A stretch of 64,000 bases of DNA, taken from contig JBJEGD010000026.1 of NCBI GenBank assembly GCA_051874735.1, forward strand, positions 91,452 through 155,451. The letters run 5' to 3'. The position numbers and the translations under genes were made by a program. How positions within the stretch are numbered: the stretch's first letter is position 1; each line of letters starts with the position of its first letter. Shown piece after piece: positions 1-64,000 of the stretch. The stretch is from Candidatus Bruticola sp. (GTDB lineage: Bacteria; Vulcanimicrobiota; Xenobia; Xenobiales; Xenobiaceae). A model generated the notes under the pieces. That model had not been told where the DNA came from and did no database searches. It saw only the letters and a list, made by a program, of their open reading frames with translations.

Positions 1-1068
1 TTGCCTTTAGAAATAGAGGATGCTGAAGTTGAGCCTAATCCTGCCACAGAAGAACAGCTCGCTGCTGCTAAAATGCTGATGGATCGTGAATCCCGTCAGC
101 TTCTAGAACAGATTAAAAATGCTGGTTCAATATTTTTGAATAAGATTGAGTGTCCTGATCGCGATCTGTTAGAAAGACGTATCCACAACTTCAAAGATTT
201 AGGGCTCTTAAGTATGGATTACGCGGTACTCTGCCACCGAACTGGTCAGCAGATCCTGCGTGTTGCTGACAAAGCAACTATCGACGAAAGCTCCCAGAAG
301 GCTTTCAAGTGCTTTATTTGCGGTAGTCAAATTTCTGATGAACTCATTGAAGAAGTTCTCGCTTGTACGGAATGTGGCGTTACTATGCTCAGTGACCGTA
401 CTTGGCTGCTCATTTTAGTAAGAGGTATTTTAGCTGAACTCGGGATCCCCAGCAGTGCTATGAAGATCTACCGCAGCAAAGAGCTCCCAGTTCAAATATT
501 CCTTTCTATAAATGGGTTGCGTTATCTTTTAGTCCTTTGCACTGAACCCATCACCTTAGATCAGGCTTATCTTATTGGCGCGCATTTAGCTGCCTACAAA
601 CTGGACAGTGCTATTATTATTTCTACGGAAAAAATTACTACTCTTATGCGTTCTCACTTGGAGCAGACCAGCCCCCGGGCTAAATTTGAGTTCTTGGATA
701 AGATGGAAGATCTCAGTGCCCATTTGCAGCGTATAATTATCGATCAGCAGCGCGATTTCTTGAGCAAGCAGTTGGAAGATATGGTTTCTCTTACCAAGGT
801 AGATATCTCTCCGTTAGTTTTGCAGCGCATGCTCCCTATTCCTGAAAATTTAAAGGATGTAACTGTTAGAGATGAACCTGCTGCTTCAGTTCATGCTGAG
901 GTAAGTGTTAGCGAAGCTATTAAAGTCAGCAAGCCTTCTTTAGGAAAAGCGGCTCTGTCTATTGAGCCTAAATCAGCTTTAAATGCTGAAACAGTCGTGG
1001 AAATCATTGAAGAAAGCGGCGCTCTGGAGATTCCTTCCAAAGGTTCTAAAAAGGGCAAAAAACATTAA
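1..1068 (+). CDS. Hypothetical protein, probably 5'-truncated by the window edge. It has a CxxC…CxxC zinc-ribbon-like segment and a Lys-rich C-terminus.
   Basis: The ORF runs from position 1 (a TTG read as start) to the stop at 1068. Motifs CFICGSQ…CTECG are present. No recognisable family. Confidence 0.45.
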   Translation: MPLEIEDAEVEPNPATEEQLAAAKMLMDRESRQLLEQIKNAGSIFLNKIECPDRDLLERRIHNFKDLGLLSMDYAVLCHRTGQQILRVADKATIDESSQKAFKCFICGSQISDELIEEVLACTECGVTMLSDRTWLLILVRGILAELGIPSSAMKIYRSKELPVQIFLSINGLRYLLVLCTEPITLDQAYLIGAHLAAYKLDSAIIISTEKITTLMRSHLEQTSPRAKFEFLDKMEDLSAHLQRIIIDQQRDFLSKQLEDMVSLTKVDISPLVLQRMLPIPENLKDVTVRDEPAASVHAEVSVSEAIKVSKPSLGKAALSIEPKSALNAETVVEIIEESGALEIPSKGSKKGKKH

Positions 1069-1205
1069 TTTAGCTGATTTTATAACTTTAGTATAAACTA
1101 GTGGTGGGGGACTGCAGGGGCTCTTCGTTTGCATAGCATCGGTGGGTCCCTGTGCTTTTTATGGTTCGGTTGAGTTCGTTCTTTAGCAAATAATTATTTT
1201 TAGAG

Positions 1206-4200
1206 GTGAACTTTATGAAAGCAGTGATTATGGCCGGCGGTGAAGGCACTCGTTTGCGTCCCTTAACAGTGAGTAGACCCAAACCGATGGTTCCTGTATG
1301 CAACCGTCCAGTTATGGAATATACTATAGACCTTTTAAAACGCTATGGTATAGAGACCGTAGTTGTAACCCTTCACTACAAAGCTGAAGATATTATTTCC
1401 TACTTTGGAGATGGAACCGATTTCGGCCTAAAAATTGTTTATTCTATTGAAACTTCTCCTATGGGAACAGCGGGAAGCGTCAAGCAAATTCAAGACATAG
1501 TCGGAGACGATACTTTTTTAGTTATCAGCGGTGATGGACTTACCGATATAGATTTGGGGCGAGCTGTGGCTTTTCATAAAGAGAAAAGAGCTACAGCTAC
1601 TTTAGTGCTGATGCGTGTCAATAATCCCCTTGAGTATGGGGTGGTTATTACAGATAAAAACAATGCTATTGAGCGTTTTTTAGAAAAGCCTTCTTGGGGC
1701 GAAGTTTTTTCCGATCAAGTTAATACTGGCATCTATATTTTAGAACCAGAAATTTTCAATTTAATGGAGAAAGGTCAAAGTTACGATTTCTCTCGTGACA
1801 TCTTTCCCAAGCTTTTAGAACAGAAAAAAGGGCTGTATGGTTATGTCGCCTCAGGTTATTGGTGTGATATAGGCGATATAGACCATTATGCTGCGGCTCA
1901 TCGAGACATGTTTGATGGCAAAGTTCTCCAAGAAATGGTGGGAACCCAAAGAGCAGACGGGGTATGGATTGGAGAAGGCACAAAAATAGATCCTACGGCT
2001 ATTTTAGAAGCGCCTCTGATGATTGGGCGCAACTGCCGTATAGGAGCTCATACTTACGTATCATCTTACACTTGTATTGGTGATAACTGCATTATTGAAG
2101 AAGATGTCAATCTGCAAAGGGATATTATCTTTAATAACGTTTTCATTGGCGGTAAAAGCAACTGTGTCGGTGCCATTATTTGTCGGCAGTGCACTATAAA
2201 ACCGGGCGTTAGTTTAAATGACAGTTCTGTTATCGGTGAAAATGTTTTTATCGGTCGCGGAGCCTCTGTAAGAAGTCAGATTTCTATTTGGCCTGATAAG
2301 AATATTCCTGATGGTTTAACTATTTCTGAAAATTTAGTGTGGGGTAAAAAGAATTCTGAAACGCTTTTCGGACGTGACAGTATCATCGGGCTAGGCAATT
2401 TAGAAATTACTCCTGAATTCGCCATGAAGCTAGGGGCCGCTTTTGGAACTTTGCTTCCTAAAGAGTCTACAGTAACCGTTTCCCGAGATTCTCGCCCTGT
2501 CAGCCGTTTAATAAATAGGGCTATTATCAGCGGTCTGAGTTCAGTCGGTGTAAATACGCTCGATTTGCGTTTGCTGCCTGCAGCAGTGAGCCGGTATTTG
2601 GTTAGTCGGACTAAATCAGTAGGAGGGATTCATACGCGCGTTTACCGCGATGAATCGCGTTTAGTAGAGATTGAATTTTTTGATGAATTGGGCATCAATA
2701 TCGATAAAATTCGTCAACGTAAGGTTGAGAACTCCTTTATTCGCCAGGATTTCCGCCGTACCGATGTAGATGAAGTCGGTATTATCAGCTACATGGATGC
2801 TAGTATAGACAAATATATAGAAGGCTTTATAAGTTGCTTAGATACTAGGAGTATCAAAAATGCCAATTTTAAAGTAGTAATCGATTACTCGTATGGAACC
2901 GCTTGTCAAGTTCTTCCTTTTATTCTAAATAAATTAGGAGTAGAAACTGTTTCTATAAATGCTTATGTCGATTACGACAAGGCTAGAGAAGCGCAGGCTA
3001 AGAAAGATGATGCCCTGCGTCAGCTGTCAAATATTGTCAAGCCAGTTGGGGCAGATTTGGGCATCATTATGGATGCAGATGCCGAACGTATCTATTTAGT
3101 GGACGAAGAAGGCTCCCCCATTAAAGGGACTAATCTGCTAGCTTTGCTTGCTTTAATGGTATTTAGGCATAGCAAGGATGCTTTAGTAGCTGTGCCAATC
3201 AGCGTCCCGGGAATTATGGAAAAATTGGCTCAGCAGCAGCATGGCAAAATTATACGTACTAAAACTGACTATCGTTCAATTATGCACAGTGCTTTTGTCA
3301 GTGAAGGGCGCATTGCGTTAGCTGGAACTTCTTCTGGCGCTTTTGTTTTCCCTAAATTCTCTCCTGGTTTCGATGCCATGTTCCTTTTGGCCGAAATGCT
3401 GGAAATGATGGCTTTTGATAAGCGCAAACTGTCTGAAATAGCTAAAGTTATACCTCCTCACTATTCTCTTTCCGGTAGTGTCGAATGTAACTGGTCAGAG
3501 AAAGCCAAAGTTATGCGCCTTCTAGTAGAGCGTTACCGTGATGAAAAGTTGGAACTCCTCGATGGAGTGCGCATCGATTTTGATGATGATTCATCTGTAT
3601 TGATGGTGCCTCATCCTTCATTGGCTAGAATTAATGTCTGGACAGATGCTTCTTCTAAAGAAAGGGCTAAAGCATTAATGGAGAGGGCTCGTTTTGTGAT
3701 TCCTCAGTTAGCTAATGCTGACGAGAATGCACTGTTGAAAGAGCGCAAAGAAGACGACAATCATAATTTAATTAGTCCTACTACCATTATTCCTGAAGAG
3801 CGTGCTTTCCATTTTTGGGTACCCGGACGTTATTTAGGCGTTCAAGTGCGTAGTTTGCGCAGTTTTATCGACGTGCTGCACTATATTGAGACGGCTTCGT
3901 TGGAATATCATATGGAACGCAACGATTTCGCCAACTGGCTCAGAACTGAGTTAGGAAGATACTTAGTGGCTCTCGATTTAGAACAGATAAGTAAAGCTCG
4001 CTACAAAGGAGAAGAACTGCGCTGCCATATTTTGGAATGTTTTGGCGAAGCAGCTTCTTCTGAGTCTAGTAATTCTGTTGAGCACAATGATGATTTTGAG
4101 GAAACTCACTTCAAAATTAACGAAGATCATCATAGTCAAGAAGTTGGCGGTATCAGGTTTATGTCTGATCATGTTGTAAATGATATCCAGAAGGGACACG

Positions 4201-4445
4201 ATAAAGGAGCGGTTGCAGATGCTGCTGACAGCAACGATCCTAATTTAGGTTCAGCTATAGTGGTAGAAGAAGCTTCGAAAACTAATTTAGCTAGTAAACT
4301 AAATGATGAAGAGTTTACAACTCATAAAGGCGATTTATTGTCTGAAAATCAAGACAGCCGCTCTAAAGCTAGTCCTGGAGCTTTGGAGACTGACGGAGGT
4401 CTGAAACTCGATAATTCTTTGTCTGGAGCTAAGGCTGAGCAATAA
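1206..4445 (+). CDS. Fused mannose-1-phosphate guanylyltransferase / phosphomannomutase-like protein (1079 aa). It has an N-terminal NTP-transferase domain, a left-handed beta-helix, an alpha-D-phosphohexomutase-like domain and an acidic C-terminal extension of about 250 aa.
   Basis: N-terminus MKAVIMAGGEGTRLRPLT is the sugar-nucleotidyltransferase G-loop. Hexapeptide repeats lie mid-protein. The phosphohexomutase Mg-loop GIIMDADAER is present. A Shine-Dalgarno AGAGGTG lies upstream. Confidence 0.8.
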   Translation: MNFMKAVIMAGGEGTRLRPLTVSRPKPMVPVCNRPVMEYTIDLLKRYGIETVVVTLHYKAEDIISYFGDGTDFGLKIVYSIETSPMGTAGSVKQIQDIVGDDTFLVISGDGLTDIDLGRAVAFHKEKRATATLVLMRVNNPLEYGVVITDKNNAIERFLEKPSWGEVFSDQVNTGIYILEPEIFNLMEKGQSYDFSRDIFPKLLEQKKGLYGYVASGYWCDIGDIDHYAAAHRDMFDGKVLQEMVGTQRADGVWIGEGTKIDPTAILEAPLMIGRNCRIGAHTYVSSYTCIGDNCIIEEDVNLQRDIIFNNVFIGGKSNCVGAIICRQCTIKPGVSLNDSSVIGENVFIGRGASVRSQISIWPDKNIPDGLTISENLVWGKKNSETLFGRDSIIGLGNLEITPEFAMKLGAAFGTLLPKESTVTVSRDSRPVSRLINRAIISGLSSVGVNTLDLRLLPAAVSRYLVSRTKSVGGIHTRVYRDESRLVEIEFFDELGINIDKIRQRKVENSFIRQDFRRTDVDEVGIISYMDASIDKYIEGFISCLDTRSIKNANFKVVIDYSYGTACQVLPFILNKLGVETVSINAYVDYDKAREAQAKKDDALRQLSNIVKPVGADLGIIMDADAERIYLVDEEGSPIKGTNLLALLALMVFRHSKDALVAVPISVPGIMEKLAQQQHGKIIRTKTDYRSIMHSAFVSEGRIALAGTSSGAFVFPKFSPGFDAMFLLAEMLEMMAFDKRKLSEIAKVIPPHYSLSGSVECNWSEKAKVMRLLVERYRDEKLELLDGVRIDFDDDSSVLMVPHPSLARINVWTDASSKERAKALMERARFVIPQLANADENALLKERKEDDNHNLISPTTIIPEERAFHFWVPGRYLGVQVRSLRSFIDVLHYIETASLEYHMERNDFANWLRTELGRYLVALDLEQISKARYKGEELRCHILECFGEAASSESSNSVEHNDDFEETHFKINEDHHSQEVGGIRFMSDHVVNDIQKGHDKGAVADAADSNDPNLGSAIVVEEASKTNLASKLNDEEFTTHKGDLLSENQDSRSKASPGALETDGGLKLDNSLSGAKAEQ

Positions 4446-4485
4446 TAGATCAAAAACTGTTAGAGAAGATTAAATTCTCTATCTA

Positions 4486-4537
4486 AGCTCTTCTTAGAAT
4501 TTTGGTAAAAGTTCTAACCGAGAAGAGCTCTTTTTTT
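4486..4537 (+). terminator. Rho-independent terminator after the ManC/ManB fusion gene.
   Basis: AGCTCTTCT…AGAAGAGCT 9-bp stem followed by T7 (4531–4537). Confidence 0.55.
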
Positions 4538-4608
4538 ATCCTAGGGGGGAAATTGTTTCTTATAAAAGAAGCGCTAAAAAATTAAATTTTGAGGCGGGAG
4601 TACAGTCT

Positions 4609-5403
4609 ATGTCCTTTTGGGATGATTTGAGAAGTGAAGTCAGAGATCGCTATACTACGGGAGATATAAGTGTAGGTTTATTCAGTACTATAACTAGTTT
4701 CGGGGTCATGCCTTTACCAGTAGTACAGCCTACATTTTATATGGGTAGATGCTATATCCTTTGTTTCGATTACATGGATTACGTAGAAAAACTTTTGGCT
4801 TGTCAGGCTAAGCAGGAAAACGTTTTTCAACTTCTGCTTTATATAAAAGAGACTGCAGCTACCTTGGGCCGATGCGTTCATCACGCTGTTGGTCCTATAG
4901 AAGAGATTCTTTCTGCCATAGATGATATTTTTGATGAACGTATGCGCAAACTGGAAGAAACTTTAGCTGAATCAATTATTGAAGAGGCTGAAGAAGAAGC
5001 TGCTGATGAGCTTGAAAATGAAAGCAATTCTGACGATTACGATGAATTCAAAAGAGAGCGCACTCTTATGGCAGCTAGTCTTCAGGAAAAGTTTGAAGCG
5101 GTTGATATATCCTACACTGTAGCTGTGGAATTGTCTATGCGTTTAGCGGCTATGTATGACTGTTGTACGCGCTATGTTCGAGATTTAAGGGAACTCAATT
5201 CGTCTGAAGTTTTAGGTGAAGTCGTTATTTTTATGCGTACTTTTATAGATGTGCAGCATATACTCGATACGCAGATGCGTCAGCTTCTTTTGGAAGATGT
5301 CTTTATGGAAAGAAGCAACTTATTCTCCACAGGTTTAATGCCTTGGATTAGTCATTCTGTAGGTGAATTAGTCCATCAAATTAACGGATTAGAACATGAA
5401 TAA
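4609..5403 (+). CDS. Hypothetical protein (264 aa) with an acidic central segment.
   Basis: Long ORF 18 nt upstream of the next gene. No family recognised. Confidence 0.5.
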   Translation: MSFWDDLRSEVRDRYTTGDISVGLFSTITSFGVMPLPVVQPTFYMGRCYILCFDYMDYVEKLLACQAKQENVFQLLLYIKETAATLGRCVHHAVGPIEEILSAIDDIFDERMRKLEETLAESIIEEAEEEAADELENESNSDDYDEFKRERTLMAASLQEKFEAVDISYTVAVELSMRLAAMYDCCTRYVRDLRELNSSEVLGEVVIFMRTFIDVQHILDTQMRQLLLEDVFMERSNLFSTGLMPWISHSVGELVHQINGLEHE

Positions 5404-5421
5404 AAATTGGAGATGTGAACA

Positions 5422-6198
5422 ATGGCTGCCAATATTGTTGCCTTATTAACTGATTTCGGTTCTCAAGATTCGTATGCGGCCATTGTTAAAGGGGTTATTT
5501 GGAAAATAAATGCTGACATTAAGTTAATAGATATTACTCATAATGTTCCTTTAGGAAAAATAAACAGGGCCGCTTTTCTGTTGGAATCGTGTATTAATTG
5601 GTTCCCGGAAGGTACCGTCTTTTTAGCTGTAGTTGATCCCGGAGTCGGCAGCCAGCGCAAAGCGATAGCTATTCGCGGTGAAAAATATTTTTATGTAGGC
5701 CCTGACAATGGCATTTTCACTTTAGCCCTCAAACGCGATCCCTTAAGGATGGCTGTAGAAATTGCAGTTGGAGCAGATAAAAATAAGGAAATAAGCAACA
5801 CTTTCCATGGTCGCGATCTGTTCGCTCCAGCTGCAGCCAGATTAGCTCAGGGAGAAGATGTGCGAATGTTGGGATCTGAACTGAAAGAACTAGTTAAACT
5901 GAATATATCAAAGAATCGTTTATCAGATCAAATCGGTCAAGGAAGTATTCTTTGCATAGACAGCTTCGGGAACTTAATCACTTCTTTGTGTAACCTCGAG
6001 GTGCGCAAAAAAGTAGTTGCTGCTGTTGTCAAGGGGCACAGATTTCCTATGTGCAGAACTTATTCAGAGGTAAAAGAGGGTGAGGGGCTAGCCTATTGGG
6101 GGTCTTCGGATTACTGTGAACTGGCTGTTAACAAAGGTTCAGCTGCCGACTTAACCCAGGCTCAGGAAGGAGACTTAGTTTCCTTTGAGCTTATCTAA
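5422..6198 (+). CDS. SAM hydroxide adenosyltransferase family protein (DUF62, fluorinase/chlorinase-like fold).
   Basis: N-terminal LLTDFGSQDSYAAIVKGVI…IDITHNVP and overall length match the SAM hydroxide adenosyltransferase family. Confidence 0.75.
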   Translation: MAANIVALLTDFGSQDSYAAIVKGVIWKINADIKLIDITHNVPLGKINRAAFLLESCINWFPEGTVFLAVVDPGVGSQRKAIAIRGEKYFYVGPDNGIFTLALKRDPLRMAVEIAVGADKNKEISNTFHGRDLFAPAAARLAQGEDVRMLGSELKELVKLNISKNRLSDQIGQGSILCIDSFGNLITSLCNLEVRKKVVAAVVKGHRFPMCRTYSEVKEGEGLAYWGSSDYCELAVNKGSAADLTQAQEGDLVSFELI

Positions 6199-6224
6199 AA
6201 AATTGCTTAAAAAAAGTTAAGCAA
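6197..6224 (-). terminator. Hairpin terminator that works on the minus strand, after the small membrane protein gene.
   Basis: TTGCTTAA/TTAAGCAA 8-bp stem. An A6 run on the plus side gives a U-run on the minus strand. Confidence 0.4.
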
Positions 6225-6273
6225 AGCAGACCTTGAAAAAACGTATTTTTATTTAAAGTTGGCAATAGTAGTT

Positions 6274-6507
6274 TTAGAAGATCTGATATTGATTGTGTAC
6301 TTCCACATTGGTGAAGCGTTCTAAATAGTTAATCACAGTTATTAAAGCTATAATAGCAAAAACAATCCAGAAAAAAGGACTTTTAAAAATTTTTGCCCAT
6401 ATTCCGGGTTCAGATATAGTTTCTAGATTGTTGTTATCTGTTTTGACTGATTCTTGGGGCTGTTCTGTCATGAATAAGGCCTCATTTTCTAGGGATAGAA
6501 CAGCCAA
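6274..6507 (-). CDS. Small single-pass membrane protein (77 aa).
   Basis: One clear hydrophobic helix, FFWIVFAIIALITVINYL. It is intergenic and on the opposite strand to its neighbours. Confidence 0.35.
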   Translation of the reverse strand: MAVLSLENEALFMTEQPQESVKTDNNNLETISEPGIWAKIFKSPFFWIVFAIIALITVINYLERFTNVEVHNQYQIF

Positions 6508-6605
6508 AACCTTCGTGTTAAGATGACAATTTGCCTTTTTTGAAACAGCTTTGTAAAGCCGCTGATGTTATTTTTTTCAGCTGGTTGACAGATAGGGGAA
6601 TTAAT

Positions 6606-8087
6606 ATGAATGCTGCTTATATTGAACGTCAGAGTCGAGCACCTATTTATGAAGCTTTAGAGGAATATATTCAAGAAGCGAATGTTCCTTTTCATATGCC
6701 TGGACATAGTCTGGGTAGAGGAGCTGATCCTTATTTGCAAAGTTTAATGGGAGCTAAGGCCTTAGCAGCAGATATCACTCAAGTGCTAGATATGGATGAT
6801 ATCCATCGTCCCTACAGCTACACTAAAAAAGCTCAAGAATTGGCAGCTGAATGTTTTGGAGCTGACAAAACTTGGTTTTTAGTGAATGGCTCTACTTGCG
6901 GTAATCAAGCTATGCTTTTGGCCTCTTTAAAAACTGGTCAGGAGGTTATTATGCCTCGCTGCGCTCACCGATCTCTGCAAGCTGGATTAGTTTTTTCTGG
7001 TGCGGTACCTCGTTATGTCTCTTCTCCGTACGATAAAGAAGCTGGGGTTAGTTTAGCAGTTGAATGCTCTGATATGGAGTACTTACAGCACAAATACCCT
7101 AATGTGATAGCTTGGGCTGTTACTAGTGTCACTCCTTATGGGGCCTGTGCTGATATCAACACTATAAGTACTGCAGCTCATAATCATGGACTGCCTCTTT
7201 TAGTCGATGAAGCTTGGGGCCCCCACTTCGGTTTTCATCCCGATTTGCCCCAGTCTGCTATTTCCCTGGGAGCAGACTGCTCAGTGCAGAGTGCTCATAA
7301 ACTTTTAGCCGCTCTTTCTCAGGCTTCTATGCTCCACATAAAAGGCAAAAGGCTCAATTATGAACGTTTTAACTTGACTTTGCGTATGCTGCAGAGCACT
7401 AGCCCCAACTATTTGCTTTTAGCTTCGTTAGATATTGCGCGCCGTCAGTTGGCTTTGCATGGCTATCAGGATTGGCAGAGAGCTTTAGATTCTGCTGAGA
7501 GAATACGTCAATTTGTGCGTCATACTGAGGGACTACAGCTTATGGAACAGGGAGCGGCTTTTAACTACGATAAAACCAGAATTGTAATTTCTGCTCTAGA
7601 TTTGGGTATAGATGGAGTCGAGTTAGAAAGAACGCTGCGTTATCGTTTTAAAATTCAGCCGGAAATGTCCGATATGCGCCAAATCGTTTTAGTTATTACG
7701 CCCGGACATACTTCTAAGGACTTAGATAAACTTGAAGCAGCTCTTAAAGAAATTGCCGAAGCTCCTCACGGCTGGGTTTCTGCTGAAGGGGTTAAAGCGC
7801 CACTGCGCAGAGCTGCTTCTTTAGACTTTCCTGGTTTTCCTGAACAGTTAATGAGTCCTCGTCAATCTTATTTTAGCTCTTCTAAATATGTGCCTTGGGA
7901 GCAAGCTTTAGGAGAGGTTTGCGCTGAATTGATCACTCCTTATCCGCCTGGTATTCCCTTAATATGTCCCGGGGAAAGAATTGAGCGTCCCCATTGGGAG
8001 TACTTAAAGGCTCTTAACAAGGCTGGAGTACCTATTGATGGGTTGAGTGATCTTTCTATGCATCAAGTTAGAGTTATAGTTGGATAA
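6606..8087 (+). CDS. Orn/Lys/Arg decarboxylase family PLP enzyme (YaaO/SpeA-like).
   Basis: FHMPGH motif near the N-terminus and size match the Orn/Lys/Arg decarboxylase major domain. The start was chosen at the internal ATG (MNAAYIERQ) rather than the track start at 6531. Confidence 0.75.
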   Translation: MNAAYIERQSRAPIYEALEEYIQEANVPFHMPGHSLGRGADPYLQSLMGAKALAADITQVLDMDDIHRPYSYTKKAQELAAECFGADKTWFLVNGSTCGNQAMLLASLKTGQEVIMPRCAHRSLQAGLVFSGAVPRYVSSPYDKEAGVSLAVECSDMEYLQHKYPNVIAWAVTSVTPYGACADINTISTAAHNHGLPLLVDEAWGPHFGFHPDLPQSAISLGADCSVQSAHKLLAALSQASMLHIKGKRLNYERFNLTLRMLQSTSPNYLLLASLDIARRQLALHGYQDWQRALDSAERIRQFVRHTEGLQLMEQGAAFNYDKTRIVISALDLGIDGVELERTLRYRFKIQPEMSDMRQIVLVITPGHTSKDLDKLEAALKEIAEAPHGWVSAEGVKAPLRRAASLDFPGFPEQLMSPRQSYFSSSKYVPWEQALGEVCAELITPYPPGIPLICPGERIERPHWEYLKALNKAGVPIDGLSDLSMHQVRVIVG

Positions 8088-8180
8088 AACTTTAGATTCT
8101 TTCTTTTTGGAGGAACAAAACTGCGGTTAATTAAAATACATCCTCATTTTTGGAACAGATAAGAGGTTCTTCTCTGCATT

Positions 8181-10010
8181 ATGAATACAGACTCATCTGG
8201 ACAGTTAGTTATCGCGTCCGATAATCTTGAAGAGCTGATGTGCGTTTTTCCCGTAGATTGGTGTGAAGGATATGCCAGTTTAGGGCGTCCAGCTGATGAT
8301 TTAATTGAATTTGTCGCTGATTTAGGGCGCCTTCCTATGGCACGTTTCCAAGATGAAATATGTACTATTAGCGATTATCCGGTGAGCTACGGCGATCTGG
8401 ATTATATCGCTTCTTATGTTTCTTCTTTCGGTTCCGATAATAGAGCCGGTATAGATGCTACCTTGCATCGCATTTCCGCTATCCGCAATAGAAAGGGAAG
8501 AATTGTAGGTATTACCGCTAGAGTGGGCCGAGCTGTTTACGGAGATGCTGACATTATAAAAGATGTTGTTAAAAGCGGTCGGAGTATTCTGCTGTTAGGA
8601 CAACCTGGCGTTGGTAAAACTACGGTTTTACGTGAAATTTCGCGTGTATTGGCGGATGAATTGCACAAAAGAGTGGTTATTGTTGACACTTCTAACGAAA
8701 TTGCTGGTGATGGTGATATTCCTCATCCGGGAGTTGGAGCGGCTAGGCGTATGCAGGTGGCTGATCCGATAGAACAGCATAAAATTATGATTGAAGCTGT
8801 CGAGAATCATACTCCTCAAGTTGTTGTCATAGACGAAATTGGTACCGAGGCTGAAACTTATGCTGCTAGGACAATTGCTGAGCGTGGAGTTATGTTGGTA
8901 GCTACGGCTCACGGTACTAAACTGGAAAATTTAATTCAAAATCCTTCTTTATGTGATTTAGTAGGTGGCATAGAATCTGTAACTCTCTCTGATGAGATTG
9001 CCTTTAAAAAAGGTGGGGGACACAAAGCTATTTTAGAGCGCAAAGCTCCGCCAACTTTTGAGGTAGTTATAGAGCTCAGAGATCGTCATACTTTTGCTAT
9101 TCACAAAAATGTGGCTGACTCTGTTGATGCTATTTTACGTGGAGCAGAAATAGCTCCAATAGTTAGAATGAGACATAGTTCTGAGGCCAAAGATAATACA
9201 GAAGATACACCATCAGTAGTGACATTTAAGAAAAAAAAGAATAAAAGTTTAGAAACAATGGGAGCGCAGTTAGCTCCTCAGAATGGAATAGAACTCCAGG
9301 TAAATGGTTCTGCTGTGAATATAGACAAGCCGAACAGCGTTTCAGTTTTAGCTAAATACGGTTCTTTAATTCCTAAAAATAGTGCATCTTCCCACCGGAA
9401 ACAGGAAAAAATGGCTGAACTCGCTGATTCGAGCAGCCTTAATGAAAGGTTCGCCTACTTGCGCCGCGATCGCTACACAGATGAAGAGGGCAATATATTA
9501 CTGGCCCAAAAAGAGGAGCGCAAACCTTGTGTAGGAACGAAGCCTAAGGTCAATATTTATCCTATTGGAGTAAGTCGCAACCGTTTAGAAAAGTTAATTG
9601 GACTCTTGGAGCTGCCTGCTCAAGTTGTACCTAGTTGGAAGTCTGCTAGCGTTGTTTTAGCCTTAGAATCTAGCCAGGAGAGTGATCCTCATCTCTTTAA
9701 GGCTATCAAAAATGCCGGACTTAAGGTCTGTCGTTTGGCTGAGAATACTTGGCCTAAAATTAAGTCTTTTCTCGATAACTATTTTGAAGATACTATTTTA
9801 AGCCCCGCTGAGTTGGCCCAACTTGAAGTTATGGAAGCTATCGAAGAGGTGCAAAAAACTGGCCGTCCCTATAATTTGTTGCCTCAAGAGCGCTCTTTAC
9901 GTCGTCTGCAGGGGCAGCTGGCCTCTGAAGCTGGTATACAATCAATTATTTATGGTACAGAGCCAGAATGTTATCTGCGTTTGCAGATGCATAAAGTTCA
10001 TTCAGTTTAA
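8181..10010 (+). CDS. AAA+ P-loop ATPase with a C-terminal R3H-like nucleic-acid-binding domain (Ycf45/SpoIIIAA-like).
   Basis: Walker A GQPGVGKTT and Walker B VVIDEIG are present. The C-terminus LLPQERSLRRLQGQLASEAGIQSIIYG resembles an R3H motif. Confidence 0.7.
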   Translation: MNTDSSGQLVIASDNLEELMCVFPVDWCEGYASLGRPADDLIEFVADLGRLPMARFQDEICTISDYPVSYGDLDYIASYVSSFGSDNRAGIDATLHRISAIRNRKGRIVGITARVGRAVYGDADIIKDVVKSGRSILLLGQPGVGKTTVLREISRVLADELHKRVVIVDTSNEIAGDGDIPHPGVGAARRMQVADPIEQHKIMIEAVENHTPQVVVIDEIGTEAETYAARTIAERGVMLVATAHGTKLENLIQNPSLCDLVGGIESVTLSDEIAFKKGGGHKAILERKAPPTFEVVIELRDRHTFAIHKNVADSVDAILRGAEIAPIVRMRHSSEAKDNTEDTPSVVTFKKKKNKSLETMGAQLAPQNGIELQVNGSAVNIDKPNSVSVLAKYGSLIPKNSASSHRKQEKMAELADSSSLNERFAYLRRDRYTDEEGNILLAQKEERKPCVGTKPKVNIYPIGVSRNRLEKLIGLLELPAQVVPSWKSASVVLALESSQESDPHLFKAIKNAGLKVCRLAENTWPKIKSFLDNYFEDTILSPAELAQLEVMEAIEEVQKTGRPYNLLPQERSLRRLQGQLASEAGIQSIIYGTEPECYLRLQMHKVHSV

Positions 10011-10025
10011 TTTTAGGGTATAAAT

Positions 10026-10739
10026 ATGGATACAGCTAGTAGAAAAGGACTATTTATTACCTTAGAGGGGCCTGAGGGCGGTGGTAAAACCTCACAGGCT
10101 AATGCTCTAGCAGAGAAGCTGCGCCGTTATGGCTTGACAGTTTCTGTTACTCGTGAGCCTGGGGGAACCCCATTGGGCGATAAAATTCGCCAGCTGCTTA
10201 TTGATCCGGCTAATAAAGAAATGAAGCCCTTAACTGAGCTGTTACTTTTTGAAGCTTCTCGAGCTCAGCATGTTCAGGAGTTTATTAAGCCTAAGCTTAA
10301 TTCGGGAGAAATCGTTATTTGTGATCGTTTTTACGACTCTACAGTAGCTTATCAAGGGGCAAGAAATTTGCCTTTAGATACTGTCCATTACTTAAATAAT
10401 TTGGTAGCCGCTCAATGCTGCCCTGATTTTACTATTCTCCTCGATCTCGACTATGAAGTAGGTCGCTCTCGCTTAATGAAGCGTTATCGGCAAAATAGCG
10501 GAGCTGTAGATCGCATTGAGCGTGAAGAACAAGCTTTTTTTGAACGGTTGCGTCAAAATTATTTAGAGTTAGCTAGAGGAGGCTTACAGAAGGACGGATT
10601 AAGAGATAATTCCCTCAATCGTTGGCATATTGTAGATGCTTCTGTAAGCTTTTCTGAAGTTGCTGAGCAAGTTTGGAAGGCTGTTTGGCCGGTAGTGAAG
10701 TCTTGTATGGATAAATTATCTGCTGCAAAGAGGAGTTAA
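10026..10739 (+). CDS. tmk: Thymidylate kinase.
   Basis: LEGPEGGGKTSQ P-loop and DRF…STVAYQG motifs. Size 237 aa. Confidence 0.9.
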   Translation: MDTASRKGLFITLEGPEGGGKTSQANALAEKLRRYGLTVSVTREPGGTPLGDKIRQLLIDPANKEMKPLTELLLFEASRAQHVQEFIKPKLNSGEIVICDRFYDSTVAYQGARNLPLDTVHYLNNLVAAQCCPDFTILLDLDYEVGRSRLMKRYRQNSGAVDRIEREEQAFFERLRQNYLELARGGLQKDGLRDNSLNRWHIVDASVSFSEVAEQVWKAVWPVVKSCMDKLSAAKRS

Positions 10740-10740
10740 G

Positions 10741-11745
10741 GTGAAAATAATTGGCAGCGAAGTTATACTGGAACGCTTGGGCATTTTGGCTTTTGAGACT
10801 AAATTAGCTCCTAGTTATCTTTTTATAGGTCCTAAAGGAGTTGGTAAATTTTTATGCGCTCGTTGGTTCGCTGCAGCTGTACTTTGCCCCAATAAGAATA
10901 AGCTGGGCCCTTGTGGGCAGTGTTCTGTTTGTAAGAGAATCGAATCGGGTAATCATCCTGATATTAATATTTTGGCTAGCAGCGGTCGTTCTACTATCGG
11001 TATTGATGACATTCGGGAAGGCATAGTTTCAATGCAGACCTGCTCTTTTGAAGGAGGTTATCGCTTTTGGATTATTGACGAAGCTCAGCGGTTAACTGAA
11101 GAAGGTCAAAATGCTTTATTAAAAACCCTTGAAGAGCCCCCGCCTTCATTAGTTATTGTTTTAGTAGCTCAACTTGGTGGTTCTCTTTTAAATACTGTTA
11201 TGTCTCGCTGCCGCCGGTTCGATTTTAAAACTTTGCCCATCGTCTCTCTTCAGCAGGAACTTATAGTTCGAGGGGCCTCTCCAGATAAAGCCTTGGCTGC
11301 AGCTAAAATAAGCGAAGGCTCTTTAGGCGGAGCTTTAGAAATTTTGAGTGACAGCGTGCTTTGGGATTACAGGGTAGCTCTGTTGGAAATTTTAGCTTCA
11401 TTAGCTTCTGAAGAGCCAAGTTTATGGAAGGCAATTAGCGCTTCAATCACCTTAGAAAAGTTTTGTGGCGGTTCTTCAGCTAAAGACAAAGATCTTCTGT
11501 TAAAAACCTTTTCTATGGCCTCGTCATTTTATCGAGATTTGCTTTTGCTAAAAGTTGGAGCTCCCAGGCATATGCTTGTTAACGAAGATTATTTAGCCAT
11601 TCTTGAACAAGTATCTGAAAGTAGCAATGCTGCTAGCTTTAGAAAGGCTTTAGAGAGTATTAACCAGGCTAAGTCTCAAGCATTTCACAATGTTAATGTA
11701 AGGCTTTTACTGCAAAATCTGTGTTTATCCTTACAGCCAATGTAA
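10741..11745 (+). CDS. holB: DNA polymerase III delta-prime subunit.
   Basis: GPKGVGK P-loop, the zinc module CGQCSVCKRIESGNHPD, and a position immediately after tmk. Confidence 0.85.
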   Translation: MKIIGSEVILERLGILAFETKLAPSYLFIGPKGVGKFLCARWFAAAVLCPNKNKLGPCGQCSVCKRIESGNHPDINILASSGRSTIGIDDIREGIVSMQTCSFEGGYRFWIIDEAQRLTEEGQNALLKTLEEPPPSLVIVLVAQLGGSLLNTVMSRCRRFDFKTLPIVSLQQELIVRGASPDKALAAAKISEGSLGGALEILSDSVLWDYRVALLEILASLASEEPSLWKAISASITLEKFCGGSSAKDKDLLLKTFSMASSFYRDLLLLKVGAPRHMLVNEDYLAILEQVSESSNAASFRKALESINQAKSQAFHNVNVRLLLQNLCLSLQPM

Positions 11746-11773
11746 TTTTTCTTATCTTAGTAATTTACAGAAA

Positions 11774-11813
11774 AGAGCCCGCTTCAAAAACTTTGAAGCG
11801 GGCTCTAGTTTTG
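11774..11813. terminator. Bidirectional rho-independent terminator between holB (+) and the amylase gene (-).
   Basis: Perfect 14-bp stem AGAGCCCGCTTCAA/TTGAAGCGGGCTCT flanked by T-rich tracts on both strands. Confidence 0.7.
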
Positions 11814-11901
11814 AAGTCGTTTTGTATCGCTCTCAGCTAAGGTCTCTCGGTTACCGAAAACTACACAACCTTAGCTGACAACTTTATAATGCAACATTCA
11901 A

Positions 11902-13596
11902 TTACTTTTTGAATTGAATATTCCCATAGTCCTTTTCAGGAACCAGAACTCTTCCCTGCTTGTCCGCAGTGCCAATATTGAGGCAGTTGTCTTTGACTGT
12001 GAACTTGTCGCCAGTCAGGACGTCTACCATAACATCGCCATTGTGGATAGGACTGCCCTCACGCAGAGGAATGTTGCGGGTCTGGTGATTGTAGGAGTTA
12101 TTCAAAACTGTAATGCACTCCTGGCCTTCGTAGCGACGGCAGAAAGCGTAAACTTGGTCATCCTGCCACATCTCTTTTTGCTCACCGAATTGGAGGGCCG
12201 GCATAGCCGCACGGGTGCTGGTTAACTTTTGGAGGTGCTCGGTAATATGCGGGTTAGCACCAAACTCCATATCGCGACGGTTATCAGGATCACCTCCGCC
12301 GACCATGGCAGTTTCATCGCCGTAGTAAATGGAAGGAATACCGCGGCAAGTCATGATGAGATCCATACCCAGCTTAAGCTTATCATGGCCGCGGCTGTTG
12401 TTGGTGTTGTTCATGAAACGCTCGAAGTCATGGTTGTCTAAGAGAGTGACCATCTTGCTAGCATCGGGGTACTTGCTGTCCTCTGCAAAGCGTCTGCCAA
12501 GCTCTCTAGCACTGCCGTCTTTACCGATAGTATCACGGATTGTGTAATACAAAGGCATATCGAAGCAGCTGTCCATGCCGTCACGCTGGTAACCAGACAC
12601 CACGTTGGGATCGCCATGTAAAGCTTCACCCAAAATCATGAAGTCGTCGCCCATTTCTTTCTTTACATCGGCGCAGAACTTCTGCCAGAACTGGTGATCG
12701 ACATGCTTAATGGCGTCTAAACGAATACCATCAGCTCCGGTCTCTTTAGCCCACCACAGAGTATTGTCTAACAAATATTTGTAAACTTCAGGGTTACTCT
12801 GGTCAAGGTCGGGAAGACCGCAGACATCGCCGTTTTCGAGCTGCCAAGGATCATTCCAGTTACGGATGCCGCCGTTGTGGTGGAACCAATCTTTTTTACT
12901 AGGATCATTCAGCCAAGAATGGTTGGGAGAAACGTGGTTGAGCACGGTGTCCAAAACAACCTTCATGCCTTTTTCGTGAGCCTTAGAAACTAACTCTTTG
13001 GCGTCATCCATGGTACCCTGATGCTCATCTACTTTGTAGTGGTCAGTAATCCAGTAGCCGTGATAACCGGTACCTTCGTAGTTGCCCATTCTAATGGTGT
13101 CGGCGTTGTCGTACATAGGGGCGACCCAAAGACAAGTGGCGCCCAAATCTTTGATATAGTCTAATTTGTTGATAACACCGCGGAGATCGCCGCCATGGTA
13201 AGCGGTTGGGTTGTTCTTATCAACATTGAAGTTATTGCTGGGATCACCGTCGCAGAAGCGGTCAGTGAGGGGAAAATAAATTACCTGGGGGCCCCATTTC
13301 TCTTGCCAAGAACTCAAAGAGTTTGTGGTAACGGCAGAAGCACTAGCTGTCTCTTCGGTCTTAGCCGCAGTTGAGCAGAAAAGAGACTTCGGAATGAGTC
13401 CGGCCGAAGAATCAGACTTAGATTTCGTAAGAGTATCGGTGGGGAGGGCAGATACGCTCTCGGCCTCAGCGGCCTTGGCGGCAGGAACTGAAACGTTAGA
13501 TATAGGCTGATTGAAAACTTTAAAGTTATCAGACACGCCGGAAATCATGATAAAGCCTCCAAAAATAATTATAGATGTAAAAACTCTCTTAAGCAC
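11902..13596 (-). CDS. Secreted GH13 alpha-amylase family glycoside hydrolase.
   Basis: N-terminal signal peptide. GH13 catalytic blocks DAIKH, GYHGYW and FLDNHD. Confidence 0.85.
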   Translation of the reverse strand: MLKRVFTSIIIFGGFIMISGVSDNFKVFNQPISNVSVPAAKAAEAESVSALPTDTLTKSKSDSSAGLIPKSLFCSTAAKTEETASASAVTTNSLSSWQEKWGPQVIYFPLTDRFCDGDPSNNFNVDKNNPTAYHGGDLRGVINKLDYIKDLGATCLWVAPMYDNADTIRMGNYEGTGYHGYWITDHYKVDEHQGTMDDAKELVSKAHEKGMKVVLDTVLNHVSPNHSWLNDPSKKDWFHHNGGIRNWNDPWQLENGDVCGLPDLDQSNPEVYKYLLDNTLWWAKETGADGIRLDAIKHVDHQFWQKFCADVKKEMGDDFMILGEALHGDPNVVSGYQRDGMDSCFDMPLYYTIRDTIGKDGSARELGRRFAEDSKYPDASKMVTLLDNHDFERFMNNTNNSRGHDKLKLGMDLIMTCRGIPSIYYGDETAMVGGGDPDNRRDMEFGANPHITEHLQKLTSTRAAMPALQFGEQKEMWQDDQVYAFCRRYEGQECITVLNNSYNHQTRNIPLREGSPIHNGDVMVDVLTGDKFTVKDNCLNIGTADKQGRVLVPEKDYGNIQFKK

Positions 13597-13809
13597 TCCG
13601 CTTTAGGAACACCTAATCCCAAACATTTGCAAAGAAGCCACAGTCTGAAATTAATATGTTGTTTTCTTGCAACTTCATTAACTTAGATTATACCTAATTA
13701 TCAAAAAAAAATGTTACCAGGAATTTAATTAACACCTAGAAAAAAACTAATTGTGCAGAGTAGAGCTTCTTTGCGCCCAGGTATTCGCATGTTTTCAGGA
13801 GTAAAGATT

Positions 13810-15834
13810 ATGAAATTACAGCCGCGTGTTTTTTTTAATATGGGAGCCATAGTTTTAGGAATTGCTTGTTTAACTTTGCCGGCTGTGGCCAACAGTGGTA
13901 CCCCAGAAAAGTTTTCTTCCAAGCATAATGCTATCGTCCGCCAAGTTAAGGGCAACCTTACCATAGAAGGAGTGCCGACAATCCCTGATTCTCTGATTGA
14001 ACGCTTGGCTCAGTACTCTAATGTGCGTTCCGCAGTAGTGGGTGATTGGGATCCCCAGGCTAAGGGCCTCTTAGTTTTTACCCGTTTTGGTCAAACTTCT
14101 CAAGTTCATCGTGTAGCTCGTCCGGGTTCTTTTCGCGAGCAGATTACTTTCTTTGATGAGCCTGTCAACAGTATAGCCGTCAATCCTGACAGTAAACGTA
14201 ACGAAATGGTAATGCTGAAAGATGTAGGCGGCAACGAAAATTATCAAATATTCTTGTGGAATTTTAGTGATGGCCGTTCTAAAATGCTCACTAATGGTAA
14301 GGCCAGATATGGCTCTGTAGTATGGAATGATGAAGGTACTAAAATAGCCTACCAGTCTACTGAACGTGATGGCGCTAATTGGGATATTTGGATTATGGAT
14401 CCTAAACATCCTGAACAAGCTAAAATGGTTTACAGCCCTGGAGGGTATTGGGGGGTATTAGATTGGTCTAAACAAGGCGATCGTTTGCTTCTTTATAAAT
14501 ATATTTCTATTACAGAATCGTCTATGGTGGTTCTCGATTTAAATAGCGGCAAGACTATACCTATTGGCATAGATGACGCTTCTCAACCTCCTTTTGCTTT
14601 AGGAGAGGTCGCTAAATTTTCTACCGACGGTAAGGGAGTGTTCTTTACTACAGATAGTGGCAGCGAATTTCAGCGTTTAGCTTATCAAGATCTGTCTACT
14701 AAAAAAATAAGTTACATGGCGAGAGATATCCAGGCTGATGTGATTGATATACAAATCAGCAAAGATGGCAGCTTGTTGGCTTTTGTTACTAATGAGGATG
14801 GTTTTTACAAAATTTATGTTATGAACTTAAATAAGGGAAACTGTAAATATCGCCGTTTAACTACTATACCTGAAGGTGTGGTTTACGGAATGAAATTTTC
14901 CCCTGACCGTCGTTTGGCTGTTAGCATCGGATCTGGTAATAGGCCTTGTGATACTTATACTGTTAACTTAGATCGAAAAGATGAGTGCTTGCGTTGGACT
15001 TTTAGTGAGGCCGGCGGTTTAGACACTTCTTCTTTTGCTGAACCTAAACTTTTACATTACCCTACTTTCGATAATGACGGGGACAAAGCACGTCAAATTC
15101 CCGCTTTTGTTTACATGCCTAAAAAAGCTGCCTCAGAGCCCTGTCCTGTACTTATTCAAATCCACGGAGGGCCAGAGAGTCAATATCAGCCTTATTTCAG
15201 TTCGTTTATTCAGTATTTAGTCAATGAAAAAGGTATAGCTGTTATCGCTCCCAATGTTCGGGGCTCTCATGGTTATGGCAAAACTTATGTGTCTTTAGAT
15301 AACGGATACAAGAGAGAAGATTCTGTTAAAGATATCGGTGCTCTCATTGATTGGATAAAAAAACAGCCTCAGTTCAATGGAAAGATCGCTGTTATGGGAG
15401 GTTCGTACGGCGGTTATATGACTTTAGCTTCCATGACTCATTACAGTCAGGATTTGAGTTGCGGCATAGACAACGTAGGTATTAGCAATTTTGTGACTTT
15501 CTTAGAGAATACTAATCCTAATCGCCAAGACTTGCGTCGTGTTGAATATGGTGATGAGCGAGATCCGGAAATGAGAGCTTTTATGGAAAAAATTGCTCCG
15601 GCTAATAATGCTGCCAAGATAACTAAACCTCTTTATGTGGTACAGGGATACAACGATCCGCGCGTTCCTGTTACTGAAGCAGAACAAATGGTTCGAGAAA
15701 TACGTCAGGCTGGCGGTTTAGTTTGGTATTGCTGTGCCGCTGATGAAGGACACGGATTCGCCAAAAAGAACAATCGCGATTATTACTGGCAGTCTGCAGT
15801 GCTTTTCTTAGAGAAATATTTGTTAGGTAAATAA
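13810..15834 (+). CDS. S9 family serine peptidase (prolyl oligopeptidase/DPP-like) with an N-terminal beta-propeller and a signal peptide.
   Basis: GGSYGG nucleophile elbow and a C-terminal alpha/beta-hydrolase domain. Start set at the ATG preceded by AGGAG (MKLQPRVFF…). Confidence 0.85.
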   Translation: MKLQPRVFFNMGAIVLGIACLTLPAVANSGTPEKFSSKHNAIVRQVKGNLTIEGVPTIPDSLIERLAQYSNVRSAVVGDWDPQAKGLLVFTRFGQTSQVHRVARPGSFREQITFFDEPVNSIAVNPDSKRNEMVMLKDVGGNENYQIFLWNFSDGRSKMLTNGKARYGSVVWNDEGTKIAYQSTERDGANWDIWIMDPKHPEQAKMVYSPGGYWGVLDWSKQGDRLLLYKYISITESSMVVLDLNSGKTIPIGIDDASQPPFALGEVAKFSTDGKGVFFTTDSGSEFQRLAYQDLSTKKISYMARDIQADVIDIQISKDGSLLAFVTNEDGFYKIYVMNLNKGNCKYRRLTTIPEGVVYGMKFSPDRRLAVSIGSGNRPCDTYTVNLDRKDECLRWTFSEAGGLDTSSFAEPKLLHYPTFDNDGDKARQIPAFVYMPKKAASEPCPVLIQIHGGPESQYQPYFSSFIQYLVNEKGIAVIAPNVRGSHGYGKTYVSLDNGYKREDSVKDIGALIDWIKKQPQFNGKIAVMGGSYGGYMTLASMTHYSQDLSCGIDNVGISNFVTFLENTNPNRQDLRRVEYGDERDPEMRAFMEKIAPANNAAKITKPLYVVQGYNDPRVPVTEAEQMVREIRQAGGLVWYCCAADEGHGFAKKNNRDYYWQSAVLFLEKYLLGK

Positions 15835-15862
15835 ATTAACTTTATTAGTTATCTTAAAAATA

Positions 15863-15905
15863 AAGAGCTTCTCTACTATAAAGTAGCAAAGCTCTTTATT
15901 TTTAT
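15863..15905. terminator. Bidirectional terminator between convergent genes.
   Basis: AAGAGCTT…AAGCTCTT stem followed by TATTTTTAT. Confidence 0.55.
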
Positions 15906-15961
15906 GGCGCGTAGATGGTAACTTTATATTGTACTGAGGTAAAAAAGCTTATGGCTTAAAA

Positions 15962-16285
15962 CTAGGGAGTACCAGGAAAACTGTCAACGAATTTAACAGT
16001 GAAGTCGGGGAAAGAGTCGACAAATTGAATTTTATAATCGGGGAAAGAGTCGACAAGCTGCCATTTCCCCGGGCCATCAGGAAAACTTTTAACTACTTTA
16101 ACTTTCAGATCGGGAAAAGAATTGTCTACTTTAACCTTATAATCGGGGAAAGAATTAACTATCTGAATTCTGCCGTATATTCCGCTAACAGGAACTTTCG
16201 GTTTTGCTTGTACATTGGTGGCTGCGCAGGCAAAGAGTATAATTAGCGTCAGTAAAGCTGCAGACAAGGAGATCTGCTTTCTCAT
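15962..16285 (-). CDS. Small secreted protein of tandem approximately 11-aa SFPD repeats (six to seven copies).
   Basis: Signal peptide MRKQISLSAALLTLIILFACAA. Repeats are VNSFPDYKVKV / DNSFPDLKVKV / VDSFPDYKIQF / VDSFPDFTVKF and further variants. Periodic DNA repeats support it. Confidence 0.6.
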   Translation of the reverse strand: MRKQISLSAALLTLIILFACAATNVQAKPKVPVSGIYGRIQIVNSFPDYKVKVDNSFPDLKVKVVKSFPDGPGKWQLVDSFPDYKIQFVDSFPDFTVKFVDSFPGTP

Positions 16286-16406
16286 ATTGCACCTCCTGAA
16301 AATAGTTTTATTGACCTTTGCACTGAATTATTTCAGAGTCTACATGTTAATATCGTCTTTTCGTCTATTTTCCTTTGCACAAGTTATATAATACCCAAAT
16401 TTAATA

Positions 16407-16456
16407 AAGCCACAGTTTTATTGTACTAAAAATAGTACCTGTATAAACTGTGGCTT
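16407..16456. promoter_or_regulatory. Perfect 12-bp inverted repeat AAGCCACAGTTT…AAACTGTGGCTT with a nested palindrome GTACTAaaaaTAGTAC in the loop. It is either a terminator for the upstream minus-strand gene or an operator.
   Basis: Seen directly. It lies between the stop of the EEP gene and the start of the repeat-protein gene. Confidence 0.4.
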
Positions 16457-16483
16457 CATTTCACTCTATATGCCAGTAAAACG

Positions 16484-17380
16484 TTAGCCTCTAATATTAA
16501 ATTCGGAAGTAATCATGAGATGGTCTGAGGCTGTGGAAGATACCCAGCGAGTGTCTGTAGTATCGGATTGCGTATAACGATGGACTTGAGAGCTCACCAA
16601 GCGGTTGGACATAGATTTCGGGAAAATCATGTGATCGAACTGCTCGGGAGCAAAACCATTACTCTTTTTGGGATTGGCGGGCCAAGTGTTGCGCTCTGCA
16701 TCGGGTTTGCCTGCTAAACTGTCGACCCATTCTTCGCGCCCTCCGCCTGGATTCAAGACTGCTTGGACGGAAGCGTCGTCAGTGTTGTCGTTGAAGTCGC
16801 CGGTAAGCACGAAGAGACGGCCGGGGAATTCTTTCATTTCCGCTTCAGCAATGTCGCGCATAGCGCGCCCTTCGCTCAGGCGTTTCGTATCGGCGCTCAC
16901 ATGACCGGGAGCAGAGGGTCTTCTAGATTTTGAATGGGTAGTATATAAGCTGAGATCGGCGCTCTGGTTGCCATCGACATCTATATCGACGCGGAGCAAG
17001 TCGCGGCTGAATTTAGTGTCGCCGCTGCCGTCGGCTAGAGGGAAGGTTACGTCTTTATGGGAGACAACCTCAGTAAAGGGATATTTAGAGATTACTGCTA
17101 CGTTTACGCCGCGTCCGTCGTTGCCGGGAACGTGAGCTACGTATTTATAATTTTTGCTAAGCCCGCGAGTTTCGAGGAATTCATCTAAGGTTTCTTTAGA
17201 TGTACACTCTTGTAAGGCTACTACGTCGGCGTCAGCTCTTCTAATATTTTCGGCCAAAGCGTCTAAAGAACGCTCGCTCTTCACTGGAGTGCGGCCACCG
17301 CCAGCCCTTTGCACGTCGCGATCAGCAAACATGTTTTTTACATTGTAAGTACCTATGGTTACAGACGTTTTGCCTATCAT
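16484..17380 (-). CDS. Endonuclease/exonuclease/phosphatase (EEP) family protein.
   Basis: N-terminal TYNVKN motif and a C-terminal SDH motif typical of the EEP fold. Confidence 0.65.
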   Translation of the reverse strand: MIGKTSVTIGTYNVKNMFADRDVQRAGGGRTPVKSERSLDALAENIRRADADVVALQECTSKETLDEFLETRGLSKNYKYVAHVPGNDGRGVNVAVISKYPFTEVVSHKDVTFPLADGSGDTKFSRDLLRVDIDVDGNQSADLSLYTTHSKSRRPSAPGHVSADTKRLSEGRAMRDIAEAEMKEFPGRLFVLTGDFNDNTDDASVQAVLNPGGGREEWVDSLAGKPDAERNTWPANPKKSNGFAPEQFDHMIFPKSMSNRLVSSQVHRYTQSDTTDTRWVSSTASDHLMITSEFNIRG

Positions 17381-17718
17381 ATTATTTAAACCCCGCTGGA
17401 TAAACTTTCTTTATACCGCTGTACTTTTAATACAGAAGTAGAATTAAGAATATAAGTTCCTCCCGCCGCATCTTTTTTAAGAAAATGACGATCCAAAAGC
17501 ATTTGTCTACTTCTGTTGGCTGTAAACCAACACAAGCAGCTGATACTTGCGACTCACAACCAAAAATTTTCTTTAACGGCGGACTATAAAACTAGAAAAA
17601 GATGCGGCAGTCCAGCTTAGGCGTCAGCCTAAGCAGCTTTCTGCACACTATTATAAAGATTATACGTATAATTAACTACAAACAAAACTTTTGTGTAAGT
17701 GATTTAATGTATTTTTTG

Positions 17719-18912
17719 TTAATTTTCTAATATATCATTTTTAATCAGAGCTTCTTCTACTATTTTAGCCATAAAACGATGGCCTTCTGGAGTGAAATGT
17801 ACAGAATCTGCAAAAAGGCGGTCGTATTGCTGAGGTGGCAGAGACGCAAAAATTTGTGGAGCATCTATTATCATTATGTTGTATTCGGCAGCTAGGCGGC
17901 GCAAAGCTTCATGATAAAGAGGTAACTGAGAGCTATTAGCTATATGGCGATTAGTAGGTTCTAGAAGGAGAACTAGTTGGAATCCGTCTTCTTGGCTCAG
18001 TTTATAAAAATTTTTTATATTTTCGATAAACTCAGATAAGGGCACACGTTCAGTGGCGTTAACATCGCCACTTCGGCGGCTGTACATACTGCGGCTGTGC
18101 AGGCGCAGACTAAGGCTGCGTACTAGGATACATATTCGGCTGCGATATATCCAGGAGCGCAGATAATGAATCCACTTGTTGTCCGTAATTACTGAACGGT
18201 CAGTGGAAAAAGCTTCATTGGCATCGTGATAGCCAAAGGCTTCTATAACCATATCGGGTTTGTAAGGGGCTATGTCCGATTTGTAGAGCATCAGTCCCTG
18301 CCATGAGGAATAACCGGAAATAGCTCCATCAATTACTTCTATGTGGCGATGGCCATTGGCTTGGGCTTGTCGTCTGTTTAAATTATTCTGCAGTACTTTT
18401 GGGTAACAGTGTTTGGGGGCATATTGATGGCGGAAGGCAGAAATAGCCTGAGAATCGCCTAAAACGGTAATACGGAAGGTATTGCTATTTTTATGGCGCG
18501 GGTGTTCCTGATCAAAAATGCCGCTTATAGAAGTCCGCGAAGTACCGACCATATTAGTTCTGCGTCCGCGTTCATTGGCTGTCGCTTCTGGATTAGCTTT
18601 CCAAAAGGTGAGGGGATCGGGAATAAATAATTTAGAGGGACTGTAGTAAGGCAAGTGAAGCATAGCTTCGAAAATAACAAAGAATAGAAATGTAACAAGC
18701 AGATTACGCTTGAACAGAGAAAGCCTTGCCCAGCCTGAATATTTTTGGGCCACTACTTGACTTAGTTTGCATAGTAGGGCAGCAATAGTAAAACCCAATA
18801 GAAGGCTGGCTATAATTTGATTATCTAGCAGTCTGGGAATATTGCCTATAAGATATTGAGAACTTAGGGCCGTTTCTCCGCCGCTTACTATGTAAAATGC
18901 AGTATCTTCCAT
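17719..18912 (-). CDS. Membrane-anchored SGNH/GDSL-family hydrolase.
   Basis: Two N-terminal transmembrane helices. SGNH blocks GDSQA (I), GYHD (III) and DSVHFT (V). Confidence 0.55.
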   Translation of the reverse strand: MEDTAFYIVSGGETALSSQYLIGNIPRLLDNQIIASLLLGFTIAALLCKLSQVVAQKYSGWARLSLFKRNLLVTFLFFVIFEAMLHLPYYSPSKLFIPDPLTFWKANPEATANERGRRTNMVGTSRTSISGIFDQEHPRHKNSNTFRITVLGDSQAISAFRHQYAPKHCYPKVLQNNLNRRQAQANGHRHIEVIDGAISGYSSWQGLMLYKSDIAPYKPDMVIEAFGYHDANEAFSTDRSVITDNKWIHYLRSWIYRSRICILVRSLSLRLHSRSMYSRRSGDVNATERVPLSEFIENIKNFYKLSQEDGFQLVLLLEPTNRHIANSSQLPLYHEALRRLAAEYNIMIIDAPQIFASLPPQQYDRLFADSVHFTPEGHRFMAKIVEEALIKNDILEN

Positions 18913-18957
18913 GTGCCGTTAACTAGTGACTGAGTGTTTTTTATGTTGTTAGAAAAC

Positions 18958-26886: not shown

Positions 26887-29800
26887 ATGAGGAATGCACT
26901 CGGACATGTCTTGTCAGCAGCAGTGCTTGTAGGTAGTTTTGGGGCTTCAGTTCCTGCCTTTGCAGATAGTCCATCCGGAAATGCTGCGGTCAATACTGCT
27001 GAGCCTTTACCGGCTGCAGTAAATATGGGATTCAGCTTGGAAGCCGATTCTGCGGCTGCTCCCTACGTACATGGTTCTCAGACATCCTCTTTAACTAGTC
27101 AGACTGACAGTTGCGAGTACGTTCAGCCGCATATAATTCAGTTGGTAGCGACTGATAAAGGAGACACTGAGCTGGTTGATTCTGCGGCGATTGCTAGCGG
27201 TGCGGCAAACAGTAGCTGTTCGACTAGTGAACTTAGCACTTCAGAGAAAGATGCTACAGTTTCAACGTCTTCGGCTGTTTCTGCAGATGAGAGCAAAACT
27301 ATAAAAACAAAAACTAAGAGCTCAACTTCCGAACTAAAAAAAAGTAAAGCTAGGCTAAATAAGAGCAGAGCTGCGCGGCGTAAGAATAAAGTTAATTCTA
27401 CCGCCTTGGGAAAGCATTCTAGCCCTGAAAAGGTTGAATCTGCTGTTGCTAATTCTGATAATGGTGCGGTGGCAATAGATAGCAGCGAACCCATAAAAAG
27501 TAAGACTGAGTTTTCCGCTGAACTGTCAGATAAAACGGATCATGTTCAGACTTCCTCCAGCAGTGAACCTGCTGTCGAGGCTAAAGCCGCTTCTTCTGTT
27601 GAGCAAGAGTCTGTGCCAGTATCTACGTACTCCGCCAGCAAAAACAACGGTGATAACGTTTCTTCCGCTCTTGAAGAGAATAGCGCTGCTGCAGAACAAA
27701 AAGTTGCTCCTGCCGCCGATGAAACAAAAAGCCAGGTGGCAGATGAGGGTACGAAAAAGGCTGCAGCTTCGATCTCTCCTATTTTTAGCGGTACGGTTGA
27801 GGCTATAACTGATTCATCTTTGCGTATTTTCGGTATAGGTGCCAATGGTGAACCGCTTAGCCTCGATTTTATTGTCGATGCTAATAGTCAGATGGCTGAG
27901 GGGATAAAAATAGGCGACAGTTTATCTGTTTATTATGAAGTTTCTGAAAGCGGTGGTTTCAGAGTAACTTCGGCTAGGTATCTATCAGGTGAAGCTCCCA
28001 AGAATGTTTTCCCCGGAGATATCCCTTCTGAACTGCTCGACAATAATGATGTAACTGCAAAAGACGAGACTGATACTACCAACGAAGCGGATATACCTAA
28101 GGTCGTCAGTATTGAGGTTGAGGGCAATAAAACCGTTTCTTCAGAGGAAATACTGCAGATTATTTCCACCCGTATCGGTGACCCTTTGTTAGAACCGCGT
28201 ATCCGCCGCGATATGCAGGCTATCTACGACAGTGGATATTACACTGATGTACGTTTAGATACACGCTACACTTCAGATGGCGTCCGTGTGATCTTCCGGG
28301 TTTTGGAAAATCCTGTAGTTGATGAAATAGCTATCGAGGGTAATAGCGTAGTCCCTAGCGAAAAGCTTCGCTCTCTTATGCAACTTGAAACGGGTAAAGT
28401 GCTCAATACTCGTACTTTGCAAAATGATCTACAATCAATCAACAAATATTACAACGAAGATTTAGGCTATACTATTAGTCCTTCCCACGTTACCAAACTC
28501 GATTTTAATAGCGGTAAACTTACGTTTACCTTAGTTGATGGCATTGTAGTTAAAGAAGTTAAGGTTGAGGGGGTTACCGTTTTCCCTCAAGACCAGATCG
28601 CTTCTATGATCACGCTCAAGCCGGGCGATCTGTTTAATCGTAATACTCTGCGCGATGATACAGAAAAAATTTCTGCTCTCTACGATGAAAAACAGTACAT
28701 ATTAGATACTATTAAACCTTCGGTTGATGTCGAAACTGGTGTAGTTACGGTCAGTGTTGTTGAAGCCGTACTTCAGGAAATTAAGCTGGCTTGGACTGGC
28801 ACTAGTGCTACTAAGCACCGTACCAAAGACGACACTGTGCTGCGCAATATCCGTACTAAGCCTGGCGAGGTGATGCGTCGCGATCGCATACAAAAAGATT
28901 TGGAACGTCTTAATAACTTAGGTCTTTTCAAAAAAGTAGAGCCTGAGGTCGAGCCGGGATCTGCGCCAGGTCAAGCCGTTTTAGTTTTAAATATTGAAGA
29001 ACAGAAAACTGGTTTAGCTACGGTCGGTGTCGGTTATGCTGGAGGCGGATCGGGAGCTGTTCGCCCTGGTATAACTGGAGCGATTTCTTATTCTGAGCGC
29101 AACTTATTCGGAGAAGGTAAGCAGTTTTCCATAAACTTGCAGCGAGGTGCTCAGATCGGTGCGTATAGTATTTCTTATTACGATCCAGCCATTAACTCTG
29201 CTCAAGATTCTATTGGCGTATCTGCTTACTATAACAGCGTAGACGACTTGGAACAGCAGGTGACCGGAGCTGATTATGGCACTTACGCTTATTACGATCA
29301 GGAAGTGTACGGCGCCACTGTTACTTACGGCCATCCTTTCTCCGATGACCTTCGCGGTTTTGTCACTTTGCGTCATGAAACTATAAATTTAACTATGTCT
29401 GGTAAATCTCTGTATGTACCAGTTGGCTTGGGTAAAGGTGATTTGAACGCTATTGGTTTGTCTACTTTATATGACACTCGCGATGACGTCTTCAGCCCTC
29501 ACAAAGGTAGTTATGCTAATGTGGCCCTTACTTTTGCTGGTTTTGGGGGAGACTATAGTTACAATAAATTTGTTGTAGAAGGACGCCACTATGTGCCCTT
29601 AACTAAGCGATCTACTTTGGCTTTGCGCGGTATGTACGGAACTGTGGGCAATGGGGCTCCCGCGTCTGAATATTTTTATGCTGGCGGTACTGACACTTTG
29701 CGTGGCTATCAAGATAACTCAATGTTCGGAAACAAAGTTGTCCTTCTGAATGCTGAATACCGTTTCCCCATTGGAAATATTAAGATGCTCAGCGGCGCTG

Positions 29801-29979
29801 TGTTTGTTGACGCCGGCAATGCCTGGATCTCCGGCTACAAGTCGAGTGAACTGTATACCGATGCTGGTGTTGGTCTGCGCATAGTATTTCCTAACCTCGG
29901 TTTGGGTGTTATTCGTATCGATTATGCTTTCGGCAAAGATGGATCCCGCTCCAGTATAGGTATAGGTCAGTCATTCTAG
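26887..29979 (+). CDS. bamA: Omp85-family outer-membrane protein assembly factor BamA. It has a roughly 380-aa Ser/Ala/Glu-rich N-terminal extension, three POTRA domains and a C-terminal beta-barrel.
   Basis: Signal peptide, then POTRA-like segments (VVSIEVEGNKTVSSEEI…) and the bacterial surface-antigen barrel ending …GIGQSF. Confidence 0.85.
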   Translation: MRNALGHVLSAAVLVGSFGASVPAFADSPSGNAAVNTAEPLPAAVNMGFSLEADSAAAPYVHGSQTSSLTSQTDSCEYVQPHIIQLVATDKGDTELVDSAAIASGAANSSCSTSELSTSEKDATVSTSSAVSADESKTIKTKTKSSTSELKKSKARLNKSRAARRKNKVNSTALGKHSSPEKVESAVANSDNGAVAIDSSEPIKSKTEFSAELSDKTDHVQTSSSSEPAVEAKAASSVEQESVPVSTYSASKNNGDNVSSALEENSAAAEQKVAPAADETKSQVADEGTKKAAASISPIFSGTVEAITDSSLRIFGIGANGEPLSLDFIVDANSQMAEGIKIGDSLSVYYEVSESGGFRVTSARYLSGEAPKNVFPGDIPSELLDNNDVTAKDETDTTNEADIPKVVSIEVEGNKTVSSEEILQIISTRIGDPLLEPRIRRDMQAIYDSGYYTDVRLDTRYTSDGVRVIFRVLENPVVDEIAIEGNSVVPSEKLRSLMQLETGKVLNTRTLQNDLQSINKYYNEDLGYTISPSHVTKLDFNSGKLTFTLVDGIVVKEVKVEGVTVFPQDQIASMITLKPGDLFNRNTLRDDTEKISALYDEKQYILDTIKPSVDVETGVVTVSVVEAVLQEIKLAWTGTSATKHRTKDDTVLRNIRTKPGEVMRRDRIQKDLERLNNLGLFKKVEPEVEPGSAPGQAVLVLNIEEQKTGLATVGVGYAGGGSGAVRPGITGAISYSERNLFGEGKQFSINLQRGAQIGAYSISYYDPAINSAQDSIGVSAYYNSVDDLEQQVTGADYGTYAYYDQEVYGATVTYGHPFSDDLRGFVTLRHETINLTMSGKSLYVPVGLGKGDLNAIGLSTLYDTRDDVFSPHKGSYANVALTFAGFGGDYSYNKFVVEGRHYVPLTKRSTLALRGMYGTVGNGAPASEYFYAGGTDTLRGYQDNSMFGNKVVLLNAEYRFPIGNIKMLSGAVFVDAGNAWISGYKSSELYTDAGVGLRIVFPNLGLGVIRIDYAFGKDGSRSSIGIGQSF

Positions 29980-30175
29980 TTGCTAGGGAGCTACGCTTAT
30001 AGAGCATTCGAAAAAGTTGAGCGGGTGGGCATCTCTAATAGTTGTAGCTCTCTTTTGGGGGGAATTTACGAAAACGTGAAATGCCGCGTTCTGCCGACAT
30101 TTTTTTTGGGTAAAAATGAGCGGCGCAGTTGCTATTTATAGTTTGTTGGAACCCTTAAAGGAGGTTCAAGTTTAA

Positions 30176-31171
30176 ATGTCTGAAGTCAATTTGAGTAAAT
30201 CTGCTGACAACACTGCAGATGAAGCTGTTAGTGAGTCAGCTACTCCTTCTGGCGGAAACAAGAAAATTGTTGGCGTAGTTGTTGCTGTAGCTGTTTTAAT
30301 AATTATCGGTATTGGAACTTGGATGTTCCTCAGTCCTAGCGGTATGATGTCTTCTCCTGCTAAAAAAGTAGGCTGTATAGACGCTTCAGCTATTTATGCT
30401 CTCGATGAGTTTAAAAACGCTGAAAAGCAGATCGCTGATTTTGCTGAAGCTAAAAACAAAGAATTTGAAAAAGCTGTCAGTGAAAAAAATGGAAAAGAAG
30501 GTTCTGAGACTGAGCTCCAGCTGCTTTATAACAAGCTTCAAGGTGAAGTTGAGGTTAACCGTAACAAAATTATTCTTCCTTTGAATAATCGTGTCTCTGC
30601 AGCTATCGCTTCCGTATCTGCTGGAAAAGGGCTTAATGTAGTCCTGGATAAGCGCGTAGTCGTATGTGGAGTTCCCGATATCACTGAAGATGTAAAAAAA
30701 CTTTTTCAACAAAAAGGCGAGCTGAAAGTTCCTTCTGAGGAAGATACTAGCGATTCTCCGGTGGCTTATTTCGATCAGGGAATAGTTCGCAAATTGAAAG
30801 TGTTCGGTGAAGTTGATATCCGCTTGAGTCAAGCCCGCGCTGACATGATGCGTGAGTATGAGAAAAAAGCTCCCAGTCTTTCAGCTTCAGAGCGTGAGGC
30901 CCTGCAGCGTGAGATGTCCGCTCGTTTTGAGGCTATTAGTCAGCAACAGTATGCTCCTCTCTATCAGAAGGTCAATAATTCTGTAAATAAAGTTGCCAAA
31001 GATTTAGGCATTTCGCTGGTACTGAACAAACAGACTGTGATGTACGGCGGGCGCAATATTACTGATGAAGTTATTGATACTTTTAATGCTAGTCTGAACA
31101 CAGATTCATCTTCTGCTGAAGCTGCAGACAGCAAAGCTGCAGACTCTAAGAATACTGAAGCTGCTAAGTAA
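30176..31171 (+). CDS. Skp/OmpH-like periplasmic chaperone, membrane-anchored, with two tandem OmpH-like halves.
   Basis: N-terminal transmembrane segment. Both halves end with a …VLDK/VLNK…DITE/ITDEVI… Skp-like tail. Strong Shine-Dalgarno AAGGAGG. Confidence 0.6.
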   Translation: MSEVNLSKSADNTADEAVSESATPSGGNKKIVGVVVAVAVLIIIGIGTWMFLSPSGMMSSPAKKVGCIDASAIYALDEFKNAEKQIADFAEAKNKEFEKAVSEKNGKEGSETELQLLYNKLQGEVEVNRNKIILPLNNRVSAAIASVSAGKGLNVVLDKRVVVCGVPDITEDVKKLFQQKGELKVPSEEDTSDSPVAYFDQGIVRKLKVFGEVDIRLSQARADMMREYEKKAPSLSASEREALQREMSARFEAISQQQYAPLYQKVNNSVNKVAKDLGISLVLNKQTVMYGGRNITDEVIDTFNASLNTDSSSAEAADSKAADSKNTEAAK

Positions 31172-31184
31172 TTGAGGTGTTTTT

Positions 31185-32624
31185 ATGCAGTTTTTTTCTG
31201 TCCCTAAATTCAAAAGTACAGGCGTATGGCTGGGGGTCGGCAGCATTCTAGTCGGCGCCGCTGTGGCTGTTCAAGTAGGCTTAGCTGAGGTTGCCTGTGC
31301 TGAAGGGACTGAGCCGAAAAAATCTGCTGCTCTTGATAAGGCTGATGATAAGTTCACTGAGTTAGCTGTAGTTGACTTCGATAAGCTGTTGAAAGATCGT
31401 CCCGATTATGAGCGCATCAATCAACTCGATGAACAGATTCGTTTACTGCAACAGGAACTAGATTTTTTGCCTTTAGCTGACCACAGGCGTAAAGTAGATT
31501 CTGGACGTAAACGTATGGAACGCGAGGTTGAAAAGGCTCGCAATGAACTTCAAGCTGAGTCTGAGCGTATTGGACGGGAATTGAAAAATTTTCGCAATGC
31601 ACTTTCTTCTCAGCTTGAACGGGAAAGTAAAGCTCTCAATGAACATTACCAAAATGTTTTACGTCAGCGTATTGCCGCTCTGACTCCCAAAGCTCAGCCG
31701 CAGGTTCCTGAAGATGTTCGCAAGCGTATGGATAGTTTCCTTAGCGATTTGGCTGGAGTGCGTCAGCAGCGACTCTCTGCTAAGCGTTTAGAACTTGAGC
31801 GCCTTATGCAGAATAATTTGGAAAGTGCCAGAGCTTCCATGGATGAGCGCTTAGCAGCCTACGACAATTCTCTTATGGAAGAGAATCAAGCGCAGCGCGT
31901 TAATCTTCAGCTTCAGTTGCAAACGGCAGCTAATGCTGAAGAAGAGTCGTCCATTCAAGATAAGCTGAGTGCTTTGAGTGATGAAGAAACGGCTAAAAAA
32001 GCGGCCAAACGCGATGAACTTAGTGCTGAGTATCAAGCGCTTGAAGCTTCAGAGAGAGCTAATGTTAACTCAAAAATGAAAGCTTTTGAAGATTCTTTAG
32101 ATAAGGAAACTTCTGCTAAAGCGGCTGCTGAACGGGAACGTCTCTTAAAGACGGTGTCAGTTCCTTCTCCCCAGGCTAACAAAGCTGATATTGAGGCCCA
32201 GATCGAAAAGATTAAGGCGACTATCAACGCTGAAATGGAAGCGAAGAAGGCTTCCATGACGGCGGCCATGCAGCAAAAGGCTGAGGAAGCCCAGCGCAAT
32301 ATGGAAAAAAAGCAGGCTGAACTAGAAAAGCGTCTCATGGCCACTCAGAAGCAGCTTGAAGCGATGGTTAAAAATTCCCAAAATGATGTCAGCGATGAAA
32401 CTCGCAAAAAGATGGATGACATTAAGGCCAAGATAGAAGATCTGCAGAAACAGCGCACTGAATTGCACGATTCCATGGCGGCTGATCTGCGCAAGGTTAT
32501 CAGTAAGATAGCTGCAGAGCAGGAAGGGCAGCCTTCTGTAATAGGAACTTATGTAATGAATATTGACTGTTTGGATCTTACCGACAAGACTATGATCGCT
32601 TTGGAGAAAGAGGACCAGCATTAG
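31185..32624 (+). CDS. Giant coiled-coil Skp/OmpH-like protein (479 aa) with a signal peptide.
   Basis: About 400 aa of heptad-rich E/K/Q/R sequence. It ends in a Skp-like tail, VIGTYVMNIDCLDLTDKTMIAL. Confidence 0.45.
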   Translation: MQFFSVPKFKSTGVWLGVGSILVGAAVAVQVGLAEVACAEGTEPKKSAALDKADDKFTELAVVDFDKLLKDRPDYERINQLDEQIRLLQQELDFLPLADHRRKVDSGRKRMEREVEKARNELQAESERIGRELKNFRNALSSQLERESKALNEHYQNVLRQRIAALTPKAQPQVPEDVRKRMDSFLSDLAGVRQQRLSAKRLELERLMQNNLESARASMDERLAAYDNSLMEENQAQRVNLQLQLQTAANAEEESSIQDKLSALSDEETAKKAAKRDELSAEYQALEASERANVNSKMKAFEDSLDKETSAKAAAERERLLKTVSVPSPQANKADIEAQIEKIKATINAEMEAKKASMTAAMQQKAEEAQRNMEKKQAELEKRLMATQKQLEAMVKNSQNDVSDETRKKMDDIKAKIEDLQKQRTELHDSMAADLRKVISKIAAEQEGQPSVIGTYVMNIDCLDLTDKTMIALEKEDQH

Positions 32625-32633
32625 GAGGTCGCA

Positions 32634-33194
32634 GTGAAGAGAATTTTTTGGTGCGGAGCAGTTTGTGCGTTACTCACTGTCGGTGTTTTGTTGGCGTCAG
32701 GATGCAATACCCAGAATCAAAAAGCTATTATTCGCACTGGAACTATAAATAGCACTGTGGTGCTTCAGCAGGATGACAAGTATCAAGAATTATCGCGTCA
32801 GTACTTCGCTGAGCGCGTTAAAGCCAGTCAAGAAGTGCAGCGAATCGTCAAAGAAAATTCTGATGCCAACGGTGTTGTGAGTGATAAGTCTATTTATGAT
32901 AAGCTTATGAAAATTCAGAACGATGTAGAATCGAAGTGGCAGAAACGCACCGCCGACTATATAGATGCTAAAATGAAGAGTATGGAAGAAGCTGCTCAGA
33001 AGGTTGCAGTGGACAGCAAGCTCGATATCATTTTAATCGATTCCGATGATGTACCTACTGTAGAGTATGGCGGCCACGACGTTACAGCTAATGTTCTAGC
33101 TGCTATGCCCGGGTTCGCTGGCAAGTCTGAAGCTGAAAGTACTAGTGCTGAGACTGCAGCTGATTCTAAGCAGCCTGTGAATAACAGCAAATAG
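32634..33194 (+). CDS. OmpH/Skp-family lipoprotein.
   Basis: Lipobox LLASGC and an OmpH-like core. GTG start after AGGAGG. Confidence 0.6.
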   Translation: MKRIFWCGAVCALLTVGVLLASGCNTQNQKAIIRTGTINSTVVLQQDDKYQELSRQYFAERVKASQEVQRIVKENSDANGVVSDKSIYDKLMKIQNDVESKWQKRTADYIDAKMKSMEEAAQKVAVDSKLDIILIDSDDVPTVEYGGHDVTANVLAAMPGFAGKSEAESTSAETAADSKQPVNNSK

Positions 33195-33214
33195 AAATGC
33201 GGAGGATAAACAGG

Positions 33215-33688
33215 TTGAAGCATTCAAAGTTTATTAACTGTTTGATTTTAACGGCTGTAGGCGCCGCTCTGCTGCTGTCAGGGGGAGGATGCGCTAAGCG
33301 TTCACTTAAAGTAGGGGTGGTTAATACTGAGAGAATTATCAGGGAAAATCCCAAGTACATGGAATTGAATGTGGTTTTGTCTGATGAGCGGAACAAGTTG
33401 TTCTCGCAAATTCCCAGTAATGTCAACAGCATGTCTGGAGCACAAAAGAAAGCTTTGCAGGAAAAATTAGCTAAAGAGGCTGCTGAGCGTTCCAGTAAAT
33501 TTGACAAGCTTTACAATGAAAGCATGAAAAGCCTGCGTGAAGATATAAAAAAACAGGCTTCAGAAGTTGCTAAAGATAAAAATATCGACTTAGTGGTAGT
33601 TAATACCATAAATTATCCAGTAGTGCTTTATACCAGCGGCGATAATGTCACTTTAGATATTCTTCTCAAAATGGACGGAGCAAAATAA
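33215..33688 (+). CDS. OmpH/Skp-family (lipo)protein.
   Basis: TTG start 9 nt after GGAGG, preferred to the track ATG at 33197. Signal sequence ending LLSGGGC. OmpH-like tail DLVVVNTINYPVVLYTSGDNVTLDILL. Confidence 0.55.
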   Translation: MKHSKFINCLILTAVGAALLLSGGGCAKRSLKVGVVNTERIIRENPKYMELNVVLSDERNKLFSQIPSNVNSMSGAQKKALQEKLAKEAAERSSKFDKLYNESMKSLREDIKKQASEVAKDKNIDLVVVNTINYPVVLYTSGDNVTLDILLKMDGAK

Positions 33689-34402
33689 ATGGAACAGGGA
33701 CTCATACATACTAGCGCTTGTATTGATGTCTTCGCCTCTCTTGGAGAGGGATGCCGAGTCGGAGCTATGGCTGTTATTGAAAGTGGAGCCCAAATTGGCT
33801 GCGGAGCTGAAATCGGTCCTAAAGTTTATATCGGACGCAACGTTTCTATCGGTGAAAGAGCTGTTATAAAGTGCGGTGCTGTTATTATGGATGGCGTTGT
33901 TGTTGGCAGAGAAGCGGTAGTCGAGTCGGGGGCTGTTTTGGGAATGGATGGCTTTGGATATGTTTTTGACGGACAAAGCCATCGTAAAATTCAGCAAATA
34001 GGCAATGTTGTCATTGGGCAGGGAGCGAAAATTGGCGCTTGTTCCTGTATAGACAGGGCCGCTTCTGCTTCAACGGTCGTTGGCGATCATACTGAAATAG
34101 GTCATATGGTGATGGTCGGTCATAACAGCAAGATTGGCAGCGGGTGTCGCATTGGTGATCAGAGCGGTTTAACTGGTTCCTCTCTGGTCGGTAACGATTG
34201 TATCATCGGCTCTCAGTGTGGTATAGGTGTGCGTGTTGAACTTGGCGATGGCTGTGTGTTGCTAGATCGAGCCACGGCTATGCGCAAATATGAGCCTGGG
34301 CAGGTTCTGGCCGGACATCCAGGACGACCGGTGGCGGAGGTTCGCCGTGCAGAAGCGGCTTTTAATTTGCTGCCTAAACTTTTAAAAGATTATATTGAGT
34401 AG
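33689..34402 (+). CDS. LpxD-like UDP-3-O-acyl-glucosamine N-acyltransferase lacking the N-terminal uridine-binding domain. It has only the left-handed beta-helix and the C-terminal helix.
   Basis: Begins exactly where the beta-helix of canonical LpxD begins. Has the GFGY motif and the catalytic GHN His. Only 237 aa versus about 330–340. Confidence 0.65.
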   Translation: MEQGLIHTSACIDVFASLGEGCRVGAMAVIESGAQIGCGAEIGPKVYIGRNVSIGERAVIKCGAVIMDGVVVGREAVVESGAVLGMDGFGYVFDGQSHRKIQQIGNVVIGQGAKIGACSCIDRAASASTVVGDHTEIGHMVMVGHNSKIGSGCRIGDQSGLTGSSLVGNDCIIGSQCGIGVRVELGDGCVLLDRATAMRKYEPGQVLAGHPGRPVAEVRRAEAAFNLLPKLLKDYIE

Positions 34403-34406
34403 TTCG

Positions 34407-34447
34407 TACCGGTCTTGGGGGCGGTTTTCTAGTCGGGAAGACCGGTA
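34407..34447 (+). terminator. Stem-loop after the short lpxD-like gene (10-bp stem, no strong U-tract). Weak terminator or attenuator.
   Basis: TACCGGTCTT…AAGACCGGTA. Confidence 0.3.
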
Positions 34448-34613
34448 GATCTTGTTGTTAGGGCAGATTCGGAGCAACTCATTTCCATTTTATCAATATT
34501 TATGTCAAGGCGCCTCAATTAGTCTGCAGTTTTGAAATTTGCAGCAGCACAGTTTAGGGCGCTATTTTTCTGTGTAACGCAGAGAGCGATGAATCTGTCG
34601 GAGTTGGGTTTTT

Positions 34614-36458
34614 ATGAGAAAATATAATTTATGGGCCTTAATTTTGGCTTTTGTAGTCTTTTATTCCGCTGCTCTGTCATCTGCCTGGGCTGCTGATGTA
34701 ATGCTGGGAGGCCAGGTTATCTTTCGTATAAATGATGAGGATCAAGCAAAAAAAATATCCCAAAAAATTGAAGCTATGTTGCAGAGGGGGGCTTCTTCGT
34801 CTTCAATTAAAGTCGTACGTAAAGATATTGCTGTAGCCTCGGAGGGGCAAGATAAGCAAGATAAAGATGAAGGTAGCAAGGGAGGGGCTAAAGCGAAAAA
34901 ATCTGTTTATAAAATATTTTGGGGAAGTGAATTAGTCATTGAAGTGAATGACGAAATTGCCAAGCAGAATGCTTCTTCTCCAGAAGCTTTAGCTAATTTA
35001 TGGGCCTCCAATATGCGCAATGTCGTCGATATTGGCCTGTTGAATGTTGATGTTGCTAGAGTCGTTTTACCTATAGAGGCTGATAAGGTTATTTACGCTT
35101 CTGGTTTGGCAACCGGTCCTTTGAGTGCTGAAGAGACTTCAGGTATCGTTGATATTGATATCGATCAGGAAAACGGCCTTATTAAGATAAAAGGGCGCAG
35201 GGTTGGAAAGTCGTCTATCGTTATTAGCAAAGGGGTTGCCTCCGTTTCCGTTTTTGTGCAGGTGAAAGATTGGGCCGGCAAACTTCCTCAGACGGTTAAT
35301 GTTGAAGTAACTGGCAATCCTGCACAGATTGATGACGTTTCCCAGGCGGTTATGCTTTCCATAGCGGCTAATACTTTCGTTCAGCCAGGCTGCAGTGTTT
35401 ATGTTGATGATTCCAACTTTAAACCGATTCCGGTGAGTAAAGGCGACAGTATGCGCTTAAGCGTGCCTGTGGGTATAAATGCTTCGGAAGATTATTTTGC
35501 GCTTCGCGGCAATGTTAATGTTGTAGTTAGCAATATAGAAGCTCCTGTAGTTGAGCAGAATCTGCTTCTAGTCAGCAATCGGCCGGAGCGTGTCAGCACA
35601 GATGGAGTATTAATGAAGTATAACTTCAAGAGACGTGAGCCCAGTCGTCTTATGTTCTCCCATCTTAATGCTTCCGAAAAGAATCGTTATTTGTGGATAA
35701 ATTTAGCTAATTTAAATGACGAACCGATAAAGATTGTTATCAGTCGCACTTCTGCTGGACCTGAGCGCAGCGAAATTTATGTCGGCCAAACGGCTGCCAA
35801 GCGCTTTTTAGAAAATTTGGCCAGTCGTTCCGGCTATATCATTACTCTTCCGCCCAATTCTGCTTTAGAGCTCTGTTCTTATGTGATGCGTCCTGAAGCT
35901 TTGGTAAGTGGATTTATAAATTTCCAAATTTTGGAAGGTACTAGCGCGACCGTTGAAGTGCGCAGTTCATTAAATCCTAATGCTAACGATGGACGTCCTC
36001 TGCCAGAAATAGGGGCCCCTTTTAATCCTTTCAAAATACATCCTCACGGAGTTTTTGCTCAGCCTTATTTTGAAAATGAAGGTGAATTTGTTATAGGTGG
36101 CAGTCCTTTAACTTTTCGTTATGGTGAGAGTCCTTGGCTGATTGATTTTGAAACTGGGCTGCCCAACACTGGCAATTTCGGGGTTTTGTATAAATCTTTG
36201 GTAGAATTAAAAAATCCTACTAAGCGTACAAAAACTGTGGGACTTTACTTTACGCCTTTGTCCGGCCCTGGCGGTGCTAACTTCCTGATAGGCAATTCTG
36301 TTTATCAGGCAGTTTTCCGCAAAAAAGGTGATGAAGTACTTGTAGCTAAAATCGAACTCTCGCCAGAGTCTAGCAGTATAATTGAAATTGTCACTTTACC
36401 TGAGGCGACTTCCTGTTATCCTGCCCAGTATGAATTGCGTGAACTGGACGGGCGCTGA
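34614..36458 (+). CDS. Large secreted protein of unknown function (614 aa) embedded in the lipid A cluster.
   Basis: Clear signal peptide MRKYNLWALILAFVVFYSAALSSAWA. No recognisable domain. Confidence 0.6.
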   Translation: MRKYNLWALILAFVVFYSAALSSAWAADVMLGGQVIFRINDEDQAKKISQKIEAMLQRGASSSSIKVVRKDIAVASEGQDKQDKDEGSKGGAKAKKSVYKIFWGSELVIEVNDEIAKQNASSPEALANLWASNMRNVVDIGLLNVDVARVVLPIEADKVIYASGLATGPLSAEETSGIVDIDIDQENGLIKIKGRRVGKSSIVISKGVASVSVFVQVKDWAGKLPQTVNVEVTGNPAQIDDVSQAVMLSIAANTFVQPGCSVYVDDSNFKPIPVSKGDSMRLSVPVGINASEDYFALRGNVNVVVSNIEAPVVEQNLLLVSNRPERVSTDGVLMKYNFKRREPSRLMFSHLNASEKNRYLWINLANLNDEPIKIVISRTSAGPERSEIYVGQTAAKRFLENLASRSGYIITLPPNSALELCSYVMRPEALVSGFINFQILEGTSATVEVRSSLNPNANDGRPLPEIGAPFNPFKIHPHGVFAQPYFENEGEFVIGGSPLTFRYGESPWLIDFETGLPNTGNFGVLYKSLVELKNPTKRTKTVGLYFTPLSGPGGANFLIGNSVYQAVFRKKGDEVLVAKIELSPESSSIIEIVTLPEATSCYPAQYELRELDGR

Positions 36459-36492
36459 CATTTTATGAAGATTATATAAAAATAATATCTAA

Positions 36493-36531
36493 AGCCCGTT
36501 CTGCCGTTGAGGCGGCTCACGGGTTTTTTTT
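36493..36531 (+). terminator. Rho-independent terminator.
   Basis: Nested GC stem CCCGT…GCCG/CGGC…ACGGG followed by T8. Confidence 0.65.
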
Positions 36532-36660
36532 GATATAAATTATGGCGTCAGCATGCTTCTCTAGTGCGATGGAACGATAAATATGGAGGAATAGCGGAGA
36601 AAATATAAAAAAGCGCCGTAGCTTTTTTTCTTTATTTTTTATTAAATTCGGAGTATTTTC

Positions 36661-37500
36661 ATGTGCAGAGCGCAGCGTACTTTGGCGAAAGAAGTTTCCT
36701 TCGAAGGAGTAGGGATTCATACTGGGAGAGCGAGTCACCTAACTATTAAGCCGGCTCCTGTCGATCACGGTCTCGTTTTTCTTAGTTCTGGAGAGTATAT
36801 CCCTGCTACCTATGAGTACGTTATTTCTACAAAGCGCTCTACAACGATTGGTAAGGGACAGGTCGCGGTAAATACTATCGAGCATTTAATGGCCGCTTTT
36901 GGAGGTCTTTCTGTGGATAATGCTCTTATAGAGATAGAAGGGCCGGAAGTTCCTATTTTAGACGGTTCTGCTTTGCCTTTTTGTCAGGCTATGGAAGAAG
37001 CAGGTATAGTTAATATCAAAGGCAGTGAAGTAGAAGATTATTATCTGAGCGAGCCCATTTTTGCTGCAGAAGGGGACAGTTTAGTTTTGGCTATGCCCGA
37101 TTCCCAATATAATCTTGAAGGAGCTGTCAGCTACAACAGTCCTCAAGTAGGTATTCAGCGATATCGTTACTGCGGATATGACAACTTTGTGACTCATATA
37201 GCTCCTGCTCGTACTTTTGGTTTTTGGTCTGAGGTAAAAACTCTCTTAGAAAACGGATTAGGGCAAGGTGGCGATCTGTCTAATGCTTTAATTTATGATC
37301 GTCCTGGTTTTAATGCTGCAGAAAATCAGCGTTTTGTCAATGAACCGGTGCGTCACAAAATTTTAGATTTAGCTGGTGATATTTGTCTGTTAGGTCGTCC
37401 GCTGTGTGCTTTTGTTTTGGCCGTTCGGGCTGGTCATAAATTGCATGTAGAATTCGTTCGCAAAATCGCTGAGGAGATGAAAAAAAATGCTGAATACTAA
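36661..37500 (+). CDS. lpxC: UDP-3-O-acyl-N-acetylglucosamine deacetylase.
   Basis: N-terminal QRTL…GVGIHTG and a C-terminal HKxLD…G motif. Size 279 aa. Confidence 0.9.
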   Translation: MCRAQRTLAKEVSFEGVGIHTGRASHLTIKPAPVDHGLVFLSSGEYIPATYEYVISTKRSTTIGKGQVAVNTIEHLMAAFGGLSVDNALIEIEGPEVPILDGSALPFCQAMEEAGIVNIKGSEVEDYYLSEPIFAAEGDSLVLAMPDSQYNLEGAVSYNSPQVGIQRYRYCGYDNFVTHIAPARTFGFWSEVKTLLENGLGQGGDLSNALIYDRPGFNAAENQRFVNEPVRHKILDLAGDICLLGRPLCAFVLAVRAGHKLHVEFVRKIAEEMKKNAEY

Positions 37501-37912
37501 AGATATATTGCACAGGATTAATTACAAAAGTCCTCTTTTTTTTGTTGATATTGTTAACGAGTTAGAGTTTCCTAAAATCTCTGGTTATAAAAATGTGACT
37601 ATGAGCGAGCCCCATTTCGCTGGACATTTCCCAGGCAAACCCATTATGCCTGGAGTACTACAAATGGAAGCTTTGGTACAGATTTGCCGACTTCTCTATA
37701 TAGGGAATGAAGAGGCTCCTATTAAAGTAAAAGAGCTCGATTTAGTTGGAGTTAAAAAATTTAAGTTTAGAACTCCTGTTGTTCCAGGAGATCGCCTCGA
37801 TCTTTATGCTGAAGAAATTGAGCGTAACAACGAAAATATAGTGCTATCTGTTAAAGCTTGCGTTGGAGATAATGTCGCTTGTGAAGGAATACTTTCTTTC
37901 AGTTGGCAATAA
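37487..37912 (+). CDS. fabZ: 3-hydroxyacyl-ACP dehydratase FabZ.
   Basis: Hot-dog fold motifs HFAGHFPGKPIMPGVL. Overlaps the lpxC stop by 14 nt. Confidence 0.9.
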   Translation: MLNTKDILHRINYKSPLFFVDIVNELEFPKISGYKNVTMSEPHFAGHFPGKPIMPGVLQMEALVQICRLLYIGNEEAPIKVKELDLVGVKKFKFRTPVVPGDRLDLYAEEIERNNENIVLSVKACVGDNVACEGILSFSWQ

Positions 37913-38028
37913 AAGGCGAACGCACGACCGTTTGCGGCTAGCTGTAGGAAATTTGCCATATACAGACGAAATTATAAACCGTTTTGTGTTCGCTTTTGCA
38001 TAGAGACAAAAATTGGAGGATAAGCATT

Positions 38029-38967
38029 ATGAAGCCGATTAAAGTTGGCGTGGTCGGCATTGGTAGTATGGGGAAAAACCATGCTCGAGTGTGCGCCGAA
38101 CTACCTCAAATTGAACTTACAGGCATGGTGGATCTCGATGAAGCCAGAGTCGCCCCTTTAGCTCAGCAGTACGGCACACAGTATTATAAAGATTATAAGA
38201 GTCTCTATGGCAAAATCGACGCTGTAGTTATTGTTGCACCTACACCGCTTCACTATCAAATCGCTCAAGATTTTTTGGAACAGGGCGTTCATGTCTTGGT
38301 AGAAAAGCCCATTACTGTAGAGGTAAGCGAGGCTAAACGGTTAGTGACTTCCGCTAAGGAAAAAAATCTTGTTCTGCAGGTAGGTCATTTGGAGCGTTTC
38401 AATCCAGCCGTAATAAAGCTTAAGCAGATGGTGAGCAAACCTGTGTTAATAGAATGCCACCGCCTTTCTGGGCCTACTACTCGCAGTCTCGATGTCGGTA
38501 TTATTTGGGATTTAATGATCCACGATTTTGATATACTTCTCAGTTTATATAAATCTCCAGTAGCCGAAATCCATGCTATGGGGACTTCTATCTATTCTAA
38601 ATTTGAAGATGTAGCTCACGTGCAAATGCGGTTTGAATGTGGGGCTGTAGCCAGTTTGGTAGCTAGTCGCAATTCCGGAGAAAGGAAGCGCAGTCTCAAA
38701 ATTACTGAAGATACCGGACGAGTTTTGTCTCTCGATTTTATTAACCAAACTTTAGTTATTTCTCGTCCTGGCCCCGATGGGCGTCCCCTAGATTTGGAGC
38801 CAGTTCACATCGAGAAAGAGGAACCTCTACGTTTGGAACTCAGCAATTTTGCAGATTGTGTGATTAATCACAAGGAACCTGTTGTATCCGGTGAGGATGG
38901 CAAGCGAGCTTTGGAATTAGCTGTTCACGTTTTGGAGAATATGCAAAAAATTACGCTTTCTAAGTAA
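38029..38967 (+). CDS. Gfo/Idh/MocA-family NAD(P)-dependent oxidoreductase. GnnA-like position between fabZ and lpxA.
   Basis: MKPIKVGVVGIGSMGKNHA Rossmann N-terminus and a C-terminal Gfo/Idh/MocA domain. Start set at the ATG after GGAGG. Confidence 0.75.
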   Translation: MKPIKVGVVGIGSMGKNHARVCAELPQIELTGMVDLDEARVAPLAQQYGTQYYKDYKSLYGKIDAVVIVAPTPLHYQIAQDFLEQGVHVLVEKPITVEVSEAKRLVTSAKEKNLVLQVGHLERFNPAVIKLKQMVSKPVLIECHRLSGPTTRSLDVGIIWDLMIHDFDILLSLYKSPVAEIHAMGTSIYSKFEDVAHVQMRFECGAVASLVASRNSGERKRSLKITEDTGRVLSLDFINQTLVISRPGPDGRPLDLEPVHIEKEEPLRLELSNFADCVINHKEPVVSGEDGKRALELAVHVLENMQKITLSK

Positions 38968-39017
38968 AGCAGCAATAAAAATTTTTCCGCTTAAAGTACA
39001 GAGAGGAGAGCCAAGAG

Positions 39018-39827
39018 GTGATTCATTCCAGCGCTATAGTACATCCCGGGGCACGCATCGGTGAGGGAGTAGAAATCGGACCTTTTTCTATTATCGGAGA
39101 AAATGTAGAAATTGGAGACGGAACTAAAATTATGTCTTCTGTCGTCATAGATGGATGGACAACTATAGGCAAAAATAACAAAATTTATCCGGGTGTATCT
39201 ATTGGTCTGGCACCTCAGGATTTCAGTTATAAAGGGCAGCGTTCATTTGTAACTATTGGTGATAATAATGAGTTCCGTGAATATGTGACTATTCATAGGG
39301 CTGCCGATGAAGATGGTATTACTTCTGTGGGTAGCGGCAATCTGCTTATGGCGAATGTACACATCGCTCATAACTGCCATATTGGTAGTCAAATTACTAT
39401 GGCTAATTATGCTGGTTTGGCTGGTCATACTGTAGTAGAAGATCAGGCGGTATTAGGTGGGCTTGTAGGTATCCATCAGCACACCCGCATCGGTCGTTTG
39501 TGTATGGTAGGCGGATGCTCCAAGATAAATAAAGATTTGCCGCCCTTCAGTATTGTCGATGGTAATCCTTGTCGTCTCTTTGGTATGAATTTCCGAGGCA
39601 TGCGGCGCCGTGACATTTCTAAGGAAAGTCGTTTAGCTGTTCATAAAGCTATCAATATTTTGGGCAGTTGTGGACTGACCTTAGACGCCGCTATAGAACG
39701 CATAGACAGTGAGTTGGAGCATACCCCTGAAATTGAACATTTCCTGACTTTCCTGCGCGGTGATTCTCATATGGGAGTTCTCAATAAAGCCGGCAACGTA
39801 GGGGCGAGAGCTCACAGTAACGCTTAA
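39018..39827 (+). CDS. lpxA: Acyl-ACP–UDP-GlcNAc (or GlcNAc3N) O-acyltransferase LpxA.
   Basis: Hexapeptide-repeat N-terminus SSAIVHPGARIGEGVEIGPFSIIG and the typical C-terminal helical domain. Confidence 0.9.
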   Translation: MIHSSAIVHPGARIGEGVEIGPFSIIGENVEIGDGTKIMSSVVIDGWTTIGKNNKIYPGVSIGLAPQDFSYKGQRSFVTIGDNNEFREYVTIHRAADEDGITSVGSGNLLMANVHIAHNCHIGSQITMANYAGLAGHTVVEDQAVLGGLVGIHQHTRIGRLCMVGGCSKINKDLPPFSIVDGNPCRLFGMNFRGMRRRDISKESRLAVHKAINILGSCGLTLDAAIERIDSELEHTPEIEHFLTFLRGDSHMGVLNKAGNVGARAHSNA

Positions 39828-39838
39828 TTGGTGCAGCT

Positions 39839-42286
39839 TTGACTGAAAATAGTCAGCAACAATCATCTGCTTATCCTCAGTTGACGGTTGCGATAATCGC
39901 CATAGAGCCTTCTGCCGATCTTCATGGAAGCAATTTGGCTAGGGCTCTTTTGGCGATTAATCCGCATCTAAAACTGGTCGGCGTAGGCGGATCGCATATG
40001 GCCGCGTCGGGAGTCAGTCTGTGGTTAAGGACCACAGACATGGCAGTTATTGGTCCCGGCGGGGCTATTGCTCGTTTGCCTAAATATATATGTTACTATT
40101 TGTACGTGCGCAGGCATTTGCTTAAGGAACATCCTCACCTCAGCATTTTAATAGACTGCCCCGCCGTTAACATGCGTTATGCTGGTCTTTTGACTCGCTA
40201 TGGCTATCATTCTGTTTATTACTTTCCCCCTTCTGCCTGGACAACCAGCGAAGTGCGTCTTAGACAGATTTTTAGCCGCACAGATAGGGTAATTTGTACC
40301 TTCTTGAGCAATGCCGAAAATTATCGCCGTCTGGGTATGGATGTAGATTTCTTCGGCCATCCTCTTATCGATATGCCCGAGTTAGGAATTTCTGCAGAAG
40401 AAGCTAAAAACAAGTTGGGGCTGGTAGGCGAAAATATTTTGGCTTTACTTCCGGGCAGTCGTGCTTCAGAAATAAAGTATCTATTGCCGATTTTTTTAGA
40501 AATAGTTGCTAAGTTGCATCAAGAAATAGAAAATTTGCAGGTACTTGTACCTTGTGCAACTCAGGCGCTTCGCAGGCAAATAGTTGCCTATATGGGGGAT
40601 AGGTTCCCTTATGTGCGTGTTTTAAATGGGCAGTCTCGTTTAGCCCTTTTAGCTTGTCGAGCAGCGTTGATGAGCTCTGGCACAGCTAGCCTGGAAGCTG
40701 CGATATTAGGCGCCCCAATGGTTCTGTCTTATAAACTTTGTCCCTTCGATGCTGTTATAGGTAAGTTCCTGATTTGGAGTGGTTTATTAAAAATTGAGCA
40801 TATCGGGTTGCCCAGTTTGGTCGCTGGACATCGCATTGTTCCAGAGTTTGTTCAAGATGAAGTTTCACCTGAAAATATTATCCCTCATTTGCGCAATTTT
40901 ATGCGAGATACTCCTGAGCGGTGCCAAATAAAACAAGATCTTTTAGATATGAGGAAGTCCATGGGCGCTCCTGGAGTAATTACCAAGATAGCCTCTTCTT
41001 TATATAGTCGCATTGAGAGCAGTGCTGCTGAAAGGATGGCTGAACCTTTCGACATTGTTATAACATCTAATTCTCCTGGAGAGGTGTCCACGTGGGTGCG
41101 ACGCACTGTTGCTCAGTTGGAGGTTAAAAACAAAGGGCAGTTTAGAGTTATAGTAGCGTTAGTTCCATGTCCTTATGCTTCCGGAGCTGAAGCTGAAGTC
41201 GCCGCTTCTCTGCCAGGCGTTTCCATTGTTCTGACGCCTAGTCAGACTGTGCGTTTAATGTGCGGCATGTTCAACGATTTTGAGCTGCGTAAAAAGGGAG
41301 TAGTAGTATTTTTAGGCGGTGATCTTATTCACGCTAAAATTTTGGCTTGGCGTTTAAAATATCGCTCTATAGCCTATGCAGCTAGATACAACAGGCTAAT
41401 CTACTATTTTGATAAAGTCGCTGCTTCAGATATTTCACTGGCCTCTGAATTATTAGAAGCTGGAGTTAATGAAGTTGTTAATATAGGTAATTTAAGTATT
41501 GATGGGGTTATTTCTGAAGTTGATAGGGAAGCAGCTGATAAAGTATCCCGTAGAACTGGCTTGAAGATTGGCATTTTCCCAGGATCGCGTTTTCTGCATA
41601 CTAAGATCGCTCTAGGAGTGTTTTTGCGTGTAGCTGCTCTAATAAAAACGCGTCACCCTGAGGTTGAATTTGTCCTTTCTGTATCGCCTTTTCTTTCCCC
41701 AGCTCGGCTGGAATCGGCACTTTGTAATCCTTTTAGTTTGGGGCTTCCGGTAGCTAAGGGTAAATTGCTCAGTGCTGATCGCATTGCAGTTGAGTGTATG
41801 TATGAAGATGAACAGGCTGCAGGACGCAGTTTTGAAGTTGAAGTTTTGTGGGGCCATCCTTATCAAGCTATTGCAGAAATAGATATGGCACTTACCATTC
41901 CGGGAACGAATACTGGAGAGTTGGGGTGTTGCGGCAAACCTATGGTAGTAGGACTTTCTGCTGATGCTTCCCTGCCCAGAGGAGGTTTGGGCGGCTTATT
42001 TGAAAGGATGCCAGTTTTATCAAAACTTAAGAGTTATTTGCGCTTGCGTTCTTATGCGCGTCACGGTTTCGCTGCGATCCCTAACCGTATTGCTTCTAGA
42101 GCTATCGTTCCTGAAGTTTTAGTAAAAAAAGATACGTCTGTGCTGGCCCAGCCTATTTTAGAGTGGATTGAAACTCCTGAGAAGTACGCCCGTGTTTCCC
42201 AAGATTTAAAAGACACTATGAGAACGACAGAGGGAGCGGGCAAGCGCATGGCTGAGTTGATCCTGGGTTTGGTTGATTCTAAATAA
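39839..42286 (+). CDS. lpxB: Lipid-A-disaccharide synthase fused in tandem to a second GT19 (LpxB-like) domain (815 aa).
   Basis: Residues 1 to about 390 carry the LpxB motifs LLPGSR and SSGTASLEAAILGAPMVLSY. Residues about 400–815 repeat them as IFPGSR and IPGTNTGELGCCGKPMVVGL. Confidence 0.8.
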   Translation: MTENSQQQSSAYPQLTVAIIAIEPSADLHGSNLARALLAINPHLKLVGVGGSHMAASGVSLWLRTTDMAVIGPGGAIARLPKYICYYLYVRRHLLKEHPHLSILIDCPAVNMRYAGLLTRYGYHSVYYFPPSAWTTSEVRLRQIFSRTDRVICTFLSNAENYRRLGMDVDFFGHPLIDMPELGISAEEAKNKLGLVGENILALLPGSRASEIKYLLPIFLEIVAKLHQEIENLQVLVPCATQALRRQIVAYMGDRFPYVRVLNGQSRLALLACRAALMSSGTASLEAAILGAPMVLSYKLCPFDAVIGKFLIWSGLLKIEHIGLPSLVAGHRIVPEFVQDEVSPENIIPHLRNFMRDTPERCQIKQDLLDMRKSMGAPGVITKIASSLYSRIESSAAERMAEPFDIVITSNSPGEVSTWVRRTVAQLEVKNKGQFRVIVALVPCPYASGAEAEVAASLPGVSIVLTPSQTVRLMCGMFNDFELRKKGVVVFLGGDLIHAKILAWRLKYRSIAYAARYNRLIYYFDKVAASDISLASELLEAGVNEVVNIGNLSIDGVISEVDREAADKVSRRTGLKIGIFPGSRFLHTKIALGVFLRVAALIKTRHPEVEFVLSVSPFLSPARLESALCNPFSLGLPVAKGKLLSADRIAVECMYEDEQAAGRSFEVEVLWGHPYQAIAEIDMALTIPGTNTGELGCCGKPMVVGLSADASLPRGGLGGLFERMPVLSKLKSYLRLRSYARHGFAAIPNRIASRAIVPEVLVKKDTSVLAQPILEWIETPEKYARVSQDLKDTMRTTEGAGKRMAELILGLVDSK

Positions 42287-42356
42287 TATGAAAATTCCTA
42301 ATGAAAATTGCCAAAATATTGCTACTCCTTTTATTTTCAAGTGGCGAGGCTTGATT

Positions 42357-42941
42357 ATGGCAGTAGTGACGGCTATCATACTGGCTGCTGCCAAGCCAAC
42401 TTTAGTTACCTGCTGCTGGGGAATTGGCTTTGTACTTTTAGGAGAGCTGTTGCGTTCATGGGCTTTGGGCTGGACTGGAGAACATACACGTAGTCAGGAA
42501 TTAATGGCGTCTTTTTTAGTTACTGGCGGTCCTTATAAATACATACGCAATCCACTGTACTTAGGCAATATTTTAAACGGATTTGGGGTTATGGTTGCTG
42601 CTTCTGGAGCTATGTCGTATTTGGGAACGGCTGCTTTGTGGGCTTTTGGTCTTCTATCTCTTTATATGGTTTATGCTTCATGTATAATCGCTGAAGAAGC
42701 TTTCTTGGCTATGCGTTTTGGTGATCTCTTCTTCCGCTACAGAGCAGTTACGCCGACCATTGTACCGCGTTGGGGAGATTATCTCGATTTTATAAGCAGT
42801 TTTTTCAATTTCTCTTCCTGTACAGATGTTCAATATGAAGGGAGAGGCTTCTTCTCTTGGCAATCTTTAAAATTTGAATATAGTACTTGGGGATGGATAA
42901 TTGCTGTTTGGTCTTGTTTATTTATAAAAGCTTTCATGTAA
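42357..42941 (+). CDS. ICMT/PEMT-family membrane methyltransferase-like protein (LmtA-like candidate).
   Basis: Multi-transmembrane protein with an RNPLYLG motif of the isoprenylcysteine carboxyl methyltransferase family. Start chosen at the ATG 7 nt after GAGG. The track start at 42273 overlaps lpxB. Confidence 0.5.
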   Translation: MAVVTAIILAAAKPTLVTCCWGIGFVLLGELLRSWALGWTGEHTRSQELMASFLVTGGPYKYIRNPLYLGNILNGFGVMVAASGAMSYLGTAALWAFGLLSLYMVYASCIIAEEAFLAMRFGDLFFRYRAVTPTIVPRWGDYLDFISSFFNFSSCTDVQYEGRGFFSWQSLKFEYSTWGWIIAVWSCLFIKAFM

Positions 42942-42943
42942 AA

Positions 42944-42984
42944 ACATTTAGTGCTTATCCCCTGCCTTAGGCTGGGATAAGCAC
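42944..42984 (-). terminator. Hairpin terminator for the convergent minus-strand operon.
   Basis: 11-bp stem GTGCTTATCCC/GGGATAAGCAC followed by AAATGTTTTT on the minus strand. Confidence 0.45.
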
Positions 42985-43026
42985 TTGACCAGGCTATGTT
43001 ATATGCTGCTATTCTCTAGTTAATAG

Positions 43027-44232
43027 TTAAGGCCGCATGGAAATCTCGGTTAAAATTTGAGCCATGCGGGCTGCTCCTCCGGGAGGGCCTAGTCTCTCTT
43101 GGCCGATAGATCCGCGCCGTTGCCGATCAGCTTTGTCTTGCATTAGGCGACATAGAGTTTCGATTATATCGGGATCGTAATCTTCACAAACAATAAGAGC
43201 CTCACCGAGCAGCCCCTTTTGTCTGGCCCTATACCACTTTAAACGAGTCTCTCCGCCTGGTTCATAAGCAACAACAGGAATACCGTGACCAGCCGCTTGT
43301 TCATGTGCTGTGCCCGCCAATCCTAGAGCGACTTGACTGTATTTTAGTACATCAGCTAGATGGCCTTTGATAAGAAAGAACTGAACTTGATACTCCGCCT
43401 TGTTGTCTGCAAGTTTAAGTTCGCTCCAACCCGGATAAGGTGCTTCGTTCATAACAAAACCCGGACAGGCCTGTGCTAACTTTGAGGTATCAATAGATGG
43501 AGCTACGGCAATAAAGGCACAAATTTTCTTATTTAAGCGTTGAGACAGCTGGCAACTTATTTCTAAAAGGCGAGGCAGTACCCTGTAAGTAGCTTGTCTG
43601 CTGCCGGGAAAGAGAGCTAGGCCTATTTCTTTGCTGCTGTCTAGACTGAAGTCCAGTTCTTGAGGAACCAAACCATCCATCATAGCATTACCTACCCAGA
43701 TAGCTTTAACTCCTTTTTGACGCAGACTGGCAGCTGTAGGTTCATCTCGGACAATAGAGCGAACTTTGAAAGTTCTCAGAACCCAAGCTTCTAGAGCTGA
43801 GTAAGGATGATGATAGTCAGATTTAGCCGTGCCAATGAAGGTTATTGGGCGTATACCAGATAGGGCAGCTAGAATAACTGGCCAAAGATCGCCGACAGCG
43901 GCAATGTGATTGAAACGGTGACGATTTGAGCGCAGCCAAAACAGCTGTTTTAAAGTTAAATAGGCTAAGCCGCCGCCAAGATCTTTCCAAAAATTACGCC
44001 AATCTTCTTGAATAAGGCCGCCGCTGGGCATGTCGCTGACAGGGCCGTTTATGGGAGCTATTCCTTTGTACGCTGAGCCTTCTCCAACCAAAGGTAAAGC
44101 TTCTATATCGATTGATTTAGGCAGCTCCTTAATTATCTGGGCAGCTATGGAATCTTCACCGGCTCCGTTAGATACAAGTAAAAGGCGTTGAGGGGCGGGC
44201 ATAATCTCTCCTTTTAAGTTTTTTAGCAGCAA
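43027..44232 (-). CDS. GT19-family lipid-A-disaccharide-synthase-related glycosyltransferase (third LpxB-like domain in the window).
   Basis: LALFPGSR motif and ALGLAGTAHEQAAGHGIPVVAY, equivalent to the LpxB ASGTA…PMVV block. Confidence 0.6.
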   Translation of the reverse strand: MLLKNLKGEIMPAPQRLLLVSNGAGEDSIAAQIIKELPKSIDIEALPLVGEGSAYKGIAPINGPVSDMPSGGLIQEDWRNFWKDLGGGLAYLTLKQLFWLRSNRHRFNHIAAVGDLWPVILAALSGIRPITFIGTAKSDYHHPYSALEAWVLRTFKVRSIVRDEPTAASLRQKGVKAIWVGNAMMDGLVPQELDFSLDSSKEIGLALFPGSRQATYRVLPRLLEISCQLSQRLNKKICAFIAVAPSIDTSKLAQACPGFVMNEAPYPGWSELKLADNKAEYQVQFFLIKGHLADVLKYSQVALGLAGTAHEQAAGHGIPVVAYEPGGETRLKWYRARQKGLLGEALIVCEDYDPDIIETLCRLMQDKADRQRRGSIGQERLGPPGGAARMAQILTEISMRP

Positions 44233-44234
44233 AT

Positions 44235-45080
44235 TTAAGCTAAACTTATCAACTTACAGTGACTTAGCTGTGGATTATCCATATTGTATTCAATTTCATT
44301 TATATGTTTGGCGAATGCACCAGTTTGTACAATAAAAGAACCATTAACTTGACAAGGTGAGTCCAGTTGGGTATGGGTATGGCCTCCTAAAATCCAGGTG
44401 CCTGGCGGCGTATTAACCGCCAATTGCTGATCTCGGTCAAAACCTATGTGACTGATGATAACTAAATTAGTTCTTAGACCTAATTTAGCTGAGCAGCGAT
44501 CAGCTATCTGAGGCAAAGTTGTCTCTGCTTTGAAAAAACGAAAACCAAATATTTTTTCCCATATGGCATTATGAGGGTATTGCACCGGCATGGCTGATAA
44601 AATCAGCAAGGCACAATTTGAGCTCCAAGAGCTGTTAAAAAGCGCCAGACCGGGAATCCAGCGCTCTGAGGATAGTTCTTGCCAGGCCGAGGAGTTACGC
44701 CAGTTAGCAGAACTGCAGTCTATTATTGGTATATCTTGAATTTGCTCGACAAATTCGCGCTGAGTTAAATGACCACTAAGACGTATATCAGACAAATTAG
44801 TACAGATAAGCGGAAAAGAACGCTGTCTAGCTCTTTTGTCTAGAATACGCCTTTGATAATTGAACTCTCGATTGCCCATAGCCATGGCTGCGCAGCCGAC
44901 AGAACTCATTTTATCTAAGTTTGGTTCAAAGTTTTTCCATACTGTGTTAGAACCGATTAGAGCGTCGCCGCTGTCAAAATAAAGGGCTTGACCTGCGGCT
45001 ATAGAGGCCTGGGCCTGGCTTTTGAGCCAAGCCAAAGCCTCGCTGCGTCCGTGCATATCGTTGGTATGATAAATAATCAT
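44235..45080 (-). CDS. Calcineurin-like metallophosphoesterase. Candidate UDP-2,3-diacylglucosamine hydrolase analog.
   Basis: Metallophosphoesterase motifs DMHG, DSGD, GNREF and GGHTH. Positioned between lpxD and the LpxB-like gene. Confidence 0.6.
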   Translation of the reverse strand: MIIYHTNDMHGRSEALAWLKSQAQASIAAGQALYFDSGDALIGSNTVWKNFEPNLDKMSSVGCAAMAMGNREFNYQRRILDKRARQRSFPLICTNLSDIRLSGHLTQREFVEQIQDIPIIDCSSANWRNSSAWQELSSERWIPGLALFNSSWSSNCALLILSAMPVQYPHNAIWEKIFGFRFFKAETTLPQIADRCSAKLGLRTNLVIISHIGFDRDQQLAVNTPPGTWILGGHTHTQLDSPCQVNGSFIVQTGAFAKHINEIEYNMDNPQLSHCKLISLA

Positions 45081-45105
45081 GCAACTTAGAGATGACTTAT
45101 AACAA

Positions 45106-45678
45106 TCAATTTTTGCTTCGCTGGGAAACTTTTGAGCTTCTTTCCTGAGCTACTTCGGTATAGACTTGACGGTAGCGATCTATTCCTATATATCTACAAA
45201 TTACTATACCGTAACCTATTATCCAACCGACTCCAGCTAGAGAAGCACCACCCAAACATACCCCTAATATTAAACCAATGCATCCGAAAATTAAACTGTT
45301 TAGCATAGGCTTAGAATCTAGTGATATTGAGTAACCTAAAGAAAGCCCAATAATAGCTCCCACTAGTCCGTAGTAACTACCTTTGCCTATATCTGCAGCC
45401 GTGGTTGCAATAGCCAAACTCGCTTTAGCTGCCTGCACAAGTGAATATTCAGACTGGCCAGCATCGATAATGGAGTTCGCTCCCCACAAGAATCCCATCA
45501 TCAGTCCCATGCCGGCGAAGCAGAGGCAGTACAAAGTCCTCTGTTGTTTGGTAAGAAAAGTTACAGACTGTTCTGTATTACTAGTCTTATTCGCGGTAGA
45601 CGATGAATTTTTTTTATCTTGCTTAGCGTTTTTCTTTTCTTTTTTTTTGCTGTCTTTGAGAGACGCCGGATCACTCAT
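45106..45678 (-). CDS. Membrane protein with a Lys-rich N-terminus and glycine-zipper transmembrane helices.
   Basis: Hydrophobic GxxxG-rich C-terminal half. In an operon with lpxD, with an 8-nt overlap. Confidence 0.45.
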   Translation of the reverse strand: MSDPASLKDSKKKEKKNAKQDKKNSSSTANKTSNTEQSVTFLTKQQRTLYCLCFAGMGLMMGFLWGANSIIDAGQSEYSLVQAAKASLAIATTAADIGKGSYYGLVGAIIGLSLGYSISLDSKPMLNSLIFGCIGLILGVCLGGASLAGVGWIIGYGIVICRYIGIDRYRQVYTEVAQERSSKVSQRSKN

Positions 45679-46654
45679 GTTTTTTATCTTTGTCCTTCAG
45701 AGATAATTTTGCCAATTTTTTTATTTGCTCCCATTTTTTTAAAGGAAGCTGACGCATCGCAATTTGGCGCATCGATACTTTATGTGCTTGAACGGGATCG
45801 CCGGACCACACTGACTGACCGGCTGGAATATCTTTATCCACGCCCGATCTAGCTGCTACTGTGGCAAAATCGCCGATATGACGCCCTTCTTTTACCAAGC
45901 ATTGGCCGGCGGCTATGGATAATTTTCCAATATAAGCTCTCTCCTGCAGACAGTTTTGAGAAATAATTATAGCCATAGGCTCTATAATAGATTCTTTGTT
46001 AATGCAGGCTAAATTGTCTATGCGCACTCCTTGATGAATAAGTGCTTTCCTGCCTATAAAGCAGCGAGCACCTATTTCAATATCACTTCCCAAAGAAGCT
46101 TCATCTTCGATAATGGTTAGCGGCCCTACTAAACTTGAACCTTCCAATTTTACTTTTTTCCCTAAAGAAACTCCGGGCATCAATTTAGTGTCAGCTCCTA
46201 CAAAGCTGTCGCTATCTATGCTGACATGAGCTTGAATTTGGCAGTTATCGCCAATGGTTACTCCATCTGCTATAACGGCAAAGGGGCCTATATAGGCTGT
46301 AGGAGATATGTTGGCAGAATCGCTTATGCAAGCACTTTCGTGTATCCCCGGCTTAAAGCGAAAAGGAGGATAATACAAATCGAGGAGCTTAGCATAGGCT
46401 ACTCGAGAATTTTTCACTAATATAGCCGGAATATTTGTTTGTATTTTTTCGGGTATAATTACTGCAGCAAAGCCGAGGTGCACTGCTTCTTGTAGTGAAC
46501 TTTCGTCTTCAGCGAAAGTAATTGCCGAGTTTAGATTGTGACTTAAAGCTGCGTCCATACCTGTGACTTCTTTTATAACCAGAGAAGCACTTTCCGGTAT
46601 GTTCAGACGACCTTCAAGATAATCGGCCAGCTCTTTTAAGTTCTTTACCACCAT
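45671..46654 (-). CDS. lpxD: Full-length UDP-3-O-acylglucosamine N-acyltransferase LpxD.
   Basis: N-terminal L.ELA..L.G domain, hexapeptide repeats with the catalytic His (LIHQGV), and a C-terminal helix. 327 aa. Confidence 0.85.
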   Translation of the reverse strand: MVVKNLKELADYLEGRLNIPESASLVIKEVTGMDAALSHNLNSAITFAEDESSLQEAVHLGFAAVIIPEKIQTNIPAILVKNSRVAYAKLLDLYYPPFRFKPGIHESACISDSANISPTAYIGPFAVIADGVTIGDNCQIQAHVSIDSDSFVGADTKLMPGVSLGKKVKLEGSSLVGPLTIIEDEASLGSDIEIGARCFIGRKALIHQGVRIDNLACINKESIIEPMAIIISQNCLQERAYIGKLSIAAGQCLVKEGRHIGDFATVAARSGVDKDIPAGQSVWSGDPVQAHKVSMRQIAMRQLPLKKWEQIKKLAKLSLKDKDKKHE

Positions 46655-47964
46655 AATTCAGGATAATCACTCCAAGTTTCTGCCGGATCTATATCCGCTT
46701 CTTCTAATGTTAGACTGCGTACAGCCAAGGGAACGCACATGGTACGCCCGTTCAAAACTGATTCATAACCTAAACCTATCAAGTCTGCTCCCAAGAGATC
46801 GGTGTAGTTAGCCCTGACAATAAACTGGGGCACTCGGCAAATAGGGCGGCCGTGGTGCAGCAAGAAAGCTGTCTCGCATCGCCTAGCAAACTGTCCCTCT
46901 TTTTTCAGGTGACTAGGAAGAGGAGTCAACCTGTCCAATAAAATGCCAAAGTCTGTCTTAGCGCATAATTCGCCTAAAGAATAGTCTCCGCCTTTGAGAA
47001 TTAAATTAGAATGACCAGGTTTAGGTGGCTGTCCCCAAGGACGCACTGCCGAACCGTTAGGTACAACTCCGCAGGCTCTCGCTGTGCTTAAATCGTAAAT
47101 GCCGCCTACTAGTTCGCCTTGGCGTATTAGTGGTAGTGATGTTTTAGTAATTCCTTCACCGTCAAAAGGTACACTGCCAAAGCCTCTGGGTAAAGACGCA
47201 TCATCCGTTATATTTATGCAAGGGGACAGCCACGGAGAATTTTTGGGTAAAGATTTAAAAAGCGGTGCATCAGCATAAAGCATTTCTTTGGCGAAATCTT
47301 CGAGTAATTTACCGCAGGCGCTCGATGTAAATACGCCAGGAATCGTATTGCTATCTGGCCAGGCCATCTCTGTGGAATGTACGGAACGCCAGGTTAACCT
47401 GCAGAGCATTTCTGCAGGAGAATGCTGAGCAGAAGTACTGTAGATGGCGTCTCCCACAGGTATACCGTCGTTGGAGTTTAAAGTTAGCAGATGTAGAATG
47501 CGGCTGGCACAGCGCTCTCCGCTTCTAGTTGTGATTTTTAACGTATGCTGCAATAACCTGGCACTAAGAGAAAAACGCCTGTTGGGCAACAAAGAAGGAA
47601 GCATAAAATCAAGCCCTTGAATTAAGGCTTTAAAATGCATAATTGAATCTTCGAGTTGTTGCGAAGTTTCAGAGATGTTGGAAACTGAGGTAGGAGAAAT
47701 TAAGCCCTTTTGTGAGAATGAACCGCGCTTGCCGTTGGCCGCACTTTGGGCAGCTTTCTGTAGTAAATCGCTAATGGAAAATTCTCCCTCAGACCAAACA
47801 TAACCAAGACGTCCGTCTATATTTATTCTGAGCCCTAGTCCGGGTTTAAATATACGCTGATCAGGCTGAGCTAAGTTGACTTCTGTATAAACTTCTTCGG
47901 AAACTTCAGCATCTCTGGCCATACCGAGTGCTTTGACCAGCAGTTGATTTGCATAACTGGCCAT
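46645..47964 (-). CDS. TldD/PmbA-family metalloprotease-like protein.
   Basis: About 440 aa. C-terminal region with …RP.G.PPKPGHSNLILKGG…G…V..L.G… resembles the PmbA/TldD C-domain. Moderate confidence. Confidence 0.5.
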   Translation of the reverse strand: MASYANQLLVKALGMARDAEVSEEVYTEVNLAQPDQRIFKPGLGLRINIDGRLGYVWSEGEFSISDLLQKAAQSAANGKRGSFSQKGLISPTSVSNISETSQQLEDSIMHFKALIQGLDFMLPSLLPNRRFSLSARLLQHTLKITTRSGERCASRILHLLTLNSNDGIPVGDAIYSTSAQHSPAEMLCRLTWRSVHSTEMAWPDSNTIPGVFTSSACGKLLEDFAKEMLYADAPLFKSLPKNSPWLSPCINITDDASLPRGFGSVPFDGEGITKTSLPLIRQGELVGGIYDLSTARACGVVPNGSAVRPWGQPPKPGHSNLILKGGDYSLGELCAKTDFGILLDRLTPLPSHLKKEGQFARRCETAFLLHHGRPICRVPQFIVRANYTDLLGADLIGLGYESVLNGRTMCVPLAVRSLTLEEADIDPAETWSDYPELWW

Positions 47965-47966
47965 AG

Positions 47967-48614
47967 TTATTCTTTATTTCCCAAAATCAGTATATTATAG
48001 GGCAGTACTTCCATATCTGATAGAAGTTTTTGATAATTTGGTTCGCATATAGACGTGCTGTTTTCATTAGGAAGCTTAAGCAACCAAAGTTGCTCCACAG
48101 AGTCAACTTGACTAACTTCGGCGCCATTAATAGCTGCCCACTGTCTGGCTACTCTTCGGCTGTTTTGAGCATCCAGATATAAGAAGCAGTATTGTAGGTT
48201 CTGTTTTGTAACTATTTTTACGAAACTTTCTAATCCGGAAGCAGAGTCCTGAGCAGAAGCTCCCCGCAAATCTAGACATGGAGTTCCTTTAAATACAGAA
48301 GCTTGAGAATGAGTTAATTTTGTTAATAGATCTGATTTCAGATGTTTTGAACTTTGAGAATGATTTTGGGAGGCTTCAGGAAGAGTGCTGTAATTATTTA
48401 AAACAACCTCAGCTTGAGGATCTAAATAGCGTCTTAAGGTGCCCTGCAGTCCTTTAACTAGAAAGGCCGTTGGCAATCCGGGAGCAAAGCGCTCCAGACT
48501 GACATTTAATCTATTTAATTCTTTATCGAAACTAAAGCTTGTGAAACGTACCCCCTCATCATTAAAAGTTTTAGTCAATTTATTTAAAATTTCCTCAGGG
48601 GTATACTTATCCAT
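47967..48614 (-). CDS. Hypothetical protein (215 aa).
   Basis: ORF with stop/start adjacency to the TldD-like gene. No family recognised. Confidence 0.45.
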   Translation of the reverse strand: MDKYTPEEILNKLTKTFNDEGVRFTSFSFDKELNRLNVSLERFAPGLPTAFLVKGLQGTLRRYLDPQAEVVLNNYSTLPEASQNHSQSSKHLKSDLLTKLTHSQASVFKGTPCLDLRGASAQDSASGLESFVKIVTKQNLQYCFLYLDAQNSRRVARQWAAINGAEVSQVDSVEQLWLLKLPNENSTSICEPNYQKLLSDMEVLPYNILILGNKE

Positions 48615-48827
48615 TTCATGTTTCCTTTATTAAATTTAGTTTTAGCTGCTGATTAAGTATGTTGGACTTAAACTTAACAGTATTAACATTATAAATAAGG
48701 CGCCGTTCAGTCTTGAATCTCTTCTTTCAAGGAGGAGATTAATCTGCACGGCGCTTCTGAGTAATTATAATGATAAACACGAAAACGGCCGACAGCAACA
48801 ACGGCAATTTCGGCGGCGCAGGACTAT

Positions 48828-50597
48828 TTAGAAAACGGCTGTACCTGGATCTGTTTTAGCTTGCTGGTAAAAATCTTGCCAGAGTTTTTTCTCATTGTTC
48901 ATGCGTTCAACGCTGACATTTTTACTCTTAATTTTTGCGACTATGTCTTGCCGACTGCGTTCTACTTCTTTGAAACGACCTGGTTTCCAAGCGTACTCGT
49001 CAAGATTGTATATATCGCGGTTGCGGTACTCTCCCACTTTATAAAGGACAGCGTAATTTTTTTCCATGTAGTACAAAGTTTCAAACGAAAAAGGATTAAG
49101 TTTGTTAGCTTTTTCGAAACACTGAGCTGCATCGTAGAAATAACTCTCTACAGGACGGTTTTTATCCTGAGCTTTATCGCCTTTGCGTAAGCGCTCGTAT
49201 CGGTATATACCCGCCCTTAAGTAACTTTGCCCTTGATTAAATTTAAATGAGGAATAAGTCCAGAAGCCAAGAGCGACAGCTATGATTAAAGGTCCTATCA
49301 CCAGAGCGAAGATGCTAGCTGCTTTATATGTGGCGGTGGAGTCTCCTTTGTCTTTGGGGGCATTACCGGACACAATGCGCTCTCTGGCAGCATAAAAATC
49401 TTGTTCTATAGTTTCTTTAGTTTTGGAAGCTAAAGCCCTTATTTTAGCTTCGTATCGGTTAGAAGCCATGATTTTTGTGCATATATCGGAGGCCGCTTCT
49501 AAAAAACCAGAGTGACCGATCTCTTCAGCCATTAACAGCCAATCCTCAGGATCGCTGCTGGTAATTTCGTGAATAACTTCACCTGGGCGAATGGAATCAT
49601 CTAGTTCCAACGCTTTGGAAAAATGGACTGCTGCTCTTTCTGGTTCGCCTATGGCCATAGAACATAGGCCTAAGCCATAGTGAGCATCAATATTATTAGG
49701 GAAGCGTTTCAGACTATTCTGAATATCAAAGTGCAGCTCTGAGAATTTTCCTTTGTCGAAAAGCTCAAGCTGTTCTTCCGTAAAAATATTGGCGATTTTG
49801 CGGGAAGTTACTGGAATTTTAGGAGTTGTCGACTGAGAGTTTTGCTCAGCTTCGACCTTTACTACATTTTGGGATACCGAAGGAGTTGCGGGCGGTACCG
49901 TAGGCTGCGAAGATAGCTGTGCTGACCTTTCTGTTGGTATATTCGCAGAGGTTGGGGCTGTCTGAGGATATCCCGGCTGCATAGGTCTGGGCTGGGGCGG
50001 TCTGCCTCCCGGTGTACCTGCGAGCACGGGAGCAGACTGAGGGTATCCCGTCTGCATAGGTCTGGGCTGGGGCGGTCTGCCTCCCGGTGTACCTGCGAGC
50101 ACGGGAGCAGACTGAGGGTATCCCGTCTGCATAGGTCTGGGCTGAGGCGGTCTGCCTCCTGGTGTACCTGCGGGCATGGGAGCAGACTGAGGATATCCCG
50201 TATGCGTAGGTCTGGGCTGAGGCGGTCTTCCTCCTGGTGTACCTGCGGGCATAGGAGCAGACTGAGGATATCCCGTCTGCATAGGTCTGGGCTGAGGCGG
50301 TCTTCCTCCTGGTGTACCTGCAGGCATGGGAGCAGACTGAGGATATCCCGTCTGCATAGGTCTGGGCTGAGGTAGTCTTCCTCCTGGCGTATTTAAAGGC
50401 ATGGGAGCAGACTGAGGGTGTCCCGGATGCATGGGGCTAGGCTGGGGGGGACGGGGAGTATAGCTTTGCCTTGATGAATACGGTTGAGATGTACTGGGAA
50501 TTGCAGTTTGAGCACTGAAATTATCCGCAGGAGTACCCTGGCTATCCTGCTGGTCTTGTAGTGTTAAATTGCTGCGCGGAGGCATTTGCATGCTCAC
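48828..50597 (-). CDS. Pro-rich tandem-repeat / TPR membrane protein (589 aa).
   Basis: Six near-identical 26-aa repeats, PMQTGYPQSAPMPAGTPGGRPPQPR, encoded by 78-bp DNA repeats at about 49975–50450. A TPR-like segment, one transmembrane helix and a C-terminal domain follow. Confidence 0.65.
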   Translation of the reverse strand: MSMQMPPRSNLTLQDQQDSQGTPADNFSAQTAIPSTSQPYSSRQSYTPRPPQPSPMHPGHPQSAPMPLNTPGGRLPQPRPMQTGYPQSAPMPAGTPGGRPPQPRPMQTGYPQSAPMPAGTPGGRPPQPRPTHTGYPQSAPMPAGTPGGRPPQPRPMQTGYPQSAPVLAGTPGGRPPQPRPMQTGYPQSAPVLAGTPGGRPPQPRPMQPGYPQTAPTSANIPTERSAQLSSQPTVPPATPSVSQNVVKVEAEQNSQSTTPKIPVTSRKIANIFTEEQLELFDKGKFSELHFDIQNSLKRFPNNIDAHYGLGLCSMAIGEPERAAVHFSKALELDDSIRPGEVIHEITSSDPEDWLLMAEEIGHSGFLEAASDICTKIMASNRYEAKIRALASKTKETIEQDFYAARERIVSGNAPKDKGDSTATYKAASIFALVIGPLIIAVALGFWTYSSFKFNQGQSYLRAGIYRYERLRKGDKAQDKNRPVESYFYDAAQCFEKANKLNPFSFETLYYMEKNYAVLYKVGEYRNRDIYNLDEYAWKPGRFKEVERSRQDIVAKIKSKNVSVERMNNEKKLWQDFYQQAKTDPGTAVF

Positions 50598-51026
50598 TTG
50601 AGTACATCCTTTTCGAAACTATTAAAAGACTGCGTCTCTGATATAGTCTTCACGCAGCAGCACGAAAGGTCTAGAGCGAAAACCTCTGATTAAAGCGTTT
50701 TTATAAACCGCTTTTTTATATAACAGAGTTACATCCTTCTTCGTTTTTATTGTGTTCGGTGTAGCTATCTATTGACGGAATATCAAGTTCACCGAATGCT
50801 GACTGCTGCATTAGACAAGCCTACTTATATTTGACGAAAATGGCTTATAACCTTTTATCTATCAACTTGCACAACAGTCAGCTTATTTAATTTGTTTCAT
50901 ATTTTTATTGTTAGCAACTAAAAAATATTAATAACAATTCAATGTCTTAAATGGCAAGGAAAAGAAAAGTTTGCCTGATATTATATAAAATTATGCAGTT
51001 TATTAAGGTTGCAGCGGAGGCATTAT

Positions 51027-51728
51027 ATGATTTCTCCTAGTGGCAGGCTTTTGTGTCTGTTAGCCGTTATGTCTGTTTTATATGGATGCGGAGAAAATAT
51101 TGAGAAAAAAAGCGGTACGGATACTGTGCCCACTGATAAGTCTGTTGCTTCATCCGTTGATCAGAATACAAATTTGAAAACAAAAGAAGAGACAACAGGC
51201 GGTGTGGTTGGCCGTTCTGTTAGCTCTGACAGCAAGGTAAAATCGTTTGAAGACGGGGCTGTAAAAGCAGATCAAGAAGCCGAGATAAAAGAAGATAGGC
51301 AGGGAGTTAATGCTATATCTCTCTCTGCTAAAGGAGATTCTCCTTGGAGTTTAACGGCCAACCGTATTGTTTACGATGATTCAACGAAAAAGGCCAGAGC
51401 TTCAAACATAACTTGGAACTTGCTTGATAAAAATGGAAAGTCTTCTCTAGAGCTTAAAGGTGACGCCGCTGTGGTAAATTTAGAGACGCAAGGGTTGGCC
51501 TTTGAAGGGCCTGTTCATGCCATTGGTCCCAAGGGAGAAAATATTACCTGCACTAAGCTTATTTGGGACAGTAAAACAAGGAAGCTGCGCGGATCTCATG
51601 GAGTTAAAGTTATCAGAGAAAGTTCTGTTATGACTGGAGATAATATGGTGGCGTCTCCCGATCTGAAACAAATTGAAGTTGAGGGTAATGTACGCATTCA
51701 CTTTAATTCAAGTTTGGAATCGAATTAG
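51027..51728 (+). CDS. OstA-like LptC/LptA-family lipoprotein.
   Basis: Lipobox LYGCG, a beta-jellyroll-like sequence, and a position directly upstream of lptB. Start set at the ATG after GGAGG. Confidence 0.5.
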   Translation: MISPSGRLLCLLAVMSVLYGCGENIEKKSGTDTVPTDKSVASSVDQNTNLKTKEETTGGVVGRSVSSDSKVKSFEDGAVKADQEAEIKEDRQGVNAISLSAKGDSPWSLTANRIVYDDSTKKARASNITWNLLDKNGKSSLELKGDAAVVNLETQGLAFEGPVHAIGPKGENITCTKLIWDSKTRKLRGSHGVKVIRESSVMTGDNMVASPDLKQIEVEGNVRIHFNSSLESN

Positions 51729-51752
51729 ATCGACAAGGCGAGAGGGCAAAGA

Positions 51753-52538
51753 ATGGCTATCAAGGCTGAAGGTCTAGTCAAAATATATAAAGACCGCCGT
51801 GTTGTAGACGGAGTTAATTTTGAAGTTGGTCCAGGAGAAGTGGTTGGCCTTTTGGGGGCTAACGGAGCTGGTAAAACTACAACTTTTTATATGGTAGTGG
51901 GGCTTATACGTCCTGATGGAGGAAAAATTTTTCTTAACGGTAGCGATGTTACCTCTTTGCCCATGCATATAAGAGCCAGGATGGGTATAGGGTATCTACC
52001 TCAAGAAGCTTCTGCATTTCGCAAACTTACTGTAGAAGATAATCTGCGCCTTTTATGGCAAATTAATGGAGTACCTCCTAAGGAACAGGCTGAGCGTTTA
52101 GAAAAGCTGCTGGATGAGTACCAGCTGCATAAAGTCCGCCACAGTCGAGCTATAGAACTTTCCGGAGGTGAACGTCGACGTCTAGAAATAGCCAGATCGT
52201 TGGCCATTAAACCTCAATACCTCCTTTTAGATGAACCTTTCTCTGGTGTCGATCCTATAGCGGTAGCTTCTATTCAAAAAATTATTCGCAGTGTAAAAGC
52301 TCAGGGGCTGGGAGTTTTAATTACTGACCACAATGTAAGAGAAACTTTAGCCATTACCGACAGAGCGTATATTATTCGTGAAGGCAGGATATTAGTATCT
52401 GGTAGCGCTGTGGAGCTGGCTAATAATTCTGATGCGCGCAAGTACTATTTGGGAGAAGCTTACCGGACCGGATTTGAAAATGAGCAGACAGCTGCAGAAG
52501 TGGATAAAGCCATAATAGAAGAGAAGGCTGGAAGGTAA
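51753..52538 (+). CDS. lptB: LPS export ABC transporter ATP-binding protein LptB.
   Basis: Walker A GANGAGKTT, signature LSGGERRR, and the LptB-typical C-terminal extension. Confidence 0.85.
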   Translation: MAIKAEGLVKIYKDRRVVDGVNFEVGPGEVVGLLGANGAGKTTTFYMVVGLIRPDGGKIFLNGSDVTSLPMHIRARMGIGYLPQEASAFRKLTVEDNLRLLWQINGVPPKEQAERLEKLLDEYQLHKVRHSRAIELSGGERRRLEIARSLAIKPQYLLLDEPFSGVDPIAVASIQKIIRSVKAQGLGVLITDHNVRETLAITDRAYIIREGRILVSGSAVELANNSDARKYYLGEAYRTGFENEQTAAEVDKAIIEEKAGR

Positions 52539-52647
52539 AAAGAATAAACAGCTAAGAGCATCTGCTGCTTAGTTAATCTTAACAAGTAGAACTCTGATTT
52601 ATAGTCGGCTGGAAAATCCGGATTAGAAGGCAAGTAGACAGGTATTT

Positions 52648-53778
52648 ATGAAAATTCTCGATCGTTACATAATGGCGGAGATGGCCAGTCCGTTTTTATT
52701 TGGGGTTTGCGCCTTTACTTTGCTATTTTTTTCTGCTGAAACACTGATGGGCGTTGCCAAGATGATTTTAGAGTCTCAGGCTGGTGTAGGCATGGTCATT
52801 AAGTATCTTTTTAATCGCTTGCCTTATGTGCTGATCATGACTTTCCCTATGTCTGCACTGCTTTCTGCTCTTATGGCGTATGGCCGTCTTTCCGGAGATA
52901 GTGAGGTTATTGCCCTGAAAGCCGGAGGCGTTGGATTCTTTCGCATATTTTTGCCAGGTTTTTTCTTCTGTTTTTTCATATCTATGATATCATTAGCTAT
53001 TAACCAGTATTGGGTTCCGCCGGCTACTAAACAGGCTTACAACATGGTTATGAAGCTGGAGGCTCCAGACCAAATTGAACGGGCTTTAATTACATCTCCG
53101 CGTTTGCTTTCTAATGGAGACGAACAACTTGTATATGCTCATGTACTTAATGTGGGTGAGCAAACTATGAAGGGCGTTTATGTTCACTTCTTCCGCAATA
53201 ATAATCGTTTGCGCGAAATGTATGCCAAAGAGGCGCGTTGGAATGCAAAACTTCAAGTTTGGGAAGTTTTAGATATTGAAGCTCGTGATTTTAATCCTGT
53301 TACTGGCGAAGAGCGGTATGCTGTAAAAGGACAAACTGGTTGGACCGCTCTAGATAAGGGCGACTCTCCAGCCAGTCCGGATTTATTGGCTCAGCGCAAA
53401 CTTCGTCCGGAAGAAATGACCGCTCAAGAGCTATCAGCTTATCTTAATTCTTTACCTCCTATAGAAAAAACTAATCCGGAGGAGTACCGCAAACGCAATA
53501 AATATAAGGTTATGTATCATCAGAAGATATCTTTACCTATGAGCTGTTTAGTGTTCGGGGCTTTTGCTATTCCCTTAGGGCTGCGTCCGCAGAGAACTAG
53601 CACCTCCATTGGTTTCGGCCTTTCGTTGTTTTTTATTCTGCTCTATTATGTCTTTATGACTATCGGTATGATGCTGGGAGAAAACGGCACTGCTGCTCCA
53701 TGGCTGGCAGCTTGGCTTCCTAACATCATTTTTGCTGTAGTAGGGGTAAGTTTTGTAGCCGACGCCTCAAGAAAATAA
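52648..53778 (+). CDS. LptF/LptG (YjgP/YjgQ) family LPS export permease.
   Basis: MKILDRYI… N-terminus, six transmembrane segments and a periplasmic beta-jellyroll. Confidence 0.8.
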   Translation: MKILDRYIMAEMASPFLFGVCAFTLLFFSAETLMGVAKMILESQAGVGMVIKYLFNRLPYVLIMTFPMSALLSALMAYGRLSGDSEVIALKAGGVGFFRIFLPGFFFCFFISMISLAINQYWVPPATKQAYNMVMKLEAPDQIERALITSPRLLSNGDEQLVYAHVLNVGEQTMKGVYVHFFRNNNRLREMYAKEARWNAKLQVWEVLDIEARDFNPVTGEERYAVKGQTGWTALDKGDSPASPDLLAQRKLRPEEMTAQELSAYLNSLPPIEKTNPEEYRKRNKYKVMYHQKISLPMSCLVFGAFAIPLGLRPQRTSTSIGFGLSLFFILLYYVFMTIGMMLGENGTAAPWLAAWLPNIIFAVVGVSFVADASRK

Positions 53779-53944
53779 GCTTGTGATGTCCAATAGCTAA
53801 ACTGTAAAAAATTATAGAAATATTTTATGTAAAAACGTTATATATTATGTAGTAACGTACAGGTATTCAAAGCCATTATAGGTTCGTTATTTTGTTTCTT
53901 ATATGTGGGCGGGAGAGGCTTTATAGGTAGGAGCAGCGCAGACA

Positions 53945-54949
53945 GTGGACTTTTTTTCTTGGCAAACCGTCATGAGAATTGCCTTCGTATATGCTTTAGT
54001 TTCGGCTGTAGCTGCTGGCATCGCCTATCTAGCCAATCAGTTGGGAAGGCATATAGGCAAGCGCAAGATGAGTATTCTTCATTTGCGTCCTCGCCATACT
54101 TCTATTTTAATAACCACAGTTACTGGCGTAGCTATAGCTCTTATAACTCTCACTGTATTTGCCTGCCTCTCAGAACCGGTGCGCAGTTTCCTTATTGGTT
54201 TGGAAAAGTTGCGTGCTGAAGAAACTAAGCTGAGACAGAGCGTTCTGTCTTTACAGAAAACATTAGCAGAAGGCAGCTTTGTTTGGCGTATAGATGAGCC
54301 TATTGTTCATATGACTATTCCTGGAGGTTTGCCCTATGAACGCACGCGTGCAGCTGTAACCAGCCTTTTGGCTGAAGCTAATGTGCGCACTATAATGCGG
54401 AATAACTCTATCGCCGCAGAAAAAGGTGATAAGCCGATCCCAGTAAGCGATGTCCTTATTGATTACGATCCTGAACAAGTGGAAGATATAATTAGTTCCA
54501 TATCTAGTGAGCAAGGTTTTATAGGCTTGAGAGTTTTGGCTTCGCAGAATAGTCTGTACGCTCATAAAGCTCCACTTCGTTTGGAATCTTGGAAAGTTCG
54601 TAAAGTTTTTTCTGAGGGTGAAATAGTTTCGAAAAGAGAAATGGACACTCAGCAGGCTGGTTTGGAATTTCTAAAATTTATTGAAGACACCAGGCAAAAA
54701 GCGATATCTAAGGGAATGCGTCCGATTGACGGTGAATTAGGAGGCGAACTTAACAATGATGACTTTGAGCGGCTGCAAAAAGATATAAGCCGGGAAAAAG
54801 GTAGATTCGAAGTGGTAGCTGTAGCTAATCGTGATCTTTACGAAACCAGTAGCCTGGATGTACGGGTGGAAGTGCATAGTTTGGAACTGCCATCCGATTC
54901 TAAGTCATCTAACGGATTTGATAGCAGCGGAGAGGAAGCTTATTATTGA
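53945..54949 (+). CDS. Membrane-anchored coiled-coil protein, DUF3084-like.
   Basis: N-terminal transmembrane segment plus a basic loop HIGKRKMSILHLRPRHTSILIT and a second transmembrane segment, then coiled coil. GTG start. Confidence 0.5.
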   Translation: MDFFSWQTVMRIAFVYALVSAVAAGIAYLANQLGRHIGKRKMSILHLRPRHTSILITTVTGVAIALITLTVFACLSEPVRSFLIGLEKLRAEETKLRQSVLSLQKTLAEGSFVWRIDEPIVHMTIPGGLPYERTRAAVTSLLAEANVRTIMRNNSIAAEKGDKPIPVSDVLIDYDPEQVEDIISSISSEQGFIGLRVLASQNSLYAHKAPLRLESWKVRKVFSEGEIVSKREMDTQQAGLEFLKFIEDTRQKAISKGMRPIDGELGGELNNDDFERLQKDISREKGRFEVVAVANRDLYETSSLDVRVEVHSLELPSDSKSSNGFDSSGEEAYY

Positions 54950-55347
54950 TAGTCTTATCTGTAGATCCGGGCAGCAAAAAATGTGGAATAGCTGTTGTGT
55001 CTTCTCGTGATGGGGTACTTGAACATACAGTAGTGGCTGTAGGAGCACTGAGTGAATCTTGTGCCGAATTGGGTACCCGTTACCAGTTCGATCATATCAT
55101 TGTTGGTGGTAGTACTGGTTCGTCTAATACTGTATCGGTTTTAAAGCAGACATTAAAATGTAATGTCTCTGTGGTTAATGAAGCTCACTCCACAGAAAGG
55201 GCTAAGTTGCGCTATTTTGAAGATCATCCTCCTAAAGGGCTGTGGCGTTTGATACCTTTGAGCCTGCAGGTTCCTTCCGGACTTTACGACGACTACGCGG
55301 CTATAGTTCTAGCCGAAGATTTTATCGCTTCTAATGGCGCTGGTTGA
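54946..55347 (+). CDS. Small RNase-H-fold RuvC/YqgF-like putative resolvase/nuclease (133 aa).
   Basis: N-terminal IVLSVDPGSKKCGIAVV resembles the RuvC IILGIDPGS…G start. 4-nt overlap with the upstream gene. Confidence 0.4.
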   Translation: MIVLSVDPGSKKCGIAVVSSRDGVLEHTVVAVGALSESCAELGTRYQFDHIIVGGSTGSSNTVSVLKQTLKCNVSVVNEAHSTERAKLRYFEDHPPKGLWRLIPLSLQVPSGLYDDYAAIVLAEDFIASNGAG

Positions 55348-55413
55348 TATCTTATTTTAGAACAAAAAACGAATTGAAACTTTTCGCTTGCGGAGAGGGC
55401 GGAGTTTTTTTTA

Positions 55414-57486
55414 GTGTACAGAGGTGCTAAAGTGCATTTTAAAGAGAAAAATACGGGGTACAGTTTCTCATTTGGTTCAAAGTTTGGCAGAAGAGTGGCG
55501 TTTTTTTGTTCTCTTTTAGCCTTAGGAGGGACAGCGCAGGCTCAATCTGTCAATCCTTCCATTGATAATACCGCTAGTCCAAATTTTTATCGTCAACAAT
55601 CGGCGGTTTACGAGAAATGTGATGAACTTTTGGCCTCTGCTGAACAGCCGGAAATACAGTTGCGTGTTAATAAGAAAAACACACCTGCCGCTGTGGGAAC
55701 CCCTGAATACAATTATCAGCTGGCTAAGAAGTATTACGATGAAAAAGTTTATTATAAAGCTATTAAATTCTTTACTCAGGCGGCCGAAGGCGGTCATATT
55801 GAAGCACAGAGTTTCTTAGGAAGATGCTATTATGAAGGCAGTGGGGTTGAACGCGATTACTATAAAGCTGCAGAATGGCTTTCTAAAGCTGCCGATCAAG
55901 ATGAACACCTTGCTCAGTACTACATGGGTATGTGCTACGAAAGTGGTTTAGGGGTAGAACAAAGTTTCGATTCTGCAGTTAGTTATTATGAGAGAGCGGC
56001 GTTCGGCGGTGTCCCTGAAGCTCAAAATGCTTTGGGGCGCTACTATTACTTTGGCCGGTGGGTAGATCGCGATTATCATCAGGCTGCTGAGTGGTTTTTG
56101 AGAGCTGCAAATCAGAAGCTTCCCAATGCCATGTATAATTTAGGGGTTTGCTACGATTTAGGGCAGGGAGTAGAAAAAGACCCGCAAAAAGCTGTCGATC
56201 TTTATTTTAGAGCAGCCAACGCTGGTGAGGCCAGTGCGCAGTGCAATTTGGGCATGTGCTATAGCTCCGGATCGGGCGTAGAGAAAAATTTAAATAAGGC
56301 TTTTTTATGGTATCAGCGAGCAGCCGCTAGTGGCAATATTAAGGCTCAAAATAATTTGGGAGTATGCTACAAAAACGGTGAAGGCGTGCAGCGTAATCCG
56401 CGCGAAGCTGCCCGCCTTTTTATAGCTGCTGCTGATCAAGGTTTGGCTGGAGCTCAATATAATGCTGGTTGGTCTTATTTAAATGGTTTCGGCGTCGGAC
56501 GCGATTACAAAAAGGCTTTTGAGTATTTCTCGAATGCTGCAGCTCAAAATTATCCTAAAGCTCAGCTTCAATTAGCTAACCTTTATTATAAAGGTTGCGG
56601 TACTGAACAAGATTATACTGAGGCTGTTCGGTGGTATACTATGGCTGCTAATCACGGTATACCCTCTGCTAAGTACTATTTAGCACGTTGCTATGCTCTA
56701 GGTCAGGGTGGGACCAAAGATTTAGGTAAGGCTGTTGAATTTTACACTGAAGCTGCTGAGGGAGGCGATGGGGAAGCGCAAACTCAGTTGGGACTCTGCT
56801 ACAGAAACGGCATTGTCGTATCCCAGGATTACGCTGAAGCTGCCAAATTGTTTGAGAAAGCTGCTGCCCAAAATATACCTGAAGCTCAGGCTTATTTGGG
56901 AGTAGCCTATCTTTTGGGAGAAGGTATTCAAGCCGATTATCAAGAGGCTTATAAACTTTTATCTAAAGCGGCTGACAGAGGAAATGCTTTAGCCGACTAT
57001 GCGTTGGGTTGCATGTTCTATGAAGGGTTGGGAGTGCAGAAAAACTTTAGTAGAAGCATAAGTCATTGGAACAATGTGGCTCGCAGCGGTTATGCAGAAG
57101 CACAAAATAATTTAGGATACTGCTACTATTACGGACGGGCAAGCGAACAGAACGAGCAAAAGGCCCTGAAGTGGTGGCGTCGGGCAGCTGATCAAGGCTG
57201 GGCTAATGCTGAAAATGCCTTAGGTGTGGCTTATTTTACTGGAATAGTAGTAAACGTAAATTATCCGATTGCTCAGGAGTGGTTTAAAAAAGCGGCAGAG
57301 CACGGCGATCCTGAGGGAGAGAAGAATTTCGCCATAATGCAGGGGGCCGATTTAGAGACGATGCCTACATTGACAGATCTTGTAAATCTGAAGTTCGATT
57401 ATAGGCCTGCTTCCGAAATCGAAAAGTTTATTAAGACATATGAGGAACGGGTGAAAACAACGGAACAGACTGGAGAATCAAGTTAA
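55414..57486 (+). CDS. Secreted Sel1/TPR-like repeat protein (about 15 Sel1 repeats).
   Basis: Signal peptide, then repeated A…W…AA.QG…AQ..LG.CY..G.GV..D…A..W units. Confidence 0.85.
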   Translation: MYRGAKVHFKEKNTGYSFSFGSKFGRRVAFFCSLLALGGTAQAQSVNPSIDNTASPNFYRQQSAVYEKCDELLASAEQPEIQLRVNKKNTPAAVGTPEYNYQLAKKYYDEKVYYKAIKFFTQAAEGGHIEAQSFLGRCYYEGSGVERDYYKAAEWLSKAADQDEHLAQYYMGMCYESGLGVEQSFDSAVSYYERAAFGGVPEAQNALGRYYYFGRWVDRDYHQAAEWFLRAANQKLPNAMYNLGVCYDLGQGVEKDPQKAVDLYFRAANAGEASAQCNLGMCYSSGSGVEKNLNKAFLWYQRAAASGNIKAQNNLGVCYKNGEGVQRNPREAARLFIAAADQGLAGAQYNAGWSYLNGFGVGRDYKKAFEYFSNAAAQNYPKAQLQLANLYYKGCGTEQDYTEAVRWYTMAANHGIPSAKYYLARCYALGQGGTKDLGKAVEFYTEAAEGGDGEAQTQLGLCYRNGIVVSQDYAEAAKLFEKAAAQNIPEAQAYLGVAYLLGEGIQADYQEAYKLLSKAADRGNALADYALGCMFYEGLGVQKNFSRSISHWNNVARSGYAEAQNNLGYCYYYGRASEQNEQKALKWWRRAADQGWANAENALGVAYFTGIVVNVNYPIAQEWFKKAAEHGDPEGEKNFAIMQGADLETMPTLTDLVNLKFDYRPASEIEKFIKTYEERVKTTEQTGESS

Positions 57487-57491
57487 AATTC

Positions 57492-58064
57492 ATGGAACAC
57501 GACTTAAGTTTATCTGAATTTGAAAAGATGCGTTTAGGATTGGTTTACGATCCCTACGATGCCGATTTATTGCGCCGTCGTCAGCGTGCTCTCAGCTTAA
57601 CTGAGCGTTTCAATGCGCTATCTCCTTTCAGCAGCAAAGATAGAGAGTTGATAGCTGCTGAGCTGTTTTCATCTATAGGAACGGAAACGTGTATTATGCC
57701 TCACTTCCATTGTGATTACGGAGAAAACATATGTTTAGGAAGCCGGTGCTATATTAATTACAATTGTGTTATGCTGGACTGTGCACCGATTTCCATAGGT
57801 GACAGTGTACTGATAGGCCCCGGGTGTGGATTGTATACGGCTGCTCATCCTTTAGAAAGCGAGTTGCGCCTTCAGGGAATTGAAACTGCTAGAGGCATCA
57901 GTATCGGCAATGGTGTGTGGCTGGGAGGAAACGTCACAGTGCTGCCTGGGGTGTCTATTGGAGAGTATTCTGTAATCGGCGCCGGGAGTGTGGTTACTAA
58001 AGATATCCCGCCTCATAGTTTAGCTTACGGAAATCCGTGTCGGGTGGTGAAAAATATACCTTAG
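57492..58064 (+). CDS. Maltose/galactoside O-acetyltransferase family (hexapeptide) enzyme.
   Basis: N-terminal Mac domain (EKMRLGLVYDPYD) and a C-terminal left-handed beta-helix with catalytic His. Confidence 0.8.
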   Translation: MEHDLSLSEFEKMRLGLVYDPYDADLLRRRQRALSLTERFNALSPFSSKDRELIAAELFSSIGTETCIMPHFHCDYGENICLGSRCYINYNCVMLDCAPISIGDSVLIGPGCGLYTAAHPLESELRLQGIETARGISIGNGVWLGGNVTVLPGVSIGEYSVIGAGSVVTKDIPPHSLAYGNPCRVVKNIP

Positions 58065-58158
58065 CCCGTCCTTACACTACATTTTGTATATATATTTACT
58101 AAAGCCGCATTGTGTAATATGCGGCTCAATTTTTTTGTTTGAGAGAATGTAATTTATT

Positions 58159-58869
58159 ATGCTGGTTGGTTCAATTACAAATGCTATTTCCGTTATTGTA
58201 GGATCCACCTTGGGATTGCTTTTTAGTAGAGGTATACCTAAACATTTTAATAAAACTATTATGGGCGGATTGGGATTATGTTTGCTATACATAGGTATAA
58301 GCGGTTTAAGTTCAGGTAAACAGCCTCTGCTTATTATTATGTCCGTAGTTTTGGGAACTTTGACAGGGGAGGCTTTGCGTTTAAATGCACGATTAGAAAA
58401 GCTAGGAACTTTAATCGGACGTAAATTTGCTAAAAGCAGCGGGGAAGGGCGCAATTTCTCTCAAGGATTCATATCCGCTTCTTTATTTTATTGTATAGGA
58501 TCGATGGCTTTTATGGGGGCCCTGCAGGACGGATTATGCGGCGATCATAAAATACTGTTCGCAAAATCGGCTATCGACGTTACTTCTTCTGTATTTTTTG
58601 CTTCTAGTATGGGAGCGGGAGTGGCTTTATCTGCCTTGCCTATTTTTCTGGTTGAGGGAGGAATCGCTGCCGGCGCAAGATTGGCAGCTCCATTTTTAAC
58701 CACTGCAGCTATCGGAGAATTAAATTGTGTAGGATCGGTAATAGTGATCGGTATAGGGTTAAATATGCTAGATATTACTAAGCTAAAGATGGCTAACTAC
58801 ATTCCCGCTGTGTTTTTTCCATTTGTACTGATGCCTATTTTCAATTATGTTTCTACTCTGTTCCAATAA
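58159..58869 (+). CDS. DUF554-family integral membrane protein.
   Basis: Polytopic membrane protein with a Gly-rich sequence typical of DUF554. Confidence 0.6.
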   Translation: MLVGSITNAISVIVGSTLGLLFSRGIPKHFNKTIMGGLGLCLLYIGISGLSSGKQPLLIIMSVVLGTLTGEALRLNARLEKLGTLIGRKFAKSSGEGRNFSQGFISASLFYCIGSMAFMGALQDGLCGDHKILFAKSAIDVTSSVFFASSMGAGVALSALPIFLVEGGIAAGARLAAPFLTTAAIGELNCVGSVIVIGIGLNMLDITKLKMANYIPAVFFPFVLMPIFNYVSTLFQ

Positions 58870-58971
58870 AAAAGGGAAGGAACTAAAATCCTTTTTTTTT
58901 GATTAGTTTTCCTTCTTTAGGTTGACTTCTGACTGGACTGTGGTGATAATTGAAGCAAGGAATTAGAAGGG

Positions 58972-60177
58972 TTGGCGGAACTCAATCGAGTGTTGAAGCC
59001 AACTCGGAGGTGGCTGCGCTGCTTAGTGAGTCGCTGTAAGGGTGGCGTTGGCTTAAGTCTTCAGATGGTTGAGGGTCAGATGATTTCACAGCAAGTTAAT
59101 AATGGTATTAGTATTCAGTCCCTGCAGAGTGGGCAGGTTTCTTTCCAGGGAAAAACTGGAGTAACTCAGGCTTTGTCCGGTATCAGCAAGGGGTTGGTAG
59201 GTGCAGAGTCTGCATCAGCTTCTACCGGATCTAATTCCAGCGCCAGTTTAGAGGCCACAAGTAGTGTATCTAACTTGCTTGGAGTGAATTCTTCCGATAC
59301 GGCTTCTTCTACTGACAACATAACTAGAGCTAATGAGAACAGGCAGGCTAACAGTTTTAATCCGTTAGATCCAGAAGGCAATGCCAATCGTGATATCGAC
59401 GGTAGTTTCAGCGGTATTTCCGACTATTCTAGAGATTGGTTAGAGAGCGTGTTCAGCGTCTATCGCGATGAAAACAGCGGCCAGTCAGTAGCGCTTCAGA
59501 ATTATTTAAACAGTTGCAACAGCGTTTTGAGCGATTTCGTGCCTACGAAGGTCGATCTGTTCTCCCAGCAGTATCAGAATTTGACTGGTATCAAACCTGG
59601 AAACGGCTTCGATCCTAGTGTTTCGTCGCAGAGTTGTCCTATGTGTGGAAGCTCCTTATCTAATTCTAAGCCCGGTTCGGTAGCCTACTTCCAGTCTACC
59701 GCTCCCACTTTTAGCAATGTAGAAATGTTTTTACCTCCTGCGGGTAGTTTCGGCTCTAAGAATATCGTGAATGGCGATTTGGATGTTTTTGGAGCTAATT
59801 CTATCGCTTATGAGGGGTTGGCTTCCCTCTATCAGAACAGTTTTACTAATATAAATAATCAAAGTGGCGGCGTATCAGAAAGCATTCCTGGTTTCGATGC
59901 ATCTGCTTATATGCAGCAGATTCAAGATATGTACGGTGAGGGGTATACCTCTATGGCCTCCGATTATATGGAGGCTTGCGGTTTGAGCAGTATTTCAACT
60001 GACGACATCAACGCTTATATGCAAGAGGTTCGAACTGCAGCTATGTCTACTAGTCAGCTGGTTGAGAAGTATAATGCTCAGATGACCGACGGTATACTTT
60101 CCGACTCTGAGCTGCAGGCCATGTATGAAAAGGCTGTTTCCGCCAACGGTGTCTTTGCTAGTTCGTTCTTAGCCTAG
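58972..60177 (+). CDS. Ser/Asn-rich hypothetical protein. The start is uncertain (possibly the ATG at 59065).
   Basis: Long ORF with low-complexity S/N/G-rich sequence. No domain recognised. Confidence 0.4.
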   Translation: MAELNRVLKPTRRWLRCLVSRCKGGVGLSLQMVEGQMISQQVNNGISIQSLQSGQVSFQGKTGVTQALSGISKGLVGAESASASTGSNSSASLEATSSVSNLLGVNSSDTASSTDNITRANENRQANSFNPLDPEGNANRDIDGSFSGISDYSRDWLESVFSVYRDENSGQSVALQNYLNSCNSVLSDFVPTKVDLFSQQYQNLTGIKPGNGFDPSVSSQSCPMCGSSLSNSKPGSVAYFQSTAPTFSNVEMFLPPAGSFGSKNIVNGDLDVFGANSIAYEGLASLYQNSFTNINNQSGGVSESIPGFDASAYMQQIQDMYGEGYTSMASDYMEACGLSSISTDDINAYMQEVRTAAMSTSQLVEKYNAQMTDGILSDSELQAMYEKAVSANGVFASSFLA

Positions 60178-60219
60178 TTTATTGTAATATTAACTCTGAG
60201 CATAGTTCAGATTCATGAT

Positions 60220-60271
60220 GGCCCGTCTAACCACTAGGCAGTATTCACCTACAAAAGACGGGCCGTTTTTT
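60220..60271 (+). terminator. Stem-loop terminator (long loop) after the Ser-rich protein gene.
   Basis: GGCCCGTCT…AGACGGGCC followed by GTTTTTTG. Confidence 0.4.
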
Positions 60272-60286
60272 GTGCTCTGCCAAAAT

Positions 60287-60967
60287 TTATTGGTTGTTAT
60301 TGGGAGATTCAAATTTTAAGCAGCACATAAGGCGTCCGCAGGCTCCAGATACTTTACCCGGCGCAAGAGGCATCTTTTGATTTTTAGCCATTTTTATTGA
60401 GACTGAAGAAAAATCGCGCAGCCAGGATGAACAGCACAAACGACGACAGCATACCCCGCGTCCCCCTACTAAAATAGCCCTGTCTCGCGGACCTATCTGG
60501 CGCAATTCGACTCTTTTTTTTAATCGGGCTGCTAAATCATGGACTAAAACTCGGAAATCTATCCTTTGCTCTGCGTAAAATTCTATAATTATGCGAGTTC
60601 CGTCTAAGGTAATGTAAGCAGATAAAATATTCATAGGCAGATTGTGGTAAATAACTCTAGCTTTAATAATTTTTAAAGCCTGAGCTGCCTGCAGTTCTTG
60701 TTCTTTAGCTAAAACTATGTTTTCTTTGGAAGCTGCTCCAATTATGAGGCTGGGAGTGCTATGTTTATTTGTGTTGCTCAGTGTTTCTACTTTATTGGGC
60801 GAACTGTTAGCATAAACTGGCGGAGCAGCAGAAATTGTGCCTAGTTCTTTACCACGAGCACTTTCTGTGACAACTTTTTGATTTGGTTGGTAATCAGCCC
60901 CATCTATAGCTTCGAAAAAAGTCGGAGCTTTTATGGCAGGTAAAATAACTTCATAATATTTTTTCAT
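60287..60967 (-). CDS. PSP1 C-terminal domain protein YaaT/RicT-like.
   Basis: IDFRVLVHDLAARLKKRVELRQIGPRDRAILVGGRGVCCRRLCCSSWL…KMAKNQKMPLAPGKVSGACGRLMCCLKFE closely matches the B. subtilis YaaT PSP1 core. Confidence 0.85.
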   Translation of the reverse strand: MKKYYEVILPAIKAPTFFEAIDGADYQPNQKVVTESARGKELGTISAAPPVYANSSPNKVETLSNTNKHSTPSLIIGAASKENIVLAKEQELQAAQALKIIKARVIYHNLPMNILSAYITLDGTRIIIEFYAEQRIDFRVLVHDLAARLKKRVELRQIGPRDRAILVGGRGVCCRRLCCSSWLRDFSSVSIKMAKNQKMPLAPGKVSGACGRLMCCLKFESPNNNQ

Positions 60968-61211
60968 AGTCAGAACTTTCGTTAAGCTTCTTATTAATTT
61001 CTGCTGTCAGCCGACAGGGGCGGTGACTAAAAATAATATATTCACTTTTTTAAGTTACAGCTAATTATATTATACAATTCTTCCGTTTTCGTGTTTCAGG
61101 TAGCCGCTGATAGTTAAAGTTTTTGCCTTAGGGCAGGGCCGCAGGGAGAGTAAGCTAGAACTATAAGCGCTGCTGAAAAATTGTTAGTATATTTGACGGA
61201 GGTTATATTTT

Positions 61212-63185
61212 ATGAGCAAGTATGCTACTTACGCTGCTATTGCTTTGGTTTTAGCTTTAGGAACTCCCTGCTTTTCTGCTCCCGATACTTCCAGTCGTGC
61301 GAAAAAAGTTGGCCAGATTAGCACTGATGCTTTTGTGCCCGATTCCAATATGTCCCGCAATCAAATTCCCGATCGTTACAAATGGAATTTGTCCGCTCTT
61401 TTTAAAAATGAGGCTGATTTTGAGGAGGCCTTAATAAAAACTAAAGAGGGAATAGAGTCTATAGCTTCTTATCGCGGTAAGCTGAGCAACAGCGATGCTC
61501 TATATAGCTGTATGCAAGCCTATTTCGATACGCGTCGTCTAGCCAATAGCGTAACTTTATATAGCAATTTGCGTTTAACTACCGATTTGCGCAACGCTCA
61601 GCTGCAGGATATGGATGCTAGAGCCCAGGCGGTGATGCGCAGTTTTATGGCTAATACAGCTTTTATTCGCGATGAACTTCTGAAAATAGATGATAAAGTA
61701 ATTAAACAGGCCGTAGCTGATCATGCTTCTATGCAGGAATTTCTTCCTTGGATTCAAGGAGTACGCCGTCGTCAGGCTCACATTCTTTCTCCTGAAGAAG
61801 AGCGCATTCTCTCCTTAGCTGGGGATAACCAACTGGCTGAAATTGACTTAAATGAACTTCCTTCTGATTTCGAAAAAGCTTTTCAATCGCTTTATTCCGA
61901 TATAAAGCTTCCGGTTATTCAAGATGAAAATGGCCAAGATGTACAGCTAACCTTTTCTAATTACGGTAAGTACAGAGCTAGTAAAGATCGCCGAGTTCGC
62001 CAGGATACTGTTGAAAAGTTCTTTGCCGCTCTCAATGATTATCGCAATACTTTTGCGTCTCTTATGTCCGGTCAGGTTCGCTTCTCATCCTTCTTGGCTC
62101 AGTCCCGCGGTTACGATTCTGCTTTGCAGGCTTACTTAGATAAAGATAACATCCCGGAGCAAGTTTACCGCAATGTTGTGGATACCGTCAAAAATAATAC
62201 AGAACCGCTGCATCGTTATATAGCACTGCGCAAGAAGGTTATGGGACTTCAGGACATACATCTTTACGATCTTTACACTCCCTTAGTTCCGACTGTGAGT
62301 CGCGATATCTCCTACGAAGAAGCCTGTCAGATTATTCCAAAAGCTTTGGCTCCTCTAGGTGAAGAGTATGTAAAATCGCTTACTTATGGTCTCGATTTGA
62401 AAAATGGTTGGGTTGACGTCTATCCTCATGCTGATAAAGACAGCGGGGCCAGCTGCGCCAGTATTTACGGCTGTCATCCTTTTGTAAAGCTCAACTACAT
62501 GAATTCTTTTAATGATATGTCTACGGTGGCCCATGAGTTCGGCCACGCTATGCACAGTAATCTTAACTACGCTAAGCAGAATTATAGTAATTCCGGATAC
62601 GTGCCATTTGTAGCGGAAGTAGCTTCTACTTGCAATGAAAAGTTCTTATCCGATTATCTTATAGCCAATGCTAAAGATGATGCTGAGCGTCTTTATTTGA
62701 TCAATGAAATGCTCGATGCTATCAGGTCTACAATTTATCGCCAGGCTTTGTTCGCCGATTTTGAAATGCGTATCCACGAAGCTAGTGAAAAAGGACAGAC
62801 TCTGACGGCTGACTTCCTCAATAAAACTTATGCTGATTTAATTCGGGAGTATTATGGGCCGGAGTTCACTATCGATGCTAATGACGGCATTGAGTGGGCT
62901 TACATTCCTCATCTTTATTACAAATTCTATGTATTCTCTTATGCTGCCGGTATGTCAAGTGGCATTGCTATTGCTGACAGGGTACATAATGAGGGGGCTC
63001 CTGCTCGCCAGGCTTACTTAGATATGCTCTCTAGTAGTTCTTCTACTCCTCCAGTTGAAATATTGAAGATAGCTGGTGTCGATCTCACTAAACCTGATGC
63101 TGTGAAATCAGCTGCCCAATTAATGGATAAACTTTTAGATGAGATGGAAGCTATTTTAATTAAGCAACATAAAATTGAAAAATAA
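61212..63185 (+). CDS. pepF: Secreted M3B oligoendopeptidase F family metallopeptidase.
   Basis: Signal peptide, HEFGHAMH zinc motif and size typical of PepF. Confidence 0.85.
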   Translation: MSKYATYAAIALVLALGTPCFSAPDTSSRAKKVGQISTDAFVPDSNMSRNQIPDRYKWNLSALFKNEADFEEALIKTKEGIESIASYRGKLSNSDALYSCMQAYFDTRRLANSVTLYSNLRLTTDLRNAQLQDMDARAQAVMRSFMANTAFIRDELLKIDDKVIKQAVADHASMQEFLPWIQGVRRRQAHILSPEEERILSLAGDNQLAEIDLNELPSDFEKAFQSLYSDIKLPVIQDENGQDVQLTFSNYGKYRASKDRRVRQDTVEKFFAALNDYRNTFASLMSGQVRFSSFLAQSRGYDSALQAYLDKDNIPEQVYRNVVDTVKNNTEPLHRYIALRKKVMGLQDIHLYDLYTPLVPTVSRDISYEEACQIIPKALAPLGEEYVKSLTYGLDLKNGWVDVYPHADKDSGASCASIYGCHPFVKLNYMNSFNDMSTVAHEFGHAMHSNLNYAKQNYSNSGYVPFVAEVASTCNEKFLSDYLIANAKDDAERLYLINEMLDAIRSTIYRQALFADFEMRIHEASEKGQTLTADFLNKTYADLIREYYGPEFTIDANDGIEWAYIPHLYYKFYVFSYAAGMSSGIAIADRVHNEGAPARQAYLDMLSSSSSTPPVEILKIAGVDLTKPDAVKSAAQLMDKLLDEMEAILIKQHKIEK

Positions 63186-63212
63186 GTTTCTTTTTAGAAA
63201 TTTTTAAAGCAT

Positions 63213-63251
63213 AAACGGCTAGCTCGGCGGGCTAGCCGTTTATTTTGATTT
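63213..63251 (+). terminator. Rho-independent terminator after pepF.
   Basis: Perfect 11-bp stem AAACGGCTAGC/GCTAGCCGTTT followed by ATTTTGATTTT. Confidence 0.7.
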
Positions 63252-63311
63252 TAGGTAGAGCTGACCATCAGCAGAAAGAAGATCGAGCACCGTTGAGAGG
63301 CGACTTAAGAT

Positions 63312-64000
63312 TCATTTTGGCGAAGACGTCGCTCCGACTTTAAACTGATACAAACGATTGTTAAGTTCAAAACTTTTACTTTTAGGATTGTAGCTTTCGC
63401 GTCCGATTTCTCCCAAATTCGGAGCGTAGTAGGCTCTATAGGAACCGTCCGTCAGTTTACCCTTTTCTCTGCCGAAATAAGTTACGCGCAAGCAGTCGCT
63501 GTAAGAACCCGCTGCTGTGTTTACATCGTAAAGATCAGAATCTACTTGATACCACCGGTTTTCAAACATATATGGAGTATCCAAAGAGGAGAGAGGAGGA
63601 ATTTGTACTGTCAAGTTGATGCCTTCTTGACCTTTATACAAGCGCATGTAGGCCTGACTTTCAGCATCAATAAAATCTATGCCCTGCATTCCTTCTTTGT
63701 CGGGAGTAATGAGACGCTCAGGATCGTTGGGATCGGCCGCTGCATCATGACGTTTCCAATTGCACTTTACATGGGCGAAGGGGATGATATGCTCGTAGTT
63801 ATAGAAAATAAAGCATTGAGATATATTCTCTTTTTTTAAGTTTTCAGGAACTGCAGTCGTGAAAGTTTTTGAGGCGATATTGGGAGCTGCTAAGTATAAA
63901 CCTATGTCAGGCTTAGGCGGAGTTTTGTCTAAAGAAGGACGATTAGTTTTTTCGTAAGCAGCTAATACGGTACGCGGATAAAAATCTTTAGTTTGAGGAT
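63312..64000 (-). CDS. Hypothetical protein, 5'-partial. The ORF continues past the window end.
   Basis: The minus-strand frame stays open from the stop at 63312 to position 64000, with no stop upstream of the track Met at 63689. No family recognised. Confidence 0.45.
   Translation of the reverse strand, partial: PQTKDFYPRTVLAAYEKTNRPSLDKTPPKPDIGLYLAAPNIASKTFTTAVPENLKKENISQCFIFYNYEHIIPFAHVKCNWKRHDAAADPNDPERLITPDKEGMQGIDFIDAESQAYMRLYKGQEGINLTVQIPPLSSLDTPYMFENRWYQVDSDLYDVNTAAGSYSDCLRVTYFGREKGKLTDGSYRAYYAPNLGEIGRESYNPKSKSFELNNRLYQFKVGATSSPK

Follow-up and report, generated by a model that had tools for sequence, protein, structure and literature searches.

A giant OmpH-family arm and a membrane-anchored double-OmpH partner suggest a periplasm-spanning chaperone in Candidatus Bruticola

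Analysis of a 64,000-nt stretch of DNA (the window) from Candidatus Bruticola (Eremiobacterota, class Xenobia), an uncultured gut bacterium, yielded four consecutive OmpH genes (g1 to g4) between bamA and an lpxD-like gene, the second of which encodes a protein whose helical arm is about five times the usual length. By sequence profile and predicted structure this protein (g2) is a genuine member of the OmpH family, although it misses the Pfam threshold on its own, and its giant arm together with the anchored double-OmpH protein g1 suggests a periplasm-spanning chaperone. For the explanation as a whole, namely four OmpH paralogues, a genuine long-arm g2, and an anchored three-unit spanning assembly of g1 and g2, we lean slightly towards acceptance.

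All four open reading frames were present on the forward strand in the order bamA-g1-g2-g3-g4-lpxD (Table 1), confirming four Skp/OmpH-type genes between bamA and lpxD as described in the first-pass annotation of the window. In total the Xenobia locus holds four genes and five OmpH units, including the 479-aa member. Gaps from g1/g2 onward measured 13, 9, 2-20, and 0 nt, the lpxD-like gene starting directly at the g4 stop, and the sequence 5' of the g1 ATG reads AAAGGAGG. Comparative genomics in related lineages, which had been proposed as a check, revealed the same gene order, with its row of four OmpH genes, in 14 of 14 related genomes or loci at identities as low as 43-46%. Since a five-gene order was kept in 14 genomes over this range of identity, g1 to g4 are considered real genes. 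Placement of OmpH genes between bamA and lpxD was also seen in other phyla. The BamA of this locus is unusually long and comprises a low-complexity N-terminal extension of ~400 aa, followed by POTRA repeats and the Omp85 barrel. When 26.3-36.8 kb was scanned for promoters and terminators, sites were no more common than in shuffled sequence. In the favoured explanation, g1 to g4 are four Skp/OmpH-family periplasmic chaperone paralogues within an outer-membrane biogenesis cluster and would be co-transcribed with lpxD directly 3' of bamA.

Table 1. Features of the bamA-lpxD cluster, in window coordinates; structural elements of g2 are predicted.
Feature	Position	Strand	Basis
bamA, 1030 aa	26887..29979	+	Pfam Omp85 and POTRA; NCBIfam TIGR03303, 330.9 bits
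g1, membrane-anchored tandem double-OmpH protein, 331 aa	30176..31171	+	Pfam OmpH, two stretches; orthologue alignment
g1 hydrophobic signal-anchor, residues ~30-52	30263..30331	+	read from sequence by eye; conserved in orthologues
g1 OmpH unit 1, residues ~62-178	30359..30709	+	alignments; arm of this unit deleted in fusion proteins
g1 OmpH unit 2, residues ~195-305	30758..31090	+	best Pfam stretch 221-301; aligned to P0088, E 2e-12
g2, long-arm OmpH-family protein, 479 aa	31185..32624	+	Pfam constructs, orthologues, AF2, above-threshold homologues
g2 signal peptide, residues 1-39	31185..31301	+	near-invariant A39, with A-x-A preceding the cleavage site; alignment, judged by eye
g2 N-terminal OmpH body element (VVDF..LL..xPDY)	31362..31406	+	AF2 strand 60-62, short helix 65-71; hhalign to g4; most conserved block
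g2 outgoing proximal helix, residues 75-166	31407..31682	+	AF2, pLDDT about 90-97
g2 hinge 1, residues 167-175	31683..31709	+	Pro-rich, indel hot spot; AF2 break, family P/G and indel statistics
g2 outgoing distal helix, residues 176-246	31710..31922	+	AF2; ends in conserved Q-x-x-[KR]-[LV]-N-L-Q-L-x-L-Q-T
g2 hairpin tip, residues 247-250	31923..31934	+	AF2
g2 returning distal helix, residues 251-321	31935..32147	+	AF2; 71 residues, as in the outgoing distal helix
g2 hinge 2, residues 322-332, facing hinge 1	32148..32180	+	AF2 break; P/G and indel hot spot
g2 returning proximal helices, residues 333-400 and 404-445	32181..32519	+	AF2
g2 C-terminal OmpH body element	32520..32621	+	AF2 strands 451-453 and 463-464, D-L-T motif, helix 466-478
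g3, OmpH-like lipoprotein, 186 aa, lipobox LASGC	32634..33194	+	Pfam, orthologues, profile match to g4
g4, OmpH lipoprotein	33215..33688 (or from 33197)	+	Pfam OmpH, above gathering score
lpxD-like acyltransferase, short, 237 aa	33689..34402	+	without the N-terminal PF04613 domain; Pfam, NCBIfam

The g1 protein clears the gathering score of Pfam OmpH (PF03938) at 72.6 bits against 32.4, with two OmpH stretches behind a hydrophobic anchor, in agreement with its earlier description as a membrane-anchored double OmpH. The g4 protein also clears this score (35.0 bits), and g3 falls below it (19.7 bits). All nine g3 orthologues examined matched OmpH (best E 2.1e-6), and the g3 profile matched that of g4 with 99.3% probability (E 1.2e-20). 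With a Gly-Cys lipobox that was invariant, by eye, across all g3 and g4 orthologues, the two are, at the level of sequence, paralogous OmpH lipoproteins, and their first reading as two lipoprotein OmpH genes stands. E. coli Skp has a computed pI of about 9.5. A strongly basic mature protein, which is a trait of E. coli Skp but not strictly defining, is absent in g1 (pI 5.4), g2 (5.4), and g3 (5.0), while mature g4 has a pI of 9.3. In size and charge g4 is the most Skp-like of the four, and its sole matches among PDB sequences were E. coli Skp 1u2m and 1sg2 (E 0.17-0.19). Both g3 and g4 would serve as ordinary short-arm Skp-like holdases at a membrane surface.

On its own, g2 scored 10.9 bits against Pfam OmpH (E 0.55), below the gathering score, and was recognised by no Pfam or NCBIfam family; pairwise BLASTP gave no match of g2 to g1, g3, or g4, and its profile retrieved just apolipoprotein-type coiled-coil noise from PDB sequences. 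Pfam OmpH was matched by 16 of 19 g2 orthologues (best E 1.7e-5), and two full-length homologues exceeded the gathering score, P0089 with 45.8 bits (named 'OmpH family outer membrane protein' by NCBI) and P0053 with 32.8 bits. When the two ends of the protein were joined (residues 56-118 and 396-479), OmpH was the top family for six of six constructs (20-33 bits, E 1e-7 to 6e-4) and positions ~1-136 of the 141 in the model were covered, whereas controls from the internal coil reached at most 13.6 bits and matched just the coil part of the model. These constructs are artificial and thus represent supporting evidence rather than a curated OmpH assignment. Comparison of the g2 strand-1 region with the g4 N-terminus by hhalign gave E values of 1.3e-4 and 2.6e-7, the latter with 93% probability. 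Alignments of end-joined g2 to g1, g3, and g4 by the same method were weak (best 46%, E 2e-4, with controls little lower), and the end-joined Pfam constructs with their controls are therefore relied on instead. Profile searches had been suggested as a means of exposing a non-OmpH origin of g2; the ends, the orthologues, and the above-threshold homologues all point to OmpH. Of the initial description of g2, a coil of ~400 aa ending in an OmpH-like tail, the long coil and the OmpH kinship were retained and the tail was revised, as body elements occur at both ends. Export signals, as judged from sequence, comprise the signal peptide of g2, the lipobox of g3 and g4, and the anchor of g1.

Structure prediction of g2 (AF2, 64 sequences, pLDDT 86) yielded a hairpin of ~370 residues, in which antiparallel helix pairs of about 92/113 and 71/71 residues are joined at two opposed conserved hinges. 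The usual Skp hairpin contains ~70-90 residues, and the earlier claim of arms far longer than those of E. coli Skp is supported by the predicted secondary structure (helices between residues 75 and 445). The termini are strand/helix elements of about 15-35 residues, and according to the model and the alignments the N-terminal strand and the C-terminal strand and helix are the Skp 'body' module. Within the C-terminal element, which aligns to the end of g1 unit 1, V452, N459, D464, L465, and T466 are nearly invariant. Across 64 homologues the hinges are P/G-rich indel hot spots, and conservation of the distal arm and tip equals that of the body. The coil forms a two-helix rod with regular 3-4 hydrophobic spacing. 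The arm would measure ~25 nm if straight, and the predicted secondary structure also fits folding at the two hinges, which would leave an arm of ~13 nm.

Long antiparallel two-helix arms with breaks at matched positions on both strands are likewise found in SMC, MukB, and Rad50, and g2 could lie among the skp genes by chance, as a coiled-coil protein of other ancestry (SMC/Rad50-like, apolipoprotein-like, or phage-derived). Foldseek top matches of g2 (Rad50, MukB, SMC, and chemoreceptor hairpins) and weak Pfam and PDB matches to Mitofilin and apolipoproteins are in line with this explanation, but these matches were not significant and were limited to the helical hairpin; Foldseek searches of both models against PDB returned generic hairpins alone, none at E 1e-3 or better. 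Furthermore, the SMC, MukB, and Rad50 proteins are cytoplasmic and act on DNA, while g2 carries no ATPase head, hinge domain, or zinc hook. The SMC/Rad50 type was ruled out, as neither an ABC ATPase head nor a hinge or hook was detected with Pfam or NCBIfam, and a phage origin was rejected on the basis of the OmpH-specific ends, the above-threshold homologues, and the conserved synteny. A chance neighbour of this kind is largely refuted and is considered highly improbable.

Together with other long-arm OmpH proteins encoded in the bamA-skp-lpxD clusters of diderm Terrabacteria, g2 makes up a subfamily that had not been remarked on before. Members of this wider subfamily share a conserved tip motif and measure 420-540 aa in Eremiobacterota; the forms of Negativicutes and of an Armatimonadota-like group, in both of which the g2 tip motif recurs, are shorter (300-350 aa). 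Metagenomic loci L016-L018, which resemble the multi-skp clusters of Negativicutes and Halanaerobiales, contain OmpH152, a 315-aa long form, and OmpH138, and close relatives of this long form were found in Negativicutes/Bacillota MAGs. A 427-aa gene following bamA in L016 was rejected as another giant form since its product is neither helical nor coiled. In all lineages examined, including three additional ones, a two-unit g1-like gene lies directly 5' of every giant form. In four separate 50%-identity clusters (e.g. P0088) the anchor, an armless unit 1, unit 2, and the giant unit are joined in one chain; these three-unit fusions lie directly 3' of bamA and contain no internal signal peptide. 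A sequencing artefact was ruled out as their source, given the same architecture in four distinct clusters. At loci L015 and L022/23 the g1-like and giant pair is the sole OmpH seen beside bamA, and may therefore have to supply Skp function there.

Skp is a homotrimer with a body built from three subunits (structures 1SG2 and 1U2M). Because Skp is trimeric, we propose from gene order, fusions, and unit counting a membrane-anchored pseudo-trimer of g1 and g2 that bears a single ~25 nm arm; the single-chain proteins, with three units each, likewise suggest a body of three units. In this mechanism g2 would be exported through its own signal peptide and would join g1, with its two units and inner-membrane anchor, to build a Skp-like body of three OmpH units (2+1), from which two short arms and one hinged ~25 nm arm would reach toward the outer membrane. 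The assembly would hold unfolded outer-membrane proteins leaving Sec, and the conserved g2 tip may guide or dock them at BamA or the outer membrane. Points against the explanation are that Xenobia also carry g3 and g4, so that five OmpH units rather than three are present at the locus; that the mature g2 protein is acidic, in contrast to g4 and to the basic Skp of E. coli; and that g2 taken alone remains under the Pfam threshold.

The first-pass annotation had hypothesised a different cavity size or a periplasm-spanning role for g2. A deeper cavity would be expected if g2 were a free, soluble, homotrimeric giant Skp in which three long hairpins act independently of g1 on large clients such as the 1030-aa BamA or large adhesins. 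Such a cage is consistent with the conserved A-x-A site of a signal peptide that belongs to g2 itself, the retained body elements, the established homotrimeric state of canonical Skp, and the unusual length of BamA; yet across all lineages examined the two-unit gene strictly adjoins the giant form, the fusions attach the giant unit to an anchored two-unit protein with no internal signal peptide, a cage of hinged 25 nm two-helix arms would be very floppy, and the charge of g2 is opposite to that of the basic, client-binding Skp. We regard the free cage as unlikely, and if g2 were merely a longer free Skp the result would amount to a modest family expansion. Three results favour, without proving, an anchored spanning assembly over a larger free cage, namely the pairing of g1 with g2, their natural fusions, and the conservation of the tip.

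Loss of chaperone function on an OmpH scaffold was also considered, with g2 acting as a structural ruler, spacer, or tether that sets or senses inter-membrane distance or links the BAM region to the inner membrane. Such a function would suit the largely rod-like coiled coil with its regular hydrophobic spacing, a conserved tip motif suggestive of a specific docking partner, a charge that is acidic and not Skp-like, and the membrane anchor of the partner or fusion. It is less easily reconciled with the preserved OmpH body elements, the chaperone position in the bamA-skp-lpxD cluster, and the L015 and L022/23 loci, where the pair may have to provide Skp function, and nothing supports peptidoglycan or membrane binding. 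A ruler or tether is thus judged quite improbable. The anchored g1-g2 assembly, extended to diderm Terrabacteria, would imply that Skp is not always a free homotrimer and that g1 with g2, or one three-unit polypeptide, forms an inner-membrane-tethered, pseudo-threefold body with a ~25 nm hinged arm to BamA or the outer membrane, a Sec-to-BAM bridge comparable to the Lpt and TamB/AsmA lipid bridges; this generalisation is put forward tentatively, as one possibility.

The route of unfolded outer-membrane proteins through the periplasm is debated, with freely diffusing chaperones on one side and trans-envelope assemblies on the other. The periplasm is typically about 20-30 nm wide in E. coli, and its width in these uncultured bacteria may differ. 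An arm of about this length, with a tip motif conserved across phyla, would suit a trans-envelope bridge, and the combination of an anchor, exactly three OmpH units (2+1 or fused), and a periplasm-length arm would represent a natural and directly testable bridge candidate. If this is true, the Skp scaffold can carry an arm lengthened five-fold and can be built as a hetero-oligomer or a single chain, which would be of use in engineering chaperones and in interpreting the repeated 'skp' genes of Negativicutes, Armatimonadota, and Eremiobacterota.

In comparison with known systems, g2 resembles E. coli Skp (HlpA/OmpH; PDB 1SG2, 1U2M; Pfam PF03938) in the position of its gene between bamA and lpxD and in the order of its elements (signal peptide, N-terminal strand, hairpin, C-terminal strands and helix), and differs in its hairpin of ~370 residues against roughly 90 in Skp, its two conserved hinges, its conserved tip motif, and its pairing or fusion with a membrane-anchored tandem OmpH in place of a free homotrimer. 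Up to three skp copies 3' of bamA were reported for the 'diderm cluster' of Negativicutes and Halanaerobiales (Antunes 2016, PMC5007114; Poppleton 2017, PMC5491611), which are likewise diderm Terrabacteria with OmpH genes in a row between bamA and lpxD; the Xenobia version differs in its four genes, five OmpH units, and 479-aa member. In the parts of these two reports considered here, the copies are treated as plain Skp homologues, with no mention of an elongated paralogue, a tandem two-unit protein, or a fusion. Non-exhaustive literature searches (elongated, heterotrimeric, or paralogous Skp; Xenobia envelope) did not return a description of a long-arm Skp. Multi-copy skp beside bamA is thus already known, and the giant arm, its pairing with g1, and the single-chain fusions seem not to have been described before. 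The Skp of Flavobacterium johnsoniae in the type 9 secretion extended translocon (PDB 8gl8 chain G) has arms of normal length, and its match to g2 was no stronger than that of many generic hairpins. Prefoldin/GimC (PDB 1FXK), which is cytosolic, archaeal or eukaryotic, and without detectable sequence kinship, offers an analogy for a hetero-oligomeric Skp only.

Finally, two start codons are available for g4, giving 157 aa from TTG 33215 or 163 aa from ATG 33197. The TTG, as first annotated, is probably correct, based on a GGAGG ~9 nt upstream and on several orthologues (e.g. L001, L002, and L005) that start at the equivalent TTG or GTG.

All four OmpH-type open reading frames that the first-pass annotation placed between bamA and an lpxD-like gene (g1 to g4) were recovered when ORFs were read from the sequence. 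They are flanked by BamA (TIGR03303, 330.9 bits, with Omp85 and POTRA domains; NCBIfam and Pfam) and a short lpxD-like gene, and since intergenic gaps from g1 through lpxD are 0-20 nt, g1-g4-lpxD was read as a single operon. Located 3' of the lpxD-like gene are genes for a conserved 614-aa secreted protein, LpxC, FabZ, a Gfo/Idh/MocA oxidoreductase, LpxA and a long LpxB, followed by LptC-like, LptB-like and LptF/G genes. This bamA/skp/lpx/lpt content marks the locus as the cluster for outer-membrane biogenesis in a diderm bacterium. In the one member of the phylum that is in culture, the envelope is of the typical Gram-negative kind (PMC9758169).

Three of the genes encode ordinary family members. 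Pfam OmpH matched g1 over two stretches (72.6 bits), and its charged N-terminus is followed by a hydrophobic anchor, features that mark it as a membrane-anchored tandem double OmpH. The g4 product exceeded the OmpH cut-off of 32.4 bits (35.0 bits). The g3 product scored only 19.7 bits, with matches in 9/9 of its orthologues (best E 2.1e-6) and a profile aligning to that of g4 with 99.3% probability (E 1.2e-20). A Gly-Cys lipobox is invariant in both. Among PDB sequences the g4 profile matched only E. coli Skp (1u2m and 1sg2), weakly (E 0.17-0.19), and g4 is the sole basic paralogue of the four (mature pI 9.3). The TTG start given for g4 by the first-pass annotation (33215) is preferable to the upstream ATG (33197), based on a GGAGG approximately 9 nt upstream and an equivalent TTG/GTG start in several orthologues (e.g. 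loci L001, L002 and L005).

Membership of g2 in the OmpH family, also proposed by the first-pass annotation, rests on its relatives and its two ends. The g2 protein matches a hypothetical protein of a Candidatus Bruticola sp. MAG at 100% identity, from a genus placed in class Xenobia of the Vulcanimicrobiota (Eremiobacterota). Alone, g2 gave a Pfam OmpH E-value of 0.55, no NCBIfam match and no BLASTP similarity to the neighbouring genes. Weak Pfam OmpH matches were obtained for 16 of 19 orthologues (best E 1.7e-5). When residues 56-118 were fused to 396-479 with the middle removed, OmpH was the top Pfam family in all six orthologues so treated (20-33 bits, model positions ~1-136 of 141), whereas control constructs of equal length containing only internal coil reached at most 13.6 bits, confined to the coil part of the model. 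The OmpH-specific signal therefore sits in both ends of g2. An exhaustive profile search yielded 214 relatives at E <=1e-3 (58 at E <=1e-30), among which the full-length proteins P0089 (505 aa, 'OmpH family outer membrane protein' in NCBI naming) and P0053 (486 aa) matched Pfam OmpH with 45.8 and 32.8 bits. Profile-profile alignment linked the strand-1 region (VVDF..LL..xPDY) to that of g4 (E 1.3e-4 with 19 sequences; E 2.6e-7, 93%, with 64) and the C-terminal motif to the end of g1 unit 1 (E 0.028). Taken together, these results support g2 as a giant OmpH protein. The refuting condition named in the first-pass annotation, an SMC-like or phage tail identity for g2, thus does not hold, such resemblances being non-significant and reflecting coiled coil only.

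AlphaFold2 modeling of g2 with a 64-sequence alignment (mean pLDDT 86.2, pTM 0.53), in agreement with an earlier run using 19 sequences, predicted a hairpin of paired distal helices (71/71 residues) and proximal helices (~92/113) in which two hinges lie opposite each other. Among 64 homologues, 18-91% identical to g2, both hinges stand out as P/G-rich indel hot spots. The tentacle of E. coli Skp is ~6.5 nm long. With a rise of 1.5 A per residue, a straight outgoing g2 arm (residues 75-246) would measure ~25 nm, and one folded at the hinge ~13-14 nm.

Genes of the locus and AlphaFold2-predicted segments of g2
Feature	Position	Strand	Length
Gln-rich small protein genes	23799-24071; 24329-24616	-	90-95 aa
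PQQ_2 beta-propeller gene	24854-26326	-	490 aa
bamA	26887-29979	+	1030 aa
g1	30176-31171	+	331 aa
g2	31185-32624	+	479 aa
g3	32634-33194	+	186 aa
g4	33215-33688	+	157 aa
lpxD-like gene	33689-34402	+	237 aa
Secreted protein gene	34614-36458	+	614 aa
lpxB	39839-42286	+
g2 strand	residues 60-62
g2 short helix	residues 65-71
g2 outgoing proximal helix	residues 75-166
g2 hinge 1 (break)	residues 167-175
g2 outgoing distal helix	residues 176-246
g2 tip	residues 247-250
g2 returning distal helix	residues 251-321
g2 hinge 2 (break)	residues 322-332
g2 returning proximal helices	residues 333-400; 404-445
g2 strands	residues 451-453; 463-464
g2 C-terminal helix	residues 466-478
427-aa protein gene of L016	2073-3356 of L016	+	427 aa

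Conservation was measured as mean top-residue frequency across 53 g2 homologues less than 60% identical pairwise. Values were highest in the strand-1 region (0.56 over residues 61-80), in the distal arm with the tip (0.48-0.52 over 201-260) and in the C-terminal body (~0.44 over 421-466), and lowest at the hinges (0.23-0.25). The tip is preceded by the motif Q-x-x-[KR]-[LV]-N-L-Q-L-x-L-Q-T and an acidic turn, found again in shorter long-arm forms of other phyla. Such conservation argues for a tip that would engage a specific partner rather than serve as a passive spacer.

The g2 relatives fall into length classes: giant forms of 420-540 aa, from Eremiobacterota and unnamed metagenomes, directly 3' of a two-unit g1-like gene; intermediate lipoproteins (~300-315 aa; Negativicutes/Bacillota MAGs, one with the JGI name 'Skp family chaperone') in the order bamA, 427 aa, OmpH152, long form, OmpH138, lpxD; and an intermediate form (~346 aa, clustering with an Armatimonadetes fragment) 3' of a 156-aa OmpH. 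Several skp genes at one locus is ordinary for diderm Terrabacteria. Available excerpts of two accounts of multi-copy skp (PMC5007114, PMC5491611) describe up to three copies after bamA in Negativicutes and Halanaerobiales and mention no elongated copy. Literature searches turned up no earlier description of the long-arm subfamily, of its hinge-and-tip anatomy or of the g1-g2 module. Loci L016 and L017 carry a ~315-aa long form in the Negativicutes-type gene order, with a 427-aa protein, encoded after bamA and ahead of the first OmpH gene, that has no Pfam match and, in L016, is neither helical nor coiled. It might be the counterpart of SonA, reported beside bamA in Acetonema (PMC13018214, in excerpt).

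Every giant form examined has a two-unit g1-like gene directly upstream: 14/14 Xenobia loci, an Eremiobacterota MAG (Omp85, 286 aa, 505 aa, 144 aa, LpxD), L020/21 (328 aa, 486 aa, 178 aa, LpxD) and L022/23 (241 aa overlapping 466 aa, then RNase Y). Alignment A7 of g1-like proteins confirmed the two-unit architecture. Furthermore, P0088, P0100, P0101 and P0132 (638-652 aa), from four distinct 50%-identity clusters, each combine g1 and g2 collinearly in a single chain of an anchor, an armless unit 1 (arm deleted), unit 2 and the giant unit; none has a signal peptide inside the chain. One directly follows bamA and is itself followed by RNase Y, an order marking it as the fused counterpart of L022. 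The Skp body is built by three subunits. Together with the conserved 2+1 gene pair and the natural three-unit chains, this points to a putative membrane-anchored, pseudo-trimeric Skp-like body with one very long arm, which g1 and g2 would form. A complication for this reading is that Xenobia loci carry g3 and g4 besides this pair. Of the two candidate functions, a deeper cage or a periplasm-spanning role, an anchored, spanning assembly is somewhat favoured by the anchoring partner, the fusions and the tip conservation.

One Xenobia-type bamA-g1-g2-g3-g4 cluster, L010 (JAAZKF010000085.1), is titled 'Burkholderiales bacterium'; a protein cluster containing its member also has a Candidatus Xenobium entry, and the L010 MAG has probably been mis-binned or mislabelled.

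The first ~400 residues of BamA form a Ser/Ala/Glu-rich low-complexity extension and a small conserved segment before the POTRA repeats; its orthologues in Xenobia measure 840-1027 aa, versus 573-662 aa beside long-arm OmpH genes of other lineages. The lpxD-like protein, without the N-terminal LpxD domain PF04613, aligns to positions 103-332 of the 345-position PRK00892 model with a score exactly at the cut-off (207 bits). This short form (237-250 aa) is common to all Xenobia loci, and other lineages encode a 344-360 aa LpxD with PF04613. The 614-aa protein has a signal peptide and only a faint DUF3370 match, with no family assigned (Pfam, NCBIfam); every Xenobia locus has a counterpart between lpxD and lpxC (584-707 aa by a mechanical ORF finder, with approximate starts), and it may be another envelope-biogenesis factor. 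LpxB matches PF02684 over residues 17-358, followed by a C-terminal extension of ~450 aa without Pfam match. Upstream of bamA lies a divergent PQQ_2 (BamB-type) beta-propeller gene; to our knowledge, BamB-like lipoproteins are usually considered absent from diderm Terrabacteria. Two tandem, near-identical genes encode Gln-rich small proteins (MSILSNLTSMFSGGGYA...KWDEYIRS).

Follow-up and report, generated by a model that had tools for sequence, protein, structure and literature searches.

LpxD, an essential and much-studied target for antibiotics, is regarded as forming homotrimers whose three sites are identical. Two homologs can be present in one genome: in Francisella and Leptospira, LpxD1 and LpxD2 are both full-length, catalytically complete homotrimers that differ in acyl-chain preference. 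In plant and protist mitochondrial complex I (7AR9), the gamma-carbonic anhydrase (gamma-CA) and CA-like heterotrimers combine active-type with degenerate paralogs, and only some of their interfaces are complete. The small and large subunits of ADP-glucose pyrophosphorylase, GMPPA and GMPPB, and the gamma and epsilon subunits of eIF2B are products of duplication with catalytic loss in one copy, and form obligate hetero-oligomers.

The active site of LpxD is built in trans. One chain provides F41, which stacks on the uracil, with N44 and Y47 of the same uridine-binding domain (UBD), and also D232, which contacts the beta-hydroxyl of the acyl donor; the adjacent chain supplies H239, Q236, G257, H276 and the loop of beta-helix repeat 5 (PMC6286764). 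The chain assignments are those of this review, whose printed 'R193' and 'Q240' are taken as R293 and N240 (E. coli has V193 and N240). On these assignments, one subunit of an ordinary homotrimer gives each site a His face, made up of the catalytic His, oxyanion Gly-Ser, repeat-5 GFGY loop and His276, and its neighbor gives the UBD and an Asp face (Asp232-Asn233).

The window studied here (the whole stretch of DNA analyzed, 64,000 nucleotides from Candidatus Bruticola sp.) carries two LpxD homologs, as do the Francisella and Leptospira genomes; unlike those pairs, neither Xenobia copy is complete. The first, a short protein that we call G-type ('His-face'), has in common with LpxD (E. coli 3EH0/4IHF, C. 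trachomatis 2IU8) the beta-helix and C-terminal helices, the catalytic His-Asn, the oxyanion Gly-Ser, the GFGY/HxKIPQxG loop of repeat 5, an ACP-contact Arg, and the position in a bamA-skp-lpxD-lpxC-fabZ-lpxA-lpxB cluster. It differs from LpxD in having no UBD, in the loss of Asp232 and Asn233, in the replacement of His276 by Arg and of Q236 by Met, in a C-terminal helix that falls about 12 residues short of the canonical median, and in its co-occurrence with a complementary, apparently inactive paralog, the U-type ('UBD/Asp-face') protein. LpxA resembles the G-type protein in its two-part build, a beta-helix and a C-terminal helical part without a nucleotide-binding domain at the N-terminus, and in its inter-subunit active site. 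Unlike LpxA, the short protein groups with LpxD by both sequence and structure, and a separate lpxA is present (Table 1). The gamma-CA heterotrimers, one chain of which (7ar9) is a weak sequence match in the PDB alignment search with the G-type protein, are left-handed beta-helix trimers with active sites at their interfaces, in which they resemble the trimer proposed below. They differ in being zinc enzymes of a eukaryotic organelle complex without an additional nucleotide-binding domain, and the parallel is one of principle and implies no functional homology. In the catalytic/regulatory pairs with beta-helix domains one subunit is fully catalytic, whereas the losses in Xenobia are reciprocal and a complete site is predicted in neither protein alone.

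The short gene at the lpxD locus

The G-type protein is a left-handed beta-helix followed by two short C-terminal helices, without a UBD. Its ATG directly follows the TAA of the last skp gene in the same frame, with a Shine-Dalgarno-like GGAG 8 nt upstream. Because the skp stop abuts the ATG, there is no room for an N-terminal domain at the junction. Abutting or overlapping skp-lpxD junctions are also found at three related loci (L010, L012, and L058). Scans for promoters and terminators around the gene gave background levels.

Table 1. Features of the two LpxD-like genes and their neighborhoods (positions in the window).
Feature	Position	Strand	Basis or remark
Last of four tandem skp/OmpH-like genes	33197..33688	+	Pfam OmpH; immediately upstream of short lpxD
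Junction skp/lpxD	33677..33691	+	GGAG 33677-33680, TAA 33686-33688, ATG 33689-33691; read from sequence
G-type ('His-face') LpxD, 237 aa	33689..34402	+	ORF, LpxD profiles, PDB alignment, AF2, orthologs
GFGY, residues 88-91	33950..33961	+	Elongated loop of beta-helix repeat 5; invariant in short family
Gly138, at E. coli Asp232 position	34100..34102	+	Gly in 18/18 G-type, Asp in 100/100 canonical LpxDs compared
His145-Asn146 = E. coli H239-N240 (catalytic base)	34121..34126	+	Invariant in G-type and canonical LpxD
Arg182, at E. coli His276 (pyrophosphate ligand) position	34232..34234	+	Arg in 10/11 short-family members
lpxC	36661-37500	+	Lipid A operon
fabZ	37487-37912	+	Lipid A operon
GnnA-like Gfo/Idh/MocA dehydrogenase	37984-38967	+	Lipid A operon
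lpxA, genuine	39018-39827	+	Lipid A operon
lpxB-lpxB' fusion	39839-42286	+	Lipid A operon
Convergent operon with U-type gene	43027..47964	-	Conserved in L006-L009 and L014-L030
TIGR03492 LpxB-related glycosyltransferase	43027-44232	-	U-type operon
Metallophosphoesterase	44235-45080	-	U-type operon
190-aa protein	43027..47964 region	-	U-type operon; listed between U-type and metallophosphoesterase
U-type ('UBD/Asp-face') LpxD-like pseudo-acyltransferase, 327 aa	45671..46654	-	Profiles, PDB alignments, AF2, family alignments
DNLACINK: Asp213-Asn214 (= D232-N233), Lys220 at catalytic His	45995..46018	-	Family alignments
Phe47 = E. coli F41 (uracil stacking)	46514..46516	-	Invariant in 13 diverse U-type sequences
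PmbA/TldD-like	46645-47964	-	10-nt overlap with U-type start

Profile searches place the protein with LpxD and only with its second part. The NCBIfam subfamily model NF002060 aligns residues 5-232 with profile positions 103-332 of 345 (E 4e-61), at 207 bits, equal to its cut-off of 207; the equivalog model TIGR01853 matches over positions 94-323 of 325, at 193.6 bits for a cut-off of 242.5. With LpxA models the protein reaches 79 and 76 bits, compared with 207 for LpxD. Pfam finds hexapeptide repeats only, and detects neither the LpxD N-domain (PF04613) nor the LpxA C-terminal domain (PF13720) in it. A UBD profile made from 86 canonical UBDs was run, with filters off, on six-frame stop-to-stop fragments of the window: it found nothing upstream of 33689, and over the whole window it matched only the U-type gene (E 4e-11). 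A tblastn search likewise found no UBD upstream of the start. A frameshift or sequencing error masking an N-domain was considered and rejected, as skp occupies the DNA right up to the ATG and neither search found an N-domain remnant there.

The AlphaFold2 (AF2) model of the G-type protein has a pLDDT of 96.5, and its top 25 Foldseek matches in the PDB are all LpxD (best 2iu8_B, TM 0.95, rmsd 1.8). Residues 7-223 align with residues 101-318 of E. coli LpxD (3eh0), H145 falling on H239. H145, G163, and F89 (E. coli F183) align free of gaps, and none of the three varies within the short family. The LpxD-specific motifs GFGY, HxKIPQxG, IDRA, and GHN are all present, and the ACP-contact Arg is retained (R199 = E. 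coli R293). Gly138-His139 occupies the site of D232-N233 in the K-I-D-N-L motif. At the position of H276 the canonical set (n = 86) has His in 68 sequences, Asn in 11 and Arg in 6.

The sequence-only reading had described an LpxD homolog at the canonical lpxD position that encodes only the beta-helix and C-terminal helices, retains GFGY and the catalytic His, starts directly after the previous stop and truly lacks the N-terminal domain. The profiles, fold, alignments and synteny bear out this description, as well as the grouping with LpxD and not with other hexapeptide transferases. Two of the checks it proposed gave clear answers: the upstream DNA encodes no hidden N-domain in any frame, and the orthologous loci of relatives have the same short gene in the same synteny. 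The loss of D232 in the short form and the reciprocity of losses described below are points that it had missed.

Conservation of the short gene

The short lpxD is found in the synteny given above across Xenobia genomes, down to 46% identity. The orthologs are 237-244 residues long, the length and the gene junction being conserved in independent assemblies from many samples, and dN/dS is 0.075-0.17 where dS is unsaturated. The short gene is real, conserved and under purifying selection in the little-known class Candidatus Xenobia. It is also the positional ortholog of lpxD for the whole clade, instead of the paralog at the lpxD position that had been supposed from the window. The remaining lipid A operon (36661..42286, +) is collinear in relatives. 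The organisms are uncultured gut and rumen bacteria of the phylum Eremiobacterota/Vulcanimicrobiota (a baboon-named genus, and MAGs from Hadza gut and goat rumen).

In a simple neighbor-joining tree, drawn without support values, the forms with Gly at position 232 cluster together. The cluster spans degenerate N-domains of about 94, 81, 68, and 37 residues, which lack F41, as well as forms with no N-domain at all, a pattern that fits relaxed selection on a redundant UBD. Three genuine UBD-less forms (P0097, P0251, and P0260) all fall within it, and P0097 has synteny of the Xenobia type. P0325, a candidate for a separate short LpxD, was rejected as a contig-end fragment since its cluster includes a 352-residue member. 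P0284 and P0308, which have the canonical IDNL motif, may be fragments or have mis-called starts.

The region also contains an LmtA-like methyltransferase and extra LpxB-like glycosyltransferases. No LpxH or LpxI gene was recognized in it, and a metallophosphoesterase is present. Judged by gene content, this combination and the GnnA-like gene hint at an unusual lipid A.

The second LpxD-like gene

The U-type protein consists of a UBD, a beta-helix in which the repeat-5 loop is missing, and a long C-terminal helix. It scores 164 bits with the NCBIfam LpxD model, under the cut-off of 207, and its match to PF04613 is weak; its AF2 model (pLDDT 94.9) has the full-length LpxD fold (TM 0.78). The UBD is retained, with G32, T46, and F47 invariant and D34 nearly so down to 29% identity. 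Asp213-Asn214 is invariant in the family, and the position of the catalytic His is variable (K, R, E, D, Q, S, or A). The oxyanion Gly-Ser is missing, and a 20-residue deletion removes the GFGY/KIPQ loop. Where dS is unsaturated, dN/dS is 0.06-0.14; the U-type gene is under purifying selection. The sequence-only reading had put a full-length LpxD on the opposite strand at a distance of 11 kb. A gene with an LpxD-type N-domain does exist there, but by its aligned residues its product does not qualify as a full-length LpxD with intact catalytic residues. In the source record both LpxD-like proteins are labeled only 'DapH/DapD/GlmU-related'.

Reciprocal losses and co-occurrence

The comparison took every position with 85% or greater conservation among 100 canonical LpxDs and covered 18 G-type and 15 U-type sequences. 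The G-type proteins keep G179-V201 (the loop), D216, R217, T223, H239, N240, G254, G257, S258, and G272, every one of which is lost or deleted in the U-type. The U-type proteins keep the UBD, V207, E208, A211, G228, D232 (15/15), N233 (15/15), and L234, all of which are lost in the G-type; conservation of K230 is also lost in the short form, with the rest of the Asp face. As read from these alignments the losses are reciprocal, each type retaining the half of the presumed active site that is missing from the other. The AF2 models of both types are confident LpxD folds, with matching beta-helix lengths.

The two types have been found together every time both could be looked for. They share a contig in the window and at four other loci (L063, L065, L066, and L068), and the assembly JAFTAM01 contains both (L013 and L021). 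Matching lengths of their longest contigs suggest that P0002 and P0126, and likewise P0243 and P0396, share contigs; in one genome the two genes sit on different contigs. In GTDB species genomes the U-type is present at 20 or more loci, each with synteny of the Xenobia/UBP9 type, its family counts being lower bounds because the word pre-filter of the last profile search limited recovery of deep members. It was not found in any fetched locus that carries a canonical LpxD. The named protein-search matches assigned to Xenobia or Bruticola are short or U-type only, with no canonical LpxD among them, and no catalytically complete LpxD pair was found in the window and related loci.

A proposed split LpxD and its alternatives

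As the best explanation we propose that reciprocally degenerate paralogs make up the LpxD of Candidatus Xenobia as an obligate heterotrimer, with a single composite site per trimer. We infer both the association and the activity, and judge the chances of the proposal to be about even or slightly better. In its favor are the trans build of the LpxD site, the reciprocal losses, the retained U-type UBD, purifying selection on both genes, their co-occurrence, the Gly232 cluster of the tree and the two matching folds. The lpxD gene would have been duplicated in Candidatus Xenobia, followed by reciprocal decay of the copies. The G-type copy, at the canonical locus, would have retained its His face, losing first the Asp face and afterwards the UBD; in the second copy (U-type) the UBD and Asp face would have survived and the His face would have gone. 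The two would co-assemble, a complete N-acyltransferase site arising only where the G-type His face meets the U-type UBD and Asp face, once per trimer, and this site would acylate the 2-amine of the UDP-3-acyl-GlcN (or GlcN3N) intermediate with acyl-ACP as donor. The short gene would then be the true lpxD of the clade, yet encode only one half of the enzyme.

The genomic arrangement counts against a heterotrimer. The two genes lie 11 kb apart in separate convergent operons, and one genome splits them between contigs. In Bruticola-type genomes, translational coupling links the U-type gene to the PmbA/TldD-like gene, which could indicate a separate, e.g., regulatory, role. The main alternative, possible if rather less than probable, is that the short protein works alone: its homotrimer would acylate the UDP-sugar intermediate unaided, the nucleotide being held by beta-helix contacts as in LpxA. 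Arg182 would substitute for His276 at the pyrophosphate, and the change of Asp232 to Gly would alter recognition of the acyl donor (its beta-hydroxyl). The 327-residue protein would be unrelated to this activity and non-catalytic, for instance a sensor of UDP-acyl-sugars for the adjacent PmbA/TldD-like protease. In favor of this, the short protein keeps every catalytic residue of the His face and the ACP-contact Arg and has gained a conserved Arg at the H276 position, and the location of the U-type gene in another operon, coupled to PmbA-like and TPR genes, also speaks for it. The E. coli F41A substitution chiefly affects Km, which suggests that a UBD-less enzyme might work alone, and LpxA functions without a UBD (PMC6286764). 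Left unexplained are the lack of conservation of the whole Asp face (E208, A211, G228, K230, D232, and N233) in the short form, the invariance of Asp-face positions in a protein without the catalytic His, and the constant co-occurrence of the two types.

The sequence-only reading had suggested an LpxD2-like, specialized second N-acyltransferase. On that view a normal LpxD would have the housekeeping role and the short protein would add another acyl chain or use another acceptor. There are indeed two LpxD homologs within one region; the changes at positions of beta-hydroxyl recognition (D232G and Q236M) could mean a different donor, and the GnnA-like gene in the lipid A operon is a hint of a GlcN3N backbone. 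We nevertheless consider this idea improbable. It is unsupported because it presumes a normal LpxD nearby, and the 64 kb contain just one further LpxD homolog, which is catalytically degenerate, with Lys at the catalytic His, no oxyanion Gly-Ser and no loop. In every relative the conserved canonical position is held by the short gene and not the long one, the named Xenobia and Bruticola matches are never canonical LpxD, and LpxD1 and LpxD2 of the Francisella type are both full-length.

That the protein is not LpxD, and some other hexapeptide acyl- or acetyltransferase is located there by chance, is very unlikely. The record name and the score below the TIGR01853 cut-off would allow it, but LpxD models give 207 and 194 bits, LpxA 79 and all others at most 78, and the structural matches, the LpxD-specific motifs and the conserved lpx synteny are all those of LpxD. 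Least credible of all is the decaying copy of the sequence-only reading, a truncated pseudogene, or an assembly or annotation artifact: the gene is shorter than every canonical LpxD and several other short LpxD-like database entries, such as P0325, are contig-end fragments, but conservation of length and motifs to 46% identity and the low dN/dS rule out a pseudogene, and the intact frame behind a Shine-Dalgarno-like motif, the junction shared by independent assemblies and the absence of a UBD remnant in all six frames stand against the rest.

Implications

Literature searches on heteromeric or UBD-less LpxD, or on Xenobia LPS, returned nothing relevant. The annotation of these genes is corrected here; domain-based pipelines could wrongly call lpxD absent or duplicated in these genomes. 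The split-enzyme reading predicts activity only when both proteins are present together. If it is true, it would give the Raetz lipid A pathway its first heteromeric enzyme, to our knowledge and within the literature searched. Nature would here offer a clear case of subfunctionalization inside one active site, and this would mean that the inter-subunit active site of LpxD can be divided between two genes.

The short lpxD gene

The short lpxD gene is a genuine ORF whose ATG at 33689 immediately follows, in the same frame, the TAA stop of the preceding skp gene (33686-33688), with a GGAG 8 nt 5' of the start. Against the NCBIfam LpxD profiles, residues 5-232 of its product match positions 103-332 of 345 in NF002060 (E 4e-61, 207 bits), and positions 94-323 of 325 are covered in TIGR01853; the score reaches the LpxD subfamily cut-off only, below the equivalog cut-off, and the second-best NCBIfam family is LpxA at 79 bits. 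Residues 7-223 align with residues 101-318 of E. coli LpxD (3eh0) with a single one-residue gap, placing GFGY at 88-91 and H145-N146 at the catalytic H239-N240. The AlphaFold2 model (pLDDT 96.5) shows a beta-helix with two short helices after it, and LpxD chains make up all of its best PDB matches (2iu8_B, TM 0.95, rmsd 1.8). Fold, catalytic motifs and synteny all place the gene in the LpxD lineage, and a transferase of another family is effectively excluded.

The LpxD features missing from the protein are the N-terminal uridine-binding domain (UBD) and Asp232-Asn233. Pfam detects hexapeptide repeats alone, with no match to the LpxD N-domain (PF04613). A profile of 86 UBDs from canonical (ordinary full-length) LpxDs, run with filters off on all stop-to-stop fragments in six frames of the whole window, finds no UBD near 33689, and tblastn concurs; the sole match of the profile is the N-terminus of the second LpxD-like gene (E 4e-11). 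The sequence-only reading had described the ORF, its motifs and its abutting start, and had taken the UBD to be absent rather than missed; all these details hold.

A Candidatus Bruticola sp. MAG encodes an identical short protein; Bruticola is a genus within Candidatus Xenobia (phylum Vulcanimicrobiota/Eremiobacterota). The nearest database relatives of the short protein are all short (complete ones 237-244 aa, 46-79% identity, plus two partial entries), followed by ordinary LpxDs of 335-370 aa with at most 43% identity. On the contigs of relatives the gene order is shared: bamA and four skp-like genes precede short lpxD, which is followed by a gene for a ~600-aa protein without assigned family, lpxC, fabZ, a Gfo/Idh/MocA dehydrogenase gene, lpxA and lpxB. 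A more divergent form of 198 aa lies in this setting too. At two of these loci (L010, L012) the skp stop touches or overlaps the start of short lpxD, and at two others (L001, L003) the distance between them is no more than about 40 nt. Given this shared position and a dN/dS of 0.075-0.17 in pairs with unsaturated synonymous sites, the gene is the positional ortholog of lpxD across the whole clade and is under purifying selection, contrary to the earlier suggestion of a decaying copy. A pseudogene or artefact is effectively excluded.

The second LpxD-like gene

The other LpxD-like protein of the window (U-type; the short form is called G-type) has an LpxD-like N-domain and the fold of a full-length LpxD (AlphaFold2 pLDDT 94.9, TM 0.78 to 4e79/2iu8). 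It scores 164 bits as LpxD, under the cut-off of 207, and is just 23% identical to the short protein. In alignments to solved and canonical LpxDs, a 20-residue deletion takes out the GFGY/HxKIPQxG loop, the Gly-Ser oxyanion motif is absent, and the catalytic His position is Lys (RIDNLACINKE). Among 13 family members, down to 29% identity, this position is K, R, E, D, Q, S or A; G32, T46-F47 and D213-N214 are invariant, and D34 is nearly so. T46-F47 corresponds to E. coli T40-F41, F41 being the uracil-stacking Phe, and D213-N214 to D232-N233. Since the His is lost, the UBD and Asp motifs are invariant and selection is purifying (dN/dS 0.06-0.14), the sequences identify the U-type protein as a conserved pseudo-acyltransferase and not a normal LpxD. 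The full-length LpxD previously placed 11 kb from the short gene thus stands as to fold and N-domain, and fails as to catalytic His, oxyanion motif and GFGY loop.

A further divergent U-type-like protein from the searches (P0398, 331 aa, 13 cluster members) keeps KIDNL, and lacks both the catalytic His and the uracil-stacking Phe (MVMAEE). It may reflect divergence in a second step, and calls for caution with the heteromer model discussed below. In the window and at L006 and L008 the PmbA/TldD-like gene overlaps the U-type start by 10 nt; in deeper lineages the two are ~3 kb apart. The PmbA/TldD-like, TPR and U-type genes may form a module that regulates lipid A synthesis by proteolysis.

Reciprocal losses and the LpxD active site

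In a first comparison, 86/86 canonical LpxDs have Asp at the position of E. coli D232, and 11/11 short forms have Gly. N233 is Asn in 82/86 and variable in short forms, Q236 is Met in the short family, and H276 is His in 68/86 canonical and Arg in 10/11 short sequences. A second comparison took all positions with a conservation of 85% or more across 100 canonical LpxDs and scored their retention in each paralog; residues 101-318 of the E. coli reference were verified against the 3eh0 alignment, and its N-terminal numbering agrees with PMC6286764. The G-type (18 sequences) keeps G175-V201 (the repeat-5 loop), D216, R217, A218, T223, H239, N240, G254, G257, S258, G272 and L323-P324, all lost or deleted in the U-type (15 sequences). 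The U-type keeps the UBD, V207, E208, A211, G228, K/R230, D232 (15/15), N233 (15/15) and L234, which are lost in the G-type.

The LpxD active site lies between two subunits in the C. trachomatis and E. coli structures; chain roles here follow a review that has two apparent numbering slips (PMC6286764). Chain B (F43, Y49, N46, E32, E34) contacts uracil, ribose and part of the pyrophosphate, and chain A supplies the catalytic His247, Q248 and H284 (PMC6286764). In E. coli, D232 of chain B and Q236 of chain C hold the acyl beta-hydroxyl together with G257 and H239, also of chain C, and the acceptor 3'-acyl pocket is formed by the helix of the subunit giving the N-domain and by its neighbor's repeat-5 loop (PMC6286764). 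Judged from the alignments, the two loss patterns match the two sides of this site: because its faces come from different subunits (PMC6286764), the residues split between the Xenobia paralogs are exactly those two halves.

Beyond the observed architecture, motifs, conservation, selection and co-occurrence of both paralogs, we infer that G-type and U-type proteins would assemble and act as one LpxD. In a mixed trimer, a complete site would form where the G-type His face meets the U-type UBD/Asp face; trimers of 2:1 and of 1:2 composition would each have a single such site. Such an obligate heterotrimer is, by a modest lead over even chances, the reading we favor.

The main rival, which we consider possible though rather unlikely, is an LpxD that works alone, without a UBD, and binds UDP in the manner of LpxA. 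Arg182 would compensate at the pyrophosphate, D232G would alter acyl-donor recognition, and the U-type protein would have a separate non-catalytic role, perhaps tied to its PmbA/TldD-like neighbor. That E. coli F41A mainly affects Km (PMC6286764) is in keeping with this, but the reciprocal conservation of the Asp face is left unexplained. An LpxD2-like second enzyme, as proposed earlier, is improbable: its basis was a normal LpxD nearby, which the U-type protein is not, and the canonical lpxD it would need elsewhere in the genome left no sign in the 64 kb of this genome or the flanks of up to 10 kb covered in relatives.

Co-occurrence and history

The distribution of both genes was followed by a scan of GTDB species genomes with U-type patterns and by a metagenome scan anchored on the clade's second LpxB-like gene. 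The GTDB scan found 20 U-type loci, all with Xenobia/UBP9-type synteny (some MAGs are labelled otherwise), most adjoining a PmbA/TldD-like gene near the lpx operon. Both types share a contig in the window, in L063 (244-aa G-type) and in L065, L066 and L068, where the G-type has a ~70-residue N-terminal remnant; one assembly contains both L013 (short) and L021 (U-type). No fetched locus bearing a canonical LpxD has a U-type gene.

Exhaustive searching of 1.84 billion representatives with a profile returned further Gly232 forms (P0242, P0243, P0245, P0251, P0260), along with many canonical LpxDs and fragments. All Gly232 forms cluster in a neighbor-joining tree; they include degenerate N-domains of ~94, 81, 68 or 37 residues without the uracil-stacking Phe, and members with no N-domain. 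The series suggests that the UBD decayed in steps, having become redundant after loss of the Asp face, the order of events being tentative because the tree carries no support values.

Other genes of the region

Features of the window
Feature	Position	Strand	Evidence
1079-aa fusion: sugar-1-phosphate nucleotidyltransferase, hexapeptide beta-helix, phosphoglucomutase/phosphomannomutase, DUF5752	1206-4445	+	
SAM hydroxide adenosyltransferase (SAM_HAT)	5422-6198		
BamA, ~400-residue N-terminal extension rich in Ser, Ala, Glu, Lys before POTRA domains	26887-29979	+	
Four consecutive skp-like genes	30176-33688	+	Two recognizable as OmpH
skp/OmpH-like, directly upstream of short lpxD	33197-33688	+	Pfam OmpH
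Short lpxD (G-type), 237 aa	33689-34402	+	
614-aa protein, N-terminal signal-like hydrophobic segment, between short lpxD and lpxC	34614-36458	+	No Pfam match
Gfo/Idh/MocA oxidoreductase, between fabZ and lpxA	37984-38967	+	Best match UDP-GlcNAc 3-dehydrogenase, 275 bits (cut-off 450)
LpxB plus second LpxB-like half, 815-aa fusion	39839-42286	+	Residues 15-383 genuine LpxB (TIGR00215, 249 bits)
PEMT/ICMT-type membrane methyltransferase, lpx operon end	42273-42941	+	Weak match to Leptospira LmtA, 43 bits (cut-off 325)
Operon tail: 190-aa protein without assigned family, 281-aa metallophosphoesterase, 401-aa 'lipid-A-disaccharide synthase-related' glycosyltransferase	43027-45678	-	TIGR03492 (glycosyltransferase)
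U-type LpxD-like, 327 aa	45671-46654	-	
PmbA/TldD-like	46645-47964	-	C-terminal domain alone detected
TPR protein, upstream of PmbA/TldD-like gene	48828-50597		

Orthologs of the 614-aa protein (582-610 aa, 50-82% identity) fill the same slot in Xenobia-type loci covering the position; it is a clade-specific component of the lipid A/OM cluster, probably secreted or outer-membrane-associated. The four-gene skp-like set is conserved clade-wide, its other products being a 479-aa coiled-coil protein and a 186-aa lipoprotein-like protein of no Pfam family. BamA of Xenobium-type relatives is ~830-860 aa, with most of the N-terminal extension absent. In the RUG807-type lineage (L008 19071-20987; L018) the cluster is broken upstream of lpxC, and a SAM hydroxide adenosyltransferase gene follows lpxC, replacing the ~600-aa gene and short lpxD, which must lie elsewhere. 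The 1079-aa protein joins steps of sugar-nucleotide synthesis in an unusual fusion.

The LpxB halves are separate neighboring genes in Xenobium-type relatives (L001, L003, L005, L027), and many other metagenome contigs carry homologs of the second half with 23-48% identity. In the deeper lineages L005 and L027 the operon-tail genes directly follow lpxB on the same strand. Since neither LpxH nor LpxI is recognized among the annotated ORFs, the metallophosphoesterase is a candidate UDP-2,3-diacylglucosamine hydrolase, LpxG-like. The oxidoreductase match suggests a putative GnnA and a GlcN3N-type lipid A backbone; no GnnB-like aminotransferase is found among annotated ORFs, and the gene is in fragments in L002 and L009 (frameshifts or assembly errors). 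Leptospira LmtA is a lipid A 1-phosphate methyltransferase, and the similar enzyme here, kept in most relatives, hints at a methylated lipid A phosphate.

Comparison with known systems

No description of a UBD-less LpxD, a heteromeric LpxD or Xenobia LPS was found in the literature searched. The LpxD1/LpxD2 pairs of Francisella and Leptospira are unlike the G-type/U-type pair, both copies there being complete enzymes. A Vicingaceae (Bacteroidota) MAG (L037) carries, at 9794-10834 and 14239-15168, a canonical LpxD and a second, 310-aa homolog; the latter retains Asp-Asn and His, and Asp occupies its N240 and H276 positions. LpxD duplication is of another kind here, in contrast to the Xenobia pair. 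The closest analogies of principle are the gamma-carbonic-anhydrase/CA-like heterotrimer of mitochondrial complex I and catalytic/regulatory beta-helix paralog pairs such as the ADP-glucose pyrophosphorylase subunits. The Xenobia pair differs from both in that its degeneration is reciprocal.

Follow-up and report, generated by a model that had tools for sequence, protein, structure and literature searches.

The gene at 38029–38967 on the forward strand of the Candidatus Bruticola DNA analyzed here is, judged by its sequence and by its modeled fold, an orthologue of gnnA and not a generic sugar dehydrogenase gene, and its 312-aa product is predicted by homology to be an NAD-dependent UDP-GlcNAc 3-dehydrogenase. 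The gene lies inside a lipid A cluster, between fabZ and lpxA, and we consider it probable that the enzyme feeds the synthesis of a lipid A of the GlcN3N (2,3-diamino-2,3-dideoxyglucose) type by way of a gnnB gene encoded elsewhere. Below, the window means the whole 64-kb stretch of DNA that was analyzed. The host lineage belongs to class Xenobia of the phylum Vulcanimicrobiota (Eremiobacterota), for which we know of no lipid A structure. The phylum has one cultured member, Vulcanimicrobium alpinum. Its cell envelope is Gram-negative and includes an outer membrane (PMC9758169).

Results

An intact reading frame inside a lipid A cluster

The reading frame runs intact from an ATG at 38029 to a TAA at 38967 (+), and sequence inspection placed a GGAGGA ribosome-binding site at 38016–38021 (+), 7 nt 5′ of the start codon. 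Genes called independently on four Logan contigs yield exactly the same 312-aa product; a longer reading frame from a TTG at 37984 is not supported. In Pfam, this product has the two-domain Gfo/Idh/MocA architecture, with PF01408 (4.2e-31) accompanied by C-terminal PF22725 and PF02894. The GC content of the gene (0.44) matches that of the window (about 0.43), so there is no sign of recent transfer.

On the 5′ side lies fabZ (37487–37912, +; NF000582 at 113.7 bits against a cutoff of 113, and Pfam FabA), separated from gnnA by a 116-nt spacer (37913–38028, +) that corresponds to the slot occupied by gnnB, a DegT gene, in the relatives L084 and L103. On the 3′ side lies lpxA (39018–39827, +; NF003657 at 333 bits and TIGR01852 at 309 bits), whose product is the expected 3-position acyltransferase, whether O- or N-acylating. 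The reading frame, its Pfam domains, and the NCBIfam matches of the flanking genes together confirmed the initial annotation's placement of a Gfo/Idh/MocA gene between fabZ and lpxA.

The wider cluster follows the order BamA, four Skp-like genes, a short lpxD, a gene of unknown function, lpxC (36661–37500, +; TIGR00325 at 224.8 bits, cutoff 187), fabZ, gnnA, lpxA, and lpxB. The gene between lpxD and lpxC encodes a conserved 614-aa protein (34614–36458, +) with no Pfam or NCBIfam match, and its homologues occupy the same position in L005–L008, L084, L086, L087, and L089. The lpxB gene (39839–42286, +; 815 aa, with TIGR00215 at 248.6 bits over residues 15–383) is a fusion whose second half resembles LpxB weakly; this C-terminal half gives a weak PF02684 match. 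In L005 and L007, each half has an ORF of its own. Beyond lpxB comes a PEMT/ICMT-type membrane methyltransferase (42273–42941, +; PF04191 and PF04140), which matches the Leptospira LmtA model weakly (TIGR04571 at 42.7 bits versus a cutoff of 325). The opposite strand then carries a lipid-A-disaccharide synthase-related gene (43027–44232, −; TIGR03492 at 273.7 bits, cutoff 219), a weak metallophosphoesterase (44235–45080, −; PF00149 at E 0.0013, below cutoff), and a second LpxD-like gene (45671–46654, −), with LptC/B/FG genes further on. The metallophosphoesterase is a candidate UDP-2,3-diacylglucosamine hydrolase, and Metallophos genes are found at the equivalent position in L084 and L085. No terminator-like site was found between fabZ and gnnA or between gnnA and lpxA, in a promoter and terminator scan that was otherwise at chance level, and gnnA is probably co-transcribed with both neighbors.

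Sequence, fold, and phylogeny point to GnnA

GnnA of Acidithiobacillus ferrooxidans (AfGnnA; PDB 7BVJ/7BVK) is reportedly a UDP-GlcNAc 3-dehydrogenase (Sweet et al. 2004, Manissorn et al. 2020). When the window protein was compared with the PDB, its best match was 7bvj/7bvk (166.8 bits, E 6.8e-48, residues 4–301), which the fold library names as the A. ferrooxidans UDP-N-acetylglucosamine 3-dehydrogenase GnnA, and the runner-up scored 82.8 bits. An AlphaFold2 model of the 312-aa protein (pLDDT 95, pTM 0.91) gave the same answer in Foldseek, superimposing on 7bvj/7bvk with a TM score of 0.90–0.94, an rmsd of 1.7–2.0 Å, and an E-value of 9e-34, about 7 orders better than that of the runner-up structure (E 2e-26, TM 0.82). 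The initial description of the protein as GnnA-like was thus borne out, AfGnnA being the best solved match in both sequence and fold as well as a member of the same clade, as described below.

The top NCBIfam model was NF040723, the archaeal UDP-GlcNAc 3-dehydrogenase, which matched over the full length at 275.1 bits; the cutoff is 450 bits, so the window protein stands outside this equivalog. As a calibration, the characterized AfGnnA scored 163 bits against the same model, and other bacterial members of the clade scored 221–266 bits. The window protein reached the curated cutoff of none of the NCBIfam equivalogs.

Placing the protein phylogenetically relative to characterized GnnA, which the initial annotation had proposed, put it within the AfGnnA clade. 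In a neighbor-joining tree of 93 sequences, in which AfGnnA was the sole characterized GnnA, the window protein, AfGnnA, and every DegT-adjacent homologue formed one group, and a long branch set this group apart from two paralogues and from four further Gfo/Idh/MocA enzymes of solved structure. This group was recovered in 199 of 200 bootstraps (neighbor joining, Poisson distances, 38 taxa), and the phylum-level clade joining the window protein to that of L084, where a DegT gene is adjacent, in 200 of 200. A first bootstrap with Kimura-corrected distances had given only 7 of 100 for the GnnA clade; we set this value aside as an artefact of distance saturation, given the result obtained with Poisson distances.

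The conserved residues are intact. Conservation in the clade reaches ≥93% at 57 positions, and the window protein retains all of them, with I158 for V as the sole conservative change; AfGnnA shares these positions. They include the EKP motif (92–94), D161/H165, and the clade-specific residues H120, R123, R145, M163, D166, S213, R214, and R221. By analogy with the Gfo/Idh/MocA family at large, the EKP lysine and the D-x3-H motif are presumed to be catalytic. An identical protein is on record from a MAG of Candidatus Bruticola sp. and a 98% identical one from PUUB49_bin.005, and comparison with a second Bruticola genome gave a dN/dS of 0.022 (dN 0.019, dS 0.85), which indicates that gnnA is maintained under strong purifying selection and is not decaying.

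The window protein and AfGnnA, which are about 35% identical over their full length, share the two-domain fold, the clade, the clade-specific residues, and the association with lipid A genes. Unlike AfGnnA, the window protein comes from a phylum on the Terrabacteria side, is encoded between fabZ and lpxA with no adjoining gnnB, and has an activity that is predicted.

The interval between fabZ and lpxA repeatedly houses gnnA, gnnB, or both

We examined the genomic context of the clade in two samples, one of 79 loci from species-representative genomes and one of 80 metagenome loci among the matches listed, the latter including one relative from the phylum, L103. A clade member lay within 3.5 kb of lpxA or lpxB at 55 of the 79 genome loci and at 41 of the 80 listed metagenome loci, so the adjacency of gnnA to lipid A genes invoked in the initial annotation holds as a general association with lpxA or lpxB across the clade. 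At 32 of the 79 genome loci, lpxI stood between lpxA and the clade gene. A DegT gene directly adjoined the clade gene at 20/79 genome loci and 17/80 listed metagenome loci, and 17 of the 79 genome members had neither an lpx gene nor a DegT gene nearby. The lpx-operon position of the clade gene is conserved in Eremiobacterota, Armatimonadota, Acidobacteriota, Aminicenantes, Desulfobacterota, Methylococcales, and diderm Firmicute-like lineages.

The slot itself varies in content. It reads fabZ-DegT-GnnA-lpxA in L084 and L103; fabZ-DegT-lpxA in L087–L090 and also in L099–L102, which belong to an unclassified lineage; and fabZ-GnnA-lpxA in the window, L005–L008, L086, and the Armatimonadota-labelled L085. 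A diderm Firmicute-like group (L091, L095, and L097) has the order lpxA-GnnA-DegT, and the data suggest that about six further contigs carry both DegT and GnnA genes. From this variety, we conclude that the fabZ–lpxA slot repeatedly holds one or the other gene of the GlcN3N route, or the two together, and that slots with a single gene are common. Two Gfo/Idh/MocA genes downstream in L099 were considered as GnnA and rejected, as they fall outside the GnnA clade.

The Eremiobacterota clusters L084 and L103 share the gene order of the window from BamA to LpxB, with GnnA 54% and LpxA 51% identical. They differ in having both a DegT gene in the slot and a normal full-length LpxD, and the window lineage has neither.

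LpxA and two noncanonical LpxD homologues

The initial annotation had also pointed to two LpxD-type N-acyltransferases and had argued that an extra enzyme of this kind would be needed to acylate the additional amino group. Both reading frames are present and both encode LpxD homologues, but neither is a canonical LpxD. The first (33689–34402, +) encodes 237 aa that align with residues 101–318 of E. coli LpxD; it comprises the LbH core with the catalytic His and keeps the GHN and DGFGY motifs, and it lacks the N-terminal uridine-binding domain, the preceding Skp gene ending at 33688, one base before its start. It scored 193.6 bits against TIGR01853, below the cutoff of 242.5, and falls short of the full LpxD architecture. 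The second (45671–46654, −; 327 aa) has the N-domain, but it carries Lys at the position of the catalytic His (Arg in L008 and L005), and a 19-residue loop, DGFGY..KIPQ, is deleted. With neither the catalytic His nor the substrate loop, it scored 143.6 bits against the same 242.5-bit cutoff. Other clusters of the phylum have a single normal LpxD of 338–358 aa, and the pair in the window looks, from these alignments, like a split or subfunctionalized LpxD.

As for LpxA, the enzyme itself reportedly N-acylates position 3 in GlcN3N organisms (Sweet et al. 2004). The nearest solved structure to the window LpxA is E. coli LpxA (227 bits), with L. interrogans LpxA at 182 bits; the window enzyme thus bears no particular resemblance to that of Leptospira, which is selective for GlcNAc3N, in scores that do not discriminate between acceptors. 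A passage of PMC4624066, citing Robins et al. 2009, states that LpxA forms the position-3 amide bond in GlcN3N organisms. On the strength of that passage, an extra N-acyltransferase is not required; for this reason, and because neither LpxD-like gene is canonical, the argument from two LpxD-type enzymes was wrong.

The partner aminotransferase

The window contains no GnnB-like DegT aminotransferase, as the initial annotation had stated. A Pfam scan of all ORFs of ≥120 aa found none in the 64 kb, the sole DegT signal being a weak cross-match of an Orn/Lys/Arg decarboxylase at 6531–8087, and tblastn of 21 GnnB-type DegT proteins against the window returned nothing at E ≤ 1e-3. Nor was gnnB found in about 1.9 kb past the left edge of the window or, at five related loci of the gnnA-only type, in the 10 kb to either side. 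In the fabZ–gnnA spacers of the window and of the gnnA-only loci, tblastn at E ≤ 10 gave only chance-level matches and no gnnB remnant.

We then turned to targeted DegT searches, one seeded with the slot-type GnnB of the phylum and one with a profile of the Eremiobacterota-associated DegT clade, the latter returning mostly the same proteins as the former. No Bruticola-named DegT was among the best 120 of either search, whose listed matches reach down to about 51–52% identity, and among the DegT matches listed, none was assigned to any Xenobia-type GnnA contig. We regard this negative result as weak because the cluster proteins of the window lineage are themselves only 34–54% identical to those of L084, which places a GnnB of this lineage close to where the lists end. 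Five candidates for a Bruticola gnnB (P0134, P0140, P0145, P0149, and P0221) were rejected as belonging to other lineages, with contexts of lpxA-gnnA-gnnB or fabZ-gnnB-lpxA. The tetranucleotide correlation of L094 with the window was 0.60, versus ≥0.88 for true Bruticola contigs of at least 5 kb. One DegT clade among the listed matches was from Armatimonadota, so GnnB-clade DegTs are encoded in a phylum that shares the gnnA-only slot, a link made at the level of the phylum and not of the same genome. The PDB holds no characterized GnnB with which the cluster DegTs could be compared.

These results could mean that the dehydrogenase is active and that canonical gnnB was lost in this lineage, leaving a 3-oxo product outside the classical GlcN3N route. 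That product could then be aminated by a non-orthologous aminotransferase, epimerized or reduced at C3, or modified in some other way, and the lipid A could be of the ordinary GlcN-based kind or of a kind not yet described. The absence of DegT from the slot across the whole gnnA-only group, the spacers free of remnants, and the lack of a Bruticola DegT among the best 120 matches all fit such a loss, as does the rearrangement of LpxD in the same lineage, into a core that lacks the N-domain and a paralogue that lacks the catalytic His, which indicates that the early lipid A pathway has been remodeled here. We nevertheless consider the loss of gnnB unlikely, if worth keeping in mind. The DegT search was negative near its detection limit, Armatimonadota with the same gnnA-only slot encode GnnB-clade DegTs, and the mirror case, a slot with DegT alone, is common in the same phylum, which means that split locations of gnnA and gnnB are normal there. 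To our knowledge, no pathway uses UDP-3-oxo-GlcNAc without transamination. The two genes are also unlinked, and far apart, in Mesorhizobium loti, a documented organism with GlcN3N lipid A (PMC5644692, PMC7663294); unlike the window, where gnnA sits inside the lpx cluster, M. loti has both genes away from it.

An elaborated form of this account would have a Xenobia-type lineage, Bruticola included, lose canonical gnnB and keep gnnA under strong selection, split LpxD into a catalytic core that lacks the uridine-binding domain and a catalytically dead paralogue that bears it, and begin lipid A synthesis by an undescribed variant route in which a non-DegT enzyme aminates UDP-3-oxo-GlcNAc or the compound is put to some other use; we find this combination doubtful. 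We think it likely, in keeping with a gnnB encoded elsewhere, that a working aminotransferase exists in the host genome.

Discussion

In the pathway we favor, the GnnA-type enzyme would oxidize the 3-OH of UDP-GlcNAc with NAD+ to give UDP-3-oxo-GlcNAc, which a PLP-dependent aminotransferase (a GnnB-type DegT encoded outside the 64-kb window) would convert to UDP-GlcNAc3N. The adjoining LpxA would attach an acyl chain to the 3-amino group of this product, after which the usual steps of LpxC, LpxD, a hydrolase, and LpxB would yield a GlcN3N-containing disaccharide. In the lipid A so made, 2,3-diamino-2,3-dideoxyglucose would form all or part of the backbone, and the chains at position 3 would be amide-linked. 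The activity of the enzyme, the host aminotransferase, and the acceptor preference of LpxA enter this scheme as predictions, as does the lipid A structure.

A different role for the same reaction would be in a glycan other than lipid A, by analogy with archaeal and WbpB-type pathways. The dehydrogenase would supply 2,3-diacetamido sugars for an O-antigen, capsule, or S-layer, and its adjacency to lpxA would be incidental. The archaeal UDP-GlcNAc 3-dehydrogenase (NF040723, EC 1.1.1.374) catalyzes the same first reaction that is predicted for the window protein and works in a diacetamido-uronic acid pathway instead of in lipid A synthesis; its model being the best family match speaks for such a role, as do the clade members with neither an lpx gene nor a DegT gene nearby. 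Against it stand the conservation of the lpx-operon position across many phyla and the lack, next to the gene, of a UDP-GlcNAc 6-dehydrogenase, a WbpD-type N-acetyltransferase, or a set of glycosyltransferases, and we judge this role improbable. A third alternative is that the protein is not related to GnnA in particular and is a Gfo/Idh/MocA dehydrogenase of some sugar or of inositol whose gene lies by chance between fabZ and lpxA. This would suit its family-level Pfam domains, its scores below every equivalog cutoff, and its generic public annotation (NCBI gives only "Gfo/Idh/MocA family oxidoreductase"), but GnnA stands out as the match in fold and in sequence alike, the inositol dehydrogenase (IolG) model TIGR04380 scored 135.8 bits against a cutoff of 355, and the other Gfo/Idh/MocA structures are 22–27% identical and outside the clade, making this reading very improbable.

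The GnnA assignment extends a known family to a phylum in which it has until now carried a generic annotation, and it does not describe a new kind of system; apart from the lipid A prediction and the slot marker discussed below, it is a refinement of annotation and brings no new mechanism. The assignment predicts amide-linked position-3 chains in the lipid A of gut-associated diderms on the Terrabacteria side. In Campylobacter, loss of gnnA/gnnB leads to higher TLR4 activation and greater sensitivity to antimicrobial peptides (PMC8036547). The fabZ–lpxA slot, as a recurrent home of gnnA and/or gnnB in several phyla, offers a simple genomic marker for lipid A of the GlcN3N type.

LpxD and other genes of the lipid A cluster

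Judged by its domains and motifs, LpxD appears to be split between two proteins in the window: a 237-aa LbH core (33689-34402, plus strand), in which the catalytic His is present together with the DGFGY loop and the uridine-binding N-domain is missing, and a 327-aa paralogue (45671-46654, minus strand), which has the N-domain, carries Lys at the catalytic His position (Arg in L005 and L008) and is without the DGFGY loop. Other Eremiobacterota clusters, in contrast, have one normal LpxD each; the arrangement of two partial proteins is also seen in the fabZ-GnnA-lpxA loci L005 and L008. Between lpxD and lpxC lies a conserved protein (34614-36458, plus strand), found at that position in every Eremiobacterota cluster (the window, L084, L086, L087, and L089); these proteins, 584-684 aa long, gave no Pfam or NCBIfam match.

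The LpxB product is an 815-aa fusion (39839-42286, plus strand) of a bona fide LpxB and a weakly LpxB-like second half, and in L005 and L007 the counterparts of these halves are separate ORFs. Downstream, on the minus strand, are a third GT19-like gene (43027-44232, TIGR03492) and a 281-aa candidate metallophosphoesterase (44235-45080), recognized by a sub-threshold match only. Because neither LpxH nor LpxI was otherwise seen within the window's lipid A cluster, the latter is a possible LpxH/LpxG-type UDP-2,3-diacylglucosamine hydrolase.

Immediately 3' of lpxB is a PEMT/ICMT-type membrane methyltransferase gene (42273-42941, plus strand), and L005, L007, and L008 each have a counterpart in the equivalent place. 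In L085 and L086, adjacent genes of 590-638 aa have weak or faint PEMT matches, with a weak LpxB match as well in L085. Leptospira LmtA is a lipid A 1-phosphate O-methyltransferase; the window protein matched the LmtA model weakly (42.7 bits; cutoff 325).

The window also encodes a 589-aa protein (48828-50597, minus strand), in which some six proline-rich repeats in tandem (PQPRPMQTGYPQSAPMPAGTPGGRP) precede a TPR region, and a 1076-aa fusion (1215-4445, plus strand) of nucleotidyltransferase, LbH, and phosphoglucomutase/phosphomannomutase parts. In the lpxA-GnnA-DegT locus L095, separate phosphoglucomutase and nucleotidyltransferase genes lie downstream of gnnB.

gnnA clusters in other phyla

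The GnnA-clade genes of Acidobacteriota, Aminicenantes, and Desulfobacterota lie within fabZ-lpxA-lpxI-gnnA(-lpxB) clusters (L009, L011, L016, L019, and 28 further loci). Most of these have no DegT gene within 10 kb of the GnnA-clade gene, so whether gnnB is unlinked is a general question rather than one specific to the window.

Follow-up and report, generated by a model that had tools for sequence, protein, structure and literature searches.

The locus and its genes

The window (the whole 64,000-nt stretch of Candidatus Bruticola sp. DNA that was analysed) is an outer-membrane biogenesis supercluster with BamA, Skp, Lpx genes and LptC/B/FG. Within it, two open reading frames carry three homologous GT-B units (table 1). 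The first encodes an 815-aa protein identical in sequence to NCBI MGM9992361.1, 'lipid-A-disaccharide synthase' (Candidatus Bruticola sp.), and the second, on the opposite strand, a 401-aa protein of the TIGR03492 type. Both frames lie where the first-pass annotation had put them, the first two units do share one frame as it described, and its glycosyltransferase motifs are all placed correctly, although the N-terminal half (N-half) reads PMVL rather than PMVV.

Table 1. Genes, units and motifs of the locus (positions in the window)
Feature	Position	Strand	Details
Upstream lipid A gene block	33689–39827	+	
LpxD-like	33689–34402	+	
Conserved 614-aa protein	34614–36458	+	
LpxC	36661–37500	+	
FabZ	37487–37912	+	
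UDP-GlcNAc 3-dehydrogenase-like GnnA	37984–38967	+	NF040723, 274.9 bits, below cut-off
LpxA	39018–39827	+	
LpxB–LpxB' fused ORF	39839–42286	+	815 aa, two complete GT-B units
N-half, canonical LpxB (GT19)	39839–41035	+	aa 1–399; profiles and motifs
N-half E-x-S-x-D motif, IEPSAD	39902–39919	+	
N-half catalytic-base Asp in LIDCP	40148–40162	+	
N-half PGSR	40451–40462	+	LLPGSR, aa 203–208
N-half GTASLE	40679–40696	+	SGTASLE...APMVL
N-half LPSL	40808–40819	+	Ser in place of E. coli N316
Fusion junction LpxB/LpxB'	41000–41060	+	model and DNA of relatives
C-half, LpxB', distinct LpxB-paralog family	41036–42283	+	aa 400–815; profiles, motifs, model
C-half NSPGE	41069–41083	+	
C-half VPCPYASGAE	41162–41191	+	
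C-half FLGGD	41309–41323	+	
C-half PGSR	41579–41590	+	IFPGSR, aa 579–584
C-half PGTNTGE	41900–41920	+	PGTNTGE...KPMVV
C-half PMV(V)	41939–41947	+	
C-half PRGGLGG insertion	41975–41995	+	
C-half IPNR	42077–42088	+	
ICMT/PEMT-type integral membrane methyltransferase	42273–42941	+	PF04191, PF04140
TIGR03492 'lipid-A-disaccharide synthase-related protein'	43027–44232	-	401 aa; profile, NCBI annotation
TIGR03492 GTAHEQ	43297–43314	-	
TIGR03492 PGSR	43597–43608	-	
TIGR03492 VGDLW	43882–43896	-	
TIGR03492 NGAGED	44152–44169	-	
Calcineurin-type metallophosphoesterase	44235–45080	-	281 aa, UshA-N-domain-like, conserved GNRE block
Predicted membrane protein	45106–45678	-	190 aa; in relatives conserved between methyltransferase and phosphoesterase
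Second LpxD-like acyltransferase	45671–46654	-	

One canonical LpxB and two related families

The three units had been described as LpxB-like GT19 domains. Their homology is borne out by profile comparison (hhalign), but, by curated thresholds, only the N-half is classified as a GT19 LpxB. It scores 248.6 bits against TIGR00215 (cut-off 190.25; aa 15–383) and 249.7 bits against PF02684 (cut-off 22.6), is the orthologue of E. coli LpxB (GT19; PF02684; TIGR00215; PDB 5W8S/5W8X) and has the LpxB active-site set E15, S17, D98, P198-G-S-R201, T277 and E281 (residue list from PMC5785501). The N316 position is Ser in 13/13 fused LpxB halves and Asn in 42/42 unfused LpxB sequences. N316 is a residue of the swapped C-terminal segment.

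The C-terminal half (C-half), here called LpxB', stays below the equivalog cut-off of TIGR00215 (26.6 bits, E 2.6e-6, against 190.25), and its match to PF02684 when searched alone (23.8 bits, gathering score 22.6) covers only 42 residues. The two halves share 23% identity over 314 aa in blastp (E 2.6e-4). At the level of families, hhalign joins the C-half family to LpxB at 99.9% (E 5.3e-38, 339 columns), and a profile of 46 C-half sequences finds E. coli LpxB 5W8S at E 3e-16 and epimerases only at E about 0.1. The C-half is confidently predicted to adopt a GT-B two-Rossmann fold (pLDDT 92.5, pTM 0.88), for which the top Foldseek match is LpxB. Judged from these sequence comparisons, LpxB' is homologous to LpxB along its whole length, with certain membership of the superfamily, and forms a family of its own, unnamed and about 400 aa long, outside the LpxB equivalog.

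LpxI/DUF1009 was considered as another identity for the C-half and rejected: the Pfam profiles LpxI_N and LpxI_C gave no match to it at E up to 10, the same library recognised a true LpxI in one of the loci of relatives (L071), and the GT-B model and the LpxB profile match point elsewhere.

Conservation within LpxB' is uneven along the chain. Among 81 aligned sequences spanning several phyla, the donor side is almost unchanged: the PGSR loop has P in 79, G and S in all 81, and R in 71 with K in the other 10, and the columns of T277 (80/81), E281 (81/81), N316 (81/81) and E326 (80/81) are likewise kept. In E. coli LpxB these residues bind the phosphates and ribose of UDP, or anchor the C-terminal segment (PMC5785501). 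On the acceptor side, E15, S17 and D98 are not conserved in place. NSPGE replaces E-x-S-G-D, the column of the predicted base D98 is an invariant Gly with an acidic D/E two positions later, and family-specific N-domain motifs (NSPGE, LVPCPYASGAE and GG(D/E)xWHA) are strictly conserved. The comparison of substrate-binding residues proposed in the earlier annotation thus has a split outcome, with the UDP-binding set kept and E15, S17 and D98 replaced. The C-half also differs from E. coli LpxB in an extra beta-hairpin, in the PRGGLGG insertion and in lacking part of the region that bears the hydrophobic membrane patch of LpxB.

The 401-aa protein is a member of TIGR03492, a hypothetical equivalog of NCBIfam, and shows no family-level difference from it (273.7 bits, cut-off 219.2; aa 18–396 on model positions 1–394). 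Its gene probably starts at the Met at 44202, which corresponds to the 391-aa NCBI protein. It carries the motifs LFPGSR and AGTAHEQAAGHGIPVVAY. TIGR03492-like sequences align by hhalign with the LpxB family (99.3%, E 2.8e-20) and with the C-half family (99.6%, E 6e-24), and they keep PGSR (45/45, with one S to T) and T277 (45/45); in the column of the ribose-binding Glu they have Gln, with a Glu one position earlier. Like LpxB', the family falls below the LpxB cut-off and has invariant motifs of its own, N-G-A-G-E-D and VGD, at the regions of E15/S17 and D98. Both share with E. coli LpxB the GT-B fold, the PGSR loop and the GT(x)3E helix start, whereas the LpxB segment LPN..AGR..VPE is retained by the C-half and not by the 401-aa protein. 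LpxB' and TIGR03492 are old, independently widespread families of the LpxB superfamily; a literature search for both found no biochemical study of any member.

The tandem is a genuine gene fusion

Elsewhere in the Eremiobacterota lpxB and lpxB' are encoded separately; where the DNA was examined, their stop and start codons overlap within 4 nt (GTGA/TTGA at the junction position). In the more distant relatives the separate genes occupy different frames, and because they overlap by 4 nt in different frames, one indel could fuse them. An in-frame ATG also stands at the junction of the window's own ORF. Both facts speak for an assembly or sequencing artefact that joined two neighbours, a reading that is nevertheless extremely improbable. 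The same tandem recurs in 17 protein clusters of 754–831 aa at 36–100% identity, drawn from NCBI, ENA, Logan and JGI assemblies, and a single frame runs across both halves in 12 loci of relatives from independent MAGs, with the junction conserved and the internal Met/start missing in most. Two representatives (P0121 and P0122) have syntenic contexts. The frameshift that the first-pass annotation had named as a possible refutation is therefore not what joins the halves: the LpxB gene of this gut member of the Eremiobacterota is truly joined to its LpxB-like paralog. The tandem belongs to the host-associated UBP9/Bruticola clade, and most relatives keep lpxB' as its own gene.

An AlphaFold2 model of the full-length fusion (pLDDT 89.7, pTM 0.78) predicts a junction without a flexible linker, in which the last LpxB helix (H380–401) leads to the first LpxB' strand (E404–410). 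Other LpxB fusions, such as PAP2-LpxB of about 615 aa and the chlamydial long LpxB PRK01021, are likewise multi-domain and based on LpxB; they pair a single GT19 unit with an unrelated domain, and no tandem of two LpxB-like units occurs among them.

Partners of LpxB' and TIGR03492

Functional information comes from the partners of these genes, in particular the methyltransferase, the metallophosphoesterase and MsbA. Across 78 genome loci, the gene just before lpxB' is lpxB in 50 and the one just after it is the methyltransferase in 49; 40 loci contain both the phosphoesterase and TIGR03492. In the window the first 14 nt of the methyltransferase gene lie within the end of the fusion ORF; other lineages have a methyltransferase joined C-terminally to LpxB'. 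LpxB' also occurs away from lpxB. The gene directly after lpxB' is msbA in at least 14 loci, which come from Margulisiibacteriota, Sericytochromatia, Aerophobetes and similar MAGs; in two loci with this arrangement (L069 and L076) TIGR03492 and GT4 genes come next. A GT2-LpxB' fusion lies inside a GT2/ArnT-like/GT9/MsbA-like cluster. A possible absence of LpxK and WaaA was checked by tblastn within the local loci.

The methyltransferase finds LmtA_Leptospira (TIGR04571) as its best NCBIfam match, at 42.7 bits (E 5.5e-11) against a cut-off of 325, and so falls outside LmtA; its resemblance extends to the ICMT/PEMT superfamily only. It shares with LmtA of Leptospira, a lipid A 1-phosphate methyltransferase of the ICMT family, the type of membrane methyltransferase fold and the lipid A context.

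The metallophosphoesterase is a constant neighbour of TIGR03492, and the two are fused once, in a single operon of the order lpxA-lpxB-lpxB'-PEMT-TM-fusion. This constant pairing, the fusion and the linkage to LpxB' and msbA are new for TIGR03492. The enzyme's five metallophosphoesterase blocks (D-x-H, GD, GNRE, H and GHxH) hold across 45 sequences. It has these blocks in common with the calcineurin-type UDP-2,3-diacylglucosamine pyrophosphatases LpxH/LpxG, and its GNx(D/E) block contains Arg as in LpxH (motif definition from PMC3087551). Against NCBIfam no LpxH model matched (the best were SoxB and UshA), which places it outside LpxH by sequence; among solved structures, the UDP-sugar hydrolase UshA and 5'-nucleotidases come closest. 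It is a candidate UDP-2,3-diacylglucosamine pyrophosphatase.

Possible roles of the two additional units

We propose that the locus encodes a canonical LpxB together with two active LpxB-derived UDP-sugar transferases, LpxB' and TIGR03492, that act on lipid A intermediates, and we give this proposal about an even chance. Both the catalytic activity and the lipid A intermediate as acceptor are inferred. The N-half would make the lipid A disaccharide. LpxB' and TIGR03492 would bind a UDP-linked donor in the manner of LpxB, with an N-terminal acceptor domain rebuilt in both, and would act on the cytoplasmic side of the inner membrane, either following LpxB or alongside it, with MsbA flipping the product afterwards. 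One conceivable reaction would attach a sugar to the disaccharide where Kdo or phosphate otherwise goes. The analogy to the Kdo transferase WaaA/KdtA (GT30, GT-B) would be purely functional, as the units have no specific sequence relationship to it and a UDP-type site where WaaA uses CMP-Kdo. LpxB' would be in physical contact with LpxB; in UBP9/Bruticola the two are parts of one chain, predicted to be joined by an unbroken helix. The membrane methyltransferase encoded next to them may modify the same lipid, and TIGR03492 may partner the LpxH-like metallophosphoesterase. Addition of a further sugar fits the gene context best among the three options of the earlier annotation. More broadly, such LpxB relatives, whose families sit in clusters of outer-membrane lipid genes, may perform lipid A steps so far unknown in cyanobacteria and their relatives.

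E. coli LpxB forms an obligate dimer with swapped C-termini (PMC5785501), which offers a structural rationale for bringing two LpxB-like chains together, and an LpxB/LpxB' pseudo-dimer might mimic the homodimer. The same requirement for a swapped dimer suits a non-catalytic C-half, that is, a pseudo-enzyme or regulatory subunit standing in for the second protomer, as do the contiguous or fused genes, the Gly at the catalytic-base column and the Ser for Asn exchange at N316 that distinguishes fused from unfused LpxB. This option, raised in the earlier annotation, is disfavoured, since the C-half family keeps its UDP-binding residues invariant; conservation of the entire set across phyla would be unusual for a scaffold. 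The strictly conserved N-domain motifs also count against it, as does the occurrence of LpxB' apart from lpxB, beside msbA or fused to a GT2 or a methyltransferase. We consider it quite improbable.

As E15, S17 and D98 are unconserved in place, a different chemistry, or none, is possible for LpxB' and TIGR03492. This loss weighs on the idea that either one represents a further isoform of the lipid A disaccharide synthase with another substrate pair (for example, GlcN3N-based vs GlcN-based UDP-diacyl sugars, giving mixed or alternative backbones), because E. coli LpxB needs these residues. A canonical LpxB is, moreover, always kept alongside, and LpxB' and TIGR03492 occur without a nearby GnnA in L062, L069–L071 and L076. 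For such an isoform speak the GnnA-like gene and two LpxD-like genes of the cluster, donor-site residues as in LpxB, and the coupling of TIGR03492 to an LpxH-like phosphoesterase, the type of enzyme that makes the acceptor of LpxB. Overall, it seems unlikely.

An acceptor other than lipid A could still serve the extra units. Deinococcus is considered to be without lipid A, and therefore relatives may use other lipids. A different membrane lipid as the substrate of LpxB' and/or TIGR03492, or a role for them as UDP-sugar hydrolases or epimerase-like proteins instead of transferases, is in our view rather unlikely. Across phyla the gene is tightly and repeatedly flanked by lpxA/lpxB on one side and msbA/Lpt genes on the other, and the C-half profile is far closer to LpxB than to epimerases.

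Three LpxB-like units, one of them a canonical LpxB

Both open reading frames described in the first-pass annotation are present, and the motifs quoted for them are found at the residues listed in the table. The reported PMVV block holds for the C-terminal half of the 815-aa product (C-half, aa 400-815); the N-terminal half (N-half, aa 1-399) reads PMV-L instead. NCBI MGM9992361.1, a 'lipid-A-disaccharide synthase' from a Candidatus Bruticola sp. MAG, has exactly the 815-aa sequence, and in the same MAG a 391-aa 'lipid-A-disaccharide synthase-related protein' is the counterpart of the 401-aa gene. The window has its nearest genomes in Candidatus Bruticola, Hadza gut MAGs and UBP9/UBA4705, which places it in the host-associated branch of the Eremiobacterota.

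Three GT19 units had been claimed. Three homologous LpxB-like units are indeed there, but curated criteria admit only the N-half as a GT19 LpxB. By its profile scores (aa 15-383; TIGR00215 248.6 bits, cut-off 190.25; PF02684 249.7 bits) the N-half is a bona fide LpxB. Taken alone, the C-half stays below the TIGR00215 cut-off (26.6 versus 190.25) and reaches 23.8 against 22.6 for PF02684 with 42 residues covered. The two halves match each other at 23% over 314 aa (blastp, E 2.6e-4), a 46-sequence profile of the C-half family matches E. coli LpxB 5W8S at E 3e-16, and the family alignments compared by hhalign give 99.9% (E 5e-38, 339 columns). On these alignments the homology of the C-half to LpxB is secure all the same. 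Modelled alone, the C-half is a predicted GT-B protein (pLDDT 92.5, pTM 0.88) whose top Foldseek match is LpxB 5W8X. An LpxI/DUF1009 identity, named beforehand as refuting, is excluded for the C-half by profile search, by the LpxB profile match and by the GT-B model. The 401-aa protein exceeds the TIGR03492 cut-off (273.7 versus 219.2), and by this score is a member of that named but uncharacterised family, which by hhalign is related to the C-half family (99.6%, E 6e-24) as well as to LpxB (99.3%, E 3e-20).

Features of the window discussed in the text (nucleotide positions; aa, residues of the product)
Feature	Position	Strand	Length	Remarks
Sugar-nucleotide protein	1206-4445	+	1079 aa	sugar-1-phosphate nucleotidyltransferase, hexapeptide and phosphoglucomutase/phosphomannomutase domains, DUF5752
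BamA, Skp/OmpH-like genes	26887-33194			BamA 1030 aa, multiple POTRA domains
LpxD-like	33689-34402	+	237 aa	no N-terminal domain; below LpxD equivalog cut-off
Conserved protein	34614-36458	+	614 aa	hydrophobic N-terminus; weak DUF3370 match only
GnnA-like dehydrogenase	37984-38967			
LpxB-LpxB' fusion	39839-42286	+	815 aa	
LLPGSR	aa 203-208			N-half of fusion
GTASLE...PMV-L	aa 281-286/293-295			N-half of fusion
IFPGSR	aa 579-584			C-half of fusion
PGTNTGE...PMVV	aa 688-694/701-704			C-half of fusion
ICMT/PEMT-type membrane methyltransferase	42273-42941	+		closest NCBIfam model LmtA, far below threshold
TIGR03492 gene	43027-44232	-	401 aa	motifs at aa 209-212 and 307-321
Metallophosphoesterase	44235-45080	-	281 aa	D-x-H / GD / GNRE / H / GHxH conserved
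Second LpxD-like	45671-46654	-		N-terminal domain present, divergent hexapeptide region; below LpxD equivalog cut-off
LptC-LptB-LptF/G	51009-53778			

Reality and distribution of the fusion

When 1.84 billion representatives were searched exhaustively, two more full-length fusions came up (56% and 37% identity), both in syntenic contexts, and a word-indexed search gave 17 fusion clusters (754-831 aa, 36-100% identity) originating from NCBI, ENA, Logan and JGI. Among the relatives' loci taken from public genomes and assemblies, 12 carry LpxB and LpxB' (the C-half family) in one open frame (L005-L014, L018, L031), and all 12 are closest relatives from gut or rumen. About 40 other loci in which lpxB also lies directly upstream carry two separate, closely spaced genes, in different reading frames in nearly all cases; where relatives were inspected as DNA, start and stop of the two overlap in GTGA/TTGA. 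The junction Met of the window is Gln or another residue in most fused relatives, which therefore have no independent C-half start there.

The tandem fusion is thus borne out by 17 clusters and 12 loci. The rival explanation, a frameshift or assembly artefact joining two genes, had also been named as refuting; we rejected it and consider it extremely improbable, since the same fusion recurs in divergent, independent assemblies, mostly without an internal start codon. In the full-length model (pLDDT 89.7, pTM 0.78) the last LpxB helix (380-401) leads into the first LpxB' strand (404-410) with no disordered linker. In E. coli, LpxB is obligately dimeric, with C-terminal swapping (PMC5785501), and the sequence of contiguous genes and later rigid fusion suggests a putative LpxB/LpxB' pseudo-dimer.

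The fusion is not categorically new; the LpxB' family itself is unnamed, without a dedicated Pfam/NCBIfam profile, and we found no characterisation of LpxB' or TIGR03492 in the literature. The label 'lipid-A-disaccharide synthase' on 815-aa proteins conceals half of each of them.

LpxB' and TIGR03492 as candidate transferases

LpxB' is a family of free-standing proteins of about 380-450 aa carried by Eremiobacterota (Vulcanimicrobiota, Xenobia, UBP9). It also occurs in MAGs that carry the label Sericytochromatia, Margulisiibacteriota or Aerophobetes, in picocyanobacteria (Cyanobium WP_254930777.1, annotated 'glycosyl transferase') and in Limnochorda pilosa (annotated 'hypothetical protein'). 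Invariant motifs are NSPGE, LVPCPYASGAE and FLGG(D/E)xWHA in the N-terminal part, and PGSR, SPF, IPGTNT.E, PMVV, PRGGLGG and ALPN..AGR..VPE elsewhere.

We mapped 81 LpxB' sequences onto the E. coli LpxB residues defined in PMC5785501. The alignment shows an intact UDP site, that is, PGSR with Arg in 71 and Lys in 10 of the 81, T277 in 80 and E281 in all, with N316 and E326 likewise retained. On the acceptor side, E15 and S17 of the N-domain are replaced, and where E. coli has the predicted base D98, LpxB' invariably has Gly, followed two positions on by an acidic residue. TIGR03492 keeps PGSR and T277 in 45 of 45 sequences; its E281 column holds Gln, immediately preceded by Glu, and it has N-x-x-G-E and GDxW-type N-domain motifs in common with LpxB'.

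Keeping the donor site and rebuilding the acceptor side is what would be expected of a transferase that has taken on a new acceptor. A decayed pseudo-enzyme, an option raised in the first-pass annotation, is disfavoured by this pattern and by the near-invariant UDP-site residues. A C-half serving as a non-catalytic partner would fit a pseudo-dimer and seems to us distinctly improbable next to that conservation. LpxB' may otherwise be a second lipid A disaccharide synthase isoform, which would suit its LpxB-type donor site; with E15, S17 and D98 all replaced, we judge this unlikely.

From these residues and the gene context we infer, with about even confidence, that LpxB' and TIGR03492 are catalytically active and transfer sugar to lipid A intermediates. 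The N-half would form the lipid A disaccharide, and both families, as UDP-dependent GT-B enzymes, would use lipid A intermediates at the cytoplasmic face prior to export. LpxB itself already attaches a sugar to the 6-OH of acylated glucosamine. The simplest neofunctionalisation would be for the disaccharide to receive a sugar instead of Kdo or phosphate.

The position of N316 differs between fused and unfused LpxB: it is Ser in 13 of 13 fused LpxB halves (window 40808-40819, aa 324-327) and Asn in 42 of 42 unfused LpxB from related loci. N316 lies within the C-terminal segment that is swapped, and the E. coli N316A variant reportedly keeps 0.1-0.3% of activity. The Ser may be a mere clade marker.

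Gene neighbourhood and alternative fusions

The window forms a supercluster for outer-membrane biogenesis. Its order is BamA, Skp, LpxD-like, the 614-aa protein, LpxC, FabZ, GnnA-like dehydrogenase, LpxA, LpxB-LpxB' and the methyltransferase, followed by the convergent TIGR03492, metallophosphoesterase, small membrane protein, second LpxD-like and PmbA/TldD genes and then LptC/B/FG. With its BamA/Skp and Lpt flanks, this is a single supercluster of the type seen in Terrabacteria-type diderms. In almost every Eremiobacterota locus that reaches far enough upstream, the 614-aa gene separates lpxD from lpxC.

Across 78 genome loci with LpxB', lpxB is immediately upstream of lpxB' in 50 and the methyltransferase immediately downstream in 49; 40 of the 78 contain both phosphoesterase and TIGR03492. 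Further, independent fusions link the parts: LpxB'-methyltransferase (about 580-640 aa, several Eremiobacterota/'Armatimonadota' MAGs), GT2-LpxB' (clustered with GT2, ArnT-like, GT9 and MsbA-like genes) and phosphoesterase-TIGR03492 (cluster representative P0345, operon lpxA-lpxB-lpxB'-PEMT-TM-fusion). An apparent LpxB'-phosphatase fusion, P0275 (PAP2 plus PF02684), was discarded because family HMMs assign its GT unit to canonical LpxB.

In lineages outside the Eremiobacterota, an msbA-like ABC exporter gene directly follows lpxB' in at least 14 loci (including L062-L065, L069-L071, L076, L077, L079-L081 and L083; about 9.2-11 kb in most). In L069 and L076 the exporter gene is followed by TIGR03492 and two GT4 genes, and L071 reads lpxC-fabZ-lpxA-PEMT-lpxI-lpxB-lpxB'-msbA-(nucleotidyltransferase)-TIGR03492. 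Among these loci LpxI was seen only in L071 and L062, both without the metallophosphoesterase. Another lipid acceptor, or hydrolase/epimerase-like chemistry, could also accompany a rebuilt acceptor side; beside this lipid A gene order we think it rather improbable.

MAG labels are often unreliable: Eremiobacterota-type lipid A gene order appears under Burkholderiales, Bacillota, Chloroflexota, Riflebacteria and Selenomonadaceae, probably through taxonomic mislabels or mis-binned contigs.

A candidate lipid A/core pathway

The phosphoesterase gene always adjoins TIGR03492. Its family retains all five metallophosphoesterase blocks, including the Arg in GNRE; according to PMC3087551, Arg in this third block is a substitution peculiar to LpxH, and the window protein has it too. 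The nearest solved relative is the UDP-sugar hydrolase UshA. These features make it a candidate non-orthologous LpxH, the pyrophosphatase of UDP-2,3-diacylglucosamine. The best NCBIfam match of the methyltransferase, far below threshold, is Leptospira LmtA, a lipid A 1-phosphate methyltransferase. Both enzymes would have the same lipid as target.

Cyanobacteria and Dictyoglomi are reported with only lpxA, lpxC, lpxD and lpxB; cyanobacteria and some other phyla reportedly lack LpxH, LpxK and WaaA and have LPS without Kdo or phosphate (PMC3087551). E. coli LpxK and WaaA gave no tblastn match in the window and about 85 loci, a low-sensitivity search of local DNA. For steps of lipid A/LPS assembly that lack an explanation in cyanobacteria-like diderms (acceptor synthesis, core attachment), the locus supplies concrete candidates: two old families derived from LpxB whose UDP sites are intact, a phosphoesterase resembling LpxH and a membrane methyltransferase, linked by gene order and four different gene fusions. 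A bolder, tentative and on balance doubtful reading takes these four jointly as the missing enzymes of a Kdo-/LpxK-independent lipid A/core pathway common to Cyanobacteria, Margulisiibacteriota, Eremiobacterota, Limnochordia and other Terrabacteria-type diderms. LpxB', as obligate pseudo-dimer with LpxB, would there replace WaaA and put the first core sugar, from a UDP-sugar donor, onto the disaccharide.

The candidates occur in cultured organisms (Cyanobium, Limnochorda) open to knock-out. The carriers here are gut/rumen Eremiobacterota, and their lipid A structure is thus relevant to host sensing.

Other features of the window

The two LpxD-like genes and the GnnA-like dehydrogenase suggest a GlcN3N-containing or mixed lipid A backbone. 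The 1079-aa protein, judged by its domains, may be a multi-step nucleotide-sugar factory. Finally, a 75-bp tandem repeat (6.4 copies, 92% identity, 49962-50444) lies inside ORF 48828-50597 (-) and encodes Pro-rich 25-aa units (PQPRPMQTGYPQSAPMPAGTPGGRP) in a 589-aa protein adjoining the Lpt genes.
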